A stretch of DNA of 58,946 nt, the filler included. It is 5 parts of 5 records of this genome, joined end to end, with 100 filler letters (N's around TTAATTAATTAA, not from the genome) between each part and the next. Parts side by side here need not be neighbours in the genome. Positions count along the whole stretch, not along the records: positions 25,118 to 39,109 come from SRR31156797_9830; 4 more parts are not named here. One strand, given 5' to 3'. Shown in pieces: positions 1 to 58,946 of the stretch. How positions within the stretch are numbered: position 1 is the first letter of the stretch; the number at the start of each line of letters is the position of its first letter. The notes under the pieces were generated by a model, which was not told the DNA's origin, did not search any database, and saw only the letters and a program-made list of their open reading frames with translations. The position numbers and the translations under genes are program-made.

Positions 1-140
1 GTTATGGCATTTATGCTGTGGCCGCTTTTTATTTGTTCGCAAACAAATTCGCAAACATTCAACTGCTATTTTCTTCAAAAAAATTAAAATTGTGGCTTAA
101 TTAAGAACTATTATTTCTACACTATAGTTGAGTATTGTAA

Positions 141-281
141 TTTTCTGTGTAAACCTGTAAACCTTCATCACTGCAGATTGACATACAGTTAGTTACAGGA
201 TTACATTAGGGTTTACACAGTTTACATCAATTGCTAACCTGCTGATTATCATAGGGTGTTTGGTTTACACAGATTTAAGAA
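141..281. repeat. Copy 1 of a ~140-bp degenerate direct repeat flanking hipBST, with 12-bp terminal inverted repeats
   Basis: Aligns by eye with 1930-2069 (identical core AGATTGACATACAGTTA at 175-191 and 1964-1980). TCTGTGTAAACC (144-155) is the exact reverse complement of GGTTTACACAGA (262-273). Confidence 0.8.
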
Positions 282-1243
282 ATTAGCATACCTAACCTAT
301 TTGCTCTTTCGTGAATCAAAGCGATATATTGCTCCTTCATTTCTTGTGGAAGAAAACTTACTTCGATTAGATCGAACCAGGACGGTATTGTTTTCTGAAA
401 CTTAGCAAAGATTTTGTCTTGTGCTTTTTGTGGGATTTCAAATAGCTTAAAACTAGCTTCAAAATCTTTTCGCCTAATTTTCTTCTTCTTTGCATTAAGA
501 GTTAGAGCCAAATCTTCATCATCCTCTTCCATTACCAAAGCTGTGGATAGCATATCGTATGCTGGAGTTAATACATGCCCCAAACCTGGTTGATTTATTA
601 ATGAAAAGTTTTTTAAATGCATATCAGCATTTCCTGTTAAAAAAGAGAATACAACTTGTTCAAAGAAATTTATCAAATCCAAACCTGGATTGCTTGAATA
701 CTTTAATATTGCCTTTCCTATCTGCTCGTAAGATCCCCTATACTTAAATTCTGTCATGCGCTCGGTGAGTTGGCACATATCCTCCATATGGATTTTTTTT
801 CCTTTTACCCTATCTATACGTTGGGTAATATAAGCCAACTTGCCATTTTTTAATCGAATCAGAGAGTGTGGGACTGTATTTATCTTCGAAACTGTAGCAA
901 GATTCATTGTCAGATCCTCCAATTCAGGAAGAAATGGAAACTGTTTAGTAGGAGGTTTTAATATATATCCTCCCCACAAACCTACAATTGTAAATCTTTT
1001 ATCGGAGTGCTTTTCCTTATCCCTCGATATTTCTAATGATAACTTTGGTTGCACACCAGTAACCGCAATCTTACTTTTTATTACCTGATCAGCCAATTCC
1101 AACATTTGCTCTTCAGTAAATTCCAGTAATGGAACTTCTTTTGAATCAAATATCTTTTTACTACAAGTCGGATGATAATCTACCTGACCTTCCTGTAATA
1201 ATTTGTAGCAATATAAACATCTCTTACTTTCCATTAGATACAA
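275..1243 (-). CDS. hipT: HipA-family Ser/Thr kinase toxin, kinase domain only (HipT-like)
   Basis: Gly-rich loop VTGVQPKLS, YILKP, EDMCQL, catalytic GNADMHLKNFS and PAYDML. It lacks the N-terminal couple domain, which is the separate upstream gene. Confidence 0.9.
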   Translation of the reverse strand: MYLMESKRCLYCYKLLQEGQVDYHPTCSKKIFDSKEVPLLEFTEEQMLELADQVIKSKIAVTGVQPKLSLEISRDKEKHSDKRFTIVGLWGGYILKPPTKQFPFLPELEDLTMNLATVSKINTVPHSLIRLKNGKLAYITQRIDRVKGKKIHMEDMCQLTERMTEFKYRGSYEQIGKAILKYSSNPGLDLINFFEQVVFSFLTGNADMHLKNFSLINQPGLGHVLTPAYDMLSTALVMEEDDEDLALTLNAKKKKIRRKDFEASFKLFEIPQKAQDKIFAKFQKTIPSWFDLIEVSFLPQEMKEQYIALIHERANRLGMLIS

Positions 1244-1244
1244 T

Positions 1245-1562
1245 TTAATCTTCAGTAATTACAGATACAGAACCAATACAATCTCTACAACACGCCATTA
1301 ATAAACCCATTCTATCTGATTCCTTAAGTTTCCAGTTCTTCTCAGCTATATCAAGCAACCATCCCTCTGGAATTAACCCATCAAAGAAGGGAAACATAGT
1401 TGTACTGCTATACGGTTTATCTGTTAATGGTAAAGTAAGACTGATTGCCTCAGGATTTTCACTTTCCAAATAATCTTTGTGGTAGACAAAAAGATAACCC
1501 TCTTCATTCTCCACAATAGATCCTGCCAACCGATCATGCATATAAACATTTGCTTTTCTCAT
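1245..1562 (-). CDS. hipS: HipA N-terminal (couple_hipA) domain protein, HipS-like antitoxin
   Basis: ISLTLPL...FPFFDGLIPEGWLL...DCIGSVSV is the standalone HipA N-terminal domain. It lies between the HTH gene and the kinase and overlaps the hipB stop. Confidence 0.88.
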   Translation of the reverse strand: MRKANVYMHDRLAGSIVENEEGYLFVYHKDYLESENPEAISLTLPLTDKPYSSTTMFPFFDGLIPEGWLLDIAEKNWKLKESDRMGLLMACCRDCIGSVSVITED

Positions 1563-1768
1563 AGAATTTCAGATTTGTTAATAGGTACAGGGCCTAATTC
1601 TTTACCAAATAAAATTAAAACCTGATTTACCTTATCCATTCTTAAAGTTGCTTTGCCCTGCTCTAAATCACGAACAAACCTTAAACCTACTCCAGCTTTG
1701 TCTGCTAAATCCTGTTGAGTAAGATTTAATAATTTACGTTTCTGTTTTACAAATTCTGATAGCGACAT
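1559..1768 (-). CDS. hipB: XRE HTH regulator, y4mF/HipB family
   Basis: MSLSEFVKQKRK...LTQQDLADKAGVGLRFVRDLEQGKATLRMDKVNQVL. Start moved to the ATG at 1768 because the longer ORF runs through the operators. Confidence 0.9.
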   Translation of the reverse strand: MSLSEFVKQKRKLLNLTQQDLADKAGVGLRFVRDLEQGKATLRMDKVNQVLILFGKELGPVPINKSEIL

Positions 1769-1788
1769 AATTTTATTTTTTCTCTTTT

Positions 1789-1887
1789 TATACCTTATCG
1801 GGTATAAATATACAAAAACCAATCAATTTATACCCTATCGGGTACAAAAATATCAATCATCATCACATATATACCCGAAAGGGTATA
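1789..1887. promoter_or_regulatory. Three 18-bp palindromic HipB-type operators
   Basis: TATACCTTATCGGGTATA (1789-1806), TATACCCTATCGGGTACA (1829-1846) and TATACCCGAAAGGGTATA (1870-1887), spaced 40 and 41 bp, directly upstream of hipB. Confidence 0.85.
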
Positions 1888-1929
1888 ATGTTAACAAAAA
1901 CTATTCTTGTATATGTAGTATATCTAAAT

Positions 1930-2069
1930 TTTTCTGTGTTAATCTATAAATAATCATCACTAAAGATTGACATACAGTTAATTATAAGATTAAACTAGGA
2001 GCTGTACAGTTTGCTTCAATCACTAATCATCTGATTTCCAATAGCGTTTAGCTTACAAAGAAATAAGAA
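1930..2069. repeat. Copy 2 of the ~140-bp degenerate direct repeat
   Basis: Colinear similarity to 141-281 (TTTTCTGTGT...CATCACT..AGATTGACATACAGTTA...CTGATT...TAAGAA); the inverted repeats are eroded. Confidence 0.75.
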
Positions 2070-2222
2070 CTACCATCAACATCATTTTAAATCTGTTTCT
2101 GGAAAAACCATACAATATGGCAAATATTGCATTGTCATAAATACCATAAGAAATACATGTTGCTTTTACTCTAGTAAACAAGTTATTCCGGTCACTTATT
2201 TAAGATTTCTCAATACGACAAA

Positions 2223-2648
2223 TTACCAATCCTCCTCTCCAACTGAATCTCCGGAATTATTCTCAGGATGAATATTATCTTCATTGATATCTTTCAATAA
2301 ATCATTTAAATTCCAATTTTTATCGTATTTATCCATTAGCATATCATCATCTCCATTCTCATGGGCTTGTTTCGCTGCAGATTCCCATCCATCACGTAAT
2401 AAATCATCCATCTTTGTAATAACAGATGTTGTTGTACCATCATATTGAACACATTCTGAACCATATTCTTGAATTTTGTGATATGCTCGCCACCTTTCAT
2501 AGTCCAATTTATAGCAACAATCCATAGAATTAATACCTTCTTCTTCAATTATAGGTCTAGTCTTCCCATAAAGCCACTTTTGAAAAAGTTCCTGCTCCTC
2601 ACTTGGAAGTTCCGAAATCAAAATGTAATCCTTTCCCTTTTTCATCAT
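2223..2648 (-). CDS. Hypothetical protein with two MazE-like C-terminal tails
   Basis: ATG at 2648 (MMKKGKDY). The C-terminus RDGWESAAKQAHENGDDDML...WNLNDLLKDINEDNIHPENNSGDSVGEEDW resembles AbrB/MazE toxin-binding tails. Confidence 0.65.
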   Translation of the reverse strand: MMKKGKDYILISELPSEEQELFQKWLYGKTRPIIEEEGINSMDCCYKLDYERWRAYHKIQEYGSECVQYDGTTTSVITKMDDLLRDGWESAAKQAHENGDDDMLMDKYDKNWNLNDLLKDINEDNIHPENNSGDSVGEEDW

Positions 2649-2975
2649 CTTTAAAACATTTATAGCACTCGTGATATAGTCGCAATATTCTTTAAAGAAT
2701 ACATATTCAATTGAATGGCATAAAGTCAAGTATACAATTCAAAGTCTCAAACCAATTTAAGCCAATTATATAAGAATTTTCATTGGCATTAAACTCCAAA
2801 TGCAGGTCTGAGCAGTATTGTATGAGCATTTATTTAGTTTATTTCAGTATTTGAAGCTATTAATTTAGTATGAACTTATTCTACATCAAAAAATTACTAA
2901 CTATTTTAGTCAGTAATTAACTTTCTGTTTTTTTATTAGTCAAGAAGTACTAAAATCACTCCTGTAATGCTATTT

Positions 2976-3446
2976 TCATCTTGATTTCGCTATGTAGCTT
3001 TTCAAAAATAAATGCATCGCAGGATCACATAAAGTGTTCCATATAACTATCTTATCCAATCTGTCATCAGCAATATTCAAAGCATAATGACACGAAAATA
3101 AATCGATATTATCTAAGTCAGATTCTGATTCAAAGCTTTCAGCATAGTGGCTTGGAATAGAAACCATATATATAAGTGAAGCATCTGCTAAACGACGTAT
3201 AATTTCCTGATTGAAGTCCTTATCGGGATCTGACTTTAAAGAGTTGTCATGAAAACTGATATTAGAAAATGTACTCCCCGCATCAGCAGCTCTAATAAAA
3301 ATTGAAAGATGGTCTAATTCCTTAGCCTTAATGCCAGACAAATTTCTTTTAATTTCTGACGGACCAAACCGATTCTGTATTATTCTAGAAACTATCCTTG
3401 CTCTTTGCTCACGCTCTGCGCGTTCTATTAGTGATAATAATTCCAT
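2976..3446 (-). CDS. Hypothetical protein (156 aa)
   Basis: Clean ORF with ATG start downstream of a structured leader; no motif recognised. Confidence 0.65.
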   Translation of the reverse strand: MELLSLIERAEREQRARIVSRIIQNRFGPSEIKRNLSGIKAKELDHLSIFIRAADAGSTFSNISFHDNSLKSDPDKDFNQEIIRRLADASLIYMVSIPSHYAESFESESDLDNIDLFSCHYALNIADDRLDKIVIWNTLCDPAMHLFLKSYIAKSR

Positions 3447-3489
3447 ATCATTTGGGATTAACAGTTACTTCCATCCCAAAACAAAAAGA

Positions 3490-3623
3490 GGCATGTCCCC
3501 TATATTATTATGCCAAAGAAAGGTACGACCAAGCACCATAAGCCAGCACAACAAAACAAGGGAACACACCATATCCTGGTGCGTTCACTCATCCGTCTCT
3601 CTGGCTTAATTAAAATTGGTCGT
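3490..3623 (-). ncRNA. Putative structured cis-regulatory leader RNA
   Basis: Nested complementary segments: 3525-3532 with 3616-3623 (ACGACCAA/TTGGTCGT), 3539-3546 with 3601-3608 (TAAGCCAG/CTGGCTTA), 3562-3570 with 3578-3586. GC-richer than flanks, with a Bacteroidota -7-like TATCTTTA at 3685-3678. Confidence 0.6.
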
Positions 3624-3810
3624 TTTATCTTAAGAGAAACTTCAGTAACGCAATATTTTCTTATCTATTTTCTATCGTAAAGATAGAGTTTTTAGGCAAT
3701 GGATCAATAAAACTATCATGTATTTATTTTACCATATATGCCATAATTGCCATACTTTATGGTATTGAAATATACACCATATCCAATGGCAAGTATTTCC
3801 CGTTCTTAAA

Positions 3811-4059
3811 TTATTGGACTTCAGACTTTGCCTTTGAATAAGCTTCTTTACAAGCTTTCAAATTTCGATTCATTTGTATACTAGTACAAAACTTTGCAAG
3901 TTTTTCTTTATTAATCATCCCTGTATACTCATCAACTTCATAGTCCATGTAGTAAACTGCTTGGTAAGAAAACTCAATTCCTTCAAAAGTCCTTTTTACA
4001 ACTTCTTGAAGTTCTTCGGTTGGGGTGTTGTCTCTTCTTAGGATTTTATTTGAATGCAT
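3811..4059 (-). CDS. Hypothetical protein (82 aa)
   Basis: ATG-started ORF co-oriented with upstream lipoprotein genes; no motif recognised. Confidence 0.5.
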   Translation of the reverse strand: MHSNKILRRDNTPTEELQEVVKRTFEGIEFSYQAVYYMDYEVDEYTGMINKEKLAKFCTSIQMNRNLKACKEAYSKAKSEVQ

Positions 4060-4085
4060 TAATGATACTATTAAATAAAACTAAT

Positions 4086-4703
4086 CTATTTAAATGTAAT
4101 TTTACTCATTATTTCGTTAGAGTAAATATCATCCAATGAATAAAGTTTCTTATGATTTAACTCTAAACTTGGTTTTATAGTACTATAGTGAGTTGCTTTA
4201 TTAATGGAAAATGCCAATAACTCTGTACAATATAACTTATCATCTTCAAAACTATCAAACTCAAGGTCAAACGGAGTGTGTATCAAATGATAATTCCTGG
4301 AATTTTCAACTATTCCATTTACAATAGTATCATCCAAATTTATATTGAAAAAATCAAATGTTTTGATTCCATTTAAAAAAAAACTTAATGGTTCTTTTTT
4401 TACAAAACCAACACCTGTTAATTCACTTGCCTCGGAATGATAAACAAAAATTGTATCATTCTCTATCGATACAAGTCCAATATGTGAATACTTCTTCTCT
4501 TTAGAAGCATACTTTCTAAAATAATTAGAAAAGTACCCATTTCCCAAACGACATACTAAATTTCCAGACCTAAGCTCTTTAGTAAATGGGAAAGTTATGG
4601 TAGTATTTTGTTTAGGTGGTTGATAACAACCACCTAATAATATTATTAATACAACGTAAAATATTTTACTTCTTTGCTTCCATGTGTACAAGCCAATCTC
4701 CAT
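4086..4703 (-). CDS. Permuted papain-like NlpC/P60 (YiiX/YebB-like) lipoprotein
   Basis: Lipobox LLGGC; His (YSHIGLV) precedes Cys (LYCTEL), with PFDLEFD. This is the permuted NlpC/P60 order. Confidence 0.75.
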   Translation of the reverse strand: MEIGLYTWKQRSKIFYVVLIILLGGCYQPPKQNTTITFPFTKELRSGNLVCRLGNGYFSNYFRKYASKEKKYSHIGLVSIENDTIFVYHSEASELTGVGFVKKEPLSFFLNGIKTFDFFNINLDDTIVNGIVENSRNYHLIHTPFDLEFDSFEDDKLYCTELLAFSINKATHYSTIKPSLELNHKKLYSLDDIYSNEIMSKITFK

Positions 4704-5004
4704 CAATTTTTACAATTTCAACAGTTTCTTTTTTACCCTTTTGATTAATAAATGTTACCCAAGCTTTATTATCTACAATTGAATCTTTAATCATCTCAAA
4801 CTTAAAGTTTGGATCGATAGGCATTCCTCCAAATCCACTTGCAAAGTCAATCAATTTTCCCGTTGATTCTGTTGCATATTTTTTTGCTTCATTCACTTTT
4901 CCTTTAGCCAAATTCTCCGTAAAATTTTTAACCGTTTTTTCTGGTCCTGACGAACAAGAAAATAATAATGCAGAAATTGCTAATGTGTAAAATATTCTCT
5001 TCAT
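4666..5004 (-). CDS. Small lipoprotein, DUF4878/NTF2-like
   Basis: Lipobox LLFSC, PEKTVKNF...EAKKYAT, C-terminal VKIDGDWLV. Confidence 0.7.
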   Translation of the reverse strand: MKRIFYTLAISALLFSCSSGPEKTVKNFTENLAKGKVNEAKKYATESTGKLIDFASGFGGMPIDPNFKFEMIKDSIVDNKAWVTFINQKGKKETVEIVKIDGDWLVHMEAKK

Positions 5005-5040
5005 AGTTTCTTTATTAATATTTGTATAATTGATATGATT

Positions 5041-5331
5041 TTAATTCTTTAATATTTTAGTTTTTGCTTGCAAGAACTCTTCTTCCGACAAAGCTCCAGT
5101 TTTTCTTAATTCGGTAATCTCCTTCAAATCATCTTTTAAACTTGAAATTTTAGCATTACCAGCACTATCATTTATTGAAGATAAAGCAACAATAATCAAT
5201 CCTATCAAGGGACTTAAAATCAAGCTTAAAAAGAATGCTAATCCAGCACCGATATGCCTTTTTTCTCCCAATACACCAACTCCAGCACATAAAGCCAGAT
5301 AAAGTGCAACTATAAAAATTATATACGCCAT
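5041..5331 (-). CDS. Membrane protein with C-terminal SHOCT domain
   Basis: Two hydrophobic helices followed by LKEITELRKTGALSEEEFLQAKTKIL; start set to ATG 5331. Confidence 0.75.
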   Translation of the reverse strand: MAYIIFIVALYLALCAGVGVLGEKRHIGAGLAFFLSLILSPLIGLIIVALSSINDSAGNAKISSLKDDLKEITELRKTGALSEEEFLQAKTKILKN

Positions 5332-5364
5332 TTTATGATTTTTGATGAATATTATGCCATATAG

Positions 5365-5388
5365 AAAAAACCTCTCCAAAGAGAGGTT
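5365..5388 (-). terminator. Intrinsic terminator-like hairpin
   Basis: AACCTCTC-CAAA-GAGAGGTT with a U tract on the minus strand, about 35 bp upstream of the SHOCT gene start. Confidence 0.5.
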
Positions 5389-5811
5389 CCTTACAACTAA
5401 ATGTACATACGTGATTATAAATTATTACGTTAATAAATTTAGAAATTAGCATTCATAATTCCAAGTTAATTAATGAAAAAATAAATATCATAATAAAGAC
5501 ACACTCCTCTTTTATTTATTGAAATCCACACATACCATAAAGTATGGTGATTATTTACATACAATAAGAGCAATAGATTATGGCATTTTCATATACACAT
5601 TAAACACAACACCTCCTACTTAACTAGAACTAACTATTTTTCTTTTACTTACATCATTAAAACCACAGCATTTTAAAAATTTACATACTGATTTGACTAA
5701 ACTTAACAATCTTGTCAAGCTTATTTCTCTTCCATTTTTCTTAAATTGCAAGATCGAAACAAAAAATAAACAATAAATATATTCTTATTACAGAAAAACG
5801 AATAAAAAGCA

Positions 5812-6078
5812 TTAAAGGATGGAAGAATCCCTGAGGGATTCGACAAATAATTTGAGAGAAATAGTAGAATTATCAGAATGCAAACATGTTGTATTAAGGT
5901 TAATAATCCTAAAGTCTGCCAACAATAAGTTAGAAAAATGAAGACTAGAAATTATTTTCAACATATAACGTAGAACAACAATCAGATTGACACACTTACT
6001 ACTCTTAAAAATACCCTTTTACCGAAATTGATTTCGGGGAAAGTTAGAGTTCCTGAGGTTGAGAAGATGATTAAATAA
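5812..6078 (+). pseudogene. hsdS: Remnant of a type I R-M specificity subunit
   Basis: Not in the ORF track. 5974-6078 reads NNNQIDTLTTLKNTLLPKLISGKVRVPEVEKMIK*, the HsdS C-terminal conserved region, preceded by an in-frame TAG. From 5821 reads GRIPEGF then, frameshifted, NLREIVEL (HsdS IPEGW motif). Confidence 0.75.
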
Positions 6079-6117
6079 AAGAATAAGCTAGCCACAAGCC
6101 CAAAACCATAAAACCAA

Positions 6118-8799
6118 ATGATTGAAAGAATAAATTCCATAAAAAATCTGGCAGTATTTAAAGATTTCGATTGGGGAACTGCAGTAGTTGATCCAAATAA
6201 TACAACGCTTGATTTAAAAAAGATCAATATTATTTATGGACGTAATTACTCAGGTAAAACAACGCTCTCAAGAATTATAAGAGCTTTAGAGACAGGTGTG
6301 ATTTCAGATAAATATGAAAATCCTGAACTGAGTGTCAAAATAAAAGATTCTGCTGATGTAACTCATGCTAACTTTCTCGGTCATGATAAAATTATTCGTG
6401 TTTTTAATGATGATTTTATTAAGGATAATTTAAAGTTTATCATTAACCCAGATGACAGCATTCAACCATTTGCAATTTTAGGTGGAGATAATAATGTCAT
6501 AGAACAGAAAATTAGGGAGTTAAATGAAATTCTTGGTTCGAGCAAGGAAGGTCAAGAAACAAAACTTTATCAGGAACTTAAAAATCAAGATGAGCTTTCT
6601 AAAGGAGCTGGTACAACTCATAAATCAGCTAATGATACTCTAAATAATCAAATAAGAGCAAAAGCTTTAGATAGACAGTCTGGAATAAAATATCAACCTG
6701 AAAAATTCGGAAGACAAAATTACTCTCAAAAGAATTTAGTGGACGAAATTGCTATCGTTTTAAAAAATGATTTTAAACTGTTCAGAGAGGAGGAGCAAAA
6801 GTTAGCTTTGGAAGTTCTGACAGAAAGAAAGAAAAATCCGACAAAAGAATTGCCTAATCTCACCCTTAGTTTTCAGGAACATCTTGAGGGTACTAGTGAG
6901 TTATTATCTAGAAAAATTGGACGATCAGATAAGATTGAGGAGCTTGTTAAAGATGCTGTTCTTAATCGCTGGGTTAAGGATGGAAAAATTCAGCATAAAG
7001 GGAAAAGAAAAGTTTGTGCATTCTGCAATAATGAAATTTCAGATGAGAGATGGAAAGAGCTGGACAGACACTTTGATGAAGAATCCGATAAGCTTGAAAA
7101 AGATATCGTTGCTTTATTATCGAAAATGGCACGTGAAAAAGAGCTATTACAGAATGCTACGGGATTTAGGAAAGATGATTTTTATTCAGAGTTCCACGTT
7201 GATTTAGAGCTGTTGGTGGAGGAATACGCAAAATCCAAGTTAAACTATACTCAATCGCTTGAAGAGTTAGAAAAACAACTTAATAAGAGGAAAGAGGATT
7301 TGCTCAATGAAATTGAATTTCAAATGCCTAAAAATTACTCTAATGAGATTTCGGCTCTGAGAAGTCAATTTGAAGAATTACGAAAGAAATCTGATGATTA
7401 TTCAAGTAAGCTTGCTACTAAGCAAAATGAGGCAAAAGATTCATTAAGACTTAATGAAGTGTACAACTTTGTTCGGGATATTAAATATGAAGAGCAAGTA
7501 TCAAATATCGCAGCTTTAAAAGCAAAAGAAGAAGTTGAAAAGGGTAAGAAGCAAAATAAGCAAAAAGAAATTGACGATATTTTAGCTCAAGTTGATGAGA
7601 AGCAAAAGGAGCTCAAAGATGAAAGCAAAGGTGCTGAGAAAGTTAACGAATATTTAAATGACTTTTTTGGGCATGACTTTTTAACTCTAAAAGCAATAGA
7701 GTATAATGATATTGAATCAGGTGATAAAAAATATCGTTTTGAAATTTATAGAGAGGATAAAAAAGCTCACCACCTAAGTGAAGGAGAATGTAGTCTTATT
7801 GCTTTTTGCTACTTTATGGCAAAACTTCAAGATGTAGATACCAAGACGAAGAAACCTATAATTTGGATTGATGACCCTATCTCTAGTCTTGATAGCAATC
7901 ATATATTTTTCATTTACACATTAATCAATACACAAATCTTTGGTGAAGACGATTTTGAGCAACTTTTTATTTCAACCCATAACTTGGAATTTTTTAAATA
8001 TCTAAAACGATTGCCAGGAGCACATAATGATGACTCTAAAAATGAACGAAAAAAGAAGTATCGTCATTTAGTGGTGGAGAGGGTTGGAAATGAATCGACA
8101 ATTAAATTGATGCCAGATTTTTTAAAGCAATATGTCACAGAATTTAATTATTTGTTTAGCCAAATTTATAAGTGTTCTCAAATAGAAAGTGTAAACGATT
8201 CTAATTATACTGTATTCTACAATTTTGGAAATCATGCACGTAAGTTTTTAGAAATCTTCCTCTATTATAAATATCCTGATTCAACAGATGACCTAGCTAA
8301 GTTGAAGACTTTCTTTGGAGGAGAAGATGTTCCTGCTGTATTAACAAATCGAATTAATAATGAGTATTCGCATTTGAGTGGTATATTTGAGAGAGGTGGC
8401 ACTGTAGTGGAAGTACCTGAAATGAAAAGGACTGCAGAGAAGATAATAAATTGTCTGAAGCAGGATCGAAAACAATATGAGGCCTTATTAAGAAGTATTG
8501 GAGAGGGTGAAAAGGCAGATGCATTTGCCCAGCAAGCTGAAGCATACGAACTAAACAATGGTGCTAATATTATAACTGACCAACAAAAAGAGTTAATAAA
8601 AATCTGTAATGGTAATTGTATTGCATTGGATTTAAAGAAAGAATTAGGAATTAGAGATCATAAATTATTCGAAGAGAGATACTTGTTGCCAGCTATTGGT
8701 AGTGGACTTGTGAAAGGAAATGGAAGAAAAGGAAGAAAAAAGCAGTATTGTTTAACAACGGAAGGAGAAGATTTAAAAAATAGAATAACACGTTACTAA
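6118..8799 (+). CDS. rloC: RloC-like AAA_13 ABC-ATPase with zinc hook, HEPN nuclease and extra C-terminal winged helix
   Basis: Walker A GRNYSGKT, coiled coil with CAFC hook, signature LSEGE, Walker B/D-loop IWIDDPISSLD, H-loop STHN, HEPN-like RINNEYSH (8350-8373). Confidence 0.8.
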   Translation: MIERINSIKNLAVFKDFDWGTAVVDPNNTTLDLKKINIIYGRNYSGKTTLSRIIRALETGVISDKYENPELSVKIKDSADVTHANFLGHDKIIRVFNDDFIKDNLKFIINPDDSIQPFAILGGDNNVIEQKIRELNEILGSSKEGQETKLYQELKNQDELSKGAGTTHKSANDTLNNQIRAKALDRQSGIKYQPEKFGRQNYSQKNLVDEIAIVLKNDFKLFREEEQKLALEVLTERKKNPTKELPNLTLSFQEHLEGTSELLSRKIGRSDKIEELVKDAVLNRWVKDGKIQHKGKRKVCAFCNNEISDERWKELDRHFDEESDKLEKDIVALLSKMAREKELLQNATGFRKDDFYSEFHVDLELLVEEYAKSKLNYTQSLEELEKQLNKRKEDLLNEIEFQMPKNYSNEISALRSQFEELRKKSDDYSSKLATKQNEAKDSLRLNEVYNFVRDIKYEEQVSNIAALKAKEEVEKGKKQNKQKEIDDILAQVDEKQKELKDESKGAEKVNEYLNDFFGHDFLTLKAIEYNDIESGDKKYRFEIYREDKKAHHLSEGECSLIAFCYFMAKLQDVDTKTKKPIIWIDDPISSLDSNHIFFIYTLINTQIFGEDDFEQLFISTHNLEFFKYLKRLPGAHNDDSKNERKKKYRHLVVERVGNESTIKLMPDFLKQYVTEFNYLFSQIYKCSQIESVNDSNYTVFYNFGNHARKFLEIFLYYKYPDSTDDLAKLKTFFGGEDVPAVLTNRINNEYSHLSGIFERGGTVVEVPEMKRTAEKIINCLKQDRKQYEALLRSIGEGEKADAFAQQAEAYELNNGANIITDQQKELIKICNGNCIALDLKKELGIRDHKLFEERYLLPAIGSGLVKGNGRKGRKKQYCLTTEGEDLKNRITRY

Positions 8800-8850
8800 A
8801 TAAATTCTATGGTAAGAAGAATGAATTATTAAACCCAAATACAAGCTCCA

Positions 8851-11800
8851 ATGACTAACCAAGAAAAAAGCAAAACCAATAAATACTTTAATTTATCTCC
8901 TGAAACAGGTATAAAAACCCCAGTTTATTTTGAAGCTTTAAATGAAAGTTTCAGCAATGATTTAGTACACAATATTGCAATTACTGGAATATATGGAGCT
9001 GGAAAAAGTTCTGTTTTGGAATCGTTTATAAAAAACGATAACAATAACAATTACTTAAAGGTATCACTTGCTAATTTCTGCCAGTCAAACAACGTTGACG
9101 AAAATAAAATAGAAGAACACATTCTACAACAGCTTTATTATCAATTAACAGACAGTAATATTCCTCATTCCGGGTTTAAGAAAATTAGACACTTAAGTAA
9201 AAAAGAAATACAGAAGCTAATCATTTATGTGATTATTTGGTTATTCTCTATCGGCTTAATGCCCAAAACATTAAAACTACTTTATTTAAATCTACAAACA
9301 ATCTCAACCGAGGGAATCACTTCGTTTTTCCAAAAAATTATTTGGTCAGGCACTCTACTTAATCTTATAATTTTAGGTGTTTTTTGTTATGGTCTTTTTT
9401 ATTTCCTAAAAGAGTTGTTTATAATTAAACAAAAAGGATTACTAAAAAAAATAACAGTAAAATCGGCCCAAATTGATTTATCTGAAGATTCAGCACTAAA
9501 TAAACACATTGATGAGTTAATTTACTTTTTCGAAGCAACCTCAAATAATATTGTAATAATTGAAGATTTAGATCGCTTCAATAATATCTCTCTTTTTTCA
9601 AAATTAAGGGAGGTTAATTACCTGATCAATAACTCTCCTAAGGTAAACCAAGTTGTTAAATTTGTATATGCCATTAGAGATGATATTTTTACAAACAACT
9701 TAGACCGAACAAAGTTTTTTGATTTTATAATACCCATTGTTCCAATTATTAACACTACAAATTCAGGTGATAAATTACGAGAATTTCTTAAAAAAGAGAA
9801 TTCTAGTTTACCTGATACTTTTATTAATGACATTAGCCTTTACATACACGATTTACGTTTACTAAAAAACATTGTAAATGAATATTGGATTTACAACAAA
9901 GTCATTAATAAAAATAATCAAAAGAAGAAAATATCTTTATTTAGCATAGTCTTATATAAAAATCTTTTTCCTGATTTGTTTGGTAAAGAACATTCTGGAG
10001 ATGGTATTCTAATTAAAGCATTTAATGAGAAAAAAGATATTATAATTAAACAACTCACAGATTCGAAGAAAGAACAAATTAAAAAACTTGAAGAGCAAAA
10101 GAAATTAATAATTGCAGCAACAGCTAAAAATAAAATCAAATTAAGGGAAGAATATATCATTGAAATATTAAAATCACATAATAACGTCGTTGCCATCTGT
10201 AAAAATACAATTAATGGAATCATAACTAACGAAACAGATTTTAACAAACTACTCTCTTCCCCAAGCATCCAAACTCATACTAATGGAGCCTATCAAGCCA
10301 AGAGTCACGAATTAAATTTCGATGAAATTCAAAAGAAATTAGATCCAAATTTTTCTTATGAAGAACGTGTTGAATTATTAGTCAAGGATAAAAACAATAA
10401 ACAGAATAAATTAGATCATGACATCACAAGTTTAAAACTTAAAGTGTCTTCTTTAGAGTCTGAAAAACTATCAGAACTAATTAATAACTATGACTATAAT
10501 GATTGGAAAAATATCATTCTCAATAAGAAAGAAGAAAAACTATCTATAAATGAAGAACTTTTAGCATTATTACTTCGAAAGGGGTATATAGACGAAAATT
10601 ATCAATTATACATATCTCACTTTTACGAAGGTTCTTTAAATCTTAAAGATTTTGAATTCCTATTGAATGTAAAAAATAACGAAGGAGAAAATTTCGAAAT
10701 AGAAATTACTAATGTAAATGAACTCGTTTCTAGAATCACTGAAGATGAATATAAAAAGGAATCAGCATTAAATAAAGACCTGATTTCGTATTTACTTGGC
10801 AAATATGATTTAAAAAACACTAAATATTTAAGCTTACTTCTTTCTCAATTAAGCTCAAAAGGAGAAGAAGTTTTTAATGACTATATTCTACCGTTATTCA
10901 ATTCACTAGATACTCAAAAAAAATTAAATCGCTTTATCAACTTGCTAGTTGACAGGCATTATTCTTCATTGTGGGAAGCAATAGAATATGAAAACTATGA
11001 TGATGCTTCAAAAGATAAGTTTTTAAAGATATTTCTTTTTCTCACTAAAGAACGCTTTACAATTCTGAATAATGAATCTGATGGTGATTTAAAAAAATAC
11101 ATTTCAAATAAAGTAGATTTTATTGAAGTTTTTAATTCTGATAATAAACAAGATATTTTTAGACTAATAGAATCCTTAGATATAAAGTTTAGCTTTTTAA
11201 ATTACAAGAAATATGAATCAAATCAGATCTTCAGTTACATCTACGAAAACCATTATTACGAAATAAATGAGAGCATGTTGAAACTCATGCTTTCCAACGA
11301 ATACTCTATACCAGAAGAGGAATTCAATAGTTTGTTCTACTCTCAAAACTTCACTTGCCTCCATGATTCAATTTCACATGTTACAAGTGATTATATTTCT
11401 GATAATATTATTAGATATATTGAAGAAGTTTATTTGCAGCTAGAAAACCCTCAAAAAGAAAATGAATCCTCAATTCATTCTTTAATTCAGATATTAAGCA
11501 ATGGAAATGACAGTATCATACCTAAGGTTCTGCAAAAAATATCTACACAAATTAAAGACCTCGAAGAATTTTCATCAGATGAAAACATAAGCCTTTTAAT
11601 TAAGGCAAACAATGTAGATGCTAACTGGAAAAATTTAGTCTTTTATTTTATCCAAAATGAAAATCAGTTTGATGATATCATAATCAAATGGCTAAATGAA
11701 GAATCAATTTTTCAAGCAATTACAAAAAATAAATTTTATAATATAGATTTTTCTGGAATTGAAGAGAGTATATTAGATTCAATAAAAATTCAACTTATTG

Positions 11801-12483
11801 AAAGCAATGGTCTATCTATATCTGCTTATGAAAAAATAGCACTTTCTTTACCTTACATATATCCTGAAATTTCATTTTCAGATATTACTTCAGAAAAAAT
11901 AGATGTGCTTGTAAGTAACAAAAAAATTGAATTCAATCACTATCACTTTGATCAATTAACAGAACTTAACCTTAATAACCTGTTAGTAAAATTCACAATT
12001 AATAATTTAGATACTTTTATCAATAACCATTCAGATTATGAATTTAATTTAGCCTTGCACATTGGATTAATGAATTCAATCAATATTAGTTTTGCTGATA
12101 AGAAATTACTCCTGATAGTTATTTCTACTGAAAAAATTTCCGATCCTTCTTTAGCCACATTATTTGGTAACATGTTATTTAAGTCAAGAAAACCTCTTGT
12201 TAATGATAATAAACTTGTTACAATTATTCAAAAATCGAATGATATAGAACTAAAATTGAAGCTCTTCAATAAATTCTTTACCAGGTTCGATTTTGAAGCC
12301 ATAGATAATATTCTTGATAGTTTAGGAGGTGTTTATAGAAATGCCAATAAATTACGTAGAAGACCAGTATGGAAAAAAACTAAATTAAATCTTTCTATAG
12401 CTCATAAATTAAAAAATGCTAAATACTTTAAATCAGTTGAAGAAAGCAAAGATGATATTAATATAGTCGTTAGATATAACTAA
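8851..12483 (+). CDS. YobI-like/KAP-family P-loop NTPase with two TM helices and a long helical C-terminus
   Basis: NIAITGIYGAGKSS, two TM segments inserted after Walker A, Walker B IIEDLDRF, RTKFFDFIIPIVP, DLRLLKNIVNEY. Confidence 0.8.
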   Translation: MTNQEKSKTNKYFNLSPETGIKTPVYFEALNESFSNDLVHNIAITGIYGAGKSSVLESFIKNDNNNNYLKVSLANFCQSNNVDENKIEEHILQQLYYQLTDSNIPHSGFKKIRHLSKKEIQKLIIYVIIWLFSIGLMPKTLKLLYLNLQTISTEGITSFFQKIIWSGTLLNLIILGVFCYGLFYFLKELFIIKQKGLLKKITVKSAQIDLSEDSALNKHIDELIYFFEATSNNIVIIEDLDRFNNISLFSKLREVNYLINNSPKVNQVVKFVYAIRDDIFTNNLDRTKFFDFIIPIVPIINTTNSGDKLREFLKKENSSLPDTFINDISLYIHDLRLLKNIVNEYWIYNKVINKNNQKKKISLFSIVLYKNLFPDLFGKEHSGDGILIKAFNEKKDIIIKQLTDSKKEQIKKLEEQKKLIIAATAKNKIKLREEYIIEILKSHNNVVAICKNTINGIITNETDFNKLLSSPSIQTHTNGAYQAKSHELNFDEIQKKLDPNFSYEERVELLVKDKNNKQNKLDHDITSLKLKVSSLESEKLSELINNYDYNDWKNIILNKKEEKLSINEELLALLLRKGYIDENYQLYISHFYEGSLNLKDFEFLLNVKNNEGENFEIEITNVNELVSRITEDEYKKESALNKDLISYLLGKYDLKNTKYLSLLLSQLSSKGEEVFNDYILPLFNSLDTQKKLNRFINLLVDRHYSSLWEAIEYENYDDASKDKFLKIFLFLTKERFTILNNESDGDLKKYISNKVDFIEVFNSDNKQDIFRLIESLDIKFSFLNYKKYESNQIFSYIYENHYYEINESMLKLMLSNEYSIPEEEFNSLFYSQNFTCLHDSISHVTSDYISDNIIRYIEEVYLQLENPQKENESSIHSLIQILSNGNDSIIPKVLQKISTQIKDLEEFSSDENISLLIKANNVDANWKNLVFYFIQNENQFDDIIIKWLNEESIFQAITKNKFYNIDFSGIEESILDSIKIQLIESNGLSISAYEKIALSLPYIYPEISFSDITSEKIDVLVSNKKIEFNHYHFDQLTELNLNNLLVKFTINNLDTFINNHSDYEFNLALHIGLMNSINISFADKKLLLIVISTEKISDPSLATLFGNMLFKSRKPLVNDNKLVTIIQKSNDIELKLKLFNKFFTRFDFEAIDNILDSLGGVYRNANKLRRRPVWKKTKLNLSIAHKLKNAKYFKSVEESKDDINIVVRYN

Positions 12484-12502
12484 TTATAACTGAATCAACC
12501 AA

Positions 12503-13012
12503 ATGAACAATCAAAAACAAACCTTTCTTTACAACGAATTCTGGCTCCTAAGCTTTGGAGGTGCATTTCAGCATGTTAGTGTGTATAAAAAAGGTGTTGG
12601 CGAGTTGGAGCGTAAAGAGTTTAGGTTGAGTCTAAAAAAATATATTTCAACTGATTTAATTCCCGAATATTTAAATTCGGTTACAGAAGATAATCACATT
12701 AAAAACATTGAGAGTATTATTCTTTTTTCTGAGAACTTTTCGGAGATTCTAATTAATGGAAAATTAAATATTGGAGTCAGTCAAAAGCTTTTGAATCTAG
12801 TATTAAAGTATTACTGGTGTCTCGGCAAAATTAAAATACCTCCACATTGTCCGGTTGATAGAATTATTCAGGTAAAAGGTCTTAAAACTGAGCCTGCAAG
12901 CTGGTCAAAAATTACAGATATTAATGTTTATTTAGGCATCATCAATAAATTTAGAAAAGAGGCTGAAAAGAAAAATCTGACTATTGCAGAATGGGAGTTG
13001 GAAATATTTTAG
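12503..13012 (+). CDS. Conserved hypothetical protein, possible HhH-type DNA glycosylase fold
   Basis: GVSQKLLNLVLKYYW...PPHCPVDRII motif; 19 bp after the NTPase gene. Confidence 0.6.
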   Translation: MNNQKQTFLYNEFWLLSFGGAFQHVSVYKKGVGELERKEFRLSLKKYISTDLIPEYLNSVTEDNHIKNIESIILFSENFSEILINGKLNIGVSQKLLNLVLKYYWCLGKIKIPPHCPVDRIIQVKGLKTEPASWSKITDINVYLGIINKFRKEAEKKNLTIAEWELEIF

Positions 13013-13053
13013 CGAAATGTCAATTAAATCAATTGACCTGCAAAGCAAAATGT

Positions 13054-13077
13054 CAAGTTTTTTGCGCAAAAAACTTG
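13054..13077. repeat. Perfect 24-bp palindrome at the contig end
   Basis: CAAGTTTTTTGCGCAAAAAACTTG, ending exactly at the gap. Confidence 0.8.
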
Positions 13078-13177
13078 NNNNNNNNNNNNNNNNNNNNNNN
13101 NNNNNNNNNNNNNNNNNNNNNTTAATTAATTAANNNNNNNNNNNNNNNNNNNNNNNNNNNNNNNNNNNNNNNNNNNN
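13078..13177. other. Artificial contig-joining spacer
   Basis: 44 N, TTAATTAATTAA (stops in six frames), 44 N. Confidence 0.98.
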
Positions 13178-13351
13178 TCTTTCCTGCTCCTGCTCCATCC
13201 AGTCCATGGTAGCACCACCATCGTGAACCTCACCAATTTTATGAGTAATACCAGTATAAAACAGAATACGCTCTGTTGTAGTGGTTTTACCTGCATCGAT
13301 ATGCGCCATGATACCGATATTTCTGGTGTATTTTAAATCTGTATTTCCCAT
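13178..13351 (-). CDS. fusA: Elongation factor G, 5' fragment truncated by the gap
   Basis: [25 protein letters not shown]...[10 protein letters not shown]; follows rpsG. Confidence 0.97.
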
Positions 13352-13379
13352 TTTATTATTTCCTTAAAAGATTAGATGA

Positions 13380-13856
13380 TTAGAACCTAAAGTGAGCAAA
13401 TGCTCTGTTAGCCTCAGCCATCCTGTGCATATCTTCTTTTTTCTTGAAGGCTCCACCTTCATTATTATAAGCCGCAACAATTTCAGCAGATAGTTTTTCT
13501 GCCATTGACTTACCACTTCTTTTACGAGAGAAAAGGATCAGGTTTTTCATTGCAATAGATACTTTTCTTGATGGACGAATTTCCATCGGCACCTGGAAAG
13601 TTGCACCCCCTACTCTTCTACTTTTCACCTCTACAGAAGGAGTAATATTCTCTAAACCTTTTTTCCACATTTCAAGAGCTGATTTACCCTCTTTTTCAGC
13701 TTTGTCAGCCATGCGGTCTAATGCGTCATAAAAAATACTGTAAGCAGTAGATTTTTTACCATCAAGCATCAGGTTGTTAATAAATTGAGTTACCAAAGTA
13801 TCATTAAACTTTGGATCTGGAAGCAATATTCGCTTCTTTGGTTTTCTTTTTCTCAT
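13380..13856 (-). CDS. rpsG: 30S ribosomal protein S7
   Basis: [30 protein letters not shown]. Confidence 0.99.
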
Positions 13857-13983
13857 TCTTTCTTGTTTATTAGTCTCTTATTGGCTGTCAATGTTTTCCG
13901 TGTCTTCAAAAGCTTTAAAACTTTTTACTCAACCTTTGTTTTAACTCACCAATAAACAAAACTTCAGTTAAACACTAATTAAA

Positions 13984-14358
13984 TTACTTCTTAGGACGCT
14001 TAGCTCCATATTTTGAACGACGTTGCGTACGTCCTTCTACTCCTGAGGCATCTAACGCTCCACGTACTAAGTGATAACGTACCCCTGGAAGATCTTTCAC
14101 CCTTCCTCCGCGTACTAAAACGATCGAGTGCTCTTGTAGGTTATGACCTTCTCCCGGAATATAGGCATTCACCTCTTTACCGTTAGTTAAGCGAACCCTC
14201 GCAACCTTTCTCATGGCAGAGTTCGGTTTTTTTGGTGTAGTAGTGTACACCCTCACACAAACACCTCTTCGCTGAGGACAAGCATCTAGCGCTCTAGATT
14301 TACTTTTCTCAACCAATCTGGTGCGTCCTTTACGAACTAACTGTTGAATTGTTGGCAT
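13984..14358 (-). CDS. rpsL: 30S ribosomal protein S12
   Basis: [10 protein letters not shown]...[10 protein letters not shown]...[10 protein letters not shown]; start at ATG 14358. Confidence 0.99.
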
Positions 14359-14474
14359 ATAACTAAAATTGTTTAAATAAAAATTCTTAAAAATCAGCTT
14401 ATAACATATACTTTTAGCCCAATAAAACACCTTGATTTTCAGGCATTTTTCGAAATTTTAGACAAAAAGCGATG

Positions 14475-14507
14475 CAAAAGTACTAATTTTCAATGAAAAA
14501 GAACAAA
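14475..14507 (-). promoter_or_regulatory. Bacteroidota primary-sigma promoter of the str operon
   Basis: -7 TACTTTTG (14482-14475) and -33 TTTG (14507-14504), 21 nt apart. Confidence 0.7.
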
Positions 14508-14605
14508 TTAAAACAAGTTTTTTTTCGCACTTAATTACTTTTTTAACACTCGATTACAGTTCGTTAGTTACATTTCGTAACACAGCACCAATTCATTTGA
14601 ATTAC

Positions 14606-14646
14606 AAAAAACAAAACCCTCTTCCAGCATAAACTAAAAGAGGGTA
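14606..14646 (-). terminator. Intrinsic terminator of the kds/kdn cluster
   Basis: Minus strand ACCCTCTTTTAG-TTTATG-CTGGAAGAGGGT followed by TTTGTTTTTT. Confidence 0.75.
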
Positions 14647-14669
14647 TCCATATTTATATTATAAAAAAT

Positions 14670-15344
14670 CTACTCTACCGGCTCACAAACAGTCTCAATC
14701 AAATTTCTTTGATTGAGATATTGTGTATAATCTCCTGTAAATTCAATTCTTGTTTCAATCGCATCAGGTAAACTTCCTACCAAACCAATAATCAACTCAC
14801 AAACTTCTCTAACACCACCATTTCCACCTAAACTCCCTGTTCTGTAATCACAGCTTTTATTGTCAACCAAGAACTGATTAAACAATGGATTAGCCTTTCG
14901 ATTAATTTGAAAACTGGCTCCTACAGATCGAGCCAATTCAACATCTAATATATCATCAAAAAAGAAAGCAATTTCCTCTGGCTTAAGATTATTTTCTTTA
15001 CAGATACGATCTAAAGCTCTCACTTTAAATTTACACTTATAAAATGCAGCATTCATATGCTCGCGCTTAGCTAAAAACTGAGCACTTTTATTTTCTTCAC
15101 CTGTTACAATAAAGGTAGCCGGCAACTGACCATTTCTAAGCCAATAATCCAACTTGAGCATATTAACACCCATGGCATCAGGCTCAGCAAAACTACTACC
15201 TTCATTATTTACCTTAGATCCATTATTAAACACACCATCCCAATCAAAAATAAAGGCTTTAATTTTGGACAGTTTTTGTTTTAATTCATCAACAGGAGTA
15301 ATAAAAAAACCTCCAATCTCTTCAAATTGCGTTTGAATATTCAT
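14670..15344 (-). CDS. kdsC: KdsC-like HAD phosphatase (Kdo-8-P phosphatase)
   Basis: IKAFIFDWDGVF, FFFDDILD, GGNGGVREVCE; adjacent to kdsB. Confidence 0.8.
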   Translation of the reverse strand: MNIQTQFEEIGGFFITPVDELKQKLSKIKAFIFDWDGVFNNGSKVNNEGSSFAEPDAMGVNMLKLDYWLRNGQLPATFIVTGEENKSAQFLAKREHMNAAFYKCKFKVRALDRICKENNLKPEEIAFFFDDILDVELARSVGASFQINRKANPLFNQFLVDNKSCDYRTGSLGGNGGVREVCELIIGLVGSLPDAIETRIEFTGDYTQYLNQRNLIETVCEPVE

Positions 15345-16100
15345 TTACAGTTTCTTTATCAATTCATTTGCTTTTTGTAAATCTTCAGGCGTATCTATAC
15401 ACATGGTTTCATCTAACTCCGTTACTACACAAGTAACCGGAAAACCATTTTCAATCCACCTCAACTGCTCTAGAGACTCTGCTTTTTCAAGAGACGATTG
15501 TTCCAGCTTTACCACCTCATTCAATACATCTGTTCGGTAAGCATAAATTCCCAAATGACGATAAAAGGTTTGATTTTTCAACCAATCCTTCTGATCTACA
15601 TTTCTTAGAAACGGAATAGGAGATCGACTAAAATAAATACCTTCTCCTTTGTGATTTAAGACAACTTTCACCTCACTCTGGCTCAACACCTGATCTAAAT
15701 CTTTGGCTTCCTGAATTAAGGTAGCAATTTGAACATCAGAATCACTAAACACCGATTTTATATCTTCTAATTGTGCAGCTTCAAAAAAAGGTTCATCACC
15801 CTGAATATTAACAACTACATCAGACTTAACTCCGTATTTCTTTTCGATATTAACCGCTGCTTCAGCACAACGATCCGTACCGCTGGTATGATCTTCTCTG
15901 GTCATCACCGCCTTCCCACCAAAAGCCTCAACAGCATCTACAATTCGCTGATCATCTGTCGCAACAAAAACATGTTCCAAGCCCTTTTGACAATTTTCAT
16001 AAACCCATTGCACCATCGGCTTATCCCCAATCATAGCCAAAGGTTTTCCAGGCAATCTGCTCGAAGCATAACGACTTGGAATAATTCCTACTATATTCAT
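15345..16100 (-). CDS. kdsB: CMP-Kdo synthetase
   Basis: IIPSRYASSRLPGKPL, SGTDRC, NIQGDEP, LEKAESLEQLRW; ATG 16100. Confidence 0.95.
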   Translation of the reverse strand: MNIVGIIPSRYASSRLPGKPLAMIGDKPMVQWVYENCQKGLEHVFVATDDQRIVDAVEAFGGKAVMTREDHTSGTDRCAEAAVNIEKKYGVKSDVVVNIQGDEPFFEAAQLEDIKSVFSDSDVQIATLIQEAKDLDQVLSQSEVKVVLNHKGEGIYFSRSPIPFLRNVDQKDWLKNQTFYRHLGIYAYRTDVLNEVVKLEQSSLEKAESLEQLRWIENGFPVTCVVTELDETMCIDTPEDLQKANELIKKL

Positions 16101-16106
16101 ATTTAT

Positions 16107-16137
16107 AGACAAAAGACAAAAGAATAAAGACAAAAGA
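16107..16137. repeat. Heptamer tandem repeat (AGACAAA)x4
   Basis: AGACAAA AGACAAA AGAATAA AGACAAA immediately 5' of the kdsB start. Confidence 0.7.
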
Positions 16138-16209
16138 TTTTTCTCGCACTTATGTCTTTTCTATTGTCGTGATTAAAATAAAGTTTAAAGAAGCGTACTT
16201 TCTCTATAA

Positions 16210-17298
16210 TTACATTCTTTTAAAAAGATCTTTAATCTCTTCTTTTGATATTTTATTTCTCCAATCAGGACCAAAAGCATTATTCCACATATGCTCCAAA
16301 GCCCAAGCAACCTCTACCATATGATCAAATTGTTCTTCAGAACATCCGGCAGTAATTCCCGCAGGAATATCAACACCCTGAGCAGCCTGCATCTCTTTAA
16401 ATATCTTATATCCATCCGGATAATACTTTTCAAGCTGATTAAATACAATACAATTACCGACTCCATGATGCGTACCCAGAACTACTGCCAATCCATAAGA
16501 CAATGCATGACAAACACCCACCTGACCATAAGTAGTGCTATTACCACCCATAATAGATGCCACCATCATTTTCTCATCTGCCTCCAATCTATTCTCATAT
16601 CTATTCATGAAAACATTAACGGTAATTTCGTTTGATTTTTCAGCAAAAGCCAGCCCCATAGAATTTATCCAGCTACCATTCATAGATTCTACATTATGAA
16701 TGAAGTTATCCATTCCTGTAAAGAAGCGATCTTCATCAGGAACTGTAGCTAATAACTCTGGATCAAAAACAACTTCATTGGGAATGGTATAATCACATTT
16801 GATACCCAGTTTTTTTTCCGGGCCACTCAAAACAGCCGTCATCGAAACTTCTGCACCTGTACCTGTAATTGTAGGAATACAAATAGTATAAATTCCTTCG
16901 TTTTTAATTAAATCCAAGCCTTGATAATCTTTCGAATCGCCAGGGTTTGTAACCATTAACCCTGTAGCTTTGGCATAGTCCATAGAAGTTCCTCCTCCCA
17001 TACCAACCATTACAGCCGGTTTGGCGTCATCGTGCATTAAAATAAGATCACGATATTGATTTACCAATACTGTTTTAGGCTCATCCGTTGGATCAATAAA
17101 AATAACCAAGTCTTTATCGGTTGTAGGAATACGATCTAACACTTCTTTTTTATCCTGAAAAAAGTGATCAATCATAAAAACAACCCAATCATTGGTTTCA
17201 TTCTTTTGTTTATCTATTAATTCTCCTAAGTGATTAAAACTTCCTTTTCCGAAAGCATAACGACCCGGATTTACAAAACTTCTAAAATCGTATAGCAT
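16210..17298 (-). CDS. kdnB: Fe-type alcohol dehydrogenase, KdnB-like Kdo 8-oxidase
   Basis: GGGTSMDYAK, IPTITGTGAEVS, CHALSYG, HHG; adjacent to kdnA. Confidence 0.8.
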   Translation of the reverse strand: MLYDFRSFVNPGRYAFGKGSFNHLGELIDKQKNETNDWVVFMIDHFFQDKKEVLDRIPTTDKDLVIFIDPTDEPKTVLVNQYRDLILMHDDAKPAVMVGMGGGTSMDYAKATGLMVTNPGDSKDYQGLDLIKNEGIYTICIPTITGTGAEVSMTAVLSGPEKKLGIKCDYTIPNEVVFDPELLATVPDEDRFFTGMDNFIHNVESMNGSWINSMGLAFAEKSNEITVNVFMNRYENRLEADEKMMVASIMGGNSTTYGQVGVCHALSYGLAVVLGTHHGVGNCIVFNQLEKYYPDGYKIFKEMQAAQGVDIPAGITAGCSEEQFDHMVEVAWALEHMWNNAFGPDWRNKISKEEIKDLFKRM

Positions 17299-17303
17299 GA
17301 TAA

Positions 17304-17338
17304 TTAGTCATTAGTTAACAGTCATTAGTCATCAGTCA
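17304..17338. repeat. Heptamer tandem repeat (TTAGTCA)x5, degenerate
   Basis: TTAGTCA TTAGTTA ACAGTCA TTAGTCA TCAGTCA immediately 5' of the kdnB start. Confidence 0.65.
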
Positions 17339-17418
17339 ACAAGATACATATTACTAATGTTCCAAAGACTTTAAAATTATTCCAAAGGCTACACCTCTGT
17401 ATATTTTAAACAATATAA

Positions 17419-17496
17419 AACCACAAAGACACTAAGAACAAGATAAAACACCAAGTCAATTCTTCGTGTTTACTTTGCCCTTGGTGCCTTTGAGTT
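17419..17496. repeat. REP-like intergenic inverted repeat
   Basis: AACCACAAAGACACTAAG ... CTTGGTGCCTTTGAGTT imperfect arms between kdnA and kdnB. Confidence 0.45.
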
Positions 17497-17520
17497 AAAT
17501 TTACTTTATGTAGTTCTTTA

Positions 17521-18702
17521 TTATCCTAAAACTTTATCGAAAGCTTTACAAACAGCCTCTAATTGCTCCGGAGTACTTGTAATATTCAAATTGATTGACA
17601 CCAATCTTCCGATTAAATCATAAGACTTAGGCAGATCAAGATTATTATAATCCTGTGGCTTATCTAAAAACTGCATCCCAACTGGTCCGGCTACCTTACA
17701 CTCTTTTAGGTGATCCCAGTTTTTAATAAAGTGATAATTATTATCAAACCAATATGCTGCAGCCACACCTTCAGCACCTAATTCAGCACAAGCTTTTTTC
17801 GCTTCCTCCTGTGTTGGTAAAAAGAAATTCAACACCGTAGCAGAATCTCCTGCTTCGTCAGGAACATTACGAAATACCACCTGTGGAAATTTCTTTAAAT
17901 AGTCCTTCAACACTTTTTTATTCGCACGAAGTCTTTCCAGGATATAATCGATTTTTCTAAACTGAGCTAATCCCACTGCCGCATGCAATTCACTGATACG
18001 ATAGTTTGTTCCTAAGATAGGATGCTCTTCTGCTCCTCGATTGTTTCCTATATGACTATGACCATGATCAGACCAGGTATGAGCAGTTGTATAAACTTCT
18101 TCATCATTTGTTAATACTGCTCCACCTTCACCGGCAGTAATCAACTTAAAGAAGTCGAAAGAATAACAGGCCACTTTACCAAAAGTACCCAACATCTTAC
18201 CTTTATAAGACCCACCCAAAGCCTGAGCAGTATCTTCAATTAAGATGATATTATGCTTATTACACACTTCAACAATTTCATCAATCTGTGCCATAGCACC
18301 TACCATATGGATAAGCATTACAGCTTTTGTTTTAGGTGTAATGGCCGCCTCAATAGACGCTGCAGACAAACAAAGCGTTTCATCAATTTCTGCAAAAACA
18401 GGCACTGCTCCACAATTAACTACCGCTTCAACAGGCGCAATAAATGTAAACGGAGGAACAATTACCTCATCACCAGCCCCAACACCAACAGCTGCTAGAG
18501 AAACCGCATCTGCAGCCGTTCCACTTGACACCAGGTGACAATATTTTGCACCATGATATTCAGCAAACTCTTTTTCTAACTGCTTTGCTTTCCAAATACC
18601 TTTTCTTTGTTCATCATGATTATATCTAAACAGGATTCCAGTCTCCAAGACTTCCATTACCTGTTCTTTTTCTTCTTTACCAAATAATTCTGTACCCGGC
18701 AT
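17521..18702 (-). CDS. kdnA: DegT/DnrJ PLP aminotransferase, KdnA-like (8-amino-Kdo synthesis)
   Basis: MPGTELFGKEEK...LFRY, SFDFFKLITAGEGG and SDHGHSHIGNNRGAEEHP closely follow KdnA motifs. Confidence 0.85.
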   Translation of the reverse strand: MPGTELFGKEEKEQVMEVLETGILFRYNHDEQRKGIWKAKQLEKEFAEYHGAKYCHLVSSGTAADAVSLAAVGVGAGDEVIVPPFTFIAPVEAVVNCGAVPVFAEIDETLCLSAASIEAAITPKTKAVMLIHMVGAMAQIDEIVEVCNKHNIILIEDTAQALGGSYKGKMLGTFGKVACYSFDFFKLITAGEGGAVLTNDEEVYTTAHTWSDHGHSHIGNNRGAEEHPILGTNYRISELHAAVGLAQFRKIDYILERLRANKKVLKDYLKKFPQVVFRNVPDEAGDSATVLNFFLPTQEEAKKACAELGAEGVAAAYWFDNNYHFIKNWDHLKECKVAGPVGMQFLDKPQDYNNLDLPKSYDLIGRLVSINLNITSTPEQLEAVCKAFDKVLG

Positions 18703-18712
18703 TTTATTGTTT

Positions 18713-18740
18713 TTAGACGATTAGACAAAAGACAAAAGAC
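18713..18740. repeat. Heptamer tandem repeat (AGACAAA-like)
   Basis: TTAGACGATTAGACAAAAGACAAAAGAC just 5' of the kdnA start. Confidence 0.55.
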
Positions 18741-18839
18741 TTGTCCTTAACGTAACAGGGGCGATTAGAAATAATCACCCCTTATATAATATTATATGTA
18801 TATCCACTAAAGGGATAAAGTAGATAATGAAATTTTTAC

Positions 18840-19862
18840 TTATAAAATTTCAAGTTTTACCAAATCCTGAACATCCAACATACCTGCAGGCTTACCATTA
18901 CTTGTAGCAATAATATTGTCCACTTGTTTTTCTTTAAAAATGCCAACTGCAGTATGTAGCTTTTCGTCAATATCAACATTGATAGGCATTTTCATTTCAA
19001 AATCACTCATTTTCATGGTAAGGATTTTCTCACCATCAATATTCATATGACGACGTAAATCGCCATCAGTAAAGATACCTACAAGATTTCCTTCAGCATC
19101 AACAACAGAAACTGCACCAGTGGCATATTTAGTCATTTCAACAGTAGCATCAGTTACCAAAGCATCTAATCCGATAGTTGGATTTTTACTTCCAATAACC
19201 TCACCTACTTTCATTGTCATCTGACGTGTATGATTCACAAACTGCTGTGTACCTATTTCTGTAAAGTTATTGTTATTTAGGTTTTTCATAATACCCCAAG
19301 GAATAGTGATATTCTGACAACCCAACTCAATCGCATTTTTGATATGTTCAGGATGACGAACAGAAGAGAACATGATTTTAGTATTGTAGTTATACTTGTT
19401 CACTAAATCAACACAATCCTTCACTAATTTTAAAGCATCGTATCCCTGATCTTGCATACGACCAACCAACACACAAACATAAGTTGCTCCTGCAGCCATA
19501 GCCATGTATGCTTGCTGAATATTGTACACCAAGTGAATATTCACCATCATATCCTCGTCGCGAAGCATTTTACATGCTTTTGCCGCTACTAAGGAAGCTG
19601 GAATTTTAAATACAGTTTTTTTCTTATCTAAACCTAAGCTTAATAAACGTTTTGCCTCAGCTACAATTTCTTCCGCTGTATCTCCCAGCGCTTCAATCAT
19701 TAAAACAGGCACTTTTTTAGATAGCTCAACAATTGCTCCGTCGATATCTGTTATGCCATGTCTGTGCATAAAAGTAGGCGTGGTTGTTAATCCATCTATA
19801 AAACCTAGTTCAAATGCTTCTTCAATTTCTTTTATGTCAGCAGAATCAAGATATAATTCCAT
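18840..19862 (-). CDS. Transaldolase/fructose-6-P aldolase family domain fused to a CBS pair
   Basis: MELYLDSAD, GLTTTP, Schiff-base VFKIP, VGRMQD, SSVR; C-terminal ~120 aa has GIFTDGDLRR and GMLDVQDLVK (KdsD-type CBS pair). Confidence 0.85.
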   Translation of the reverse strand: MELYLDSADIKEIEEAFELGFIDGLTTTPTFMHRHGITDIDGAIVELSKKVPVLMIEALGDTAEEIVAEAKRLLSLGLDKKKTVFKIPASLVAAKACKMLRDEDMMVNIHLVYNIQQAYMAMAAGATYVCVLVGRMQDQGYDALKLVKDCVDLVNKYNYNTKIMFSSVRHPEHIKNAIELGCQNITIPWGIMKNLNNNNFTEIGTQQFVNHTRQMTMKVGEVIGSKNPTIGLDALVTDATVEMTKYATGAVSVVDAEGNLVGIFTDGDLRRHMNIDGEKILTMKMSDFEMKMPINVDIDEKLHTAVGIFKEKQVDNIIATSNGKPAGMLDVQDLVKLEIL

Positions 19863-19886
19863 GGTAAAATATTTGTTTGGTGATAT

Positions 19887-20720
19887 TTAAATTTCTATTC
19901 TAGTTTGTTTCTCGATATTATGTATTTCAATTAAAGGCTTAAGAAATTCCTCTAATTTATCCAATGGATATTGGCTGGCTGCATCACAAAGTGCATTGGT
20001 ACAGTCCGGATGCGCTTCAATAAAGATACCATCGATACCCGCAGCTACCCCTGCACGTGCGATTGGTCCCAAATACTGACGGGTTCCTCCATTAGGGTCA
20101 GAACTTGGAATACCATATCTTCTGATACAATGCGTAATATCAAACACTACCGGATATCCGGTTTGTTGCATCTCGTAAAAGCTTCTTGGATCAACAATTA
20201 AATCATTATATCCAAAAGTATAACCACGCTCAGTAACCATGATATTTTTGTTTCCAAAATGCTCAATTTTCTGAACTGGCTTAATCATATTTTCCGGAGC
20301 TAAAAACTGTCCGTGCTTTACATTAATAGCCTTACCTGTTTTAGCAGCCTCTGTTACCAATGAAGTTTGCATACACAAATACGCCGGTATTTGAATTACA
20401 TCCAACACCTCTGCAGCTGGTTTTACCTCTGCGGCCTGATGTACATCTGAAATAACAGGTACATCAAAAGTATTTTTTACTTTCTCAAGCATTTTTAAGC
20501 CTTCTTCTAAACCAGGACCATGGTAAAATTCTACAGAACTACGGTTATCCTTAATGTAAGAAGATTTAAAAATAAATGGAAGATTAAGATTTTCTGCGAT
20601 CTGCTTTAATGTCTCAGCAGTATTCATCATGATGGATTCATCTTCAACTACACAGGGACCTGCGATTAGAAAAAGTTTATCCTTACCAAACTCTTGTTGG
20701 CCAACTTTAATATTCTTCAT
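19887..20720 (-). CDS. kdsA: Kdo-8-phosphate synthase, metal-dependent type, variant motifs
   Basis: IAGPCVVE, KSSYIKDNRSS, KHGQFLAP, TERG, FDITH, EAHPD...LCD; ATG 20720. Confidence 0.9.
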   Translation of the reverse strand: MKNIKVGQQEFGKDKLFLIAGPCVVEDESIMMNTAETLKQIAENLNLPFIFKSSYIKDNRSSVEFYHGPGLEEGLKMLEKVKNTFDVPVISDVHQAAEVKPAAEVLDVIQIPAYLCMQTSLVTEAAKTGKAINVKHGQFLAPENMIKPVQKIEHFGNKNIMVTERGYTFGYNDLIVDPRSFYEMQQTGYPVVFDITHCIRRYGIPSSDPNGGTRQYLGPIARAGVAAGIDGIFIEAHPDCTNALCDAASQYPLDKLEEFLKPLIEIHNIEKQTRIEI

Positions 20721-21123
20721 GCGTAATATTTGCCTTTTTTTATTCTCAACGAAAATTAAATGGTGATCTATCAACACCGATCATTAACTCCAAACTCCAT
20801 TAACAATCACTATTTTAATCAACTCAAACGTGGTAAATTTATTGTCTACATTTCCGTTCACAGAGAATGAGACAATTCAATTTTCATTTACACGTACGTC
20901 TAACTTGAGAAAATCGCGGCTAAAATAGTAAATACTTATAACAATTTTCTTAATTCATGTCATTATCTGCCAAAAGAGATTTTAAAATTGAAAGTTTTAT
21001 TAAAAGGCTTTTGTCTTTATTTGGAGGCACCTACATTATATCAAATAAATAATCCATCAAACCTCAAAGAAAAAATGGGCATGATGGATCAAAATATATA
21101 AATAGATACTTTTTAGAACGAAT

Positions 21124-21645
21124 TTACAGGTACAAAATAATTATTGTAAAAACGATTCCGGCAATGGCTACAATTAATCCTTTTTTAAAGTTTTTAGTTT
21201 TAGGCTTAAACATCCAGAAAGACGACACCGCTAAAAACAATAAGGCAACACCAAAGATAGTCGTTAACCAAGCCATGACATTTCTCGAAGAAGTCATATG
21301 TAATTTAATCATCTTGGTAACAAAATCAGGATATGAGTAAGATACATAACTCACGTCACCAGTAGACACATTATATTGTCCATCCGCAAAATACATGATA
21401 TCGCCATCAATACTATCCGCATTAAAGTGCCTCATCCTTAATACTCGCCCCAATTCATTTGGACTCAAGTCGGCATCCAGTTGCTTTTCTATACTCTCTC
21501 CTTGCTTAAAAATATTGGTTCCTCTGAAAGTTAAAACCACGCCACTTATGGCATAAACACTCATGATACCAATTAAAAAAAAGCCCACATACCGGTGAGC
21601 CACACGCATTGTTAATTTCATCTGTTTATATTTACTTTTTGTCAT
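21124..21645 (-). CDS. PepSY-associated TM helix family membrane protein
   Basis: HRYVGFF...YAISG, KLH, VSSFWMF with three TM helices. Confidence 0.7.
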   Translation of the reverse strand: MTKSKYKQMKLTMRVAHRYVGFFLIGIMSVYAISGVVLTFRGTNIFKQGESIEKQLDADLSPNELGRVLRMRHFNADSIDGDIMYFADGQYNVSTGDVSYVSYSYPDFVTKMIKLHMTSSRNVMAWLTTIFGVALLFLAVSSFWMFKPKTKNFKKGLIVAIAGIVFTIIILYL

Positions 21646-21811
21646 CAGATGAAACTCGCCCCAAAAATCTTCCTCTTGCGTAAGAGCATTTTCTAATGGC
21701 TCGTTTCAATTCTACATATTTTTTTACATTCAAATTATTAATTAGACGCCAAAACTATAAATATCCCTCAAAATTTAGAAATCACATAGGCAAATACAAT
21801 AACACATACTT

Positions 21812-24146
21812 TTAAAAAGTCCAACTATAACTTACTGATGGAATGATTGGAAATAAAGTTTGCTTAAACAAGCGGGGCTCCGTTTCATCAAACCACTCCG
21901 CTCCTAGCTCCCTGCTCCAAAAATAGAAGTAGGCATTTTGACGGCAATACAAATTATATATACTCAATCGCCAAATTCGTTCGCCACGATTTCTCTTTTT
22001 TATAAAATTCACTCCAATATCCAAGCGATGATAAGCTTCCATACGAGTAGCGTTCTTTCCATCATATTTTTCCACACGAACATAAGGCTTCTCATACTCA
22101 TCTCGTTGTTCATGAGGGATGATATAACTTTCCTTAGCCAAGGTAATTGCATTGCCAGAATGATATACCCATGTCGCAAAAAAATCTATACTTGGCCTTA
22201 ACTGTTGCTGAAATACTATACTAATATCATGAGGTCGATCATACCTGAACGAATATGTTTTTCCCTGATTTACTTCATTAAATTTACGCGTGGTTTTAGA
22301 TAATGTATAGCCTATCCACCCAGTGGTTCTTCCCTTATTCTTTTTTACCAGAAACTCAACACCTTTTGCAATCCCTATACCTTCTCCCTCAATATGATCC
22401 TGCCAATTTCCTAAGCCTGTAAATTGTGATATTCCATCCTTAAAGGATATTAAATTACGCATTTCCTTATAATAGGATTCTACACTAAACTCATACATTT
22501 TATTAGCCGAGGTATGTGCCCAACCGACAGAATACTGAGTAGACAATTGAGGAGCCAGTTTTTTTTGTAGCAGGTAACCAATAATCTGTTGGCATCCCTG
22601 TTCCGGCACCCGTTAGCAGATGGACGTTTTGTTGCATTTTAGCATAACCAAGCTTAAAGGCATGGGTAGCTGAAAAATTATAATTCAATACCAGCCTAGG
22701 CTCTAAGGACGGAAACGACCTGTCTTTAACGATATAATTGGCATAACGGATACCTGCATTCAGATTTACATTTGGGAACAATTGAATTTCATTTTCAAGA
22801 TAAACATTGGCCTCTTGCGCCTCTTCCCCATAACGTACTAAAGTAGAATCATTATCAACCCCGTCAACACGCTGATGGTTATGGATACGAGTAGGCATAT
22901 ATTGATGATAAATAAAGCTTCCGCCAACACGAAATGTATATCCATTGCTAATATACCATTCAAGATCTTTCTTCAAACTCCAATCCGACACACTGGACAA
23001 GAATTGATATTCCATTTGCAGCCCATCTCCATTATAATTCTGTTTAATAGCATTTCTATACTGCGTATAGGAAACAGTAACATTACTAAATAATTTTGGT
23101 GTATAAACATGATTCCAGCGCGCAGCTCCCAGCGTATTTCCCCATCTTAATCTGCCTTTGGATTTGACATCACTCTCCTTGGAACTAAATGAATTTACAC
23201 TTCTGTCATCTCCAGAATAAAAGCTAAAATACAACCTGTCCGTCTCATTTATTATATGATTAAACTTGGCATTTACATCGTAAAAATGGTATCCCATTGA
23301 TGCGCCGTTAAACAACAATGGAGTAAGTGGGCGCATCAGAACATCATACATCATCCTTCGCACTGAAATTAAATACGAAGATCTTTCTTTTTTTACAGGA
23401 CCTTCTAAAGTTATTTTTGAAGATACCAGTCCAATACTTGCATTACCTTTAAATCCTTTGTTATTACCATTCTTCATCCTAACATCCAATACCGATGACA
23501 AGCGAGAACCATAACGAGCCGGAAAACCGCCTTTTATCAACTTTACATCATTAATAGCATCTGGATTAAAAGTAGAAACAAACCCGCCCAAATGATTGAC
23601 ATAATATAAAGGTACGTCATCCAGTAAAATCAAGTTTTGATCCGGACTTCCCCCACGCACATACATTCCACTACTTGCCTCACCTCCCTGACTAACCCCA
23701 GGTAACAACTGCAAAGCTTTAATTAAATCCACCTCTCCACCCAAAGCAGGAATACGCTTGACCTCATTCATCGTCAGCTTATTTACGCTTACTTCAGCCC
23801 GCTGCTCAATTGGTCTTTCTGCATTCACACTCACCTCTTGAATAGCAATACCCGGGTTTAGCTTTATCAATACCAAGGTATCGGACAATACACTAAAGGC
23901 TTCTGTATAATATTCATATCCTACGTAAGAAAACTTAATAGAGTAAACTCCCTTCTTGGTAAAGTTGAAATTAAAATAACCAAAAGAATTACTGGCCTGC
24001 CCCTGTTCCGTATCACTACAATAGACACTCACGCCAATCAAAGGTTCACCAGTCGTAGCATCCACCACGTGCCCCGAAACATTTACCTGCGCAACCAGCT
24101 TACCCACCAACAGAAGACAGATAAGCAACAATATACATAAACGCAT
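21812..24146 (-). pseudogene. TonB-dependent receptor, frameshifted in an A8 tract
   Basis: Plug motifs (LQLLPGV, VRGGSPDQNL, GGFPARYGSRLSSV) and C-terminal PSVSYSWTF are split into two ORFs. Removing one A at 22559-22566 gives ...WLPATKKLAPQLSTQYSVG and 777 aa. Confidence 0.85.
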
Positions 24147-24990
24147 TATAATTTATTAATATGAGAAATTTGGCTGTAGCCGGCAAAAATACCATAGCCA
24201 TTATTAATATTAGTGTGAGCATCAACCGGATTACCTGAACCATCCCATAAGTCCCCGACTTGATTGACCAAATTTAGATATAACCGTTTTTTGAACAAGA
24301 AATAACTTTCAGAAACAGTGCGCAACTGTATTTCTACCTCATCAATACCATTACAAGCATCCCCAACCATATTAAAGAATTCAAAAGAAAATTGGTAGGC
24401 TTTATCATTGATTAACTCATTACTAAACAACAAACCAATACCAGTGTAATTATAATTAACCACCCCTTCATTCCTTACAACAATATCCTGGCTACTTAAA
24501 TATTCATAATACTGACTATCTTCTCCTTGCCCACACACATCAAACACTTTTCCAATCATCCTAAGTTCAAAGTATGTTCTATCCTTGGGTACATTTTTTA
24601 AAGTAATGGTGATAGATGAAATATCATCACCCTCATAATCCACATTTGCCTTAGGTACGTATTTATCAATTGTAAAGTCTACAGGTAGTGGGATTTTATC
24701 TGTAGCACTTACTGTTGGGTAGCCTACAGCACTGGCCACCAATTCGTATTCCACACCATACTGCCCCTTTAGCGATGCACGATATAAAGAATCTTTTACA
24801 CATTGCATGGGATAACTTACGCCATTAGCACTAATCACAACTTCTGCCTCTTCATTTAAGGTATAAACGGTATCCGAGGCAGAAACAACTTTTGTAACTA
24901 ACGCTTCAATCTCATCCTCATTAGTAATATAACTACCAATTACCAACCTTGGCTCTGGCTTAGAAAGATAAATATCTACCTCTTTAAAAC
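24146..24990 (-). pseudogene. DUF4249-type lipoprotein lacking its signal peptide
   Basis: Reading frame FKEVDIYLSKPEPRLVIGSYI...HTNINNGYGIFAG. Upstream codons are RVKRVG after a TAA, with no start or lipobox before the contig end. Confidence 0.6.
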
Positions 24991-25017
24991 CTACTCTTTT
25001 AACTCTTTATTGTTAAA

Positions 25018-25117
25018 NNNNNNNNNNNNNNNNNNNNNNNNNNNNNNNNNNNNNNNNNNNNTTAATTAATTAANNNNNNNNNNNNNNNNNNNNNNNNNNN
25101 NNNNNNNNNNNNNNNNN
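25018..25117. other. Artificial contig-joining spacer
   Basis: 44 N, TTAATTAATTAA, 44 N. Confidence 0.98.
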
Positions 25118-25178
25118 AGTTAGCGATAACTTACTCAAAACAAGTAAGTAACCAAGCGTTTCTTATATCGAACTCAGG
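25118..25178. mobile_element. Possible IS terminal inverted repeat at the contig start
   Basis: TTATATCGAACTCAGG (reverse CCTGAGTTCGATATAA) resembles CCTGA-starting IS ends and sits where the assembly broke; no transposase visible. Confidence 0.35.
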
Positions 25179-25517
25179 TTAAAAGGAATTAGAATACACA
25201 TCGATTTGTGATGACAGGTTCTGAATGTAAAAAAATACTATCTTTATATTTTTTTAACAGATTTGTGTAGCATTATGGATTGAAAATGTGCAGCTATGTA
25301 AAACAAAGGGCAATATGAAATATGATCAATAACGGTACCTGGATTTTATCACTGACTATATATTACCTGGTTTTATATAAGGGTAAATCCAATGATGATC
25401 CGTTTTTTTTTACGAAGGCATAGATTTAAGTTAAAGAAATTCAGTAGGAAATCCCTGTTTTGTGGGATTACCGAATGGAGATCTTGATGCCGTTAAATAT
25501 ACCATTGACCAAAAAAT

Positions 25518-28500
25518 ATGAAGAAAGAAAAAACATCAGAAACCAAAATGGAAGGGGCACCATTGTTAAGCGGAGTGAATAGCCACAACACCATCAAAAA
25601 TTATATTTATGCGCCGAGGAAAATCCACGTGCTCTTATTATTTTTGTTGGGGGTCATTTTTTTATTATCGATTGTAAACGTAACATATCCTCACATACTC
25701 TGGAAGCATTTTAAACTTACCGATTATCCCTTGCATTCAACCCTTGAGGCATTGGGTGCAATTGTAGCAATCTTAATGGCATTTATGCCGCTTCAGGTTT
25801 TGTTTGGTAAGTTCAGGCCTTCCTATGTCTTTGTGTCAGTAGGTTTTTTGGTTATGGGTTTATGGGACTTGTTTCATTCATTCTATCTGATCGGGCATGG
25901 TTTTGTATTTACGCATACCATAGCATTGTTATCAGGAGGGTTCTTCTTTGCCCTTATTGTTTTACCCTGGAATTTTAATCCCATATCTACTAAGAAGGCC
26001 ATCATGTGGTCTGCCGTATGCCTCACTTTGATTTTAGCCGCGCTGACGGCCACCAACAGATCATTATTTCCCGAAATGATTCACGATGGCCATTTTACCA
26101 CCACAGCAAAATATTTGAATCTTGCAGCGGGACTGTTGTTTTTAGTAAGTGCCAGTAAGCTTTTTGCTATTTATCTCCGCGATAAGAACATAGGTGTGTT
26201 GATACTGGTATTTGTAGCTGTTTCTTCAGCGATTGTCGGCATTACATTTCAGTATTCAATGGCCTGGAAAGATGATTGGTGGCTGTGGCACATTATCCGT
26301 TTTGTTGCATTTCTGGCGATTTTGGGCTACATGTTTTGGCGAATCCGCATTGTAAATAACGAACGAAACAAAGCCCTGAAGGATTTGGAATATCAACATA
26401 TTCAACTTGCTGAAAGCGAAAAAAGATTTAGCCTGGTGAACGAAGCAACGGGCCATGGGCTCTGGGATTGGAATGTAGTGACGAATGAAGTTTACTTTTC
26501 GCCTGTATGGAAAAAGCAAATCGGGTATGAAGAAGATGAACTGGAAAATACGTTTGAAAACTGGGTGGGCCATTTGCATCCGGATGACAGGGAACGAAGC
26601 CTGAAACAGGTGGAAGAATACATTAATAATCCGGGTAAAAAATTCATCATCGAATTCAGATTTAAACATAAAGACGGGCATTATGTGTGGATCCATAACG
26701 AAGCTGCATCTGAGAAAGACGATGAAGGAAAAGTGATACGCATGTTTGGTGCTCATACCGACATCACAAAACAAAAAGTTGCTGAGGAAAAACTTAAGGA
26801 TAGCGAGAAACAGTTTCGTATTGTTTTTGAAAATTCACCCATTGGGAAGTCACGAACCGGCCTGGATGGTTCGCTTAATACCAACCTGGCCTTTTCAAAA
26901 GCAACAGGCTACTCTCTGGATGAGTTGAGACAGAAAAACTGGAAAGATATTACACATCCTGATGATATCGGGAAGCACGAAGAGATCAATGATTATTTAC
27001 TAGCCGGAAAACATGATCAAGCCAACTTCGAAAAGAGGTATCTGCATAAAAAAGGGTATTATATCTGGGTGGAAGTAAGTACTACCTTACACCGGAATAA
27101 AGACGGAGAACCGCAATATTTTATCTCCACCATTAATGACATCACAAACCGCAAAGAGAGTGAAGAACAAATCAGGCAAAGCGAGAAAAAGTTCAAGGGC
27201 CTCTTCGAAAACGATCCCAGTGCCATTTTTATAGCCGATCCCCAAACAGGTTTGCTGCATGATGTAAATCCCGCTGCTGAAAAACTGATGGAAATGAGCC
27301 GCGAAGAATTGATCGGACTGCACCAGTCGAAATTGCATCCGGAAGATGTGATGGAAGAACAAATTAAACAATTTAAAGAATTGCAAAATCAGCCGGATGT
27401 TTCAGTCGACACAGTTGTTCTTACAAAATCGGGCACAAGAAAGCCGGTAGAGATCAAAGTATCGATGTTTGAAATTGATGGAAAACCCCAAATCCTGGGC
27501 ATCTTCCATGATGTTTCCAGGCTCGTCGAAGGTCAGAAAAAACTGAAAGAGAGTGAGAAAAAATACCGTACATTAACCGAATCATCACAGGATCAAATCT
27601 TTACCATTAGCAAAGATTTGAGTGTACTATATGTAAATACCAGAGCGGCAAAATCGTTTCGCAGCTCACCTGAAGAAATAGTTGGTAAACAGTTAAAGGA
27701 CATTTTCCCTCCTGAGATTGCACAACAGCAATCAGAAAGCATCAGCAAAGTCATCGAAACCGGGAAATCAATTTCAAGTGTAACCGAATCTGTTTTCCCG
27801 GATAAAACCATGTGGCTTGACACCACGTTGGTCCCGCTAAAAAATGAAAGTGGAGAAACAGAAGCCGTGATGGGTGTATCGCGAGACGTATCGGCACAAA
27901 AAATTGCTGAAGAAGCATTAAAGCAAAGCGAAGAGAAGCACCGTGCAATTTTTAAATCAGCAACTGATGCTTTTATCATCGTGAACATGGAAGGTAAAAT
28001 CGTTGAAGTAAACCCTTCTGCCTGTAACACTTATGGCTACGAATACGATGAAATGATTGGCAGGGAGGTACCATCTATTATTCACCCGGACTATCATTAT
28101 AAATTCACGGAATTTATGCATGATATCCTGGAAAAAGGTTCCTACTACGGCGAGACCATTGATCTGCGTAAAAATGGTTCTACATTTCAATCCGAGGTTC
28201 ACGGAACTATTATCCAGCTTAATGGTGAGCCACACATGCTGGGGATTATCCGCGATGTGAGTGAGAAAAAACAACGCGAGGATGAGTTAAAACTGAAGGA
28301 TATCGTTTTTCGGTCGTCGGTTGCCGCAAACAGCACAGCAGATTTGGCCGGGAACTTAACCAGTGTCAACCAATCGTTTTTAAACCTCTGGGGGTATGCA
28401 TCGGAGGAAGAGGTACTGGGTGAGCCAATTCCTAAGTTTATCAAATATGAAAAAGAAGCCGGTGAAATACTTGAGGGATTGAATGCTGAAGGAAAATGGC

Positions 28501-31382
28501 AGGGCAACTATACAGCCCTCAAAAAGAATGGCTCCACCTTTATCGCCCAGGCCAGTGCCAGTGTGCTTTATAACGCCGATGGTGAAAAAATTGGCTATCA
28601 GTCATCGGTGATTAATGTAACCGAAGCATTTGAAGCCGAAAAAAGATTAAAAGACAGTGAGGCAAAATTCCGGAACCTGTTTAATTCTGTTTCTATTCCC
28701 CTTTGCCAGGTGAAGGATGATGGTAGAATTGAATCGATAAATAAACGTTTTGTAGAGCGTCTTGGTTATACACTTGAGGATATTCCAACCATCGACCATT
28801 GGTGGGTAAACGCGTACCCGGATGAAAATTACCGGAAATGGGTGATTAAAAACTGGGAAAATGCTGTGGGGAAATCGATCAAAAACAAAACAGATATCGA
28901 ATCAGATACCTACAATGTTGCCTGTAAAAATGGTGAAATACGGCAATTTATAATTGCCGGAATAACATTAGACGACGGATTGCTGGCCACTTTTATAGAT
29001 GTAACCGAAAAACGAAAAGCAGAACAGCAAATCATCAAAAGTGAAAGCATGCTGAAAACAGCACAACAGATTGCCAAAGTTGGCAACTGGGAGTTGGACA
29101 TCGTGAACAATAAACTTTACTGGTCAGATGAAATTTTCCGGATTTTTGGACTTCAACCGCAGAAATTCGAAGCCACTTACGAAGCTTTTCTGGAACACAT
29201 CCATCCTGACGACCGGGGTGCGGTGAATGAAGCATATACCAATTCACTGGAAACGAAAGCGCCTTATGAAATAACCCACCGTGTGTTGCTTAAAGACAAA
29301 ACAATTAAGTATGTGAAAGAAAAATGTGACACTGATTTTGACAAGAAAGGGAAACCATTACGCTCAGTTGGAATTGTACAGGATATCACTGCAGAAAAAT
29401 TATACGAAGATAAAATCAACCAGGAAAAAGAATTTACTGAATCAGTTATCAATACGCTGCCGGGAATCTTTTACCTGTTCGACCAGAATGGCAAATTCCT
29501 CAAATGGAATAATACCCTGGCTGAATTATCAGGATTGAGTTTTGAAGAAGTTGGTATGAAATCCCCACTTGATTTTATTGCTCCATCACACAGGGAAAAA
29601 GTCGGAGAGGCTATCCAAACTGCATTTACACAGGGCAATGTACTGGTTGAAGCCGACTTTCTTGTTAGAGAAAAGTCGCCGGTCCCATTCCTGTTTACAG
29701 CTAAAAGAATTATTCGTGATAACGAACCATTATTGGTAGGTGTGGGGATAGATCTTACAAAACGATTACAGGCTGAACAGGAAAAAGAAAAGGCGTTGCA
29801 CGATTTAAATGAACGGGTTAAAGAAATGACCTGTTTAATTGAGGTGAATGAGGCCATAAAAGACCCGGGTGTGAACATACCACAGGTTATGGAAAAAATT
29901 ACCGCTTCCATACCAAAAGGTTGGCAACATCCTGAGAATACTGCAGTCGAAATCGCATTAGATGATGAAATCCACCGGAGTGAACCTTTCAAAGATAGCA
30001 AGCTTTACCTGCAGGAACGTATTTTGGTACAGGATATAGCCAGGGGCTATATTAAGGTAACGGTATTCGGCCTCAACAGTAAAAAGTTAAAATCCCTTTT
30101 CCTCAAGGAAGAAAGAGAACTGTTGAAAACCATTGCAACCAATATTTCCATTTATATTCAGCGTGTGGAAAGCGAAAAAGAAATCAGGGAAAGTGAAGAA
30201 AACTTTAGAAGTGTGCTTTCAAACTCTCCCGTATCAATTTGGCAGGAAGACTGGACGGAGATCATTAAAATGGTTGAGCAGGTTAAGCGTGATGGTATAA
30301 AAGACTATAAAAAATTTTTTAACGAAAACCGGTCTTTTGTAATTGAAGCATTAACCAAAGTGGTGATCGATGATGTAAACCTGGCTACCCTGGAAATGTT
30401 TGAAGCAGAAAATAGGAATGACCTTCTAAAATCACTGGAGGTTGTTTTTGCCACAGAAGATACCCTGCCCGGGTTTATTGGAGAACTGGTGGCCCTGGCT
30501 GAAGGAAAGCAGGTGTACGAAACAGAAATGAAGCTCAACACCGCAAAAGGAAATCTGATCCATACCATATTGCGGATGTCGTTCCCCTCGGAGGAAGCAC
30601 ATGAGGGCCGGGTACTGGTGAGCATTATGGATATTTCGGAGTTAAAAAAAATACAGCACCAGCTCAATGATTCTATGGAGAAATTGAAACGGTCCAACAA
30701 AGAGCTGGAACAGTTTGCTTATGTAGCATCGCACGATTTGCAGGAACCGTTGCGCATGGTGTCGAGCTATACCCAGTTGCTCGAACGCCGCTACAAAGAC
30801 CAGTTAGATGAACGTGCGAGTAAGTATATTTACTATGCGGTTGATGGCGCCAACCGCATGCAGAACCTGATAAACGACCTGCTTGACTTTTCACGTATTT
30901 CCACCCGTGGCGAAAAATTTACCAAAACAGACACTGAAGAAGCAGTGCAAAATGCCATAAACAGCCTCTCCATGAAAATTAAGGAAACCGGCGCAAAAAT
31001 TAACATCGGTAAACTACCTGAAATAAACGGCGATGGCGGACAAATTGAACGTTTGTTTTTGAATCTGATAAGCAATGCCATAAAGTTTAGCAAACCAGAA
31101 GGAAATCCTGAGGTTTCAATTTCCGCCAGTGAGCAAAAAAATAAATGGCTGTTCAGGGTGCAGGATAATGGCATCGGCATCGACGAAAAATATAAAGAGA
31201 AAGTTTTTGTTATTTTTCAGCGGCTGCATGGTGCAAATACATATAAAGGAACCGGCATTGGCCTGGCAATTTGTAAGCGAATTGTGCAGCGCCACCAGGG
31301 AGAAATTTGGTTTGAGTCAGAAGAAAATAAAGGCACAACTTTCTATTTTACTTTGAAAAAATCTAACCTGAAAAATTCATGA
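25518..31382 (+). CDS. Membrane-bound multi-PAS sensor histidine kinase (MASE3-like TM region, ~10 PAS/PAC, GAF-like, HisKA, HATPase)
   Basis: Multi-TM N-terminus (HSTLE...DLFH), ten PAS units ending DIT/DVS, H-box YVASHDLQEPLRMV, NLISNAIKF, DNGIGI, GTGIGLAIC. Confidence 0.92.
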   Translation: MKKEKTSETKMEGAPLLSGVNSHNTIKNYIYAPRKIHVLLLFLLGVIFLLSIVNVTYPHILWKHFKLTDYPLHSTLEALGAIVAILMAFMPLQVLFGKFRPSYVFVSVGFLVMGLWDLFHSFYLIGHGFVFTHTIALLSGGFFFALIVLPWNFNPISTKKAIMWSAVCLTLILAALTATNRSLFPEMIHDGHFTTTAKYLNLAAGLLFLVSASKLFAIYLRDKNIGVLILVFVAVSSAIVGITFQYSMAWKDDWWLWHIIRFVAFLAILGYMFWRIRIVNNERNKALKDLEYQHIQLAESEKRFSLVNEATGHGLWDWNVVTNEVYFSPVWKKQIGYEEDELENTFENWVGHLHPDDRERSLKQVEEYINNPGKKFIIEFRFKHKDGHYVWIHNEAASEKDDEGKVIRMFGAHTDITKQKVAEEKLKDSEKQFRIVFENSPIGKSRTGLDGSLNTNLAFSKATGYSLDELRQKNWKDITHPDDIGKHEEINDYLLAGKHDQANFEKRYLHKKGYYIWVEVSTTLHRNKDGEPQYFISTINDITNRKESEEQIRQSEKKFKGLFENDPSAIFIADPQTGLLHDVNPAAEKLMEMSREELIGLHQSKLHPEDVMEEQIKQFKELQNQPDVSVDTVVLTKSGTRKPVEIKVSMFEIDGKPQILGIFHDVSRLVEGQKKLKESEKKYRTLTESSQDQIFTISKDLSVLYVNTRAAKSFRSSPEEIVGKQLKDIFPPEIAQQQSESISKVIETGKSISSVTESVFPDKTMWLDTTLVPLKNESGETEAVMGVSRDVSAQKIAEEALKQSEEKHRAIFKSATDAFIIVNMEGKIVEVNPSACNTYGYEYDEMIGREVPSIIHPDYHYKFTEFMHDILEKGSYYGETIDLRKNGSTFQSEVHGTIIQLNGEPHMLGIIRDVSEKKQREDELKLKDIVFRSSVAANSTADLAGNLTSVNQSFLNLWGYASEEEVLGEPIPKFIKYEKEAGEILEGLNAEGKWQGNYTALKKNGSTFIAQASASVLYNADGEKIGYQSSVINVTEAFEAEKRLKDSEAKFRNLFNSVSIPLCQVKDDGRIESINKRFVERLGYTLEDIPTIDHWWVNAYPDENYRKWVIKNWENAVGKSIKNKTDIESDTYNVACKNGEIRQFIIAGITLDDGLLATFIDVTEKRKAEQQIIKSESMLKTAQQIAKVGNWELDIVNNKLYWSDEIFRIFGLQPQKFEATYEAFLEHIHPDDRGAVNEAYTNSLETKAPYEITHRVLLKDKTIKYVKEKCDTDFDKKGKPLRSVGIVQDITAEKLYEDKINQEKEFTESVINTLPGIFYLFDQNGKFLKWNNTLAELSGLSFEEVGMKSPLDFIAPSHREKVGEAIQTAFTQGNVLVEADFLVREKSPVPFLFTAKRIIRDNEPLLVGVGIDLTKRLQAEQEKEKALHDLNERVKEMTCLIEVNEAIKDPGVNIPQVMEKITASIPKGWQHPENTAVEIALDDEIHRSEPFKDSKLYLQERILVQDIARGYIKVTVFGLNSKKLKSLFLKEERELLKTIATNISIYIQRVESEKEIRESEENFRSVLSNSPVSIWQEDWTEIIKMVEQVKRDGIKDYKKFFNENRSFVIEALTKVVIDDVNLATLEMFEAENRNDLLKSLEVVFATEDTLPGFIGELVALAEGKQVYETEMKLNTAKGNLIHTILRMSFPSEEAHEGRVLVSIMDISELKKIQHQLNDSMEKLKRSNKELEQFAYVASHDLQEPLRMVSSYTQLLERRYKDQLDERASKYIYYAVDGANRMQNLINDLLDFSRISTRGEKFTKTDTEEAVQNAINSLSMKIKETGAKINIGKLPEINGDGGQIERLFLNLISNAIKFSKPEGNPEVSISASEQKNKWLFRVQDNGIGIDEKYKEKVFVIFQRLHGANTYKGTGIGLAICKRIVQRHQGEIWFESEENKGTTFYFTLKKSNLKNS

Positions 31383-31434
31383 ATTAATCAGGCTAAAATG
31401 AACAACAATACAAATTAACAAAAACAAATTTTTT

Positions 31435-31896
31435 ATGAACAGAGATGACAAATTCGAAGAACTAAAATCTATCGACATTTTATTGGCTGAAGACAGCCCC
31501 GGCGATGCTGATCTGGCTAAAGAGGCACTGGAGGAAAGTAAATTGAAAAACCGGCTCTTCATTGTGGTCGATGGCCAGGAAGCACTGGATTTTCTTTTCA
31601 AAAAAGGGAAATACAAGGATGTGCCCCGCCCCGACTTAATTCTGCTCGACCTGAACATGCCCAGGGTTGATGGCCGTGAAGTACTTAAAATTGTGAAGGA
31701 AGATGATTCTCTAAAGAGAATTCCGGTGGTTATTCTCACAACATCCAGGGCGGATGAGGACATTATAAAATCATATAACCTGCATGCCAATTGCTACATT
31801 TCTAAACCGCTGGATCTTGACAAATTTATGGAGGTGGTAAATGCCATCGAGAATTTCTGGATCAGTATTGTAGCATTGCCAAAGAAAGATGCGTAA
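31435..31896 (+). CDS. Single-domain response regulator (Rcp1-like)
   Basis: LLAEDSPGD, PDLILLDLNMPRVDG, LTTS, YISKP, FW tail. Confidence 0.93.
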   Translation: MNRDDKFEELKSIDILLAEDSPGDADLAKEALEESKLKNRLFIVVDGQEALDFLFKKGKYKDVPRPDLILLDLNMPRVDGREVLKIVKEDDSLKRIPVVILTTSRADEDIIKSYNLHANCYISKPLDLDKFMEVVNAIENFWISIVALPKKDA

Positions 31897-31971
31897 AAAT
31901 GGGTTACCTCAGCGATAAATTTGAAACGTAAGTACTTTGATTTAACGTAGGTTCAATAATATAAATTAACT

Positions 31972-32412
31972 ATGGAATACTTCAAATTAATTAACATCCT
32001 GCTTGTTGAAGACAACCCCGGGGACGCTGGTCTGGCCAGAGAAGCGCTGGAAGAAAGTAAATTAAAAAACAGGCTGTACACCGTTGTTGACGGACAGGAA
32101 GCACTGGAATTTTTGTACAAAAAAGGAAAGTATGAAAATGTACCCCGGCCGGATTTAATATTACTCGATTTAAACATGCCAAAAGTGGATGGGCGTGAGG
32201 TGCTGAAAATTGTAAAGGATGACATGGATCTCAGAAGCATCCCGGTGGTCATTCTCACAACTTCAAAAGCAGATGAGGACATATTAAAATCGTATAACCA
32301 GCATGCCAATTGCTATATTTCCAAACCGTTGGATTTCGATAAATTTATGGACGTGGTGCATGCCATCGAAAATTTCTGGGTTACAATTGTAACCTTGCCC
32401 AATAAAGTTTAA
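31972..32412 (+). CDS. Single-domain response regulator (Rcp1-like), tandem paralogue
   Basis: Near-identical core to 31435-31896. Confidence 0.93.
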   Translation: MEYFKLINILLVEDNPGDAGLAREALEESKLKNRLYTVVDGQEALEFLYKKGKYENVPRPDLILLDLNMPKVDGREVLKIVKDDMDLRSIPVVILTTSKADEDILKSYNQHANCYISKPLDFDKFMDVVHAIENFWVTIVTLPNKV

Positions 32413-32464
32413 TTGCCAATCATTTTAAGACTAAAGCACCTGAGTAACAAAAATTTGAAATTTT

Positions 32465-33604
32465 ATGAAGTCAGATTTTAACATACTTTTAATTGAAGAC
32501 AATCCTGGAGATGCAATGTTGATGGAAGAACTTCTGAGTGATTCCAACAGCTTCAATTTTAAAATAATCCATGCAGAAACATTAAAGGATGGCCTGGATT
32601 TACTGCTAACCAAAGAAGTAAACATTGTATTGCTTGATCTTGGTTTGCCCGACAGCCAGGGACTGAATGCGCTTGAAGCCATGCTGGACAACGCAGGCCA
32701 AATTCCCATTGTGGTTATCACCGGTCTTGACGACGAGGAAACCGGCCGGAAAGCCATTAACATGGGCGCGCAAAACTACATGGTAAAAGGCTTGTTGAAC
32801 CAGCGTGCCATAATCGATTCAATATCCTATGCGGTGGAGCGAAATAAAATTTTACTGGAACTGCGGGATAAGGATATGAAGCTTGAAGAGTCAAACAAAC
32901 TTCTTCAGGAATCGAACAAAGCAAAAGAGCGGTTAATTGCCATGCTGTCGCATGATTTGAGAGGGCCTGTGAAAACTGTAGTTGCCTTATTTGAGTTACT
33001 GGCCGAAAATTATCATGATCTTACTGACGAAAAGAAATTGCATGTCATAAAAACATGTGTTAAAAGCGGTAACAGCACCATCGAATTCATGGAAAACCTG
33101 TTGGCCTGGGCGCGGTCGCAGGCAGATGGGAAAAAAATCAAACCAAAGAACATCCCGGTAAAAGAATTTATCGACGATACGCTGGATCCTTTGATGCACC
33201 AAATAATGAGCAAAAAAATAAGCATAAAAAATAAAACTTCGGATGAAGATTCCTTTTTTGCAGATGTTGACATGATTGCAACTGTAGTGAGAAATCTTGT
33301 TGCGAACTCCATAAAATTTACGCCTCCAGATGGTGAAATTGTAATCAATGCCAAGAAGATTTCGAAAGATAGTATTGAAATCAGCGTGAAAGATTCAGGG
33401 GTAGGCATCAAAAAAGATGATTTGGACAAATTATTTGATGTATCAGCAGGATTTACCACTACCGGTACCCATGGCGAAAAAGGAACCGGATTCGGCATGG
33501 TCCTGAGCAAAGAGTTTGTTGAAAAAAATAACGGTACCCTCCAAATTTACAGCGAGGAGGGGAAAGGAACCACGGTGAGTTTTAGTCTGCCGCTGGCAAG
33601 GTGA
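32465..33604 (+). CDS. Hybrid REC-HisKA-HATPase kinase
   Basis: REC LLDLGLPD, H-box LSHDLRGP, NLVANSIKF, DSGVGI, GTGFG. Confidence 0.92.
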   Translation: MKSDFNILLIEDNPGDAMLMEELLSDSNSFNFKIIHAETLKDGLDLLLTKEVNIVLLDLGLPDSQGLNALEAMLDNAGQIPIVVITGLDDEETGRKAINMGAQNYMVKGLLNQRAIIDSISYAVERNKILLELRDKDMKLEESNKLLQESNKAKERLIAMLSHDLRGPVKTVVALFELLAENYHDLTDEKKLHVIKTCVKSGNSTIEFMENLLAWARSQADGKKIKPKNIPVKEFIDDTLDPLMHQIMSKKISIKNKTSDEDSFFADVDMIATVVRNLVANSIKFTPPDGEIVINAKKISKDSIEISVKDSGVGIKKDDLDKLFDVSAGFTTTGTHGEKGTGFGMVLSKEFVEKNNGTLQIYSEEGKGTTVSFSLPLAR

Positions 33605-33701
33605 ATCGAATCAGCAAGTTAAATCATAGCATTTGATGTGAGGTCAATGTTAGGATGAGTTTTTTATACAGGAGAATAAGCAACTTTAATACTTTTTGTT
33701 T

Positions 33702-34235
33702 ATGCAGGTCAACACCAATGACATTTCACGAAGAATCAATGATGAACAAGTGGTCATGGTACATACCGGCGAATTATATACCGGTGATCAGAATATTGTA
33801 CTTAAATCCAGCCCCATTGGCTCATGTGTTGTTGTTGTACTTTTTGATTATGAATCACTTGCCGGGGCAATGGCCCACATCATGCTGCCTGGTTTTGCAC
33901 CTGAAAAGTGCAATATCGTTACTGCAAAATATGCCGGAAATGCCATCGATCTGATAATTAAGCAAATTGTAGATATTGGGGTAAAGCCTGAAAATTTAAA
34001 AGCCGTTATTGTAGGTGGAGGAAATGTGTTAAAAAGGAAAGATGATACCATAGGTGCGCAGAATATAGCCTCAGTTGTTGATTTGCTCCACAAACAGGAT
34101 ATCCCGATATTAGAGAGATCGGTTGGGGGCACAAACAGAAAATCCGTAAGATTCGACATTCAATGGCAAATTATCTATTTTACCGAAGGAGATGCTACCG
34201 AGAAAGTTTTATTAAAAATTGGCCATAAAACCTAA
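33702..34235 (+). CDS. cheD: Chemoreceptor glutamine deamidase CheD
   Basis: IGSCVVVVLFD (catalytic Cys), AHIMLP (His), KYA, KAVIVGGG, IGAQNI, SVGG. Confidence 0.9.
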   Translation: MQVNTNDISRRINDEQVVMVHTGELYTGDQNIVLKSSPIGSCVVVVLFDYESLAGAMAHIMLPGFAPEKCNIVTAKYAGNAIDLIIKQIVDIGVKPENLKAVIVGGGNVLKRKDDTIGAQNIASVVDLLHKQDIPILERSVGGTNRKSVRFDIQWQIIYFTEGDATEKVLLKIGHKT

Positions 34236-34249
34236 CATTGTAAAACCCC

Positions 34250-35614
34250 ATGATGAGCAAAGAAAACAATACTGAACTTGAGCAATTACGCCGGCGGGTT
34301 GCCAAACTGGAAATGCTGGAAAAAAAGCATCTGGTTTTGGAAGATGAATTACGGGCAATCAATCAACAACTGGATGCCGCTAACCAGCAACTACAAGCCA
34401 GCGAACAGCAGTTAAGGGCATCCAATGAACAACTTCAGGCCAGCGAGCAGGAAGTAAAAGCAAAAGAAGCTGCTGCCCGTTCGGCGCGTATATTTGCCGA
34501 AAATATTATTGCTACCATCCGCAATCCCCTGGTGGTGTTGGATGAAAATTTACATGTGGTATCTGCCAGCCGCTTCTTTTATATCACCTTTCAGGTTACC
34601 GAAAAAAACACGATCGGAAAAAAAATATATACACTTGGCAATAAACAATGGGATATTCCGGAATTAAAAGATCTGCTCAGAAAAACCCTACCCCAAAAAT
34701 CCACAGTTGAAGATTTTGAAGTAACCCACAAATTTCAGCATATCGGTGAAAAAACAATGTTGCTGAATGCACGTGAACTTAAACAGGGACAGGGCAGCAA
34801 AAGACTGATTTTGCTTTCCATTGAAGATATCACCCACAGGAAAAAAGCCGAACTGGAAATGCAGCGTTTAAACACCGAATTGCAGCTAAAGGCTGACGAA
34901 TTGCAGCAAATATTATACATCACCACACACGATTTACGATCTCCACTGGTAAATATTCAGGGATTCAATAAAGAGATGGAGGCTTCATTGAAAGATCTGA
35001 AAGAGGTGTTGAACCACGAATCAATACCCCGGGATATAAAAAACAGGTTTTTCCCGATTATCGATGAAGAAATACCGGAAGCCATGTTTTTCATTACTTC
35101 CAGCACAACCAAAATGGATAAGTTGTTGAGCGGTTTGCTGGCATTATCGCGGCTGGGCCGGCAAATGATCAGCCTTCAGAAGCTGGACATGAATGCCCTG
35201 CTTAAAGAGGTGCTGAATACCTATAAATTTGAAATCGCTAAAAACAGTGTAAAAATAGAGTTGTCGGAATTACCACACTGCGATGGAGATGAGATGCAAA
35301 TCAACCAGTTGTTTTCGAATATAATTGGCAACTCTCTCAAATTCCTCGATCCGGAACGACCGGGAAAAATCACAATTTCAGGTCACAAGGAAAATGGAAT
35401 CTCAAAATATATTATAGAGGATAACGGGATTGGCATTTCAAAAAACTATCAAAGCAAAGTATTTGAACTGTTTCAAAAACTCGATCCCAAAAAGCCTGGC
35501 ATTGGGTTGGGAATGAACATTGTAAAACAAATTGTAGAGAAACACAACGGCGATATTCAACTGATATCGGAATTGGGAAAAGGGACAAAATTTATTATTT
35601 TTATCCCGTATTAA
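34250..35614 (+). CDS. Cytoplasmic PAS histidine kinase with an N-terminal Gln-rich heptad coiled coil
   Basis: Heptads NQQLDAA/NQQLQAS/EQQLRAS/NEQLQAS, a PAS of the CheB/CheR-fusion type (WDIPELKDLL), H-box THDLRSPL, DNGIGI. Confidence 0.9.
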   Translation: MMSKENNTELEQLRRRVAKLEMLEKKHLVLEDELRAINQQLDAANQQLQASEQQLRASNEQLQASEQEVKAKEAAARSARIFAENIIATIRNPLVVLDENLHVVSASRFFYITFQVTEKNTIGKKIYTLGNKQWDIPELKDLLRKTLPQKSTVEDFEVTHKFQHIGEKTMLLNARELKQGQGSKRLILLSIEDITHRKKAELEMQRLNTELQLKADELQQILYITTHDLRSPLVNIQGFNKEMEASLKDLKEVLNHESIPRDIKNRFFPIIDEEIPEAMFFITSSTTKMDKLLSGLLALSRLGRQMISLQKLDMNALLKEVLNTYKFEIAKNSVKIELSELPHCDGDEMQINQLFSNIIGNSLKFLDPERPGKITISGHKENGISKYIIEDNGIGISKNYQSKVFELFQKLDPKKPGIGLGMNIVKQIVEKHNGDIQLISELGKGTKFIIFIPY

Positions 35615-35693
35615 TACCAGTATATTTTTCTTACATCAAAAATAAACCTGTTTTTGGAAGATATAAAACCAGGCAGGCAAAACCGGTAAAACA

Positions 35694-36134
35694 ATGAAAA
35701 GAGAACTCAAGATCATTCTTGCAGAAGACGATGATGGTCATGCCACACTAATTAAGCGAAATTTAAGGCGATCAGGATTGATGAATGAAATTATCCATTT
35801 AAGAGACGGGCAGGAAGCCCTGGATTTCTTATTTCAGGGTAAGCACGACAAAAATAATCTGAAGGATTTGGCCTCCCTGTTGTTGCTCGATATTAATATG
35901 CCCCGGGTGGACGGTATTGAAGTGCTACAGAAAGTAAAACAAGATGAGTTCCTGAAAAAAATGCCGGTAATTATGATCACTACTACCGACGATCCGCGCG
36001 AAATTGACAAATGTCACGAATTGGGATGCAGCAACTATATTACCAAACCCATCGATTACGAAAAGTTTGTAGAGGCCATTCGAAAACTGGGGCTGTTCCT
36101 GGTGGTGGTTGAAGTCCCCGATATGAATACGTAA
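35694..36134 (+). CDS. Single-domain response regulator
   Basis: ILAEDDDGH, LLLDINMPRVDG, ITTT, YITKP. Confidence 0.92.
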   Translation: MKRELKIILAEDDDGHATLIKRNLRRSGLMNEIIHLRDGQEALDFLFQGKHDKNNLKDLASLLLLDINMPRVDGIEVLQKVKQDEFLKKMPVIMITTTDDPREIDKCHELGCSNYITKPIDYEKFVEAIRKLGLFLVVVEVPDMNT

Positions 36135-36198
36135 CCCGGTTTATCCGGAACGCCAGTACTGGTTTGAAATAAAACAAATTGAATTAGATTAAGTGAAC

Positions 36199-39109
36199 AT
36201 GAAAAATACATACAAATCTAATCCGGAAAATAAATTTGAAAGCTACAGAATAGTCATCATTGATGATGATGAGGGGCTTTGCCGGCTGATCCAAAAAAAT
36301 TTACAGCAAGCAGGGTTTCGTACTGTTACTGCCAATAATGGTGAACAAGCGCTCCGGATAATTAGAGCCGCACCTCGCGAGATCCTGTTAATCGACTACA
36401 AACTCCCGGATATCAGCGGTAAAGAACTGGTTGAAAAGCTGAAGGAGAAATACGGTACAACGCCAAACTTTATAGTAATGACCGGCTTTGGCGATGAAAA
36501 GATTGTTGTTGAGATGATGAAGCTGGGTGCACAAGATTACATCGTGAAAGAAAGCGACTTTACAGCTTTATTACACGAGAAACTAAAAAGAAATTGCGCT
36601 GAAATTGAGAAAAACAAGCAACTGCTAACGAATCAAAAAATGCTGCACGATGCTGAACAACTGGCAGGTGCAGGTGGATGGTTGTGGTTTGTTAAATCGG
36701 ATCGTTGGATAATGAGTGATAACTGGAAAGCTATACATGGCTGTACTGATAAAACATTTGCAACGGATGATTTATTAAAGATTGCGCACCCCGATGATGC
36801 AGAAAAGATTAAAGAAGCTTTTGATAAAACGGCTACAAATGGTGATCCTTACCAGATTGAACACAGAATTATCAGGCAGGACAACGGTGAAGTGCGTTTT
36901 ATAAAGGCTTTTGGCAAAGCCGAGCCGGATCATAATGGACATGTGGAAATCATTTCAGGTGTTGCCCTGGATATCACGGAACAAAAAAATGCAGAAAGAG
37001 AACTGCAGAAGAGCGAAGAAAAATTCCGCAGTATTTTTGAAAATGCTGCCTTAGGTATTTTCAGAAGCACCCCTGAGGGAAGATACGAAGAAGTAAACGA
37101 GTCATTCGCCAGGATACTTGGTTTTGACTCACCGAAAAAAATGATAGATGAAGTAACCGACATAAGTCAGCTGTATAAGTACTCTGAAGACAGGGAAAAA
37201 ATAAAAAAGGCATTTGCTGAAAAAGGATATGTTGAAGATTATGAAATAATAGCCAACCATCCTAACAAAGACACAGTATGGATTTCAGTAAATGCGAAAC
37301 AACGAAAGCATCCTAACGGAAAAGTTTATTATGAAGGAACTGTTCAGGATATTACGGAAAAGAAAGGTGCCATAAATAAACTAAAGCAAAGTGAGGAGAA
37401 ATACCGGAATATTTTTGAAAATATTCAGGACGTATTTTATGAAGTTACACTTGACGGTGTTTTACTTGATGTGAGTACCTCCGTCAAAAATTTCTCCGGA
37501 GGACTTTACAGCAGAGATGGACTGATCGGTCAGAACATGAATTTACTGTATGAAAACCCGGATGAGAGAAAGGTTTTATTACAGGAACTTGAGAAAAAGG
37601 GATATGTAACTGATTATGAGATTAAACTCAAAAATAAAGACGGAACCAGGTTAGATTGTTCCATATCATCATCGGTTAAGCATAATGAAGATGGGATACC
37701 TGAAAAGATTGTCGGCAGCCTTCGGGATATAACTGATCGCAAAAAAATGGAATTGGATCTTGTAAAAGCCAAAGAACAAGCGGAAGCAAACGAAAGAAAA
37801 TTGAATCAAAACCTGCAACATCTCGAAAATTTAAATAATTCATTGGTCGATGCAGTTTTTACCGTAGATCCGATAACCAGAAAAATCAAATATGTTAACA
37901 ATGCAGTTAAAACAGTTTTCGGTTATTCCCCGAAAGAATGTATCGGACAAAACACTTCATTTTTATATTCAGATGAAGAAAGCTATATATCATTTGGAAA
38001 AAAATTAAAAGACACGATATCAAATAATCAGGATTTCTTAAAAACAGTAGTGCGACTCAGGAGAAAAACCGGAGTGGTTTTTCAGGCTGAATTGACCACC
38101 TCATTAGTAAAAGAAAACGGAAAAATAGTTGACATCTTAAGTGTTATAAGGGATGTTTCCGAGAAAATCAGGTATCAAAATGAACTCATTGAAGCCAAAG
38201 AGAAAGCAGAGGAAAAAGAGCTTAAAATGATTGAAGCCCAGGCCATTTCACATGTTGGCAGCTGGGAATATATTGTTGATACCGATACAGTAACCTGGTC
38301 GAAGGAATTGTATAATATTTTTGAACGTTCGTATGATTTACCGGCGCCAAAATATTCGGAACAAGCGCCATTTTATACCAGTGAAAGTTTTGCAAAACTG
38401 GATGAAGCCCATCAGAATTGTATCCGGCACGAAATTCCTTATGAAATTGAACTCGACATTATTACATCAACCGGTACTGTAAAGCAAATCATTTCAAAAG
38501 GAAATGTTAAAAAAGACGCAAACAACAGCGTAATTGGCAGTTATGGAACAGCTCAGGATATTACCGCACAAAAGAGGCTTGAATCGGAATTAATTGCTGC
38601 CAAGGAAAAAGCAGAAGAAAGTAAAAAGAAACTATCTGAAAGCTTAATTGACTTACAAATGGCCCAACAAATAGCTTCTATCGGAAATTGGCAATTTGAC
38701 CCTGAGATAGGAATACCTATATGGTCAGATGAAGTATTTAACATTTATGACCGGGATAAAAAAAACGGTCCCCCTCATATTGATGAATACAAAAAAATGT
38801 ACAAACCTGACCAATACGAAACTTTTTATACTGCAATAAGTAAAGCTATTAAAAATGGTACAGATTACGATATAATATTAAATTTTGAATCCCCCAAAAC
38901 GGGCGAAACAAAATGGATCAGGGCGATTTGTCATCCCGATGTAAGAAAAAAAACCAGCAGGGGATATTTTCTGCGGGGAACTATACAGGATATTTCGAAG
39001 CAAAAAGAAACGGAATTTGATTTGGTAAAGGCCAAGGAAAAAGCAGAAGAAAGTGATCGGTTGAAATCCGCTTTCCTGACCAACATGAGCCACGAAATCC
39101 GCACCCCCA
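36199..39109 (+). CDS. REC plus 6 PAS histidine kinase, truncated by the gap
   Basis: N-terminal REC (IDYKLPD), six PAS/PAC units, ends at H-box [12 protein letters not shown]. Confidence 0.9.
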
Positions 39110-39209
39110 NNNNNNNNNNNNNNNNNNNNNNNNNNNNNNNNNNNNNNNNNNNNTTAATTAATTAANNNNNNNNNNNNNNNNNNNNNNNNNNNNNNNNNNN
39201 NNNNNNNNN
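39110..39209. other. Artificial contig-joining spacer
   Basis: 44 N, TTAATTAATTAA, 44 N. Confidence 0.98.
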
Positions 39210-39277
39210 ATGACGGGAAACTGTCACGTACGGTTCTGAGGGGGCTTGGGGCCGGCAACGCCCCCCGGCTACCCGAT
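39210..39277 (+). mobile_element. Group II intron 3' end (part of domain V and domain VI)
   Basis: ATGACGG-GAAA-CTGTCACGTACGGTTC (DV with GNRA loop and AC bulge) then GAGGGGGCTTGGGG...CCCCCCGGCTACCCGAT ending in AY. Confidence 0.85.
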
Positions 39278-39656
39278 CGTTTAAAGAATACTGGCATGTT
39301 TCAATTTCATCAATTTGAGAAAAAAGAACTTAGAACGACAATTGAAAGGATCGAACAGGACCGGGAGCCACCAGAGAAACCAATATCAAATGTTGATAAA
39401 ATTATAGAGAAAAATGAGAAGCCCAACAAACCAGAAGCCTGGAGTTGGCGATGAGATCAGGCGAATATCTTCGTAATACTCCCGTTTCATGTCCATGGAC
39501 GACCCCCTTGCTCAATTGGAACGTTAAAAACCAATGACTAAACCCATGATTCAACTTCAACTGACAGGTACGAAGATTACTTGTTTTCATGGCTGCTCCC
39601 TATCAAGAAAAAATAAGTCAGGATTTTAAAATCCATCTAGTGGATTATTTATATTT

Positions 39657-39772
39657 CATTCCCGTTCGGTGATAATTTAGACGAAAATAGCCACTACTCA
39701 TTAAATATTCCCTATCGGGAATATTTGCTTTGCTTTTTTGAAATTATTGTTTTATGTTCCTGAACGGGAATA
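39657..39772. promoter_or_regulatory. Three HipB-type operators, 49-bp periodicity
   Basis: CATTCCCGTTCGGTGATA (39657), TATTCCCTATCGGGAATA (39706) and TGTTCCTGAACGGGAATA (39755), upstream of the HTH gene. Confidence 0.8.
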
Positions 39773-39783
39773 AATTATAACAG

Positions 39784-40041
39784 ATGGAATCTATGGACAC
39801 AAAAATAATTGGTAAACTTGTTAGAAAATCACGAAAGGATCAGGGATTAACCCAGGCAGAAGCTGCCGGGTATCTTAATGTCGGCACCCGTTTCCTGTCT
39901 GATCTTGAAAACGGGAAACCCACGGTCCAATTGGAAAAAGCCCTGCATGTATTGAACGGGCTTGGATTTAAGATCCTTGCGATACCTAAAACAAACGACA
40001 GATTGATCCGCAGGATTGAGGACCATTTGGATGAAGAATAA
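39784..40041 (+). CDS. hipB: HipB/y4mF XRE antitoxin
   Basis: GLTQAEAAGYLNVGTRFLSDLENGKPTVQLEKAL; overlaps hipA. Confidence 0.9.
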   Translation: MESMDTKIIGKLVRKSRKDQGLTQAEAAGYLNVGTRFLSDLENGKPTVQLEKALHVLNGLGFKILAIPKTNDRLIRRIEDHLDEE

Positions 40042-41266
40042 GCTAAATGTTTTTGTTAATCAACTCAAGGCGGGTGAGTTGTGGCTGGATCACCAGCGCC
40101 GTTTTTGTTTTCAGTATGATAAATCCTGGATCAACTCACCGGACAGTCATCGTTTGTCTGTTTCCCTGCCTTTACGGGAAAATCCGTATTTAGCCGATGA
40201 TTCATATTCTTATTTTACCAATCTGCTGCCTGAAGGGGAAATTTTGAATGTCATCGCCAGAAAACTTCAGATCCCTGTGAGCAATCAGTTTGAATTGTTA
40301 AAGGCGGTTGGAGGGGATTGTGCCGGAGCTGTGTCTCTATTTGAAGATGGGGATTTGCCACCAAAGCCCGAAGCGTATTCATATAAAGTCCTTACTGACG
40401 ATCATTTGACAAAAATAATAAAGGAGTTGCCCGAAAACCCGTTTATGGCTGACCAAGAAGGGGTCAGGCTTTCTCTGGCCGGAGCCCAGGAAAAACTACC
40501 TGTTTCTTTAAAAAATAATATGATCCGAATCTCCATGAACGGCGCACCCTCTTCCCATATTTTAAAGACCCCCATAAAAGATCTGCATGGAACGGTTGAA
40601 AACGAGACCTTCTGCATGATGCTGGCCAGAAGAATGGGCCTGGCCGTACCCGATGTTAAAATTTTAAAAGTTAATGACATTCCTTTGTACATCATTGATC
40701 GGTATGACAGAAAAATAGAAAACGGCCAGATCATCAGACTGATCCAGGAGGATTTTTGCCAGGCCTTGAATGTTAATGCCCAGCTAAAATATACCCCGAC
40801 GCTGGACATGTGTTTTTCACTCATCAGAAATGAGAGTGCAGTTCAGATCAAAGATACCAAGCGATTTTTGCAACTTGTCATTTTCAACGGATTAATCGGC
40901 AATTGTGATGCCCACGCAAAAAATGTTTCTTTTATCCATGGAGAAAATGGAACAACCCTGGCACCCTTTTATGATTTATTGTCCACATATGTATATCCCT
41001 ATGCAAAAAAAATGGCCATGAAAATAGGCAAGGGGAGGCATTTTCAGTTTCTTGAGCCCAAACACTTTGAACGGTTTTCTGCGGATACCCAAATAAAATA
41101 CAAAATCGTAAAAGAAACCATTATGACAATGGCAGACCAAATTGTGGAAGAGGCAAAGGCCACGACCCAGGAGTTTTGTGACCTGTATGGGGAAAGTCCT
41201 GTTTTAAACGAAATTAATGATGTAATTAAGAATGCGTCAAAAGAAAAGTTGATAACCTTTAAATAA
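40031..41266 (+). CDS. hipA: HipA kinase toxin, full length
   Basis: N-terminal LSVSLP/NLLPEG/GGDCAGA, SLAGAQEK, QEDFCQA, GNCDAHAKN, LAPFYDL; ATG 40031. Confidence 0.93.
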   Translation: MKNKLNVFVNQLKAGELWLDHQRRFCFQYDKSWINSPDSHRLSVSLPLRENPYLADDSYSYFTNLLPEGEILNVIARKLQIPVSNQFELLKAVGGDCAGAVSLFEDGDLPPKPEAYSYKVLTDDHLTKIIKELPENPFMADQEGVRLSLAGAQEKLPVSLKNNMIRISMNGAPSSHILKTPIKDLHGTVENETFCMMLARRMGLAVPDVKILKVNDIPLYIIDRYDRKIENGQIIRLIQEDFCQALNVNAQLKYTPTLDMCFSLIRNESAVQIKDTKRFLQLVIFNGLIGNCDAHAKNVSFIHGENGTTLAPFYDLLSTYVYPYAKKMAMKIGKGRHFQFLEPKHFERFSADTQIKYKIVKETIMTMADQIVEEAKATTQEFCDLYGESPVLNEINDVIKNASKEKLITFK

Positions 41267-41283
41267 AAATTGAACCCGAGCTG

Positions 41284-43374
41284 ATGAATAAAGAACAAAT
41301 TAAGAAATTGGAAAAAGACTTATGGGCTGCTGCTGATAATCTTAGGGCCAATACAGACTTAAAATCCACTGAATACGCCACCCCGGTACTGGGTTTAATC
41401 TTTTTAAAGTTTGCAGATAATAATTATCGGCAGGCTGAAAAAGCGATCAACAAAGAATTTAACAGACTTTCAGGCACCCGTCGTCAAAAATCGATCTCTG
41501 ATATTGCCATTGAAATATGCGGGTTTTATCTGCCTGACCATTCCCGGTATGAGTATTTGCTTGCCCTGCCGGAAAAAGAGGATGTGGCAAAGAAAATCAA
41601 AGAAGCCATGCTGGATATTGAGAAGTACAAGCCTGAGCTGGAGGGCATATTGCCCAAAGAGGAATATGTTCCGTTGACCCGGACCGACAAAACAATACCG
41701 GCTCAATTGCTAAAAACATTTTCCGATATCCCCAGGGATGCCAGCGGTGATGTATTTGGTAAAATCTATGAGTATTTCCTGGGTAAATTTGCCCTGAGTG
41801 AAGGACAGAAAGGCGGAGAGTTTTTTACCCCGACCTCTGTGGTTCGATTGATGGTTGAGATCATCGAGCCCCATCGTGGCAGTGTGTTTGATCCGGCATG
41901 CGGTTCCGGTGGTATGTTTGTTCAGTCAGCCAAGTTTATTGCAGAACGGCAAAACGGGGGTTCCAAATCAAATAAAAAAGAGGATGATCTCTTTGTATCC
42001 GGTCAGGAAAAGACCCTGGATACGGTAAAGCTGGCCAAGATGAATCTGGCGGTCAATGGGCTGCGCGGTGAGGTCAAACAGGCCAATACATATTCGGAAG
42101 ACCCATTCAAGGCCTTTGGCAAATTTGATTATGTCATGGCCAATCCGCCATTTAATGTGAGTGATGTGCCCATTGCAACGGTGGAAAATGATAAGCGGTT
42201 TAACACCTATGGCCTTCCCCGAAAAAAGACCAAGGTCAAAAAAAGTGAACAGGGTAAAGAAACCGTACCCAATGCCAATTATCTCTGGATTAATCTGTTT
42301 GCCACCTCATTGAAAAAGAAGGGGCGTGCCGCTCTGGTCATGGCGAACTCGGCTTCTGATGCCCGCCACTCAGAAGCGGATATCCGTAAAACCCTGATTG
42401 AAAAAAATCTGATTTACGGGATGCTGACCCTGCCGTCCAATATGTTTTATACGGTGACCCTGCCGGCAACGCTTTGGTTTTTTGATAGAGATAAAAAAGA
42501 TGATAGAATTCTGTTCATCGATGCCCGCAATATATTCACCCAGATTGACCGGGCCCACCGTGAATTCAACGAAGAGCAGGTCCAGAATATTGCCATTATC
42601 AGCAAACTGCACAAAGGCAACCGGATTGCCTTTATTCGTTTGATTGATGGCTATTTTGAACGGGGCATGGCCGGGTTGATTGAAAATAAAAAGCAGGTGG
42701 AACCGGTTTGTGAACAGCTTTTGGAGGTGTTGGATGATGTCCAGGGTAAAACCGCTGTTGCGGATCTGGTTTTGCAGTGGAAAGGGCTAACCAGCCTTAA
42801 AACCCGGTATAAAAAATATCTCAAAACGGAAAATCCCGATCTTAAAGCCGATTCAGACGTTGATTCTCAAAACACGACCCAGCACAAGCTGCGCAAAGCA
42901 TTTGATCCATTCTTTGAAAATTTGCATACCGGTTTAAAACAATTGGATAAAATTGTGCGAAAGCATGAAAAAGAAAAAGCCGAAATTGCAAAGAAAGCCG
43001 GGAAACGAAACACCATAGACAGGGAAACTAAAAAACTCAAAACAGCATTGGAATCCCTGCATAAAGAGGTTAAAAGCGCCGAAAGCTATTATAAACATAT
43101 TCACTGGCTCCAGGAGCGTTTCCCAAAAGCCAAGTATGAAGATGTCACAGGGCTTTGTAAACTCGCTTCGCAAAAAGCCGTTAAAGAGCAGGACTATTCC
43201 CTCAATCCTGGGCGCTATGTCGGCGTGGTCATTGAGGAGGATGGGAAGACTGAGGAAGAGTTTATTGATGAGGTTGCAAAATTAAATACAGAATTTGAAG
43301 AACTCAATATACAAGCAGATAAGCTCTCGAATACAATCAAAAAGAATATCCAGTTGATGGTGAATGGTCTATGA
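41284..43374 (+). CDS. hsdM: Type I R-M methyltransferase
   Basis: LWAAADNLR, GEFFTP, DPACGSGGMF, NPPFN, YSLNPGRYVG. Confidence 0.96.
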   Translation: MNKEQIKKLEKDLWAAADNLRANTDLKSTEYATPVLGLIFLKFADNNYRQAEKAINKEFNRLSGTRRQKSISDIAIEICGFYLPDHSRYEYLLALPEKEDVAKKIKEAMLDIEKYKPELEGILPKEEYVPLTRTDKTIPAQLLKTFSDIPRDASGDVFGKIYEYFLGKFALSEGQKGGEFFTPTSVVRLMVEIIEPHRGSVFDPACGSGGMFVQSAKFIAERQNGGSKSNKKEDDLFVSGQEKTLDTVKLAKMNLAVNGLRGEVKQANTYSEDPFKAFGKFDYVMANPPFNVSDVPIATVENDKRFNTYGLPRKKTKVKKSEQGKETVPNANYLWINLFATSLKKKGRAALVMANSASDARHSEADIRKTLIEKNLIYGMLTLPSNMFYTVTLPATLWFFDRDKKDDRILFIDARNIFTQIDRAHREFNEEQVQNIAIISKLHKGNRIAFIRLIDGYFERGMAGLIENKKQVEPVCEQLLEVLDDVQGKTAVADLVLQWKGLTSLKTRYKKYLKTENPDLKADSDVDSQNTTQHKLRKAFDPFFENLHTGLKQLDKIVRKHEKEKAEIAKKAGKRNTIDRETKKLKTALESLHKEVKSAESYYKHIHWLQERFPKAKYEDVTGLCKLASQKAVKEQDYSLNPGRYVGVVIEEDGKTEEEFIDEVAKLNTEFEELNIQADKLSNTIKKNIQLMVNGL

Positions 43375-44666
43375 CCCAAATACAAACAATTAAAATTGCT
43401 GAGTTAGTGAAAAGTGGTGAAGCAACTCTGCAAACTGGTCCATTTGGGACACAACTGAAAGCAAGTGATTACGTATCAGATGGAACCCCGGTAATCAATG
43501 TTCGAAATGTTGGGTTTGGTGACATTAGAGATACAAATTTAGAATACCTTGACGAACAAATGGTTGATAAATTGTCAGCTCATATTTTGAATAAAAATGA
43601 TATCGTTTTTGGACGAAAAGGAGCGGTTGAAAGGCATGCCTTTATTGGGGAAACAAGTGAAGGCTGGATTCAGGGCTCAGATTGTTTGCGCTTGAGAATA
43701 AATAGTGAACGGTTCAATAATAGATTCGTTTCGTATTATTTTCAAACGTCAGCACACCAAAACTGGATGCAGGCGGTTTGTTCTTTTGGTGCTACAATGC
43801 CGTCATTAAATCAAGACATTGTAAAATTAATTACTTTGCCCATCCCTTCTACGATAATACAAGATAAAGTAGCCGCGATTCTCTTGTCGTATGATGACCT
43901 TATTGAAAACAACAAACGCCGCATTGCCTTATTGGAAAAAATGGCTGAAGAAATTTATCGGGAATGGTTTGTGCGTTTTCGTTTTCCTGGATACAAAAGC
44001 ACAAAATTTGAAAAAGGGATTCCAAAGGATTGGCAATTGCCTAAAGTTATAGATGCTTTTGAAATTCTTGGAGGTGGTACTCCCTCAAAAAAAGAAGCGA
44101 TTTACTGGGAAAATGGTCACGTTAACTGGTATACACCAACCGATATAACAGGGGCGAAGGGTTTATTTCTAACATCATCAATAAATAAATGCACAGAAGA
44201 GGGATTTTCTCGTAGCTCTGCAAAAAAGTTTCCTGAATATTCTATTATGCTGACCAGTAGAGCAACTATTGGAGCAATCGGGGTTAATAGAACACCTGCT
44301 TGTACGAACCAAGGATTTATTACCTGTATTCCAAACGAAGCATACCCTCTTTCTTTTTTATATCATTGGCTTAAGCTAAGTAAATCACATTTTGTCATGT
44401 TGTCCAGTGGAGCAACATTTTTAGAATTGACTAAAACGACTTTTAAACGAATCGAAATTCTCACACCAAAAAGAAAACTCATTGACCAGTTTGATCAAAT
44501 TGTGAAGCCAATGTTTGATCAAATCGAACAACTATTGGTTACAAATGAAAATGTACAACAAACGAAAAACAATCTTCTACCCAGACTAATCTCCGGGAAA
44601 TTGTCCGTAGAAGATCTTGATATCCAATTCCCTCCCAGTATGATGGAGGAAGAACCGGCAGCATAA
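43371..44666 (+). CDS. hsdS: Type I R-M specificity subunit
   Basis: Two TRDs, central DDLIENNKRRIALLE...YREWFVRFRFPG...IPKDW, C-terminal LLPRLISGKL. Confidence 0.95.
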   Translation: MTQIQTIKIAELVKSGEATLQTGPFGTQLKASDYVSDGTPVINVRNVGFGDIRDTNLEYLDEQMVDKLSAHILNKNDIVFGRKGAVERHAFIGETSEGWIQGSDCLRLRINSERFNNRFVSYYFQTSAHQNWMQAVCSFGATMPSLNQDIVKLITLPIPSTIIQDKVAAILLSYDDLIENNKRRIALLEKMAEEIYREWFVRFRFPGYKSTKFEKGIPKDWQLPKVIDAFEILGGGTPSKKEAIYWENGHVNWYTPTDITGAKGLFLTSSINKCTEEGFSRSSAKKFPEYSIMLTSRATIGAIGVNRTPACTNQGFITCIPNEAYPLSFLYHWLKLSKSHFVMLSSGATFLELTKTTFKRIEILTPKRKLIDQFDQIVKPMFDQIEQLLVTNENVQQTKNNLLPRLISGKLSVEDLDIQFPPSMMEEEPAA

Positions 44667-44701
44667 ATCACTAAAGAAGCCAATCATAAGGGCAAAGGCT
44701 T

Positions 44702-47700
44702 ATGGCAAAAAACTTTATCTTAGAAGATGACATTGAACAGGCAATTCTGCAAAAGCTGAACCAGAACTACGGGTTTGAACTGCTCAACTGCCATACATCA
44801 AATCCTGAGTCGTTAAATGATGGGTCCAACCGTAAAGACAAGCGGGATGTTATTTTTGCAGACCGTTTAAAATCTGCCGGCATCCGGCTGAATCCAGAGA
44901 TTCCTGAACCTGTAATCGATGATGTGGTGGATCGGGTCATGGATCGCAGGGGGGCCATGTCGGCCATTGCTGCCAACCGTGAATTGTATGGACTGATTCG
45001 CGATGGTGTGCCGGTTGAGTTTGATGACAATGATGGGGTAAAGCAGAATGAAACGGTCCGGCTCATTGATTTTGACGAGGCACAAACAGGTGCAGGTGCT
45101 GTTAATGAGTACCTGGCCGTGTCCCAGCTCTGGATAAGATCCATGGGGCAGACGCCCAAGGCCTCTTTTCGCAGGCCCGATGTGATTTTATATATCAATG
45201 GCCTGCCTATGGTCTTTATGGAGTTAAAAAATTCCACTGTTAAACTGCGCTCTGCCCTTGATGACAACCTTAAAAATTATAAAAATGATATTCCCCAATT
45301 GTTTCATTGCAATGCCTTTTGTATCCTGTCCAATGCCATAGAAACCCGTGTGGGCAGTTTTACAGCCGGGTGGGAGCATTTTTTTAGCTGGCTGCGGGCG
45401 GACAATGAAAAAGAGAAGGTGGACCGTGCCAAAATTGTTAAAGACGGGACCAGTCTGGAATATGCGGTTGCAGGGTTATGCCGGCCAAGCAAATTGCTGG
45501 ACTATATGGAAAATTTCATAATATTTCACAAGGAAACCAGTAAAATCATTGCACAGAATCATCAGTTTTTAGGGGTTAACAATGCCTATGAACGATTTCT
45601 CAACAGAAAGGACCATGACGGTAAACTGGGTGTTTTCTGGCATACACAAGGCTCGGGTAAAAGTTTTTCAATGATTTTTTATGCACGGAAGATCTTTCGC
45701 AAGGTGCTGGGGAACTTTAGTTTTCTGGTTGTGACAGACAGGCAGTCCCTTGACGGACAGATTTACCGCAATTTTTTAAATACCGACACCATAAAGAAAA
45801 ATGATGCAGCACAGCCTGCCAATGCATCTGAAATGAGGGAATTTCTTGGGCAGAATAAGAAAGTTGTGTTCACCCTGATTCAAAAATTTCGATATGACAA
45901 AGGGAAAAAGTATCCCCTTTTATTTAATCCGGGAGAGCGGGAACTCATTGTCATGGTGGATGAAGCCCATCGAACCCAGTACAAATCCCTTGCCGAAAAT
46001 ATGCGTGCCGGTTTAAAAGGGGCCCATTTCCTTGCATTCACCGGCACCCCTTTGTTGGGGAAATCACGTAAAACAAATCGTTGGTTCGGGGACTATGTGT
46101 CTGAATATAATTTCCAGCAGGCCATGGAAGATCGTGCCACAGTTCCTTTGTTCTATGAAAAAAGGGTGCCGGAGGTGCTGATACAAAATGATGATTTAAG
46201 CGAAGAATTCTACGAACTTTTGGAAGAAGAAAACCTGGATGAGACCCAGCAGGAAAAGCTGGAAAGAAAATTTGCCAAAGAGATGGAAGTGATCAAAAGA
46301 GATGACCGTCTGGACAAAATTGCCAAAGATATTGCCTACCATTTCCCCCGCCGTGGATATCTGGGCAAAGGCATGGTCATTACCCTTGATAAATTTACTG
46401 CCGTTAAAATGTTCGACAAAGTGCAGTTGCAGTGGAAAAAGGAGATCAAACACCTGCGGGGACGGATCAAAAAATCCACCAATGATATTGAAAAGGCAGG
46501 GTTTAAAAAAATCATCGCTTATATGAAATCGGTTAAGATGGCCGTGGTGATCAGTGATCCCAAAGCAGACACAGAAAAGTTTGAAAAAGCCAACTTAGAT
46601 ATCCAGCCCCACATAAAGCGGCTGGATCAATTGGATGAGCACGGGCATGATATAGAATCCAACTTTAAAGATCCCGGGCATCCCCTGCAACTGGTATTTG
46701 TCTGTGCCATGTGGCTTACCGGTTTTGATGCGCAAACCGTCTCCACGCTTTATCTGGACAAACCCATGAAAGACCATACCCTGATGCAGACCATTGCCCG
46801 GGCCAACCGAGTGGCATCACATCAAATCAAGGGATACAATGGTAAATTCATTGAAAAAAAGAGCGGGGACATTGTTGATTATTACAATGTTTTCCGGAAT
46901 ATGAAAAAGGCCTTGAAAAATTATGGGCAGGGAGAAGATATAGATGATGAGCCGCCGGTTCGGGAAAAATCCGAACTCTTTAAATTATTAGACGATGCCG
47001 TGGCACAGACCGTTGGGTTTTGTTCGGAACATAAGATTGATCTTGGCGCTGTGGTGTCTCAAACCGATACATTCAAGAATATCGGTAGATTTACGGAGTT
47101 TGCAGATATCCTGCTTAGTCTTGATGTGTGGAGAAAATCATTTTATGTGTACGAAAATACCGTATCTGCACTGTATGAAGCGTGCAAACCTGAAATATTT
47201 AAAGAGAGATCCCGGCCTTTGGTGGCTGTGATTCAATACCTTCGTGGTGTGGTAGATATGCATGTTGGCCAGGCTGACATTGATTCGGTCAGTCAAAAAA
47301 TTGCAGACCTGTTAGACGAAAGTGTTGTCGTTGATAATGCTGAACAATTTGAAGTCAGGGAGCATCAGGCCGAATACCGGATTGTGCAAAAGGGAAAAGT
47401 CTGGGATTTGAGTAAAATCAACTTTAAGACACTGGAAGATGAATTCGGGAAAGCACAATATAAAAATATTAAAATCGCCCAAATGCGTGGCTTTATAGAA
47501 GACAAATTGCGCAAGATGTTGGAGCAAAATCATACACGGACAGATTTTGCACAAAAATTCCAGGAAATTATAGATAAGTACAATGCCGGTGGCAGTTCCA
47601 CAGAAAACTATTATGATGACCTGATGAAATTTGCCAAGGGTATGAAAGAGGAAGATGAACGACACGTCCGTGAAGGCTTGACCCAAGAAGAGCTTGAACT

Positions 47701-47986
47701 TTATGACACCTTGAAAAAGGAGAACCTTACCAAGGCTGAGAATCAAAAAGTCAAATTGGCATCGAAACATCTTATTATTCGGCTATTGGATGAACACCCC
47801 AGGGTGCTGGTTCAGGACTGGTGGAAAGACGGACAGACACAGCGGACGGTTAAAAATGCCATTGAAGAAGTTTTAGACAATGATCTGCCCGAAAGCTACG
47901 ATAGAGTTGTATTCAAAGAAAAATGTGAAAAAATTTATAAGCTGGTTGTTGATTTTGCAGTGAATGACAGGAAGTGGGTTGCATAA
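44702..47986 (+). CDS. hsdR: Type I R-M restriction subunit
   Basis: RPDVILYINGLP..ELK nuclease, WHTQGSGKS, DEAHR, FTGTP, MWLTGFD, QTIARANR. Confidence 0.96.
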   Translation: MAKNFILEDDIEQAILQKLNQNYGFELLNCHTSNPESLNDGSNRKDKRDVIFADRLKSAGIRLNPEIPEPVIDDVVDRVMDRRGAMSAIAANRELYGLIRDGVPVEFDDNDGVKQNETVRLIDFDEAQTGAGAVNEYLAVSQLWIRSMGQTPKASFRRPDVILYINGLPMVFMELKNSTVKLRSALDDNLKNYKNDIPQLFHCNAFCILSNAIETRVGSFTAGWEHFFSWLRADNEKEKVDRAKIVKDGTSLEYAVAGLCRPSKLLDYMENFIIFHKETSKIIAQNHQFLGVNNAYERFLNRKDHDGKLGVFWHTQGSGKSFSMIFYARKIFRKVLGNFSFLVVTDRQSLDGQIYRNFLNTDTIKKNDAAQPANASEMREFLGQNKKVVFTLIQKFRYDKGKKYPLLFNPGERELIVMVDEAHRTQYKSLAENMRAGLKGAHFLAFTGTPLLGKSRKTNRWFGDYVSEYNFQQAMEDRATVPLFYEKRVPEVLIQNDDLSEEFYELLEEENLDETQQEKLERKFAKEMEVIKRDDRLDKIAKDIAYHFPRRGYLGKGMVITLDKFTAVKMFDKVQLQWKKEIKHLRGRIKKSTNDIEKAGFKKIIAYMKSVKMAVVISDPKADTEKFEKANLDIQPHIKRLDQLDEHGHDIESNFKDPGHPLQLVFVCAMWLTGFDAQTVSTLYLDKPMKDHTLMQTIARANRVASHQIKGYNGKFIEKKSGDIVDYYNVFRNMKKALKNYGQGEDIDDEPPVREKSELFKLLDDAVAQTVGFCSEHKIDLGAVVSQTDTFKNIGRFTEFADILLSLDVWRKSFYVYENTVSALYEACKPEIFKERSRPLVAVIQYLRGVVDMHVGQADIDSVSQKIADLLDESVVVDNAEQFEVREHQAEYRIVQKGKVWDLSKINFKTLEDEFGKAQYKNIKIAQMRGFIEDKLRKMLEQNHTRTDFAQKFQEIIDKYNAGGSSTENYYDDLMKFAKGMKEEDERHVREGLTQEELELYDTLKKENLTKAENQKVKLASKHLIIRLLDEHPRVLVQDWWKDGQTQRTVKNAIEEVLDNDLPESYDRVVFKEKCEKIYKLVVDFAVNDRKWVA

Positions 47987-48103
47987 TTCAATATAAAAGT
48001 TACGGAAATTATAAAATACTTGACCCCTTGCACCAATCTTTTTTTTCACATAATTTTATATGAAAGAACCATGCAAAGCCCTTAAATTCTTTCATGTTTT
48101 GTT

Positions 48104-48283
48104 GTGCGCAACTGCCTGGAAGGCCAAGCTGCGCATGGCTGTTATTACCAAAAAAATAGAGCAGAACTCGCGGGAACTTCAATTTTTGTAAAACACAATG
48201 GTGAGTCTTTTCTAATAACGGCTGCACATTTACTTAGAGATATAGGGAGTCATTATCAATTTGTATTAAGCAAAAGTGCTTGA
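48104..48283 (+). pseudogene. Fragment of a trypsin-like serine protease
   Basis: Not in the ORF track: ...AGTSIFVKHNGESFLITAAHLLRD...* has the TAAH catalytic-His motif but stops before the Asp and Ser motifs. Confidence 0.45.
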
Positions 48284-48311
48284 ATCGGAATCACTGCCGC
48301 GTAGCGGCTTA

Positions 48312-48369
48312 CTTGAACCCGTTACTGCACTGGACCGCAAGGGGCGGCCCGTGAGCCTTATCGTTCGCG
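48312..48369 (+). mobile_element. Integron attC-like recombination site
   Basis: GAAC-ccgtta-CTGCAC-TGGACCGC-aaggg-GCGGCCC-GTGAG-ccttatc-GTTC: R boxes AAC/GTT, L boxes CTGCAC/GTGAG pairing with one extrahelical base, short central hairpin. Confidence 0.7.
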
Positions 48370-48398
48370 GATGGTAGCGGAAAGGAAACTGAGACAAT

Positions 48399-48428
48399 AT
48401 GCCCGATATGCTCGTCAAGTTGTACGAT
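48399..48428 (+). CDS. Start of a cassette gene, probably a GNAT acetyltransferase (truncated)
   Basis: RBS AAAGGA then MPDMLVKLYD; only 10 codons visible, family recalled from the N-terminus. Confidence 0.4.
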
Positions 48429-48528
48429 NNNNNNNNNNNNNNNNNNNNNNNNNNNNNNNNNNNNNNNNNNNNTTAATTAATTAANNNNNNNNNNNNNNNN
48501 NNNNNNNNNNNNNNNNNNNNNNNNNNNN
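48429..48528. other. Artificial contig-joining spacer
   Basis: 44 N, TTAATTAATTAA, 44 N. Confidence 0.98.
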
Positions 48529-49380
48529 TAAAGGTTGTCTCCATTGATGAGCAATATTATTTAGCATCTCTCCAATTATTGCCATTCTTGTTTGGTGTTT
48601 TAGCAATAAACCTTGCTCATTGTTTTTTTCAATTTGTGATTTTAACTTTGATGATAGTTTTTTTTCTTTTTTATTTAGTTGTTTTAAATCTTCAATATTT
48701 TTTTCTATATTTGTTGCCATAAGATTAAATGATTTTTGAAGTTCATAAGTTTCTTTACTATCTCCTAAGTTTATCCTTTGAGAATAATCACCATGAGCAA
48801 TAGCATATGCACTATGGGTCAATCTAACAAGATTTTTTATTATCCATTTACTTAAAGTTACCAATAATATTGCAGATAACAATAACTCAATTAATGCAAT
48901 CACAATACTTCTTGTTAACATATCCTCTTTTGCTTTTATATAAAACTCTGTTGATAAACCTAAATAAACCATCCCTAATACTTGAGAATCAAGTTTTATA
49001 GGAATTCTAGTATCAAATCGTTTATCTTTTAAAGACTCTTTAGAAAAAGCAAAATCTTCTGTTTCAGGAAGATTTCTGCAATCACTCCAACCAACAGATG
49101 AAACACAATTGTTTTCATTATCAACAACAACCAAATAATCTATAGTTTCAATTGCTTTTGTTTCTGCTAAAATTGCATCAATAGTAGCATAATCCATTTG
49201 TACTATTGGCGCTACAAGTGCACTTTTCAATAATATTTTTTGTTCATCTAGTCTAATATTTGTTTGTGTAGAAAGATTATTTTCTAATTGGTCTACATTT
49301 TTAAAGACCATTAAAGTAAGCATTAAACACTCAATAACTAAACTTGCAATTACCCATTTCCAAGCTAATGAAATCTTCAT
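48529..49380 (-). CDS. HAMP sensor histidine kinase, truncated by the gap
   Basis: Two TM helices, HAMP, H-box NIAHQWRQPL typical of Campylobacterota. Confidence 0.88.
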
Positions 49381-50204
49381 TATTTATATAACCTTTTCAT
49401 AGTTGTATCAACTATCTCTTCCAAATCATTTAAATCTTCTGGTTTTATATCTTTAAAACCTTCAAGTTTTGTAATCTTTAAATGTTCTTTACCTTCTTTT
49501 GAGTTTGCAAATTCTTTTAAAGCTTTTTTCCATTGTTCCAAAGTGATTCCATTTCTATTTTTTGCAAGATAAATCCTACTTGGTTTTGGTTCACTTTGAT
49601 AAATCACATTTACCAAATTTTTTTTCTTTTTATTTATTATAAGTTTTAAATAATTTGGCAAAGACATTATTATCATATCTGCATGATTATTCATAAGTAT
49701 AGCAATTGAACTATCAGTAGCACTTGTATATGTGTATTTTATTTTTTCACCCTCTTTGAAACCTTTTTTACTTAACCAATCTTGTGCGTCAAGAGTTGGA
49801 AATGAAACAGGGTCTAATCCAACAACATGTAAAGGATATTGTTTTTTCTTCAAGATATCTTTTTCTTTTGATAATAATATTGTTGATAAACCTTTTTTAT
49901 ATGTCATCAAAGGTGTATAAGAACCAAGTCTTTGAGCTAAAACTGCAAGATTAGGTGAAGTTAACACTAAATCATAATATGTACCCTCATCTGTTCTTTT
50001 TGTAAACTCACTAAAATTTTTTGCTGTTGTAATCTGTACAGGTCTTTCAAAATAGTTTTCTAAAAAAACCCTTAGGTCTTTATGAGATTTTAAAATAACT
50101 CTTGTTGAAGAATGTGGTGCAATACCAACTACAATTGGATTAACCTGTGCAAATAAAATTTTTATTGTGAAAAAAACTGTAATAATAATCAACCCTATTC
50201 TCAT
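49380..50204 (-). CDS. PhnD/SsuA-type periplasmic substrate-binding protein
   Basis: Signal peptide, GIAPH, LENYFERPV, DPVS; translationally coupled to the kinase. Confidence 0.75.
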   Translation of the reverse strand: MRIGLIIITVFFTIKILFAQVNPIVVGIAPHSSTRVILKSHKDLRVFLENYFERPVQITTAKNFSEFTKRTDEGTYYDLVLTSPNLAVLAQRLGSYTPLMTYKKGLSTILLSKEKDILKKKQYPLHVVGLDPVSFPTLDAQDWLSKKGFKEGEKIKYTYTSATDSSIAILMNNHADMIIMSLPNYLKLIINKKKKNLVNVIYQSEPKPSRIYLAKNRNGITLEQWKKALKEFANSKEGKEHLKITKLEGFKDIKPEDLNDLEEIVDTTMKRLYK

Positions 50205-50567
50205 ATTTACACCTTACTTAAAAATTGAAATTAATTATAACATTAACAATATAATTGTTAATTAATAATCCCTTTGTTAATAATTTTTTTCTAAAAAAAT
50301 TGAAATATTGAAAAAAAATGCAAAAAATGGATTAATTTATATAAAATTTTTGTAAATTATTTAAGTTATTAAAAGAGAATTAAAAAAAATTACACAAAAA
50401 CTCCACATTGGTTTTTCAAGAAAAAATATATAATTTTTTCTTATCTTAGAATAGACAATAAGCCTATAAAATGGTAGTTTAATACACAAATGAACTATTA
50501 TTACTTTTATAATTAAATAACATATACAAATCATTTTCTCAAAAAAAACTGAGTAATCATTCAATTA

Positions 50568-50609
50568 TTGACTTATGTCAAGAAATTAAAATTAAAATTA
50601 ATTTATAAT
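50568..50609 (+). promoter_or_regulatory. Crp/Fnr-family (NssR-type) box and -10 of nrfH
   Basis: Perfect TTGAC-TTAT-GTCAA (50568-50581) and TATAAT (50604-50609); geometry fits a class II site near -41.5. Confidence 0.8.
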
Positions 50610-50634
50610 TCTAATGCAATTTAAAGGATTAAGA

Positions 50635-51171
50635 ATGGAAAGAAATAAAATTGTAGTTTATGGATCAATTTTAAGCTTTCTTATTGCTGTTGGTCTATTT
50701 GCTTATACAGTGCATGCATCAAAAATGTTGTCATACCTGTCAAGTGACCCTAAAGCCTGTATCAATTGTCACACAATGAATTCAGCATATGCAACATGGT
50801 CAAAAAGTTCTCATAAAAATGTTGCTACATGTATTGATTGTCATTTACCAGTTGGTGATGTCGTTGCTAAGTATAAATCTAAAGCAATCGATGGCTGGAA
50901 TCACTCGGTAGCATTTACAATGAATACTTATGAAAATAATATTGACATAAGTGAAGATGGTGCAAACAGAGTACAAGCAAACTGTATTAGATGTCATGGA
51001 GATTTAACATCTCAAATGGGAATTAATGCAGCTAAGTATCACGGTAATCAAGAAGACAGTTTAAATACTGATCGTAAGTGTTGGTCGTGCCATAAGTTTA
51101 CTCCTCATGGCAAAGTTAGAAGTTTAACATCTACTCCTTATAGTATTGGTGTTAAAGAAAGAATGAAATAA
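50635..51171 (+). CDS. nrfH: Tetraheme cytochrome c quinol dehydrogenase
   Basis: TM anchor plus CINCH, CIDCH, CIRCH, CWSCH; RBS AAAGGA before ATG 50635. Confidence 0.95.
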   Translation: MERNKIVVYGSILSFLIAVGLFAYTVHASKMLSYLSSDPKACINCHTMNSAYATWSKSSHKNVATCIDCHLPVGDVVAKYKSKAIDGWNHSVAFTMNTYENNIDISEDGANRVQANCIRCHGDLTSQMGINAAKYHGNQEDSLNTDRKCWSCHKFTPHGKVRSLTSTPYSIGVKERMK

Positions 51172-51187
51172 GAAGGGGAAGAGAAAG

Positions 51188-52678
51188 ATGAAAAAATTTA
51201 AAGTCTTACTTGCAAGTTCATTGATAGCAATCGGTTGTTTAACTGCTTTAATTGCTTCAATCAATGAGAAAAAAGAGGAACAAGCAATTATAAATTCAGT
51301 TCCTAAAATTGATAGATGGGAAACTAAAAACGAAGAGTTTAAAAAGTTTTATCCAAGACAATATGACTCATGGAAAAAAACTAAAGAAAGTGATGATATT
51401 GAAGATTTAGTAGCAAAATATCCAGAATTAGCTGTATTATGGGCTGGATATGGTTTTTCTAAAGATTATAATGCTCCAAGAGGTCACTTCTATGCTATCG
51501 AAGATAATAGAAATACATTAAGAACAGGTGCTCCTGTTGATTCTAAAACTGGTCCTATGCCAACTGCATGTTGGACATGTAAATCACCAGATGTACCAAG
51601 ACTTATGAATGAGCAAGGTGATTTAGAATACTTCACTGGAAAATGGGCAAAATATGGTTCAGATATTATCAATCCTATTGGTTGTGTTGATTGTCATAAT
51701 CCTGAAACTATGGAGCTTCAAGTTAATAGAAAATACTTAGATACTGCACTTAAATCAAATGGTGAAACACCTTTAGCTGATGCTACGCACCAAGAGATGA
51801 GAACTATGGTTTGTGCACAATGTCACGTTGAGTATTATTTCAAAAAAACTCCAAATGGAAAAGGTGGATTTGCAAAAGTTGTTACTTTACCATGGGGAGA
51901 AGGAACTTCTGTTGATGCAATGGAAAAATATTATGATAATATAAACTTTAAAGATTGGACTCATAAAATCTCTAAAACTCCAATGTTAAAAGCACAACAC
52001 CCAGGTTATGAAATGTGGAAAACAGGTGCACACGGTAAAAACAATGTTTCTTGTGCAGATTGTCATATGCCATACAAAAGAGAAGGTGGAGTTAAATATA
52101 CAGACCATAACATAGGAAATCCATTAGAAAATATGGAAAATACTTGTATGACTTGTCATAGAGTTTCTGAAGAATCATTAATTAAAACAATTAGTGAGAA
52201 AAAACAAAGAAAAAATGAATTACATGAAAAATCTATGAAACAGCTTGCAGCTGCTCACTTAGAAGCTGGTAAAGCTTGGGAACTAGGTGCAACTGAAGAA
52301 GAGATGGCTCCTGTATTAAAAGATATCAGACATGCACAATGGAGATGGGACTATGCAGTAGCATCACACCCAGCATTCTTCCATGCACCTGAAGAGACTT
52401 TAAGAGTTTTAGCAACTGCTTTAGAAAAAGCTGGGAATGCAAGAATCAAATTAGCTAAAATCTTAGCTAAATATGGTGCTGCAGATTATAAAGCTCCTGC
52501 TTTAGAATCAAAAGAGCAAGCTCAAGCACTTGTTGGATTACCATTTAAAAAACTTGTTGATGAGAAAAACAAATTCAAAAGTGGTCTTCTAATCGAATGG
52601 AAAAAAGAAGCAGAACAAAAAGGTATCTACAATCCTAAATCAACTGAGGGAATTGAAGATAAAACTTCTTATAACTAG
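51188..52678 (+). CDS. nrfA: Pentaheme ammonia-forming cytochrome c nitrite reductase
   Basis: CWTCK active-site heme plus four CxxCH, KAQHP, RHAQWRWD. Confidence 0.98.
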   Translation: MKKFKVLLASSLIAIGCLTALIASINEKKEEQAIINSVPKIDRWETKNEEFKKFYPRQYDSWKKTKESDDIEDLVAKYPELAVLWAGYGFSKDYNAPRGHFYAIEDNRNTLRTGAPVDSKTGPMPTACWTCKSPDVPRLMNEQGDLEYFTGKWAKYGSDIINPIGCVDCHNPETMELQVNRKYLDTALKSNGETPLADATHQEMRTMVCAQCHVEYYFKKTPNGKGGFAKVVTLPWGEGTSVDAMEKYYDNINFKDWTHKISKTPMLKAQHPGYEMWKTGAHGKNNVSCADCHMPYKREGGVKYTDHNIGNPLENMENTCMTCHRVSEESLIKTISEKKQRKNELHEKSMKQLAAAHLEAGKAWELGATEEEMAPVLKDIRHAQWRWDYAVASHPAFFHAPEETLRVLATALEKAGNARIKLAKILAKYGAADYKAPALESKEQAQALVGLPFKKLVDEKNKFKSGLLIEWKKEAEQKGIYNPKSTEGIEDKTSYN

Positions 52679-52696
52679 ACTTTAAATTACAAATCA

Positions 52697-52724
52697 AAGA
52701 AAAGAGGTATAATCCTCTTTTCTT
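52697..52724 (+). terminator. Hairpin terminator after nrfA
   Basis: AAGAAAAGAGG-TATAAT-CCTCTTTTCTT. Confidence 0.7.
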
Positions 52725-52727
52725 ATC

Positions 52728-52794
52728 TACAATTAATAAATAACACCTTAAGTCATACTCTCCTACTAATTGATGGTGTTATTTATTAATTGTA
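52728..52794. repeat. Perfect 20-bp inverted repeat with a CU-rich loop
   Basis: TACAATTAATAAATAACACC / GGTGTTATTTATTAATTGTA around a 27-nt loop containing TACTCTCCTAC. Confidence 0.8.
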
Positions 52795-52810
52795 TAAATG
52801 TAGGTGTAAA

Positions 52811-55800
52811 ATGAAAAAACTATTAAAAAATATCTTATCAATTGAAATGGCAACAGTTTTAATGCTTCTATTTGCTTTTTCATGTGCATTAGCTACTTTT
52901 GTAGAAAATGATTATGGAACACTTGCAGCAAGATCATTTGTATATAATAAAACTTGGTTTGAAGTTATTATGCTTATTCTTGTTTTATCTTCTGTAGCAA
53001 ATATCTTTTGGTTTAAAATGTATAAAATCAAAAAGTTTTTTATTTTCTTTATCCATATCTCATTTGCTTTTATTTTGATAGGTTCAGCTCTTACTAGATA
53101 CTTAGGTTATGAAGGATTGATGACTATTCCTGAATCAACAATTCAAAATAAAATGTTATCAAATGATGAGTATATTCAAGCAGTTTTATTTGATAAAGAT
53201 AATAAAGAGATTCTAAAAAAAGATACAAAAGTTTTAATGACACAACTTTCTCAAACAGATTTCAATCTTAAAATCAACGAAGATTTAAATCTATCTTTTG
53301 AAAAATTTGTTCCTAATGCCGCTGAAAAAATAGTTTCAGTTACAGATGGAAAACCTATGGTAAATCTTATCATTACAGACCTAAGTGGTGCAAGAAGTAT
53401 AGATTTACAAAACTATAAAATCTACTCAGACAAATATGCAAACTTTTCATTAAATGAAAAAATAAATGATAACTCAAAACCAAAAATCAACTTTTTTACA
53501 AAAGACAATATTGTATATATAAAAGCTAATGTTTCTATTTCTTATAACTTTATGAATGAATCAAGACAAGGTAATATCAAAGCCAATGAAATTCTTCCTT
53601 TAAGGGATGATGTAATCTATATGGTTGCTCAAACAAGATTTATTACTCCAGATTTTTCTGCATCAGGAAAAGTAGAAGTTGTAAGTGTTGATAAAACAAA
53701 TATGGAAAAAGACAAACAACTAAATGCTGTTATTGCAAAACTATCATATAAAGGAAAGAATAGTGAAATTTCTCTTTTTGGTAAAGGTGGAGCAAATCAA
53801 GGATATGAAAAAACAATAAAACTTGATGACAAAACATTAAAACTATCTTGGGGAGCAAAAATTATTGAGCTACCATTTTCAATCTACCTAAATGACTTTA
53901 AACTAGAAAGATATCCAGGTTCAAAATCACCTTCGACCTACTCTAGTGATGTAAAAGTTTATGATACAAAAAATGACAAAACATTTGAACAAACAATCTC
54001 TATGAATAATACATTAAACTACCAAGGATATAAGTTTTTCCAAAGCTCATACACTATGAATGAATCAGCAACTATACTTTCAGTAAACAAAGACCCAGGT
54101 GTAGTTCCAACATATATTGGATATTTTCTACTTTTTACAGGGTTGATATTAAGTTTATTTATGAAAAATGGAAGATTTCAAAAACTTGCTAGAACAAAAT
54201 ATGAGTTAAAAAACATTGCAACTGCCCTACTTTTATCTTTTATATTTCTATTTAACTCAAATCTAAATGCTCAAGATTCTACACTTGAACTTATAAAAAA
54301 TATAGATAAAGAACATTCTTCAAAACTTGGAGCAGTTTTAATACAAGATTATCAAGGAAGAATAAAACCCATAAACTCTTTAGCCATTGAGATTATGAAT
54401 AAAGTTCTAAGAACTGATAGTTTATATGGTTTAGATGCAAACCAATTATTTATAAGTATGATGATAAACCCTAGACAATGGCAAACTCTACCAATAATAA
54501 AAGTTAAAAATGAACAAATAAAAAAAGTGTTAGAAATAAATCCTAATGAAAAATATTTTAAATTTGATGATGTTTATGGGAATTTTGGAAGATATAAATT
54601 CGAAAAAGATTTAGAAGTAATCAATAAGAAAAAACCATCTCAAAGAACAACTTACGATAAAGAGGTTCTAAAACTAGATGAAAGACTAAATATAATCTAT
54701 AATCTTTTTTCAGGTGCTTTTTTAAAGCTGTTTCCTAAAATCGATGATAAAAACAACAAATGGCTAGACCCTACTTTAGCAATATCAGTTATAAAAGATG
54801 GAGTTGGTGCTTTAAACGAAAAAGAAGCAACAGACATTGCAACAATGATGGACAACTATTTTATTGCACTAAAAAATGCAAATGAAAATAAAGACTCTTG
54901 GCAAAAAGCTGACTTGGCATTAAATGAGATTATTGTTTATCAAGCAAAATATGCAAGTGATATTTTCCCTAGTCAATGGAAAATCAAAGCAGAACTAATC
55001 TTCAATAAATACAATATTTTCAAAAGATTGATGCCTATTTATTTAATCTTAGGATTTATACTATTAATACTTGTTTTTGTAAAAATATTCAAGCCAACAC
55101 TAAAGTTAGAAAAAGTATCAAAAGTATTTTTAACTGTATTTGTTGTAAGTTTTATTTTCCATACATTAGGTCTTGCTCTTAGATGGTATGTATCAGGTCA
55201 CGCACCTTGGTCAAACGGTTATGAATCAATGATTTATATTGCATGGGCAATTGTTTTATCAGGAATACTATTTTCAAGACAATCAATATTAGCCTTAGCT
55301 ACAACATCTCTTTTAAGTGGAATTACGCTTTTTGTGGCTCACTTGTCTTGGTTAGAACCACAAATCACAACACTAACACCTGTTTTAAAATCTTATTGGT
55401 TAACTATTCATGTTAGTGTTATTACTGCAAGTTATGGTTTTCTAGGACTTAGTGCTATTTTAGGATTTTTAACTCTTGTATTTTTTATATTTGCAAATAA
55501 AAATAAAGATAACCTACAACAAGAATCAATAAAAATATCTATAAAAGAAGCAAGAAGAATAAATGAAATGTCAATGATAATAGGTTTAGTTCTTCTTGTA
55601 ATTGGTAATTTTCTTGGTGGCATTTGGGCAAATGAATCTTGGGGAAGATATTGGGGCTGGGATCCAAAAGAGACTTGGACTTTAGTTTCAATACTAATTT
55701 ATGCAGTTATTTTACACTTGCATTATATTAAAGGTTTAGCTACAAACTTTATTTTCTCATCACTATCATTAGTGTCTTATACATCAATTGTAATGACATA

Positions 55801-55942
55801 CTTTGGAGTAAATTATTATCTGACAGGTTTACACTCATATGCAGCAGGAGACCCTATTCCTATCCCTACTTTTGTACCAGTTACTTTGATAATAATAGTT
55901 TGTACAATTACACTGGCTTTTAGAAATAGGAAAATAGTTTAA
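52811..55942 (+). CDS. nrfI: System II cytochrome c synthase CcsBA fusion (NrfI-type)
   Basis: ResB-like N-terminus, GHAPWSNGYES, WLTIHV, WWD domain WANESWGRYWGWDPKETW, GLHSYA; follows nrfA. Confidence 0.9.
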   Translation: MKKLLKNILSIEMATVLMLLFAFSCALATFVENDYGTLAARSFVYNKTWFEVIMLILVLSSVANIFWFKMYKIKKFFIFFIHISFAFILIGSALTRYLGYEGLMTIPESTIQNKMLSNDEYIQAVLFDKDNKEILKKDTKVLMTQLSQTDFNLKINEDLNLSFEKFVPNAAEKIVSVTDGKPMVNLIITDLSGARSIDLQNYKIYSDKYANFSLNEKINDNSKPKINFFTKDNIVYIKANVSISYNFMNESRQGNIKANEILPLRDDVIYMVAQTRFITPDFSASGKVEVVSVDKTNMEKDKQLNAVIAKLSYKGKNSEISLFGKGGANQGYEKTIKLDDKTLKLSWGAKIIELPFSIYLNDFKLERYPGSKSPSTYSSDVKVYDTKNDKTFEQTISMNNTLNYQGYKFFQSSYTMNESATILSVNKDPGVVPTYIGYFLLFTGLILSLFMKNGRFQKLARTKYELKNIATALLLSFIFLFNSNLNAQDSTLELIKNIDKEHSSKLGAVLIQDYQGRIKPINSLAIEIMNKVLRTDSLYGLDANQLFISMMINPRQWQTLPIIKVKNEQIKKVLEINPNEKYFKFDDVYGNFGRYKFEKDLEVINKKKPSQRTTYDKEVLKLDERLNIIYNLFSGAFLKLFPKIDDKNNKWLDPTLAISVIKDGVGALNEKEATDIATMMDNYFIALKNANENKDSWQKADLALNEIIVYQAKYASDIFPSQWKIKAELIFNKYNIFKRLMPIYLILGFILLILVFVKIFKPTLKLEKVSKVFLTVFVVSFIFHTLGLALRWYVSGHAPWSNGYESMIYIAWAIVLSGILFSRQSILALATTSLLSGITLFVAHLSWLEPQITTLTPVLKSYWLTIHVSVITASYGFLGLSAILGFLTLVFFIFANKNKDNLQQESIKISIKEARRINEMSMIIGLVLLVIGNFLGGIWANESWGRYWGWDPKETWTLVSILIYAVILHLHYIKGLATNFIFSSLSLVSYTSIVMTYFGVNYYLTGLHSYAAGDPIPIPTFVPVTLIIIVCTITLAFRNRKIV

Positions 55943-55950
55943 TATTGATT

Positions 55951-56640
55951 TTAATTTTTTAAAATATATCCAAACTTTGGGATATTTTGAATATCTAATT
56001 CGGGAAGTTTTTTCTTCAGTTTTGAGACTACATCTCTAATTGTTGAAGATGAAACTTGAGTGTTGTCCCAAACTTTATCTATGAGTATTTCATAAGAAAC
56101 ATTTTCATTCTTCTTTAATATTAGTTGTTCTAAAAGTACTCTTTCTCTATTTGTTAAGTTAATAAGTTTTTCATCTTTTTTTAATGTTTTTGTTTTTTTA
56201 TAATATTTATAGTTTTCTATACTAATTACATTTTCATCAACTATTTCTATTATATTATTATCCTTCAAAAACCTCAAAGCAACAGTAATAGTAGAGAAAA
56301 CCTCTTCATAAGTAAAGGGTTTGATAATATACCCAAAAACATTTGTTTCCTGAATATCACTTATTGTCTCATCATCTGCATATGCAGTTGTGTATATGAT
56401 TGGTATATTTTTTTTATCATTTACAATTTTTGCACATGATATACCATCTACAGCACCTGTTATATTTATATCCATAAAAATTAATTTTATATTATATTTG
56501 CTAACCAAATCTACGGCTTCATCGGAACTAATTGCAACAAAAATTTTAACAAATCCCATTTTCTTTAATATACTTTTTAAATAATTTTGAGCAATAAATT
56601 CATCTTCCACTATTAAAATATCAAAATTAGTTTTATTCAT
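55951..56640 (-). CDS. Response regulator, REC plus OmpR-type winged helix
   Basis: ILIVEDE, FMDINI, GYIIKP, LTNRE...IPKFGYIL. Confidence 0.9.
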   Translation of the reverse strand: MNKTNFDILIVEDEFIAQNYLKSILKKMGFVKIFVAISSDEAVDLVSKYNIKLIFMDINITGAVDGISCAKIVNDKKNIPIIYTTAYADDETISDIQETNVFGYIIKPFTYEEVFSTITVALRFLKDNNIIEIVDENVISIENYKYYKKTKTLKKDEKLINLTNRERVLLEQLILKKNENVSYEILIDKVWDNTQVSSSTIRDVVSKLKKKLPELDIQNIPKFGYILKN

Positions 56641-58498
56641 TTATAACCTTTTTAAAACTCAAATTAAAAACTGTTTCATCCTCAAAAGAATAATAATAAT
56701 TTGATTCTTTTAATCTTTTAATAAACTCTTCTATTAAATTCAAACCCAAGCCTTTGTTATCTAAAAAAAACTTTTTACTATTATCTTTGATTCTTAAATG
56801 AATAGTTTCATTAAGATTCATCAGCCTAATAACTATATTATTTTGTTGTAAATCACTATTGTGAGTAATCGAATTTGAAACTACTTCATTAATAATAACT
56901 CCTAAACTAAGTGATTCTTCAAAGTTTAATACAATATCATCTATTTCAGAAACAATTTTAATATTACTTTTTGCATATGAAGAGTTTATATTAGAAATAA
57001 TTTCTAATAAATATTTTTTTGTAGATATCTTCTCTATACTTCTACTACTATAAAGTAAATGTTCATGAAGTTTTGACATAGATTTTATTCTATTTATCAA
57101 TTCTATAAATAGTTTCTTATCTTCACTTTTTTCTGCTTCAAACCAAAGTATTCCTATTATCATATGAAAATTGTTTTTAACTCTATGAAAAATCTCTTTT
57201 AAAAGTAGTTCCCTTTCATGTACTAAAAACTGTAACTTGCTATTTGATTTTTCTAATTCTAAAGTTCTTTTTTTGACTTCTAATTTTAAAACTTTTTCTT
57301 GGTTATTTTTTAAATCAATCATTACCTTTTGATTATTGATTTGTTTTATATAAGCTACTGTATATTTATTTACTAGCAATAAAGTAAAGAAAACCAACTC
57401 CAAAGTCGATGCAATAATATATCCATATCTAGTGATTAGATTATAATCCACTTTTCCTGATACCATAAGAGTAAACAGTATAATAAAAATTGAATACACA
57501 ACTATAATCAAAACATAAAACTTCACATAAGTGTAACCTTTAAAATACAAAATCAATGAACTAAAAATCCATAATAAAGTAATTACGCCTACAGTATTAT
57601 TAACAACTTTATTCCATGGAGTATAATTAAACATTGAAAGAATTCCACAAATTATTAAGACAGAAACTAAGAAAAGAATAATCTTAGTAAAATATTTTAA
57701 GTATTTTTTAGTATTGAGGTATTCAATAGAAAAAAGAGAGAAGAATACTATTGTAAAAGCTCCAGAAGAGTGTAGTATATAAACATAATTATGCAATGAA
57801 AAATATGACAATATTCCACTTATATTAACCACATAAATTAGATAAAAAACTCCATATAAAAAATAAAATAAATAGATTCTCTCTTTTAATTTTATAAATA
57901 AAAAAAGTGAAAAGAATAAAACTAATGAAAAAATCCCAAATATAAAACTAAAAAAGCTGTTTGTATTAATTTGTTCTTTAATATAAAATTCATCATCTTG
58001 ATATATAATTATTTTACCAAAATATGCATACTTACCTTTTAGTTCTAAAAAGTATGTTCGTATTTGATTTTTCTGTAAATTTATTTTGAAAGACAACTTA
58101 TTTGTTTTAATTTCTCTGCTTTCAAGAGGCATAAAAAGACCATTTTCTTTCTTTTTCCAACCATTATCGAAATAATAAAGATTAAATTTTTCATAAAAAT
58201 GTTCATTTACTGTTAATATAAAATCTGAATTATTTGTATTATTTTTTAAAGTTATTTTCATCCATAGAGTAGAAGGATTATAACCTAAAGAAAAGTTATT
58301 AGAAGTATTGTTTTCAAAATTCATCTGAGAAACTTGCCCTATATTTAAGCTCTCTTTTGATTTTAAATATGATATTGTAAAATCATCTACAATCTTTTTA
58401 TTTTCTGTTAAACTAACATCATAAAAATTATTTCCGAATAAAGACACACATGTGATAAATATAAATATTATTATTTTTATTGAAAAACTTCTTTGCAT
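56633..58498 (-). CDS. 7TM-DISM sensor histidine kinase (HisKA_2 type)
   Basis: DISM extracellular domain (FSLGY...LWMKI), 7 TM, H-box EIFHRVKNNF, GLGL. Confidence 0.88.
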   Translation of the reverse strand: MQRSFSIKIIIFIFITCVSLFGNNFYDVSLTENKKIVDDFTISYLKSKESLNIGQVSQMNFENNTSNNFSLGYNPSTLWMKITLKNNTNNSDFILTVNEHFYEKFNLYYFDNGWKKKENGLFMPLESREIKTNKLSFKINLQKNQIRTYFLELKGKYAYFGKIIIYQDDEFYIKEQINTNSFFSFIFGIFSLVLFFSLFLFIKLKERIYLFYFLYGVFYLIYVVNISGILSYFSLHNYVYILHSSGAFTIVFFSLFSIEYLNTKKYLKYFTKIILFLVSVLIICGILSMFNYTPWNKVVNNTVGVITLLWIFSSLILYFKGYTYVKFYVLIIVVYSIFIILFTLMVSGKVDYNLITRYGYIIASTLELVFFTLLLVNKYTVAYIKQINNQKVMIDLKNNQEKVLKLEVKKRTLELEKSNSKLQFLVHERELLLKEIFHRVKNNFHMIIGILWFEAEKSEDKKLFIELINRIKSMSKLHEHLLYSSRSIEKISTKKYLLEIISNINSSYAKSNIKIVSEIDDIVLNFEESLSLGVIINEVVSNSITHNSDLQQNNIVIRLMNLNETIHLRIKDNSKKFFLDNKGLGLNLIEEFIKRLKESNYYYSFEDETVFNLSFKKVINE

Positions 58499-58530
58499 AA
58501 CGCATTATAGCCTATTTTTACATATATTCC

Positions 58531-58561
58531 CGACAGTTTTACGGCACTTTTTAAATATAAT
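58531..58561 (+). promoter_or_regulatory. Tandem direct-repeat box and -10 upstream of tpsA
   Basis: CGACAGTTTT-A-CGGCACTTTT (11-bp period) followed by TATAAT at 58556-58561. Confidence 0.5.
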
Positions 58562-58589
58562 CTCCTCAATCTTAAATAAAGGGGAAGAA

Positions 58590-58946
58590 ATGAAAAGCCT
58601 AATTGACTTTAGCTCTAGGTTTAGAATTCTAAAAGGTGGGAAAATTAGTTTAGTAGTAAGTGCATTGGTAGGTACTTCAACATTAACTTTTGCTGCTCCA
58701 TCTGGAGGAACTGTTACTTCTGGTAGTGCTAATATTTCTCAAGTTGGGAAAACTACAAATATTATTCAAAATACAAATAAAGTTACTATTAATTGGAATA
58801 AGTTCAACATTGCTACTGATGAAGTTGTTAATTTCAAGCAACCAAATGTTAACTCTATTGCGTTAAACAGAGTTATTGGTAATGAAAAATCTATTATCAA
58901 TGGCGCATTAAATGCGAATGGTCAAGTTTGGATACTAAACTCAAAT
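58590..58946 (+). CDS. Filamentous haemagglutinin-family (TpsA) exoprotein, N-terminus; runs off the window
   Basis: Not in the ORF track: MKSLIDFSSRFRILKGGKISL...APSGGTVTSGSA...INWNKFNI...VNFKQP...LNRVIG...LNANGQVWILNSN (TPS secretion domain). Confidence 0.9.
   Translation, partial: MKSLIDFSSRFRILKGGKISLVVSALVGTSTLTFAAPSGGTVTSGSANISQVGKTTNIIQNTNKVTINWNKFNIATDEVVNFKQPNVNSIALNRVIGNEKSIINGALNANGQVWILNSN

Follow-up and report, generated by a model that had tools for sequence, protein, structure and literature searches.

A transaldolase-type barrel with a KdsD-type CBS pair, encoded beside a variant KdsA, as a probable substitute for the SIS-type arabinose-5-phosphate isomerase in marine Bacteroidota

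Most Gram-negative bacteria cannot do without Kdo synthesis in building their outer membrane. The enzymes KdsD, KdsA, and KdsB are studied as antibiotic targets, and the first step of the pathway has been regarded as belonging to SIS-type isomerases alone. A single-domain arabinose-5-phosphate isomerase (API) has reportedly been characterized from Bacteroides fragilis. In a published description, the APIs KdsD, KpsF, and GutQ consist of a SIS domain and two CBS domains (PMC10448790). The gene described here encodes the same C-terminal CBS pair and would serve the same role, the supply of arabinose 5-phosphate (A5P) to KdsA, but the SIS domain is wholly missing and an unrelated TIM barrel occupies its place; the chemistry cannot match. 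The barrel is shared with the short (TalC-type, ∼215-residue) transaldolases of T. maritima (TM0295; 1vpx), T. acidophilum (3s0c), and B. subtilis (3r8r), at a phmmer E of 1.3e-33 and Foldseek identities of 30–32%. E. coli FsaA (1l6w) resembles the fusion in fold and Schiff-base chemistry, with a weaker sequence match (E 4e-16); FsaA interconverts A5P with glycolaldehyde and glyceraldehyde 3-phosphate (G3P) with a KM of 0.65 mM and a kcat of 3.6 per s (PMC6900487). The literature searched contains no account of a transaldolase-CBS enzyme or of an alternative A5P source in Bacteroidota.

The window (the whole stretch of DNA analyzed, 58,946 nucleotides including filler) derives from a marine Bacteroidota genome, and the source chromosome, G001, was searched through locus L001, which is 100% identical. 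The gene order is kdsA-X-kdnA-kdnB-kdsB-kdsC, where X is the fusion, and all genes lie on the minus strand (Table 1). The operon holds the sole kdsA and the sole kdsB of the chromosome, which also has one waaA. The kdsA start is probably the ATG at 20720, the ORF finder reaching back to a GTG at 20777, and a KdsC-like gene directly follows kdsB in 21 of 61 related loci. Scanning for sigma-70 promoters is uninformative for Bacteroidota, and from that scan the terminator-like hairpin alone was used.

Table 1. Coordinates of the features of the Kdo operon, counted along the window.
Feature	Coordinates	Strand	Basis
TAL-CBS fusion (P0001, 340 aa)	18840..19862	-	open ORF; Pfam, NCBIfam, 1vpx alignment
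Transaldolase/FSA-type TIM barrel, residues 1-212 of fusion	19227..19862	-	Pfam, 1vpx alignment, family conservation
KdsD-type CBS pair, residues 219-336 of fusion	18855..19208	-	TIGR00393; PDB 4o9k, 3k2v
GIFTDGDLRR, fusion residues 262-271	19050-19079	-	
Codon Asp6 of fusion	19845-19847		
Codon Thr28 of fusion	19779-19781		
Codon Glu57 of fusion	19692-19694		
Codon Lys86 of fusion	19605-19607		
Codon His110 of fusion	19533-19535		
Codon Cys130 of fusion	19473-19475		
Codon Leu132 of fusion	19467-19469		
Codon Arg135 of fusion	19458-19460		
kdsA*, variant metal-type Kdo-8-phosphate synthase	19887..20720	-	NCBIfam NF003543, 347.8 bits, cut-off 242
kdnA, Kdo 8-aminotransferase	17521..18702	-	PDB 5k8b, E 1.2e-139 full length; next match 1.8e-52
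kdnB, Kdo 8-oxidase (Fe-ADH fold)	16210..17298	-	5k8c, E 1.5e-94; 3rf7, E 2.6e-101; next match 9e-24
kdsB, CMP-Kdo synthetase, start codon uncertain	15345..16133	-	NF003952, 306 bits, cut-off 193
KdsC-like HAD phosphatase, weak match	14670..15344	-	NF007019, 50 bits, under cut-off 208
Terminator-like hairpin, 13 pairs and T run, ends operon before rpsL	14616..14645	-	consensus scan only

Residues 3–204 of the fusion match TAL_FSA in Pfam (PF00923; E 4.3e-35; 121.9 bits, cut-off 27) and two further stretches match CBS (E 5.3e-12), with no Pfam match to the SIS domain (PF01380) anywhere in the protein. The model TIGR00393 is aligned at its positions 150–264 only (E 1.8e-13; 50.7 bits, cut-off 203.7), and the closest relatives of the CBS pair are KpsF, KdsD, and GutQ in NCBIfam and the API CBS fragments 4o9k and 3k2v in the PDB. 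The sequence-only reading had described a transaldolase/FSA barrel fused to a KdsD-like CBS pair with a GIFTDGDLRR motif inside a kds cluster, and Pfam, NCBIfam, and the PDB all bear this out. An AF2 model of the fusion has a pLDDT of 93.1, and its best Foldseek match is again 1vpx, with a TM score of 0.94 on the target and an rmsd of 1.4 Å.

Residue-by-residue alignment with 1vpx confirms the further claim that the active site is altered while the Schiff-base lysine is kept. TTNPT is replaced by TTTPT, NVTLVFS by NIHLVYN, and YVSPFVGR by YVCVLVGR, which places Thr at position 28 for Asn, His at 110 for Thr, Cys at 130 for Ser, and Leu at 132 for Phe. Unchanged are the Lys of KIP, with which Lys86 of the fusion (in FKIP; the strand-4 Schiff-base lysine, Lys86 of T. 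acidophilum TAL) is aligned, the Glu of (S)AEV, the Asp of LDxA, and the S-x-R of SIRHP. The fusion retains the catalytic residues Lys86, Asp6, Glu57, and Asn108, and a phosphate site of Arg135, Ser166, and Arg169; Lys86, Asp6, Asn108, Arg135, the Ser/Arg phosphate site, and the Glu (60 in TacTAL, 57 in the fusion) are common to it and the TalC-type transaldolases, whereas His110, Cys130, Leu132, Thr28, the C-terminal CBS pair, and a genomic partner that is kdsA and not pentose-phosphate genes set it apart from them. The transaldolase catalytic set is taken here to be Glu60/Thr110/Phe132 together with Ser130 and Asn28, the roles being assumed and the numbering backed by PDB titles, and the mark of an FSA is presumably Gln for Glu60 and Tyr for Phe132. 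On this basis the signature of the fusion, Glu/His/Leu with Cys, is neither that of an FSA (Gln/Thr/Tyr) nor that of a transaldolase (Glu/Thr/Phe). The score against the transaldolase equivalog TIGR00875 is 151.9 bits, under the cut-off of 245.95, and the fusion lies under every cut-off of the remaining TAL/FSA equivalogs in NCBIfam.

These scores and substitutions bear on the proposal that the fusion is an ordinary transaldolase or pentose-phosphate enzyme under CBS control, with A5P coming from an unrecognized enzyme elsewhere. The proposal draws on the lack of any canonical Glu/Thr/Phe transaldolase in G001, where the only other TAL_FSA gene (L069:1492-2157) has the FSA-like signature Gln/Thr/Tyr, and on Labilibacter marinus, in which a second copy of the gene lies among pentose-phosphate genes, between a transketolase, an FSA-like gene, a phosphomutase, and an FBPase. 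However, three residues of the transaldolase catalytic site are replaced throughout the family, and the equivalog score falls short. Moreover, non-carrier relatives have 0, 0, 1, 1, and 2 TAL_FSA genes, indicating that presence of the fusion is not linked to the loss of a transaldolase; what it goes with is the lack of an API and the type of KdsA. The ordinary-enzyme proposal is accordingly given a very low probability. The plain TAL_FSA gene of G001 was itself considered as a real transaldolase or an A5P source and was rejected, being FSA-like and common to non-carriers: it is 87–90% identical in two of three non-carrier relatives checked and has a 64% homologue in the third.

The sequence-only reading had favored an aldolase of the FSA type, in which an enamine of free glycolaldehyde on Lys86 would add to G3P to form A5P. 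Full class-I aldol machinery (Lys86, Asp6, Glu57, Asn108, and the phosphate site) is indeed present, His110 could stand in for the FSA Tyr as a proton relay, and the reversible A5P reaction of E. coli FsaA keeps such a route among the candidates. Against it, the fusion lacks the FSA signature, which the FSA-like gene elsewhere in G001 shows, with Tyr at the position of Leu132, and non-carrier relatives with a close copy of that FSA-like gene still need a SIS-type API. No glycolaldehyde-forming enzyme is found in the operon or in conserved neighborhoods, and viral contigs carry only the barrel and kdsA. With neither signature in place and no evident source of glycolaldehyde, condensation of free glycolaldehyde with G3P is considered rather unlikely.

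The earlier observation that the cluster contains no SIS-type isomerase extends to the whole chromosome G001, in which the only SIS matches are GlmS and a GmhA and no SIS-type API is present. Among 121 genomes of the GTDB family of the source genome, 28 have the fusion, 87 have a SIS-type API (two full-length KdsD and 85 single-domain enzymes), none has both, and six have neither. The API is thus present in 0 of 28 carriers and in 87 of 93 non-carriers (Fisher p = 6e-22, uncorrected for kinship), and the carriers probably form one or two clades, so that the 28 are not independent events. The single-domain APIs (∼200–220 residues, no CBS pair) are the functional counterpart of the fusion in the closest relatives and are mutually exclusive with it, although they differ from it in fold. 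In a sample of 401 genomes from the phylum, a SIS-type API is found in 0 of 6 carriers and 288 of 395 non-carriers, and none of five further carriers from other lineages has one; the expectation that carriers lack kdsD therefore holds in the family sample and in all 11 carriers checked separately. About a quarter of the phylum-sample non-carriers also lack a SIS-type API, as confirmed for 19 that were rechecked with all candidates scored, and absence of KdsD at the phylum level was therefore dropped as stand-alone evidence. Nevertheless, 18 of the 19 API-less non-carriers tested lack KdsA too, so that such genomes do not weaken the argument for replacement. A separate lead from the Atlas (score 0.78), RPE-barrel and CBS fusions, was not sustained: ten API-less genomes held only ordinary Rpe of 223–279 residues.

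The claim that the fusion occupies the position expected for KdsD survives in part. A full-length KdsD linked to kdsA, one or two genes away, is confined to G170 and G306, two Bacteroidota genomes that are more distant, whereas in each of ten non-carrier relatives the SIS gene has no kds neighbor inside 8 kb, and a conserved position of KdsD is therefore no longer claimed for the GTDB family.

The linkage that is conserved is between the fusion and kdsA, which lies directly upstream of it in 59 of 61 related loci. The KdsA adjoining the fusion, designated KdsA*, is a distinct type that co-varies with it. Its signature is KDNRS, LCMQT, KHGQ, THCIRR, and ALCDA; the canonical KANRS and LCRQT are missing, KDNRS and LCMQT taking their place in 59 of 59 fusion-linked genes, and the signature is present in genome G372 even though fusion and kdsA lie on different contigs there. 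Identity to the KdsA of the window is at least 77% in all 28 family carriers, compared with 43–51% in 85 family non-carriers, and is 57–69% in carriers from other phyla. This co-varying type had not figured in the sequence-only reading. The metal-dependent KDO8P synthases 1fwn (A. aeolicus) and 6mdy match KdsA* over its full length (E 5e-76 to 8e-73) and are identical to each other in the five motifs that are altered in KdsA*, where KANRS becomes KDNRS, LCRQT becomes LC(V)MQT, KKGQ becomes KHGQ, ALSD becomes ALCD, and THSVQ becomes TH(S/C)IR(R/K) in a loop one residue longer. The signature is not universal, KANRT being found in 3 of 7 partners on viral contigs.

The changed motifs of KdsA* could reflect a sugar phosphate other than A5P. 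Taken together with the rebuilt active site of the barrel, the five differences from canonical KdsA would then mean that the barrel makes another aldose phosphate, to which KdsA* joins PEP, and that the product is a Kdo analogue. However, KdsA* keeps Asn-Arg-Ser of KANRS and all four metal ligands, Cys/His/Glu/Asp (in GPCV, TH, E, and CD), and it exceeds the curated cut-offs of two KDO8P synthase models, NF003543 and TIGR01362 (337.5 bits against 314). Further along the pathway KdsB exceeds its own cut-off, KdnA and KdnB closely resemble the Kdo-modifying enzymes of Shewanella, and G001 has a single WaaA and no second KdsA. A different substrate is on these grounds improbable. That the fusion replaces the function of KdsD, as a non-orthologous stand-in for the API, is by contrast well supported, given the exclusion of the API, the co-variation of KdsA type, the single kds genes, and the lack of KdsA in most API-less non-carriers. 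The fusion probably supplies KdsA* with A5P in place of a SIS-type isomerase (KdsD or single-domain API), the two proteins forming a co-evolved pair, a reading given moderate confidence.

Across 138 fusions His110 is conserved in 134, Cys130 in 132, Leu132 in 133, and Lys86 in 134, whereas the N28T change (TTTP) does not extend through the whole family. In a tree a supported branch (SH-aLRT 95) separates the His-type barrels from 59 Thr-type TAL/FSA sequences. In IMG/VR, kdsA is adjacent in 7 of 8 loci, the barrels there being 31–61% identical to that of the fusion and five of them lacking the CBS pair; on these viral contigs the barrel and kdsA form a pair alone. Four clusters at 50% identity lack the lysine, and Lys86, His110, and Arg135 are lost in some fusion clusters, as might be expected if the fusion were a regulatory pseudo-enzyme that senses a sugar phosphate or CMP-Kdo. 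The degenerate forms are nested and derived in the tree, though, and kdsA is near them in 0 of 6 loci; the catalytic set is kept by the protein of the window and by 134 of 138 fusions, and a regulator would leave the origin of A5P unexplained, all of which makes a non-catalytic partner extremely improbable. The Lys-less fusions had been considered as a test of the importance of Lys86, and were set aside, since a derived clade unlinked to kdsA has no bearing on the kdsA-linked type. Their lack of a nearby kdsA does indicate that architecture alone does not predict function.

If the fusion replaces the isomerase, A5P would be made from ribose-5-P or ribulose-5-P of the pentose-phosphate pool, a source to which the neighbors of the second L. 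marinus copy, the viral barrel-kdsA pairs, and the occurrence of the FSA-like gene in non-carriers all point. A5P is reported to bind ordinary transaldolases covalently, as a Schiff base. In the mechanism envisaged, an aldopentose 5-phosphate would be bound through C1 on Lys86, with the His110/Cys130 pair as putative acid-base groups. Either a proton would be transferred at C2, or the C2-C3 bond would be cleaved and re-formed while the two-carbon piece stays on the enzyme, in which case free glycolaldehyde is not needed. The retained C-C cleavage machinery (Asp6, Glu57, Asn108) is no less compatible with aldol chemistry than with simple proton transfer. Simple tautomerization of a ketose (Ru5P) bound as a Schiff base cannot yield an aldose, and an isomerase reading would need another role for Lys86. 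The KdsD-type CBS pair would probably place the enzyme under the control of an end product, CMP-Kdo or a related nucleotide. In the steps that follow, KdsC, KdnB, KdnA, and KdsB would convert Kdo8P to Kdo, Kdo8N, and the CMP-activated sugar.

A more far-reaching version is offered tentatively, as a possibility that is less probable than not. The His/Cys-type barrel may convert a Schiff-base-bound pentose phosphate to A5P in a reaction unknown in biology, and may together with KdsA* constitute a mobile module for Kdo8P. The enzyme would then count as a 2-epimerase or isomerase of pentose phosphates, possibly acting by retro-aldol and re-aldol steps with an enzyme-bound two-carbon unit, and the module would be a self-contained, horizontally mobile set of two genes that displaced KdsD and KdsA in several lineages and is carried on viral contigs as well.

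For the Kdo pathway these results point to a second way of feeding it, in a lineage that has no SIS-type API and would use instead a rebuilt transaldolase barrel with the regulatory tail of KdsD, and the matching change in KdsA suggests that two consecutive enzymes have adapted to each other. If confirmed, the proposal would give the transaldolase/FSA family, widely employed in biocatalysis, a new activity, would require correction of thousands of entries named "transaldolase" or "fructose-6-phosphate aldolase", and would explain LPS in genomes that apparently lack A5P synthesis.

The kdnA and kdnB products resemble KdnA and KdnB of Shewanella oneidensis (5k8b, 5k8c) over their full length and are well apart from other family members. 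To our knowledge, 8-amino-Kdo has been described from Shewanella only. Unlike in S. oneidensis, the two genes lie here within a Bacteroidota Kdo operon and adjoin the TAL-CBS/KdsA* pair, and their linkage suggests that Kdo8N is also made in marine Bacteroidota.

The window was taken from the chromosome (5.7 Mb) of an uncultured member of Saccharicrinis (Marinilabiliaceae, Bacteroidota), and it matches that chromosome's locus L001 at 100% identity. This genome (G001) encodes one WaaA, and its KdsA and KdsB are each encoded exactly once, within the operon tabulated below; its SIS proteins are GlmS and GmhA only, and no SIS-type arabinose-5-phosphate isomerase (API; KdsD/KpsF/GutQ or the single-domain isomerase) was found in it. 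Domain searches and inspection of neighbouring genes confirm an observation of the sequence-only reading, namely that one reading frame of this Kdo cluster joins a transaldolase/FSA barrel to a CBS pair. The N-terminal part of its product, P0001, is a TAL_FSA barrel (residues 3–204, E 4.3e-35), and the second part, the CBS pair, is akin to the KpsF/KdsD/GutQ tail (TIGR00393 model positions 150–264, E 1.8e-13) and also matches PDB entries 4o9k and 3k2v, which are CBS fragments of arabinose-5-phosphate isomerases. AlphaFold2, run on 37 family members, gave a confident model of P0001 (pLDDT 93.1), and its barrel superposes on the short transaldolases 1vpx and 3s0c (TM 0.94 on target, rmsd 1.4 Å).

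Positions of the Kdo operon and of other features in the window
Feature	Position	Strand	Remark
kdsA	19887-20720	-	operon
X, transaldolase-CBS fusion (P0001, 340 aa)	18840-19862	-	operon
kdnA	17521-18702	-	operon
kdnB	16210-17298	-	operon
kdsB	15345-16133	-	operon
kdsC-like HAD	14670-15344	-	operon
terminator-like hairpin	14616-14645		ends Kdo operon ahead of rpsL and rpsG
AAA_13 ATPase, YobI-like P-loop NTPase	6118-12483	+	893 aa, then 1210 aa
TonB-dependent receptor	21812-24146	-	two overlapping ORFs, 22503-24146 and 21812-22609
DUF4249 gene	24146-24946		after the receptor
PAS/kinase block	25518-39165	+	
type I restriction-modification	41284-47986	+	HsdM 41284-43374, 431-aa ORF 43371-44666, HsdR 44702-47986

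Among 121 genomes of the same GTDB family, 28 encode a full-length fusion and 87 a SIS-type API (2 full KdsD and 85 single-domain proteins of ~200–220 aa); the two occur together in none, and six genomes have neither. The exclusion has a Fisher p of 6e-22, uncorrected for kinship, and the 28 carriers probably represent one or two clades. Six of the 401 genomes of the phylum sample carry the fusion, none of them with a SIS-type API when all candidates were scored, and 288 of the 395 non-carriers have one (among the 289 matches listed, one is a carrier's own CBS tail). Nor was the isomerase found in five further carriers: a Microscillaceae genome, two MAGs labelled Deltaproteobacteria, a Flavobacteriales MAG, and a WOR-3 MAG. 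A SIS-type API is missing from about one in four of the Bacteroidota genomes sampled. Its absence was upheld in all 19 API-less non-carriers of the phylum sample that were rechecked, all of which have a canonical transaldolase; KdsA is missing from 18 of them (G004, G009, G014 ... G077), with only DAHP-synthase-like matches of ~120 bits, and these 18 appear to lack the whole Kdo pathway. Since API-less non-carriers mostly lack KdsA, this synthase is accompanied in the genomes examined by either a SIS-type API or the fusion. Comparative genomics thus gives good support to the fusion as a functional replacement of the SIS-type API. As to the fusion being an ordinary transaldolase, TAL_FSA genes number 0, 0, 1, 1, and 2 in non-carrier relatives, and fusion presence therefore does not track transaldolase loss.

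The numbering of P0001 coincides by chance with that of the T. acidophilum transaldolase (TacTAL). Asp6, Glu57 (Glu60 in TacTAL), the Schiff-base Lys86, Asn108, Arg135, Ser166, and Arg169 are kept, and Asn28 is changed to Thr, Thr110 to His, Ser130 to Cys, Pro131 to Val, and Phe132 to Leu. The full-length fusions (138 of 271 collected proteins, 320–400 aa) form a biased set, 120 of the 138 being at least 61% identical to P0001; within it Lys86 and His110 are each conserved in 134, Leu132 in 133, and Cys130 and Arg135 each in 132, and position 28 is Thr in 128 and Asn in 9. These counts define His110/Cys130/Leu132 as the family signature and leave outside it the TTTP motif listed in the sequence-only reading. 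In a barrel tree of 99 sequences (21 fusions picked from the 138 and 78 short proteins, rows with fewer than 170 barrel residues left out), one branch (SH-aLRT 95) splits all 59 Thr-type TAL/FSA sequences from all His-type barrels. On the His-type side, CBS-less and fused forms are interleaved, and the stand-alone His-type barrel proteins are real, complete genes.

The neighbours of the fusion were checked as well, and kdsA lies directly upstream of it in 59 of 61 related loci (L001–L061), a set biased to close relatives and including several incomplete loci. The gene order is kdsA-TALCBS-kdnA-kdnB-kdsB-kdsC in Marinilabiliaceae and kdnA-kdnB-kdsA-TALCBS in Prolixibacteraceae. The claim that the fusion sits where KdsD would be expected does not hold generally; nor does kdsA adjoin the fusion in every locus, or the Lys persist in every fusion. 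In the family sample, KdsA is 77–98% identical to the window's in all 28 carriers, none of which has a second, canonical KdsA, and 43–51% identical in the 85 KdsA-bearing non-carriers. The identity is 57–69% in carriers from other phyla and 59–98% in the six carriers of the phylum sample, where the next genomes are G170 (53%) and G306 (51%), both with canonical KdsA motifs and with kdsA lying one or two genes from the gene of a genuine SIS+CBS KdsD. The signature of the variant synthase (KdsA*), defined against five canonical relatives and the solved enzymes 6mdy and 1fwn, comprises KDNRS for canonical KANRS, LC(V)MQT for LCRQT, KHGQ for KKGQ, TH(S/C/A)IR(R/K) for THSVQ, with a loop longer by one residue, and ALCD for A(K/L)SD. 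It is fixed in 59 of 59 fusion-linked sequences, and its motifs are present in genome G372 even though fusion and kdsA are on different contigs there; in the wider family it is common, not universal. The residues that presumably bind the phosphate of arabinose 5-phosphate (A5P) are the Arg of LCRQT and the Arg-Ser of KANRS. Eight loci (L099–L106) on contigs that are viral by IMG/VR classification, being either true viruses or host fragments, have His-type barrels, three with a CBS pair and five without; kdsA adjoins the barrel in seven, with KDNR(S/T)/LCMQT in four partners and KANRT in three. Together the data support a functional coupling of barrel and KdsA* and a barrel that stands in for the API. 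A different sugar as the operon's product is disfavoured: the scores of KdsA*, KdsB, KdnA, and KdnB all place them among Kdo-pathway enzymes. KdnA and KdnB (8-aminotransferase and Kdo 8-oxidase) are close to Shewanella 5k8b and 5k8c, and both genes are found in 51 of the 61 related loci; their presence in Kdo operons suggests that the LPS of marine Bacteroidota contains 8-amino-Kdo.

The sequence-only reading had proposed an aldolase stand-in for KdsD, of which the replacement of the isomerase is well supported by the genome comparison and the aldolase chemistry, with the fusion forming A5P from glycolaldehyde and G3P, is unproven. A precedent for this route is E. coli FsaA, described in PMC6900487 as interconverting A5P with glycolaldehyde and G3P, and the route also fits the C–C machinery retained in the barrel. 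However, a source of glycolaldehyde is not evident, position 132 of the fusion is Leu and not Tyr, the barrel-kdsA pair stands alone on the viral contigs, and G001 has a separate FSA-like gene (Gln/Thr/Tyr) common, at 87–90% identity, to non-carrier relatives still bearing a SIS-type API. That gene (L069:1492-2157) is the only other TAL_FSA gene of G001, its Gln, Thr, and Tyr being the signature of FSA and not of transaldolase, and it is 86–90% identical across carriers and non-carriers (L069, L112, L113, L018:5117-5779); a canonical transaldolase was not found in G001. Labilibacter marinus has a second fusion copy, 82% identical and apart from kdsA, in a cluster (L018:5117-12726) of SDR, HAD, Zn-ADH, FSA-like gene, transketolase, TAL-CBS, phosphogluco/mannomutase, and class-3 FBPase, a gene neighbourhood that points to the pentose-phosphate pool as the source. 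In view of the context against glycolaldehyde and of these neighbours, the favoured reaction is one that turns a pentose phosphate into A5P. We infer that this conversion would take place on Lys86 with His110 and Cys130 as new acid-base groups, either by C2 proton transfer or by retro-aldol and then re-aldol reaction with the C2 unit held on the enzyme. In full-text literature searches, neither a transaldolase-CBS enzyme nor another source of A5P was found described, and databases name the family "transaldolase", "fructose-6-phosphate aldolase", or "CBS domain-containing protein". Within a known enzyme superfamily the fusion is an uncharacterised variant that, coupled to a variant KdsA, belongs to an essential pathway.

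Four fusion clusters (50% identity) are without Lys86 and most of the His/Cys/Leu signature and form a derived clade nested beside the Bacteroidota fusions in the barrel tree. kdsA is absent from all six metagenome loci with degenerate fusions (L090–L095). The degenerate paralogues (those of these loci and proteins P0126, P0128, P0131, P0139) have lost the catalytic signature, most with the Schiff-base Lys replaced by Arg or Ser; the one at L091 retains the Lys, with His, Cys, and Arg gone. At L093 and L095, a type I phosphodiesterase and an M61 peptidase are conserved as neighbours. Several API-less non-carriers encode stand-alone CBS-pair proteins (147–204 aa) resembling the KdsD tail. An ESM Atlas match at rank 14, a lead only (score 0.78), is a 115-protein cluster of ~334 aa, mostly Bacteroidota, with a ribulose-phosphate 3-epimerase barrel and a CBS pair; it may be a third catalytic barrel to bear a KdsD-like tail, and was not found among 10 API-less genomes checked.

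Elsewhere in the window, either a frameshift or an assembly error splits the TonB-dependent receptor (CarboxypepD_reg, Plug, beta-barrel). The ATPase/NTPase pair and the type I restriction-modification genes look like defence genes. The PAS/kinase block has a G+C of 0.40–0.42, versus 0.26–0.38 across the preceding 26 kb, and encodes a 1954-aa multi-PAS histidine kinase, two hybrid kinases or response regulators, and a 990-aa PAS-bearing response regulator.

What the first reader, a model, noticed from the sequence alone, without database searches (positions are those of the whole stretch)
33702..35614. Orphan CheD beside a histidine kinase with chemoreceptor-type Gln-rich methylation heptads: possible covalent tuning of a non-chemotaxis kinase
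Seen: an intact cheD (GSC, HIMLP) lies 14 bp upstream of a soluble kinase. The 14-kb contig has no MCP, cheA, cheW, cheB or cheR. Kinase residues 31-71 (nt 34340-34462) are EDELRAI/NQQLDAA/NQQLQAS/EQQLRAS/NEQLQAS/EQEVKA. Known: CheD converts Gln to Glu in MCP heptads of the form [AS][AS]x[EQ][EQ]xxA[ST] (Tsr ...AASLEETAASMEQLTAT...), and CheB/CheR fusion proteins carry NEELQS heptads before this same PAS type. Here those positions are encoded as QQ/EQ, exactly what a deamidase acts on. Inference: CheD deamidates the kinase (possibly priming CheR methylation in trans), giving an adaptation or memory module for a two-component system.
Basis: partly seen in the sequence, partly recalled or inferred. 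Interest (0 to 1): 0.85.

Follow-up and report, generated by a model that had tools for sequence, protein, structure and literature searches.

The report
CheD deamidase paired with Gln-heptad kinase
A chemotaxis-type glutamine deamidase gene sits beside a sensor kinase whose coiled-coil linker is written in glutamine-glutamine heptads, and this pairing recurs across many bacterial phyla, suggesting that ordinary two-component kinases can be tuned by the covalent chemistry known from chemoreceptors.

Summary
An intact cheD (33702-34235) lies 14 bp upstream of a PAS histidine kinase (34250-35614). Kinase residues 31-71 are [N/E]-Q-Q-L-x-A-x heptads.

- This CheD belongs to a distinct clade, separated from the canonical Bacteroidales cheR-cheD-cheB type by a long, fully supported branch.
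- In 67 of 77 loci from about ten phyla, the clade member lies next to, or is fused to, a PAS/GAF histidine kinase with Gln-Gln heptads. Six of the 10 exceptions end within 450 bp.
- In 301 genomes of the order, the QQLxAxxQQLxA pattern occurs in 16, including all 11 genomes with a full-length clade member, and almost always beside the gene.
- CheB-CheR-fused kinases carry the same heptad-PAS cassette spelled Glu-Glu: 91-93% E, against 93-95% Q in the CheD-adjacent proteins.
- The aligned Cys and His are kept in 79 of 79 clade members.
- No MCP signalling domain was found in 6 of 11 carrier genomes.

Deamidation itself is inferred, not shown. A co-fold gave only weak support. Ten CheD-kinase fusion proteins lack QQ heptads. 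The nearest precedent is methylation of the RsbK signalling helix by RsbM in Bacillus cereus.

Verdict: a new variant of a known kind, of high interest.

The parts
33702..34235 (+). cheD, a member of the kinase-linked CheD clade. 177 aa from the ATG at 33702; an alternative TTG start lies at 33696. Putative active site: Ser36, Cys42, His59.
   Evidence: Pfam PF03975 at 5.2e-18. Alignment to 2f9z_C. Cys42 and His59 are kept in 79 of 79 clade members and Ser/Thr36 in 72 of 79. NCBIfam CheD equivalog models score far below their cut-offs, best 91 bits against 240.
34236..34249 (+). 14-bp spacer between the cheD stop and the kinase start, implying co-transcription.
   Evidence: Sequence read. The same tight cheD-kinase arrangement is seen in L001, with an 11-bp gap.
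34250..35614 (+). Cytoplasmic sensor histidine kinase, 454 aa: heptad coiled coil, PAS, DHp with His227, HATPase_c.
   Evidence: Pfam PAS and HATPase_c. Orthologs at 58-77% identity. His227 is invariant in 27 orthologs. HisKA is detected in the ortholog L131.
34340..34462 (+). Heptad segment, kinase residues 31-71. It holds six [N/E]-[Q/E]-Q-L-x-A-x units, and the QQ core is at 34364-34456. This is the proposed CheD target.
   Evidence: Q46, Q47, Q54 and Q61 are invariant and Q39, Q40 and Q53 are at least 90% conserved in 27 orthologs. The heptad logo is N/E-Q-Q-L-x-A-x across 535 heptads of CheD-adjacent proteins.
34499..34843 (+). PAS domain, residues 84-198. It is the same type that follows the E-E heptads in CheB-CheR-fused kinases.
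   Evidence: Pfam. Residues 32-201 are 49-51% identical to CheB-CheR fusion proteins of Chitinophagaceae and Flavobacterium. CheB and CheR domains were confirmed by Pfam in 5 of 5 tested.
35285..35608 (+). HATPase_c catalytic domain, residues 346-453.
   Evidence: Pfam at 6.8e-22.
35694..36134 (+). Single-domain response regulator, 146 aa, conserved downstream of the kinase.
   Evidence: Pfam Response_reg at 1.2e-20. It holds the same position in L001. A single-receiver protein recurs in 12 of the clade loci, mostly at position +2.
36193..39109 (+). Hybrid receiver-PAS-histidine kinase, cut off by the contig end. It is the fourth gene of the conserved cheD-HK-RR-HK cluster.
   Evidence: Pfam. 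The L001 counterpart is 1646 aa, and 9 kb downstream of cheD it is followed by a further 1028-aa kinase with QQ heptads.

Best explanation
The cheD at 33702-34235 does not serve chemoreceptors. It belongs to a separate, widely distributed clade of CheD enzymes dedicated to two-component sensor kinases. Its target is the Gln-coded heptad coiled coil (kinase residues 31-71) that precedes the PAS domain of the co-transcribed kinase.

Every heptad presents A-x-x-Q-Q-x-x-A. This is the spacing I recall as the CheD recognition consensus on chemoreceptors.

The most likely mechanism is as follows.
- CheD, using Cys42 and His59, hydrolyses the exposed Gln side chains to Glu.
- This adds negative charge along the signalling helix and so resets the output of the PAS-kinase.
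- The same heptad-PAS cassette occurs Glu-coded in kinases fused to CheB and CheR, where charge would instead be set by reversible methylation. Gln is the neutral mimic of methyl-Glu.
- The kinase then signals to the conserved downstream single-domain regulator and hybrid kinase.

Shown:
- the gene pairing and its conservation;
- the Q/E split by partner enzyme;
- retention of the aligned catalytic residues;
- no MCP domain found in many carrier genomes.

Inferred:
- catalysis on the kinase;
- the direction of the effect on kinase activity;
- any feedback through the regulator.
For: 1. Synteny. cheD-HK(QQ)-RR-hybrid HK is conserved in L001 at 61% kinase identity.

2. Two classes of CheD in 301 genomes of the order.
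- 11 genomes give full-length hits at E <= 2.6e-26.
- The remaining hits start at 1.7e-19. Those with loci are cheR-X-cheD-cheB clusters, except L105, which the tree places in the clade.
- The quick tree splits 18 canonical from 79 clade rows by branches of 1.19 and 1.16, SH-aLRT 100.

3. Genome-wide pattern search.
- QQLxAxxQQLxA is in 16 of 301 genomes, including all 11 genomes with a full-length clade CheD. The reversed control is in 1 of 301.
- In 10 of those 11 genomes, hits lie on the cheD contig, mostly within 2 kb.
- Fisher p = 1.3e-15 for 11 of 12 clade genomes against 5 of 289 others. This is not corrected for shared ancestry.

4. The clade profile retrieved 80 loci. They come from Bacteroidota, Planctomycetota, Cloacimonadota, Thermodesulfobacteriota, Acidobacteriota, Chlorobiota, Elusimicrobiota, Spirochaetota and others.
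- In 67 of the 77 loci where cheD was called, a gene with at least 3 QQ[LIVMF] lies at -1, +1 or +2, or is fused to cheD.
- 65 of 139 adjacent genes meet that criterion, against 4 of 489 genes three or more positions away.

5. All 61 QQ proteins scanned lack MCPsignal, CheR and CheB. They hold PAS, GAF or HAMP sensor domains, mostly with HisKA, HisKA_2 or HisKA_3 plus HATPase; 1 of the 61, a 258-aa fragment at a locus end, had no match.

6. Q/E split by partner.
- CheD-adjacent: 535 heptads, 496 and 506 Q at the two positions.
- CheB-CheR-fused: 211 heptads, 193 and 196 E.

7. The Gln residues are invariant or nearly so in 27 orthologs whose mean column identity is 70%.

8. Cys42 and His59 are kept in 79 of 79 clade members.

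9. Fusions. L146 encodes CheD, PAS and 13 QQ heptads in one ORF. Ten further CheD-sensor fusions exist.

10. MCPsignal was not found in 6 of 11 carrier genomes.

11. Co-fold of CheD with kinase residues 22-82: weak support.
- ipSAE 0.42, the median of runs at 0.02, 0.61 and 0.42. The best of 3 controls was 0.02.
- The mark was reached by 51 of 78 solved complexes and 2 of 108 mismatched pairs.
- Scores of 0.60 or under came from only 5 of those 78 solved complexes and from all 4 mismatches that passed.
- Partner pLDDT was at least 74, and the runs agree in at least 0% of their contacts.

12. Precedent. CheD deamidates particular receptor Gln residues and binds a receptor-like helix of CheC (PMC3513319, passages read). 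A sensor kinase is methylated on its signalling helix (PMC4574943, passages read).
Against: - No biochemical result exists for any member. Deamidation of a kinase is unproven.
- The co-fold is only 'weak support'. One of three runs scored 0.02, no interface was returned, and a solved CheC-CheD complex could give a pass from memory.
- The 10 CheD-sensor fusion proteins (P0121, P0122, P0127, P0129, P0136, P0142, P0155, P0180, P0205, P0220) have no QQ heptad run. QQ heptads are therefore not the clade's only context.
- Real exceptions among the loci:
  - L197 (Prosthecochloris) has cheD-RR-HK-HK without QQ heptads.
  - L173 has none.
  - L123 (Tangfeifania) has degenerate heptads that keep a single Q.
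  - In G102 the QQ heptads lie on contigs other than the cheD contig.
- In Bacillus subtilis, binding by CheD matters more for chemotaxis than its catalysis (PMC3513319).
- The genomes compared are related and many are MAGs, so counts overstate independence and 'not found' is not absence.
- The CheD consensus and the Thermotoga residue numbers come from memory, not from a call.
Confidence: 0.6

Rival explanations
1. CheD acts on the heptads mainly by binding, not catalysis. It docks on the Gln-coded coiled coil and allosterically changes kinase activity, perhaps released or recruited by the phosphorylated single-domain regulator. This would parallel the CheC-CheD-CheY~P adaptation loop of Bacillus subtilis.
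For: - In B. subtilis a CheD mutant with normal deamidase activity but poor binding behaves like a null (PMC3513319, passages read).
- A single-receiver protein is the most recurrent other neighbour, in 12 loci.
- CheD is covalently fused to sensor kinases that lack QQ runs in 10 proteins. That fits a regulatory domain.
Against: - Cys42 and His59 are kept in 79 of 79 members. A pure binding protein would not need them.
- The strict coding of Gln rather than Glu, one transversion away, across phyla is what a deamidase substrate needs. It is not obviously what a binding site needs, since CheC binds CheD through a Glu-containing helix.
Confidence: 0.2
2. Deamidation is only a priming step. CheD converts Gln to Glu so that CheR and CheB encoded elsewhere can then methylate and demethylate the kinase reversibly, giving true adaptation as in chemoreceptors.
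For: - CheR was found in 9 of 11 carrier genomes.
- In G304, G001 and G306 an 'orphan' CheR and a receiver-less CheB sit in an operon with hybrid kinases carrying EELKxTNEEL heptads. Kinase-directed methylation enzymes therefore coexist with the CheD module, and G304 and G306 had no MCPsignal match.
- RsbM methylates the kinase RsbK (PMC4574943).
Against: - No CheR or CheB appears among the recurrent neighbours of the 77 clade loci, nor in the window's contig.
- CheR was not found in G309, which has cheD and a QQ kinase, or in G302.
- If Glu were the only working state, Glu coding and loss of CheD would be expected. That is exactly what the CheB-CheR-fused kinases show.
Confidence: 0.25
3. The adjacency is incidental. 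This CheD serves chemoreceptors encoded beyond the contig, and the QQ heptads are just a polar coiled coil.
For: - The window's own genome is not held, so MCPs beyond the 14-kb contig cannot be excluded.
- 5 of 11 carrier genomes do have MCPsignal genes.
Against: - No MCPsignal was found in 6 of 11 carriers, including the isolates Tangfeifania diversioriginum and Prosthecochloris vibrioformis.
- The MCP-bearing genomes G001, G303 and G305 carry a second, canonical cheD next to cheR and an MCP gene.
- The pairing holds in 67 of 77 loci across phyla, against 4 of 489 background genes.
- Fusion proteins of CheD with sensor kinases exist.
Confidence: 0.03
4. CheD acts on another component, such as the response regulator, the downstream hybrid kinase or a small molecule. 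The QQ heptads co-vary with it for structural reasons.
For: - Fused CheD-sensor proteins without QQ heptads exist.
- L197 pairs cheD with a regulator and kinases that lack QQ runs.
- Four of the six fusion proteins scanned carry a different repeated motif, [AS]xLNhh[E/Q]DLE, at 21- or 42-residue spacing.
Against: - The heptads fit the recalled CheD site spacing in every unit.
- The Q/E split tracks the partner enzyme precisely.
- No other protein family recurs beside cheD as often as the QQ kinases do.
Confidence: 0.07

Closest known systems
CheD chemoreceptor glutamine deamidase with MCP methylation helices (Bacillus subtilis, Thermotoga maritima; structure 2F9Z)
   Same: - Same enzyme fold family: Pfam CheD, with alignment to 2f9z_C and the GSC Cys and AH(I/V)MLP His kept.
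- The target is a helical heptad segment with paired Q/E flanked by small residues.
- Gln stands as the neutral stand-in for methyl-Glu.
   Different: - A separate clade, on a long branch away from canonical Bacteroidales CheD and far below the NCBIfam equivalog cut-offs.
- The partner is a PAS histidine kinase, not an MCP. None of 61 partners has MCPsignal.
- No cheA, cheW, cheC, cheB or cheR lies in the contig.
- Nearly every heptad is Gln-coded (93-95%), rather than a few sites per receptor.
- Carrier genomes often show no MCP domain at all.
CheB-CheR-fused PAS histidine kinases (annotated 'two-component system CheB/CheR fusion protein')
   Same: - The same heptad-plus-PAS cassette: 49-51% identity over kinase residues 32-201.
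- The same heptad register, [N/K/S]-E-E-L-x-[S/T]-x against [N/E]-Q-Q-L-x-A-x.
- In both, chemotaxis-type modifying enzymes are tied to a kinase rather than to a receptor.
   Different: - The heptads are Glu-coded (91-93% E), and the enzymes are a methylesterase and a methyltransferase fused in cis.
- Here the heptads are Gln-coded and the enzyme is a separate deamidase gene.
- None of the 79 non-ortholog loci holds cheD.
- I know of no biochemical study of these fusions. That is recall plus searches, which found none.
RsbK-RsbM of Bacillus cereus: a hybrid sensor kinase methylated on its signalling helix
   Same: This is experimental precedent that a two-component sensor kinase is covalently modified on a helical linker by a dedicated enzyme encoded in the same operon, and that this controls kinase output (PMC4574943, abstract and passages read).
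   Different: - The modification there is methylation by a methyltransferase with no paired esterase. Here it would be deamidation by CheD.
- The RsbK helix lies between GAF and the kinase core. Here the heptads are N-terminal to a PAS domain.
- That RsbM is CheR-type is my recollection. The passages read do not say so.
Signalling helix (S-helix) of multidomain sensor proteins
   Same: Both are coiled-coil segments of about 40 residues between modules of sensor kinases that act as a switch (PMC1592074, search listing and abstract only).
   Different: The S-helix is defined by its own conserved motif, which was not tested here. Nothing in the abstract links it to Gln-Gln heptads or to CheD.

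Membership tests
CheD (Pfam PF03975) deamidase family | Domain match above the curated cut-off | tested here: met
   65.6 bits against a cut-off of 25, E 5.2e-18. phmmer to 2f9z_C gives E 1.2e-16.
CheD (Pfam PF03975) deamidase family | Catalytic Cys and His (Thermotoga Cys27 and His44, numbers recalled), plus Thr21 | tested here: met
   Cys42 and His59 align to the GSC and AHVMLP of 2f9z_C and are kept in 79 of 79 clade members. The Thr position is Ser36 here, and Ser or Thr in 72 of 79.
CheD (Pfam PF03975) deamidase family | Glutamine deamidase activity | not testable with these tools
   Needs mass spectrometry or a gel-shift assay with purified proteins.
Chemoreceptor CheD equivalogs (NCBIfam NF041119, NF010018 and others) | Score above the equivalog cut-off | tested here: not met
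   The best is 91.4 bits against a cut-off of 240. All 9 CheD models score far below their cut-offs.
Chemoreceptor CheD equivalogs (NCBIfam NF041119, NF010018 and others) | Placement in a chemosensory cluster with MCP, cheA, cheW, cheR, cheB | tested here: not met
   None in the contig. None among the recurrent neighbours of the 77 clade loci. Canonical Bacteroidales CheDs lie in cheR-X-cheD-cheB clusters and form a separate branch.
Methyl-accepting chemotaxis proteins | MCPsignal domain (PF00015) | tested here: not met
   The window kinase has PAS and HATPase_c only. 0 of 61 CheD-adjacent QQ proteins have it.
Methyl-accepting chemotaxis proteins | Modification-site spacing [AS]-x-x-[EQ]-[EQ]-x-x-[AS] (consensus recalled, not from a call) | tested here: met
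   Every unit reads A-x-x-Q-Q-x-x-A, because Ala sits at heptad position 6. The logo has A at 93%, Q at 94% and Q at 96%.
CheB-CheR-fused PAS kinases | Heptad linker followed by the same PAS type | tested here: met
   49-51% identity over residues 32-201. The heptad register is shared.
CheB-CheR-fused PAS kinases | CheB_methylest and CheR domains in the same protein, with Glu-coded heptads | tested here: not met
   The window kinase is 454 aa with no such domains, and its heptads are Gln-coded. 5 of 5 fusions tested have both domains.
Two-component sensor histidine kinase | Phospho-accepting His box and HATPase_c | tested here: met
   HATPase_c at 6.8e-22. His227 in ITTHDLRSPL is invariant in 27 orthologs. 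HisKA is detected in the ortholog L131.
RsbK/RsbM-type methylatable kinases | Methyltransferase partner in the operon | tested here: not met
   No CheR or other methyltransferase in the contig.

The most novel reading that the evidence does not exclude
A methylation-independent, one-way covalent timer or memory for two-component systems.
- The kinase is synthesised with all heptads as Gln, the neutral mimic of fully methylated Glu.
- A dedicated CheD converts them stepwise and irreversibly to Glu, so kinase gain depends on the age or signalling history of each molecule and is reset only by new synthesis.
- The conserved single-domain regulator may gate CheD access, as CheY~P does through CheC in Bacillus.
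- The module works in bacteria without chemoreceptors across about ten phyla. It is the deamidase counterpart of the Glu-coded cassette in CheB-CheR-fused kinases.
Probability: 0.3. Interest if true: 0.9.

Novelty: new variant of a known kind. Interest (0 to 1): 0.8.

Why it matters
Adaptation by covalent modification (methylation, demethylation, deamidation) is treated as the hallmark of chemoreceptor arrays. Two-component kinases are usually thought to lack it, apart from the single studied case of RsbK-RsbM.

These results point to a conserved, phylogenetically broad module.
- A profile of the clade finds 253 representative clusters at E <= 1e-30 in a library of 1.84 billion proteins.
- In this module a chemotaxis-family deamidase is paired with sensor kinases whose linker is written in its substrate code.
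- A Glu-coded sister cassette is served by CheB and CheR.

If confirmed, this would:
- give two-component signalling a tunable or history-dependent gain control;
- explain 'orphan' cheD, cheR and cheB genes in non-motile or MCP-less bacteria, correcting their annotation as chemotaxis genes;
- supply a compact heptad-plus-enzyme part for engineering kinases.

It is directly testable by co-expression in E. coli and mass spectrometry.

Tried and rejected
- Own-genome searches for CheD, MCPsignal and CheR were not possible, because no genome is held.
- A single-sequence CheD scan of genome contigs found no relatives. The clade alignment A1 was needed.
- Literature. Seven answered searches found nothing on CheD acting on or paired with histidine kinases, and nothing on the heptads of CheB-CheR fusions.
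  - One search was swamped by unrelated 'Chebr...' words.
  - One search was a format error.
  - The HmrABCX paper (PMC11481889) lists cheD only as a transposon hit in a table and was set aside.
- A careful maximum-likelihood tree did not finish in 300 s, so only the quick tree is reported. The canonical set in that tree is from one order only, so monophyly of the clade against all CheDs is not shown.
- P0102 (Draconibacterium halophilum, 349 aa) was examined as a possible heptad-less natural variant. It is a C-terminally short homologue, and its genome was not retrieved.
- My first heptad regular expression missed interrupted runs such as L092. The later tally used a count of at least 3 QQ[LIVMF] instead.
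- Three of the 80 loci (L125, L132, L172) lost the cheD call to my ORF-overlap filter and were left out of the 77. Read by eye, L125 has a QQ protein just upstream and L172 one just downstream.
- L105 was first labelled canonical. The tree places it in the clade. It is cut by a contig end, and G188 shows no QQ pattern.
- No structure prediction or fold search was run. The sequence-level match to 2F9Z made it unnecessary.
Full report
**What is there**

The 58,946-base window is several contigs joined by runs of N, with GC from 23 to 42%. The finding lies in the contig 25118-39109.

Every large ORF on that contig is on the + strand:
- a 1954-aa multi-PAS histidine kinase;
- two single receivers;
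- a receiver-kinase;
- cheD (33702-34235);
- a 454-aa PAS kinase (34250-35614);
- a 146-aa receiver (35694-36134);
- a receiver-PAS hybrid kinase cut by the contig end.

Pfam finds no MCPsignal, CheA, CheW, CheB or CheR on the contig. No genome is held for the window.

**The enzyme**

- The protein matches Pfam CheD at 65.6 bits against a cut-off of 25.
- It falls far below all nine NCBIfam chemoreceptor-CheD equivalog cut-offs, best 91 against 240.
- It aligns to the solved Thermotoga CheD, 2f9z_C, with Cys42 and His59 on the GSC and AHVMLP motifs and Ser36 at the Thr position. The Thermotoga residue numbers are recalled.

**The kinase and its relatives**

- Orthologs at 58-77% identity come from Prolixibacteraceae, for example Tangfeifania and Sunxiuqinia.
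- All full-length orthologs keep the NQQLDAxNQQLxAxEQQL heptads.
- In an alignment of 27 orthologs, Q46, Q47, Q54 and Q61 are invariant and Q39, Q40 and Q53 are at least 90% conserved. Mean column identity is 70%.
- Gln and Glu codons differ by one transversion, so retention of Gln is not neutral drift.
- A complete MAG chromosome (L001, G001; 61% kinase identity) has the same order: cheD, kinase with QQ heptads, 146-aa receiver, large hybrid kinase. A further 1028-aa kinase with QQ heptads lies 9 kb downstream.

*(a) Homologues without cheD.*
- 80 loci encode homologues of the kinase's heptad-PAS region. Only L001 holds a cheD.
- 33 of the 80 loci encode CheB-CheR-fused kinases. Pfam confirmed CheB_methylest, CheR_N and CheR in 5 of 5 tested.
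- In the 30 with a run of three or more heptads, the two variable positions are E in 193 and 196 of 211 heptads.

*(b) Where cheD of this type lies.*
- Against 301 genomes of G001's order, the window's CheD hits 99.
- The hits fall into two classes. Eleven genomes give full-length matches at 34-46% identity and E <= 2.6e-26. The rest start at 1.7e-19.
- The weaker hits with loci lie in cheR-(about 300 aa)-cheD-cheB clusters.
- A quick maximum-likelihood tree separates 18 canonical rows from 79 rows of the kinase-linked clade, by branches of 1.19 and 1.16 with SH-aLRT 100. The careful search did not finish, and the canonical rows come from one order only.

*(c) A genome-wide pattern search.*
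- A DNA pattern for QQLxAxxQQLxA hits 16 of the same 301 genomes. Its reversed control hits 1.
- All 11 genomes with a full-length clade CheD are among the 16.
- In 10 of those 11, hits lie on the cheD contig, mostly within 2 kb. G102 is the exception.
- A twelfth clade member, L105 in G188, is cut by a contig end, and G188 has no hit.
- Fisher p = 1.3e-15 for 11 of 12 against 5 of 289. This is not corrected for relatedness.

*(d) Beyond the order.*
- A profile of 12 clade CheDs (A1) retrieved 80 loci. They come from Bacteroidota, Planctomycetota, Cloacimonadota, Thermodesulfobacteriota, Acidobacteriota, Chlorobiota, Elusimicrobiota, Spirochaetota, Fidelibacterota and others.
- My ORF filter kept cheD in 77 of them.
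- In 67 of the 77, a gene with at least three QQ[LIVMF] lies at -1, +1 or +2, or is fused to cheD.
- Of the 10 without, six have under 450 bp of downstream sequence.
- The real exceptions are L123 (degenerate heptads), L167 (a QQ kinase two genes upstream), L173 and L197.
- 65 of 139 adjacent genes meet the criterion, against 4 of 489 genes three or more positions away.
- In the CheD-adjacent proteins, the two variable positions are Q in 496 and 506 of 535 heptads. The logo is [N/E]-Q-Q-L-x-A-[A/S/N].

**What the partners are**

- Of 61 QQ proteins scanned, 60 have PAS, GAF, HAMP or other sensor domains, mostly with HisKA, HisKA_2 or HisKA_3 plus HATPase and often a receiver. One 258-aa fragment at a locus end had no match.
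- None has MCPsignal, CheR or CheB.
- The only recurrent other neighbours are single receivers (12 loci), further hybrid kinases and NarL-type regulators.
- L146 encodes CheD, PAS and 13 QQ heptads in one ORF.
- Ten other CheD-N-terminal fusions to PAS or kinase proteins exist, but none has a QQ run. This ties the clade to sensor kinases in general. It also shows that QQ heptads are not its only context.

**Are chemoreceptors the real substrate?**

Eleven carrier genomes were searched.
- MCPsignal was found in G001, G303, G305, G307 and G310.
- It was not found in G302 (Prosthecochloris vibrioformis), G304 (Tangfeifania diversioriginum), G306, G308, G309 or G311.
- In G001, G303 and G305 a second, canonical cheD lies beside cheR and an MCP gene.
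- CheR was found in 9 of the 11, and not in G302 or G309.
- Several of these genomes are MAGs of unknown completeness.

**Catalysis**

- Cys42 and His59 are kept in 79 of 79 clade members, and Ser or Thr36 in 72 of 79.
- A co-fold of CheD with kinase residues 22-82 gave weak support:
  - score 0.42, the median of runs at 0.02, 0.61 and 0.42, against a best control of 0.02;
  - the mark was reached by 51 of 78 solved complexes and 2 of 108 mismatched pairs;
  - scores of 0.60 or under came from only 5 of those 78 solved complexes and from all 4 passing mismatches;
  - partner pLDDT was at least 74, run-to-run contact agreement was at least 0%, and no interface was returned.
- A solved CheC-CheD complex exists, so the pass could also reflect memory.

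**Mechanism proposed**

Each heptad presents A-x-x-Q-Q-x-x-A. I recall this spacing as the CheD site on receptors; it comes from no call.

The passages read in PMC3513319 say that CheD deamidates particular receptor Gln residues. They also say its receptor site resembles its binding helix on CheC, and that CheD deamidates a Gln engineered into CheC.

I therefore propose that this CheD converts the kinase's exposed Gln residues to Glu. That would change the charge of the coiled coil feeding the PAS-kinase.

The sister cassette in CheB-CheR fusions would reach the same two states reversibly, through Glu methylation. Whether deamidation here is a one-way timer, a primer for CheR in trans, or secondary to binding is open (see the rival explanations).

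**Comparison with what is known**

- The nearest experimental precedent is Bacillus cereus RsbK, a hybrid kinase methylated on its signalling helix by RsbM (PMC4574943, abstract and passages read).
- In passing, I found in the same carrier genomes an operon: hybrid kinase with E-E heptads, second hybrid kinase, CheR, receiver-less CheB. It looks like that type with an esterase added.
- Seven answered literature searches found no report of CheD paired with, or acting on, histidine kinases. The held library lacks most subscription journals, so this is not proof of absence.

**Verdict**

- This is a new variant of a known kind: chemotaxis-type covalent modification applied to a sensor kinase through a dedicated CheD clade and a Gln-coded heptad cassette.
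- Confidence that the cheD-heptad link is functional is about 0.85. Confidence that deamidation is the mechanism is about 0.6.
- Interest: 0.8.

Noticed in passing
L202:2099-9461, L203:2258-9105, L204:7592-13388 (genomes G304, G001, G306): The 'orphan' CheR of these genomes sits in a conserved operon. Its order is: hybrid kinase (HAMP-PAS/GAF-HisKA-HATPase-REC x2-3, with EELKxTNEEL heptads), second hybrid kinase, CheR, receiver-less CheB. G304 and G306 had no MCPsignal match. It resembles the RsbK-RsbM type with an esterase added.
   Followed up: partly
proteins P0121, P0122, P0127, P0129, P0136, P0142, P0155, P0180, P0205, P0220; locus L146:9998-12337: The clade CheD occurs fused N-terminally to PAS or kinase proteins. 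Only L146 has QQ heptads. P0127, P0142 and P0220 carry two or three [AS]xLNhh[E/Q]DLE motifs spaced 21 or 42 residues apart, with E/Q/R alternation at one position in P0142 and P0220; P0129 and P0121 carry one. This may be a second target motif.
   Followed up: partly
L131 about 18880-19600 (= G001:C1:350897-351612): A second kinase (1028 aa) with about 12 QQL units lies 9 kb downstream of cheD in the same gene cluster. The window's contig ends before the equivalent position.
   Followed up: no
L002:1080-4439: A 1120-aa ORF in a Tangfeifania MAG carries a long QQ heptad run (NEQQLKASNQQLEAFNQQLISGEQQLQAANQQL...). It lies on the same short contig as a fragment of the kinase ortholog.
   Followed up: no
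L197:9995-15341 (Prosthecochloris vibrioformis DSM 260): A green sulfur bacterium with no MCPsignal or CheR match still has a clade cheD. It is followed by a receiver and two PAS/sensor kinases without QQ heptads.
   Followed up: partly
L094:1982-2902, L125 upstream of 5483, L146 C-terminus, P0136, P0180, P0205: Several cheD-associated PAS proteins have no kinase core. They end in a conserved helix of the form ...(M/F)(V/M)GRE(L/E)x(M/I)xELKxx(V/I)xxL.
   Followed up: no
window 39784-43374: The next contig encodes an HTH_3 protein overlapping a HipA-family kinase, a likely toxin-antitoxin pair. It is followed by a type I restriction-modification methylase, HsdM.
   Followed up: partly
window 1-58946: The window is five contigs separated by paired 44-base runs of N, with GC from about 23% to 42%. 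The pieces may not all come from one organism.
   Followed up: no
L103-L121 (except L105): About a third of the sampled Bacteroidales genomes (99 of 301) have a CheD match. The canonical type lies in a compact cheR-(about 300 aa)-cheD-cheB cluster. The middle gene was not identified.
   Followed up: no
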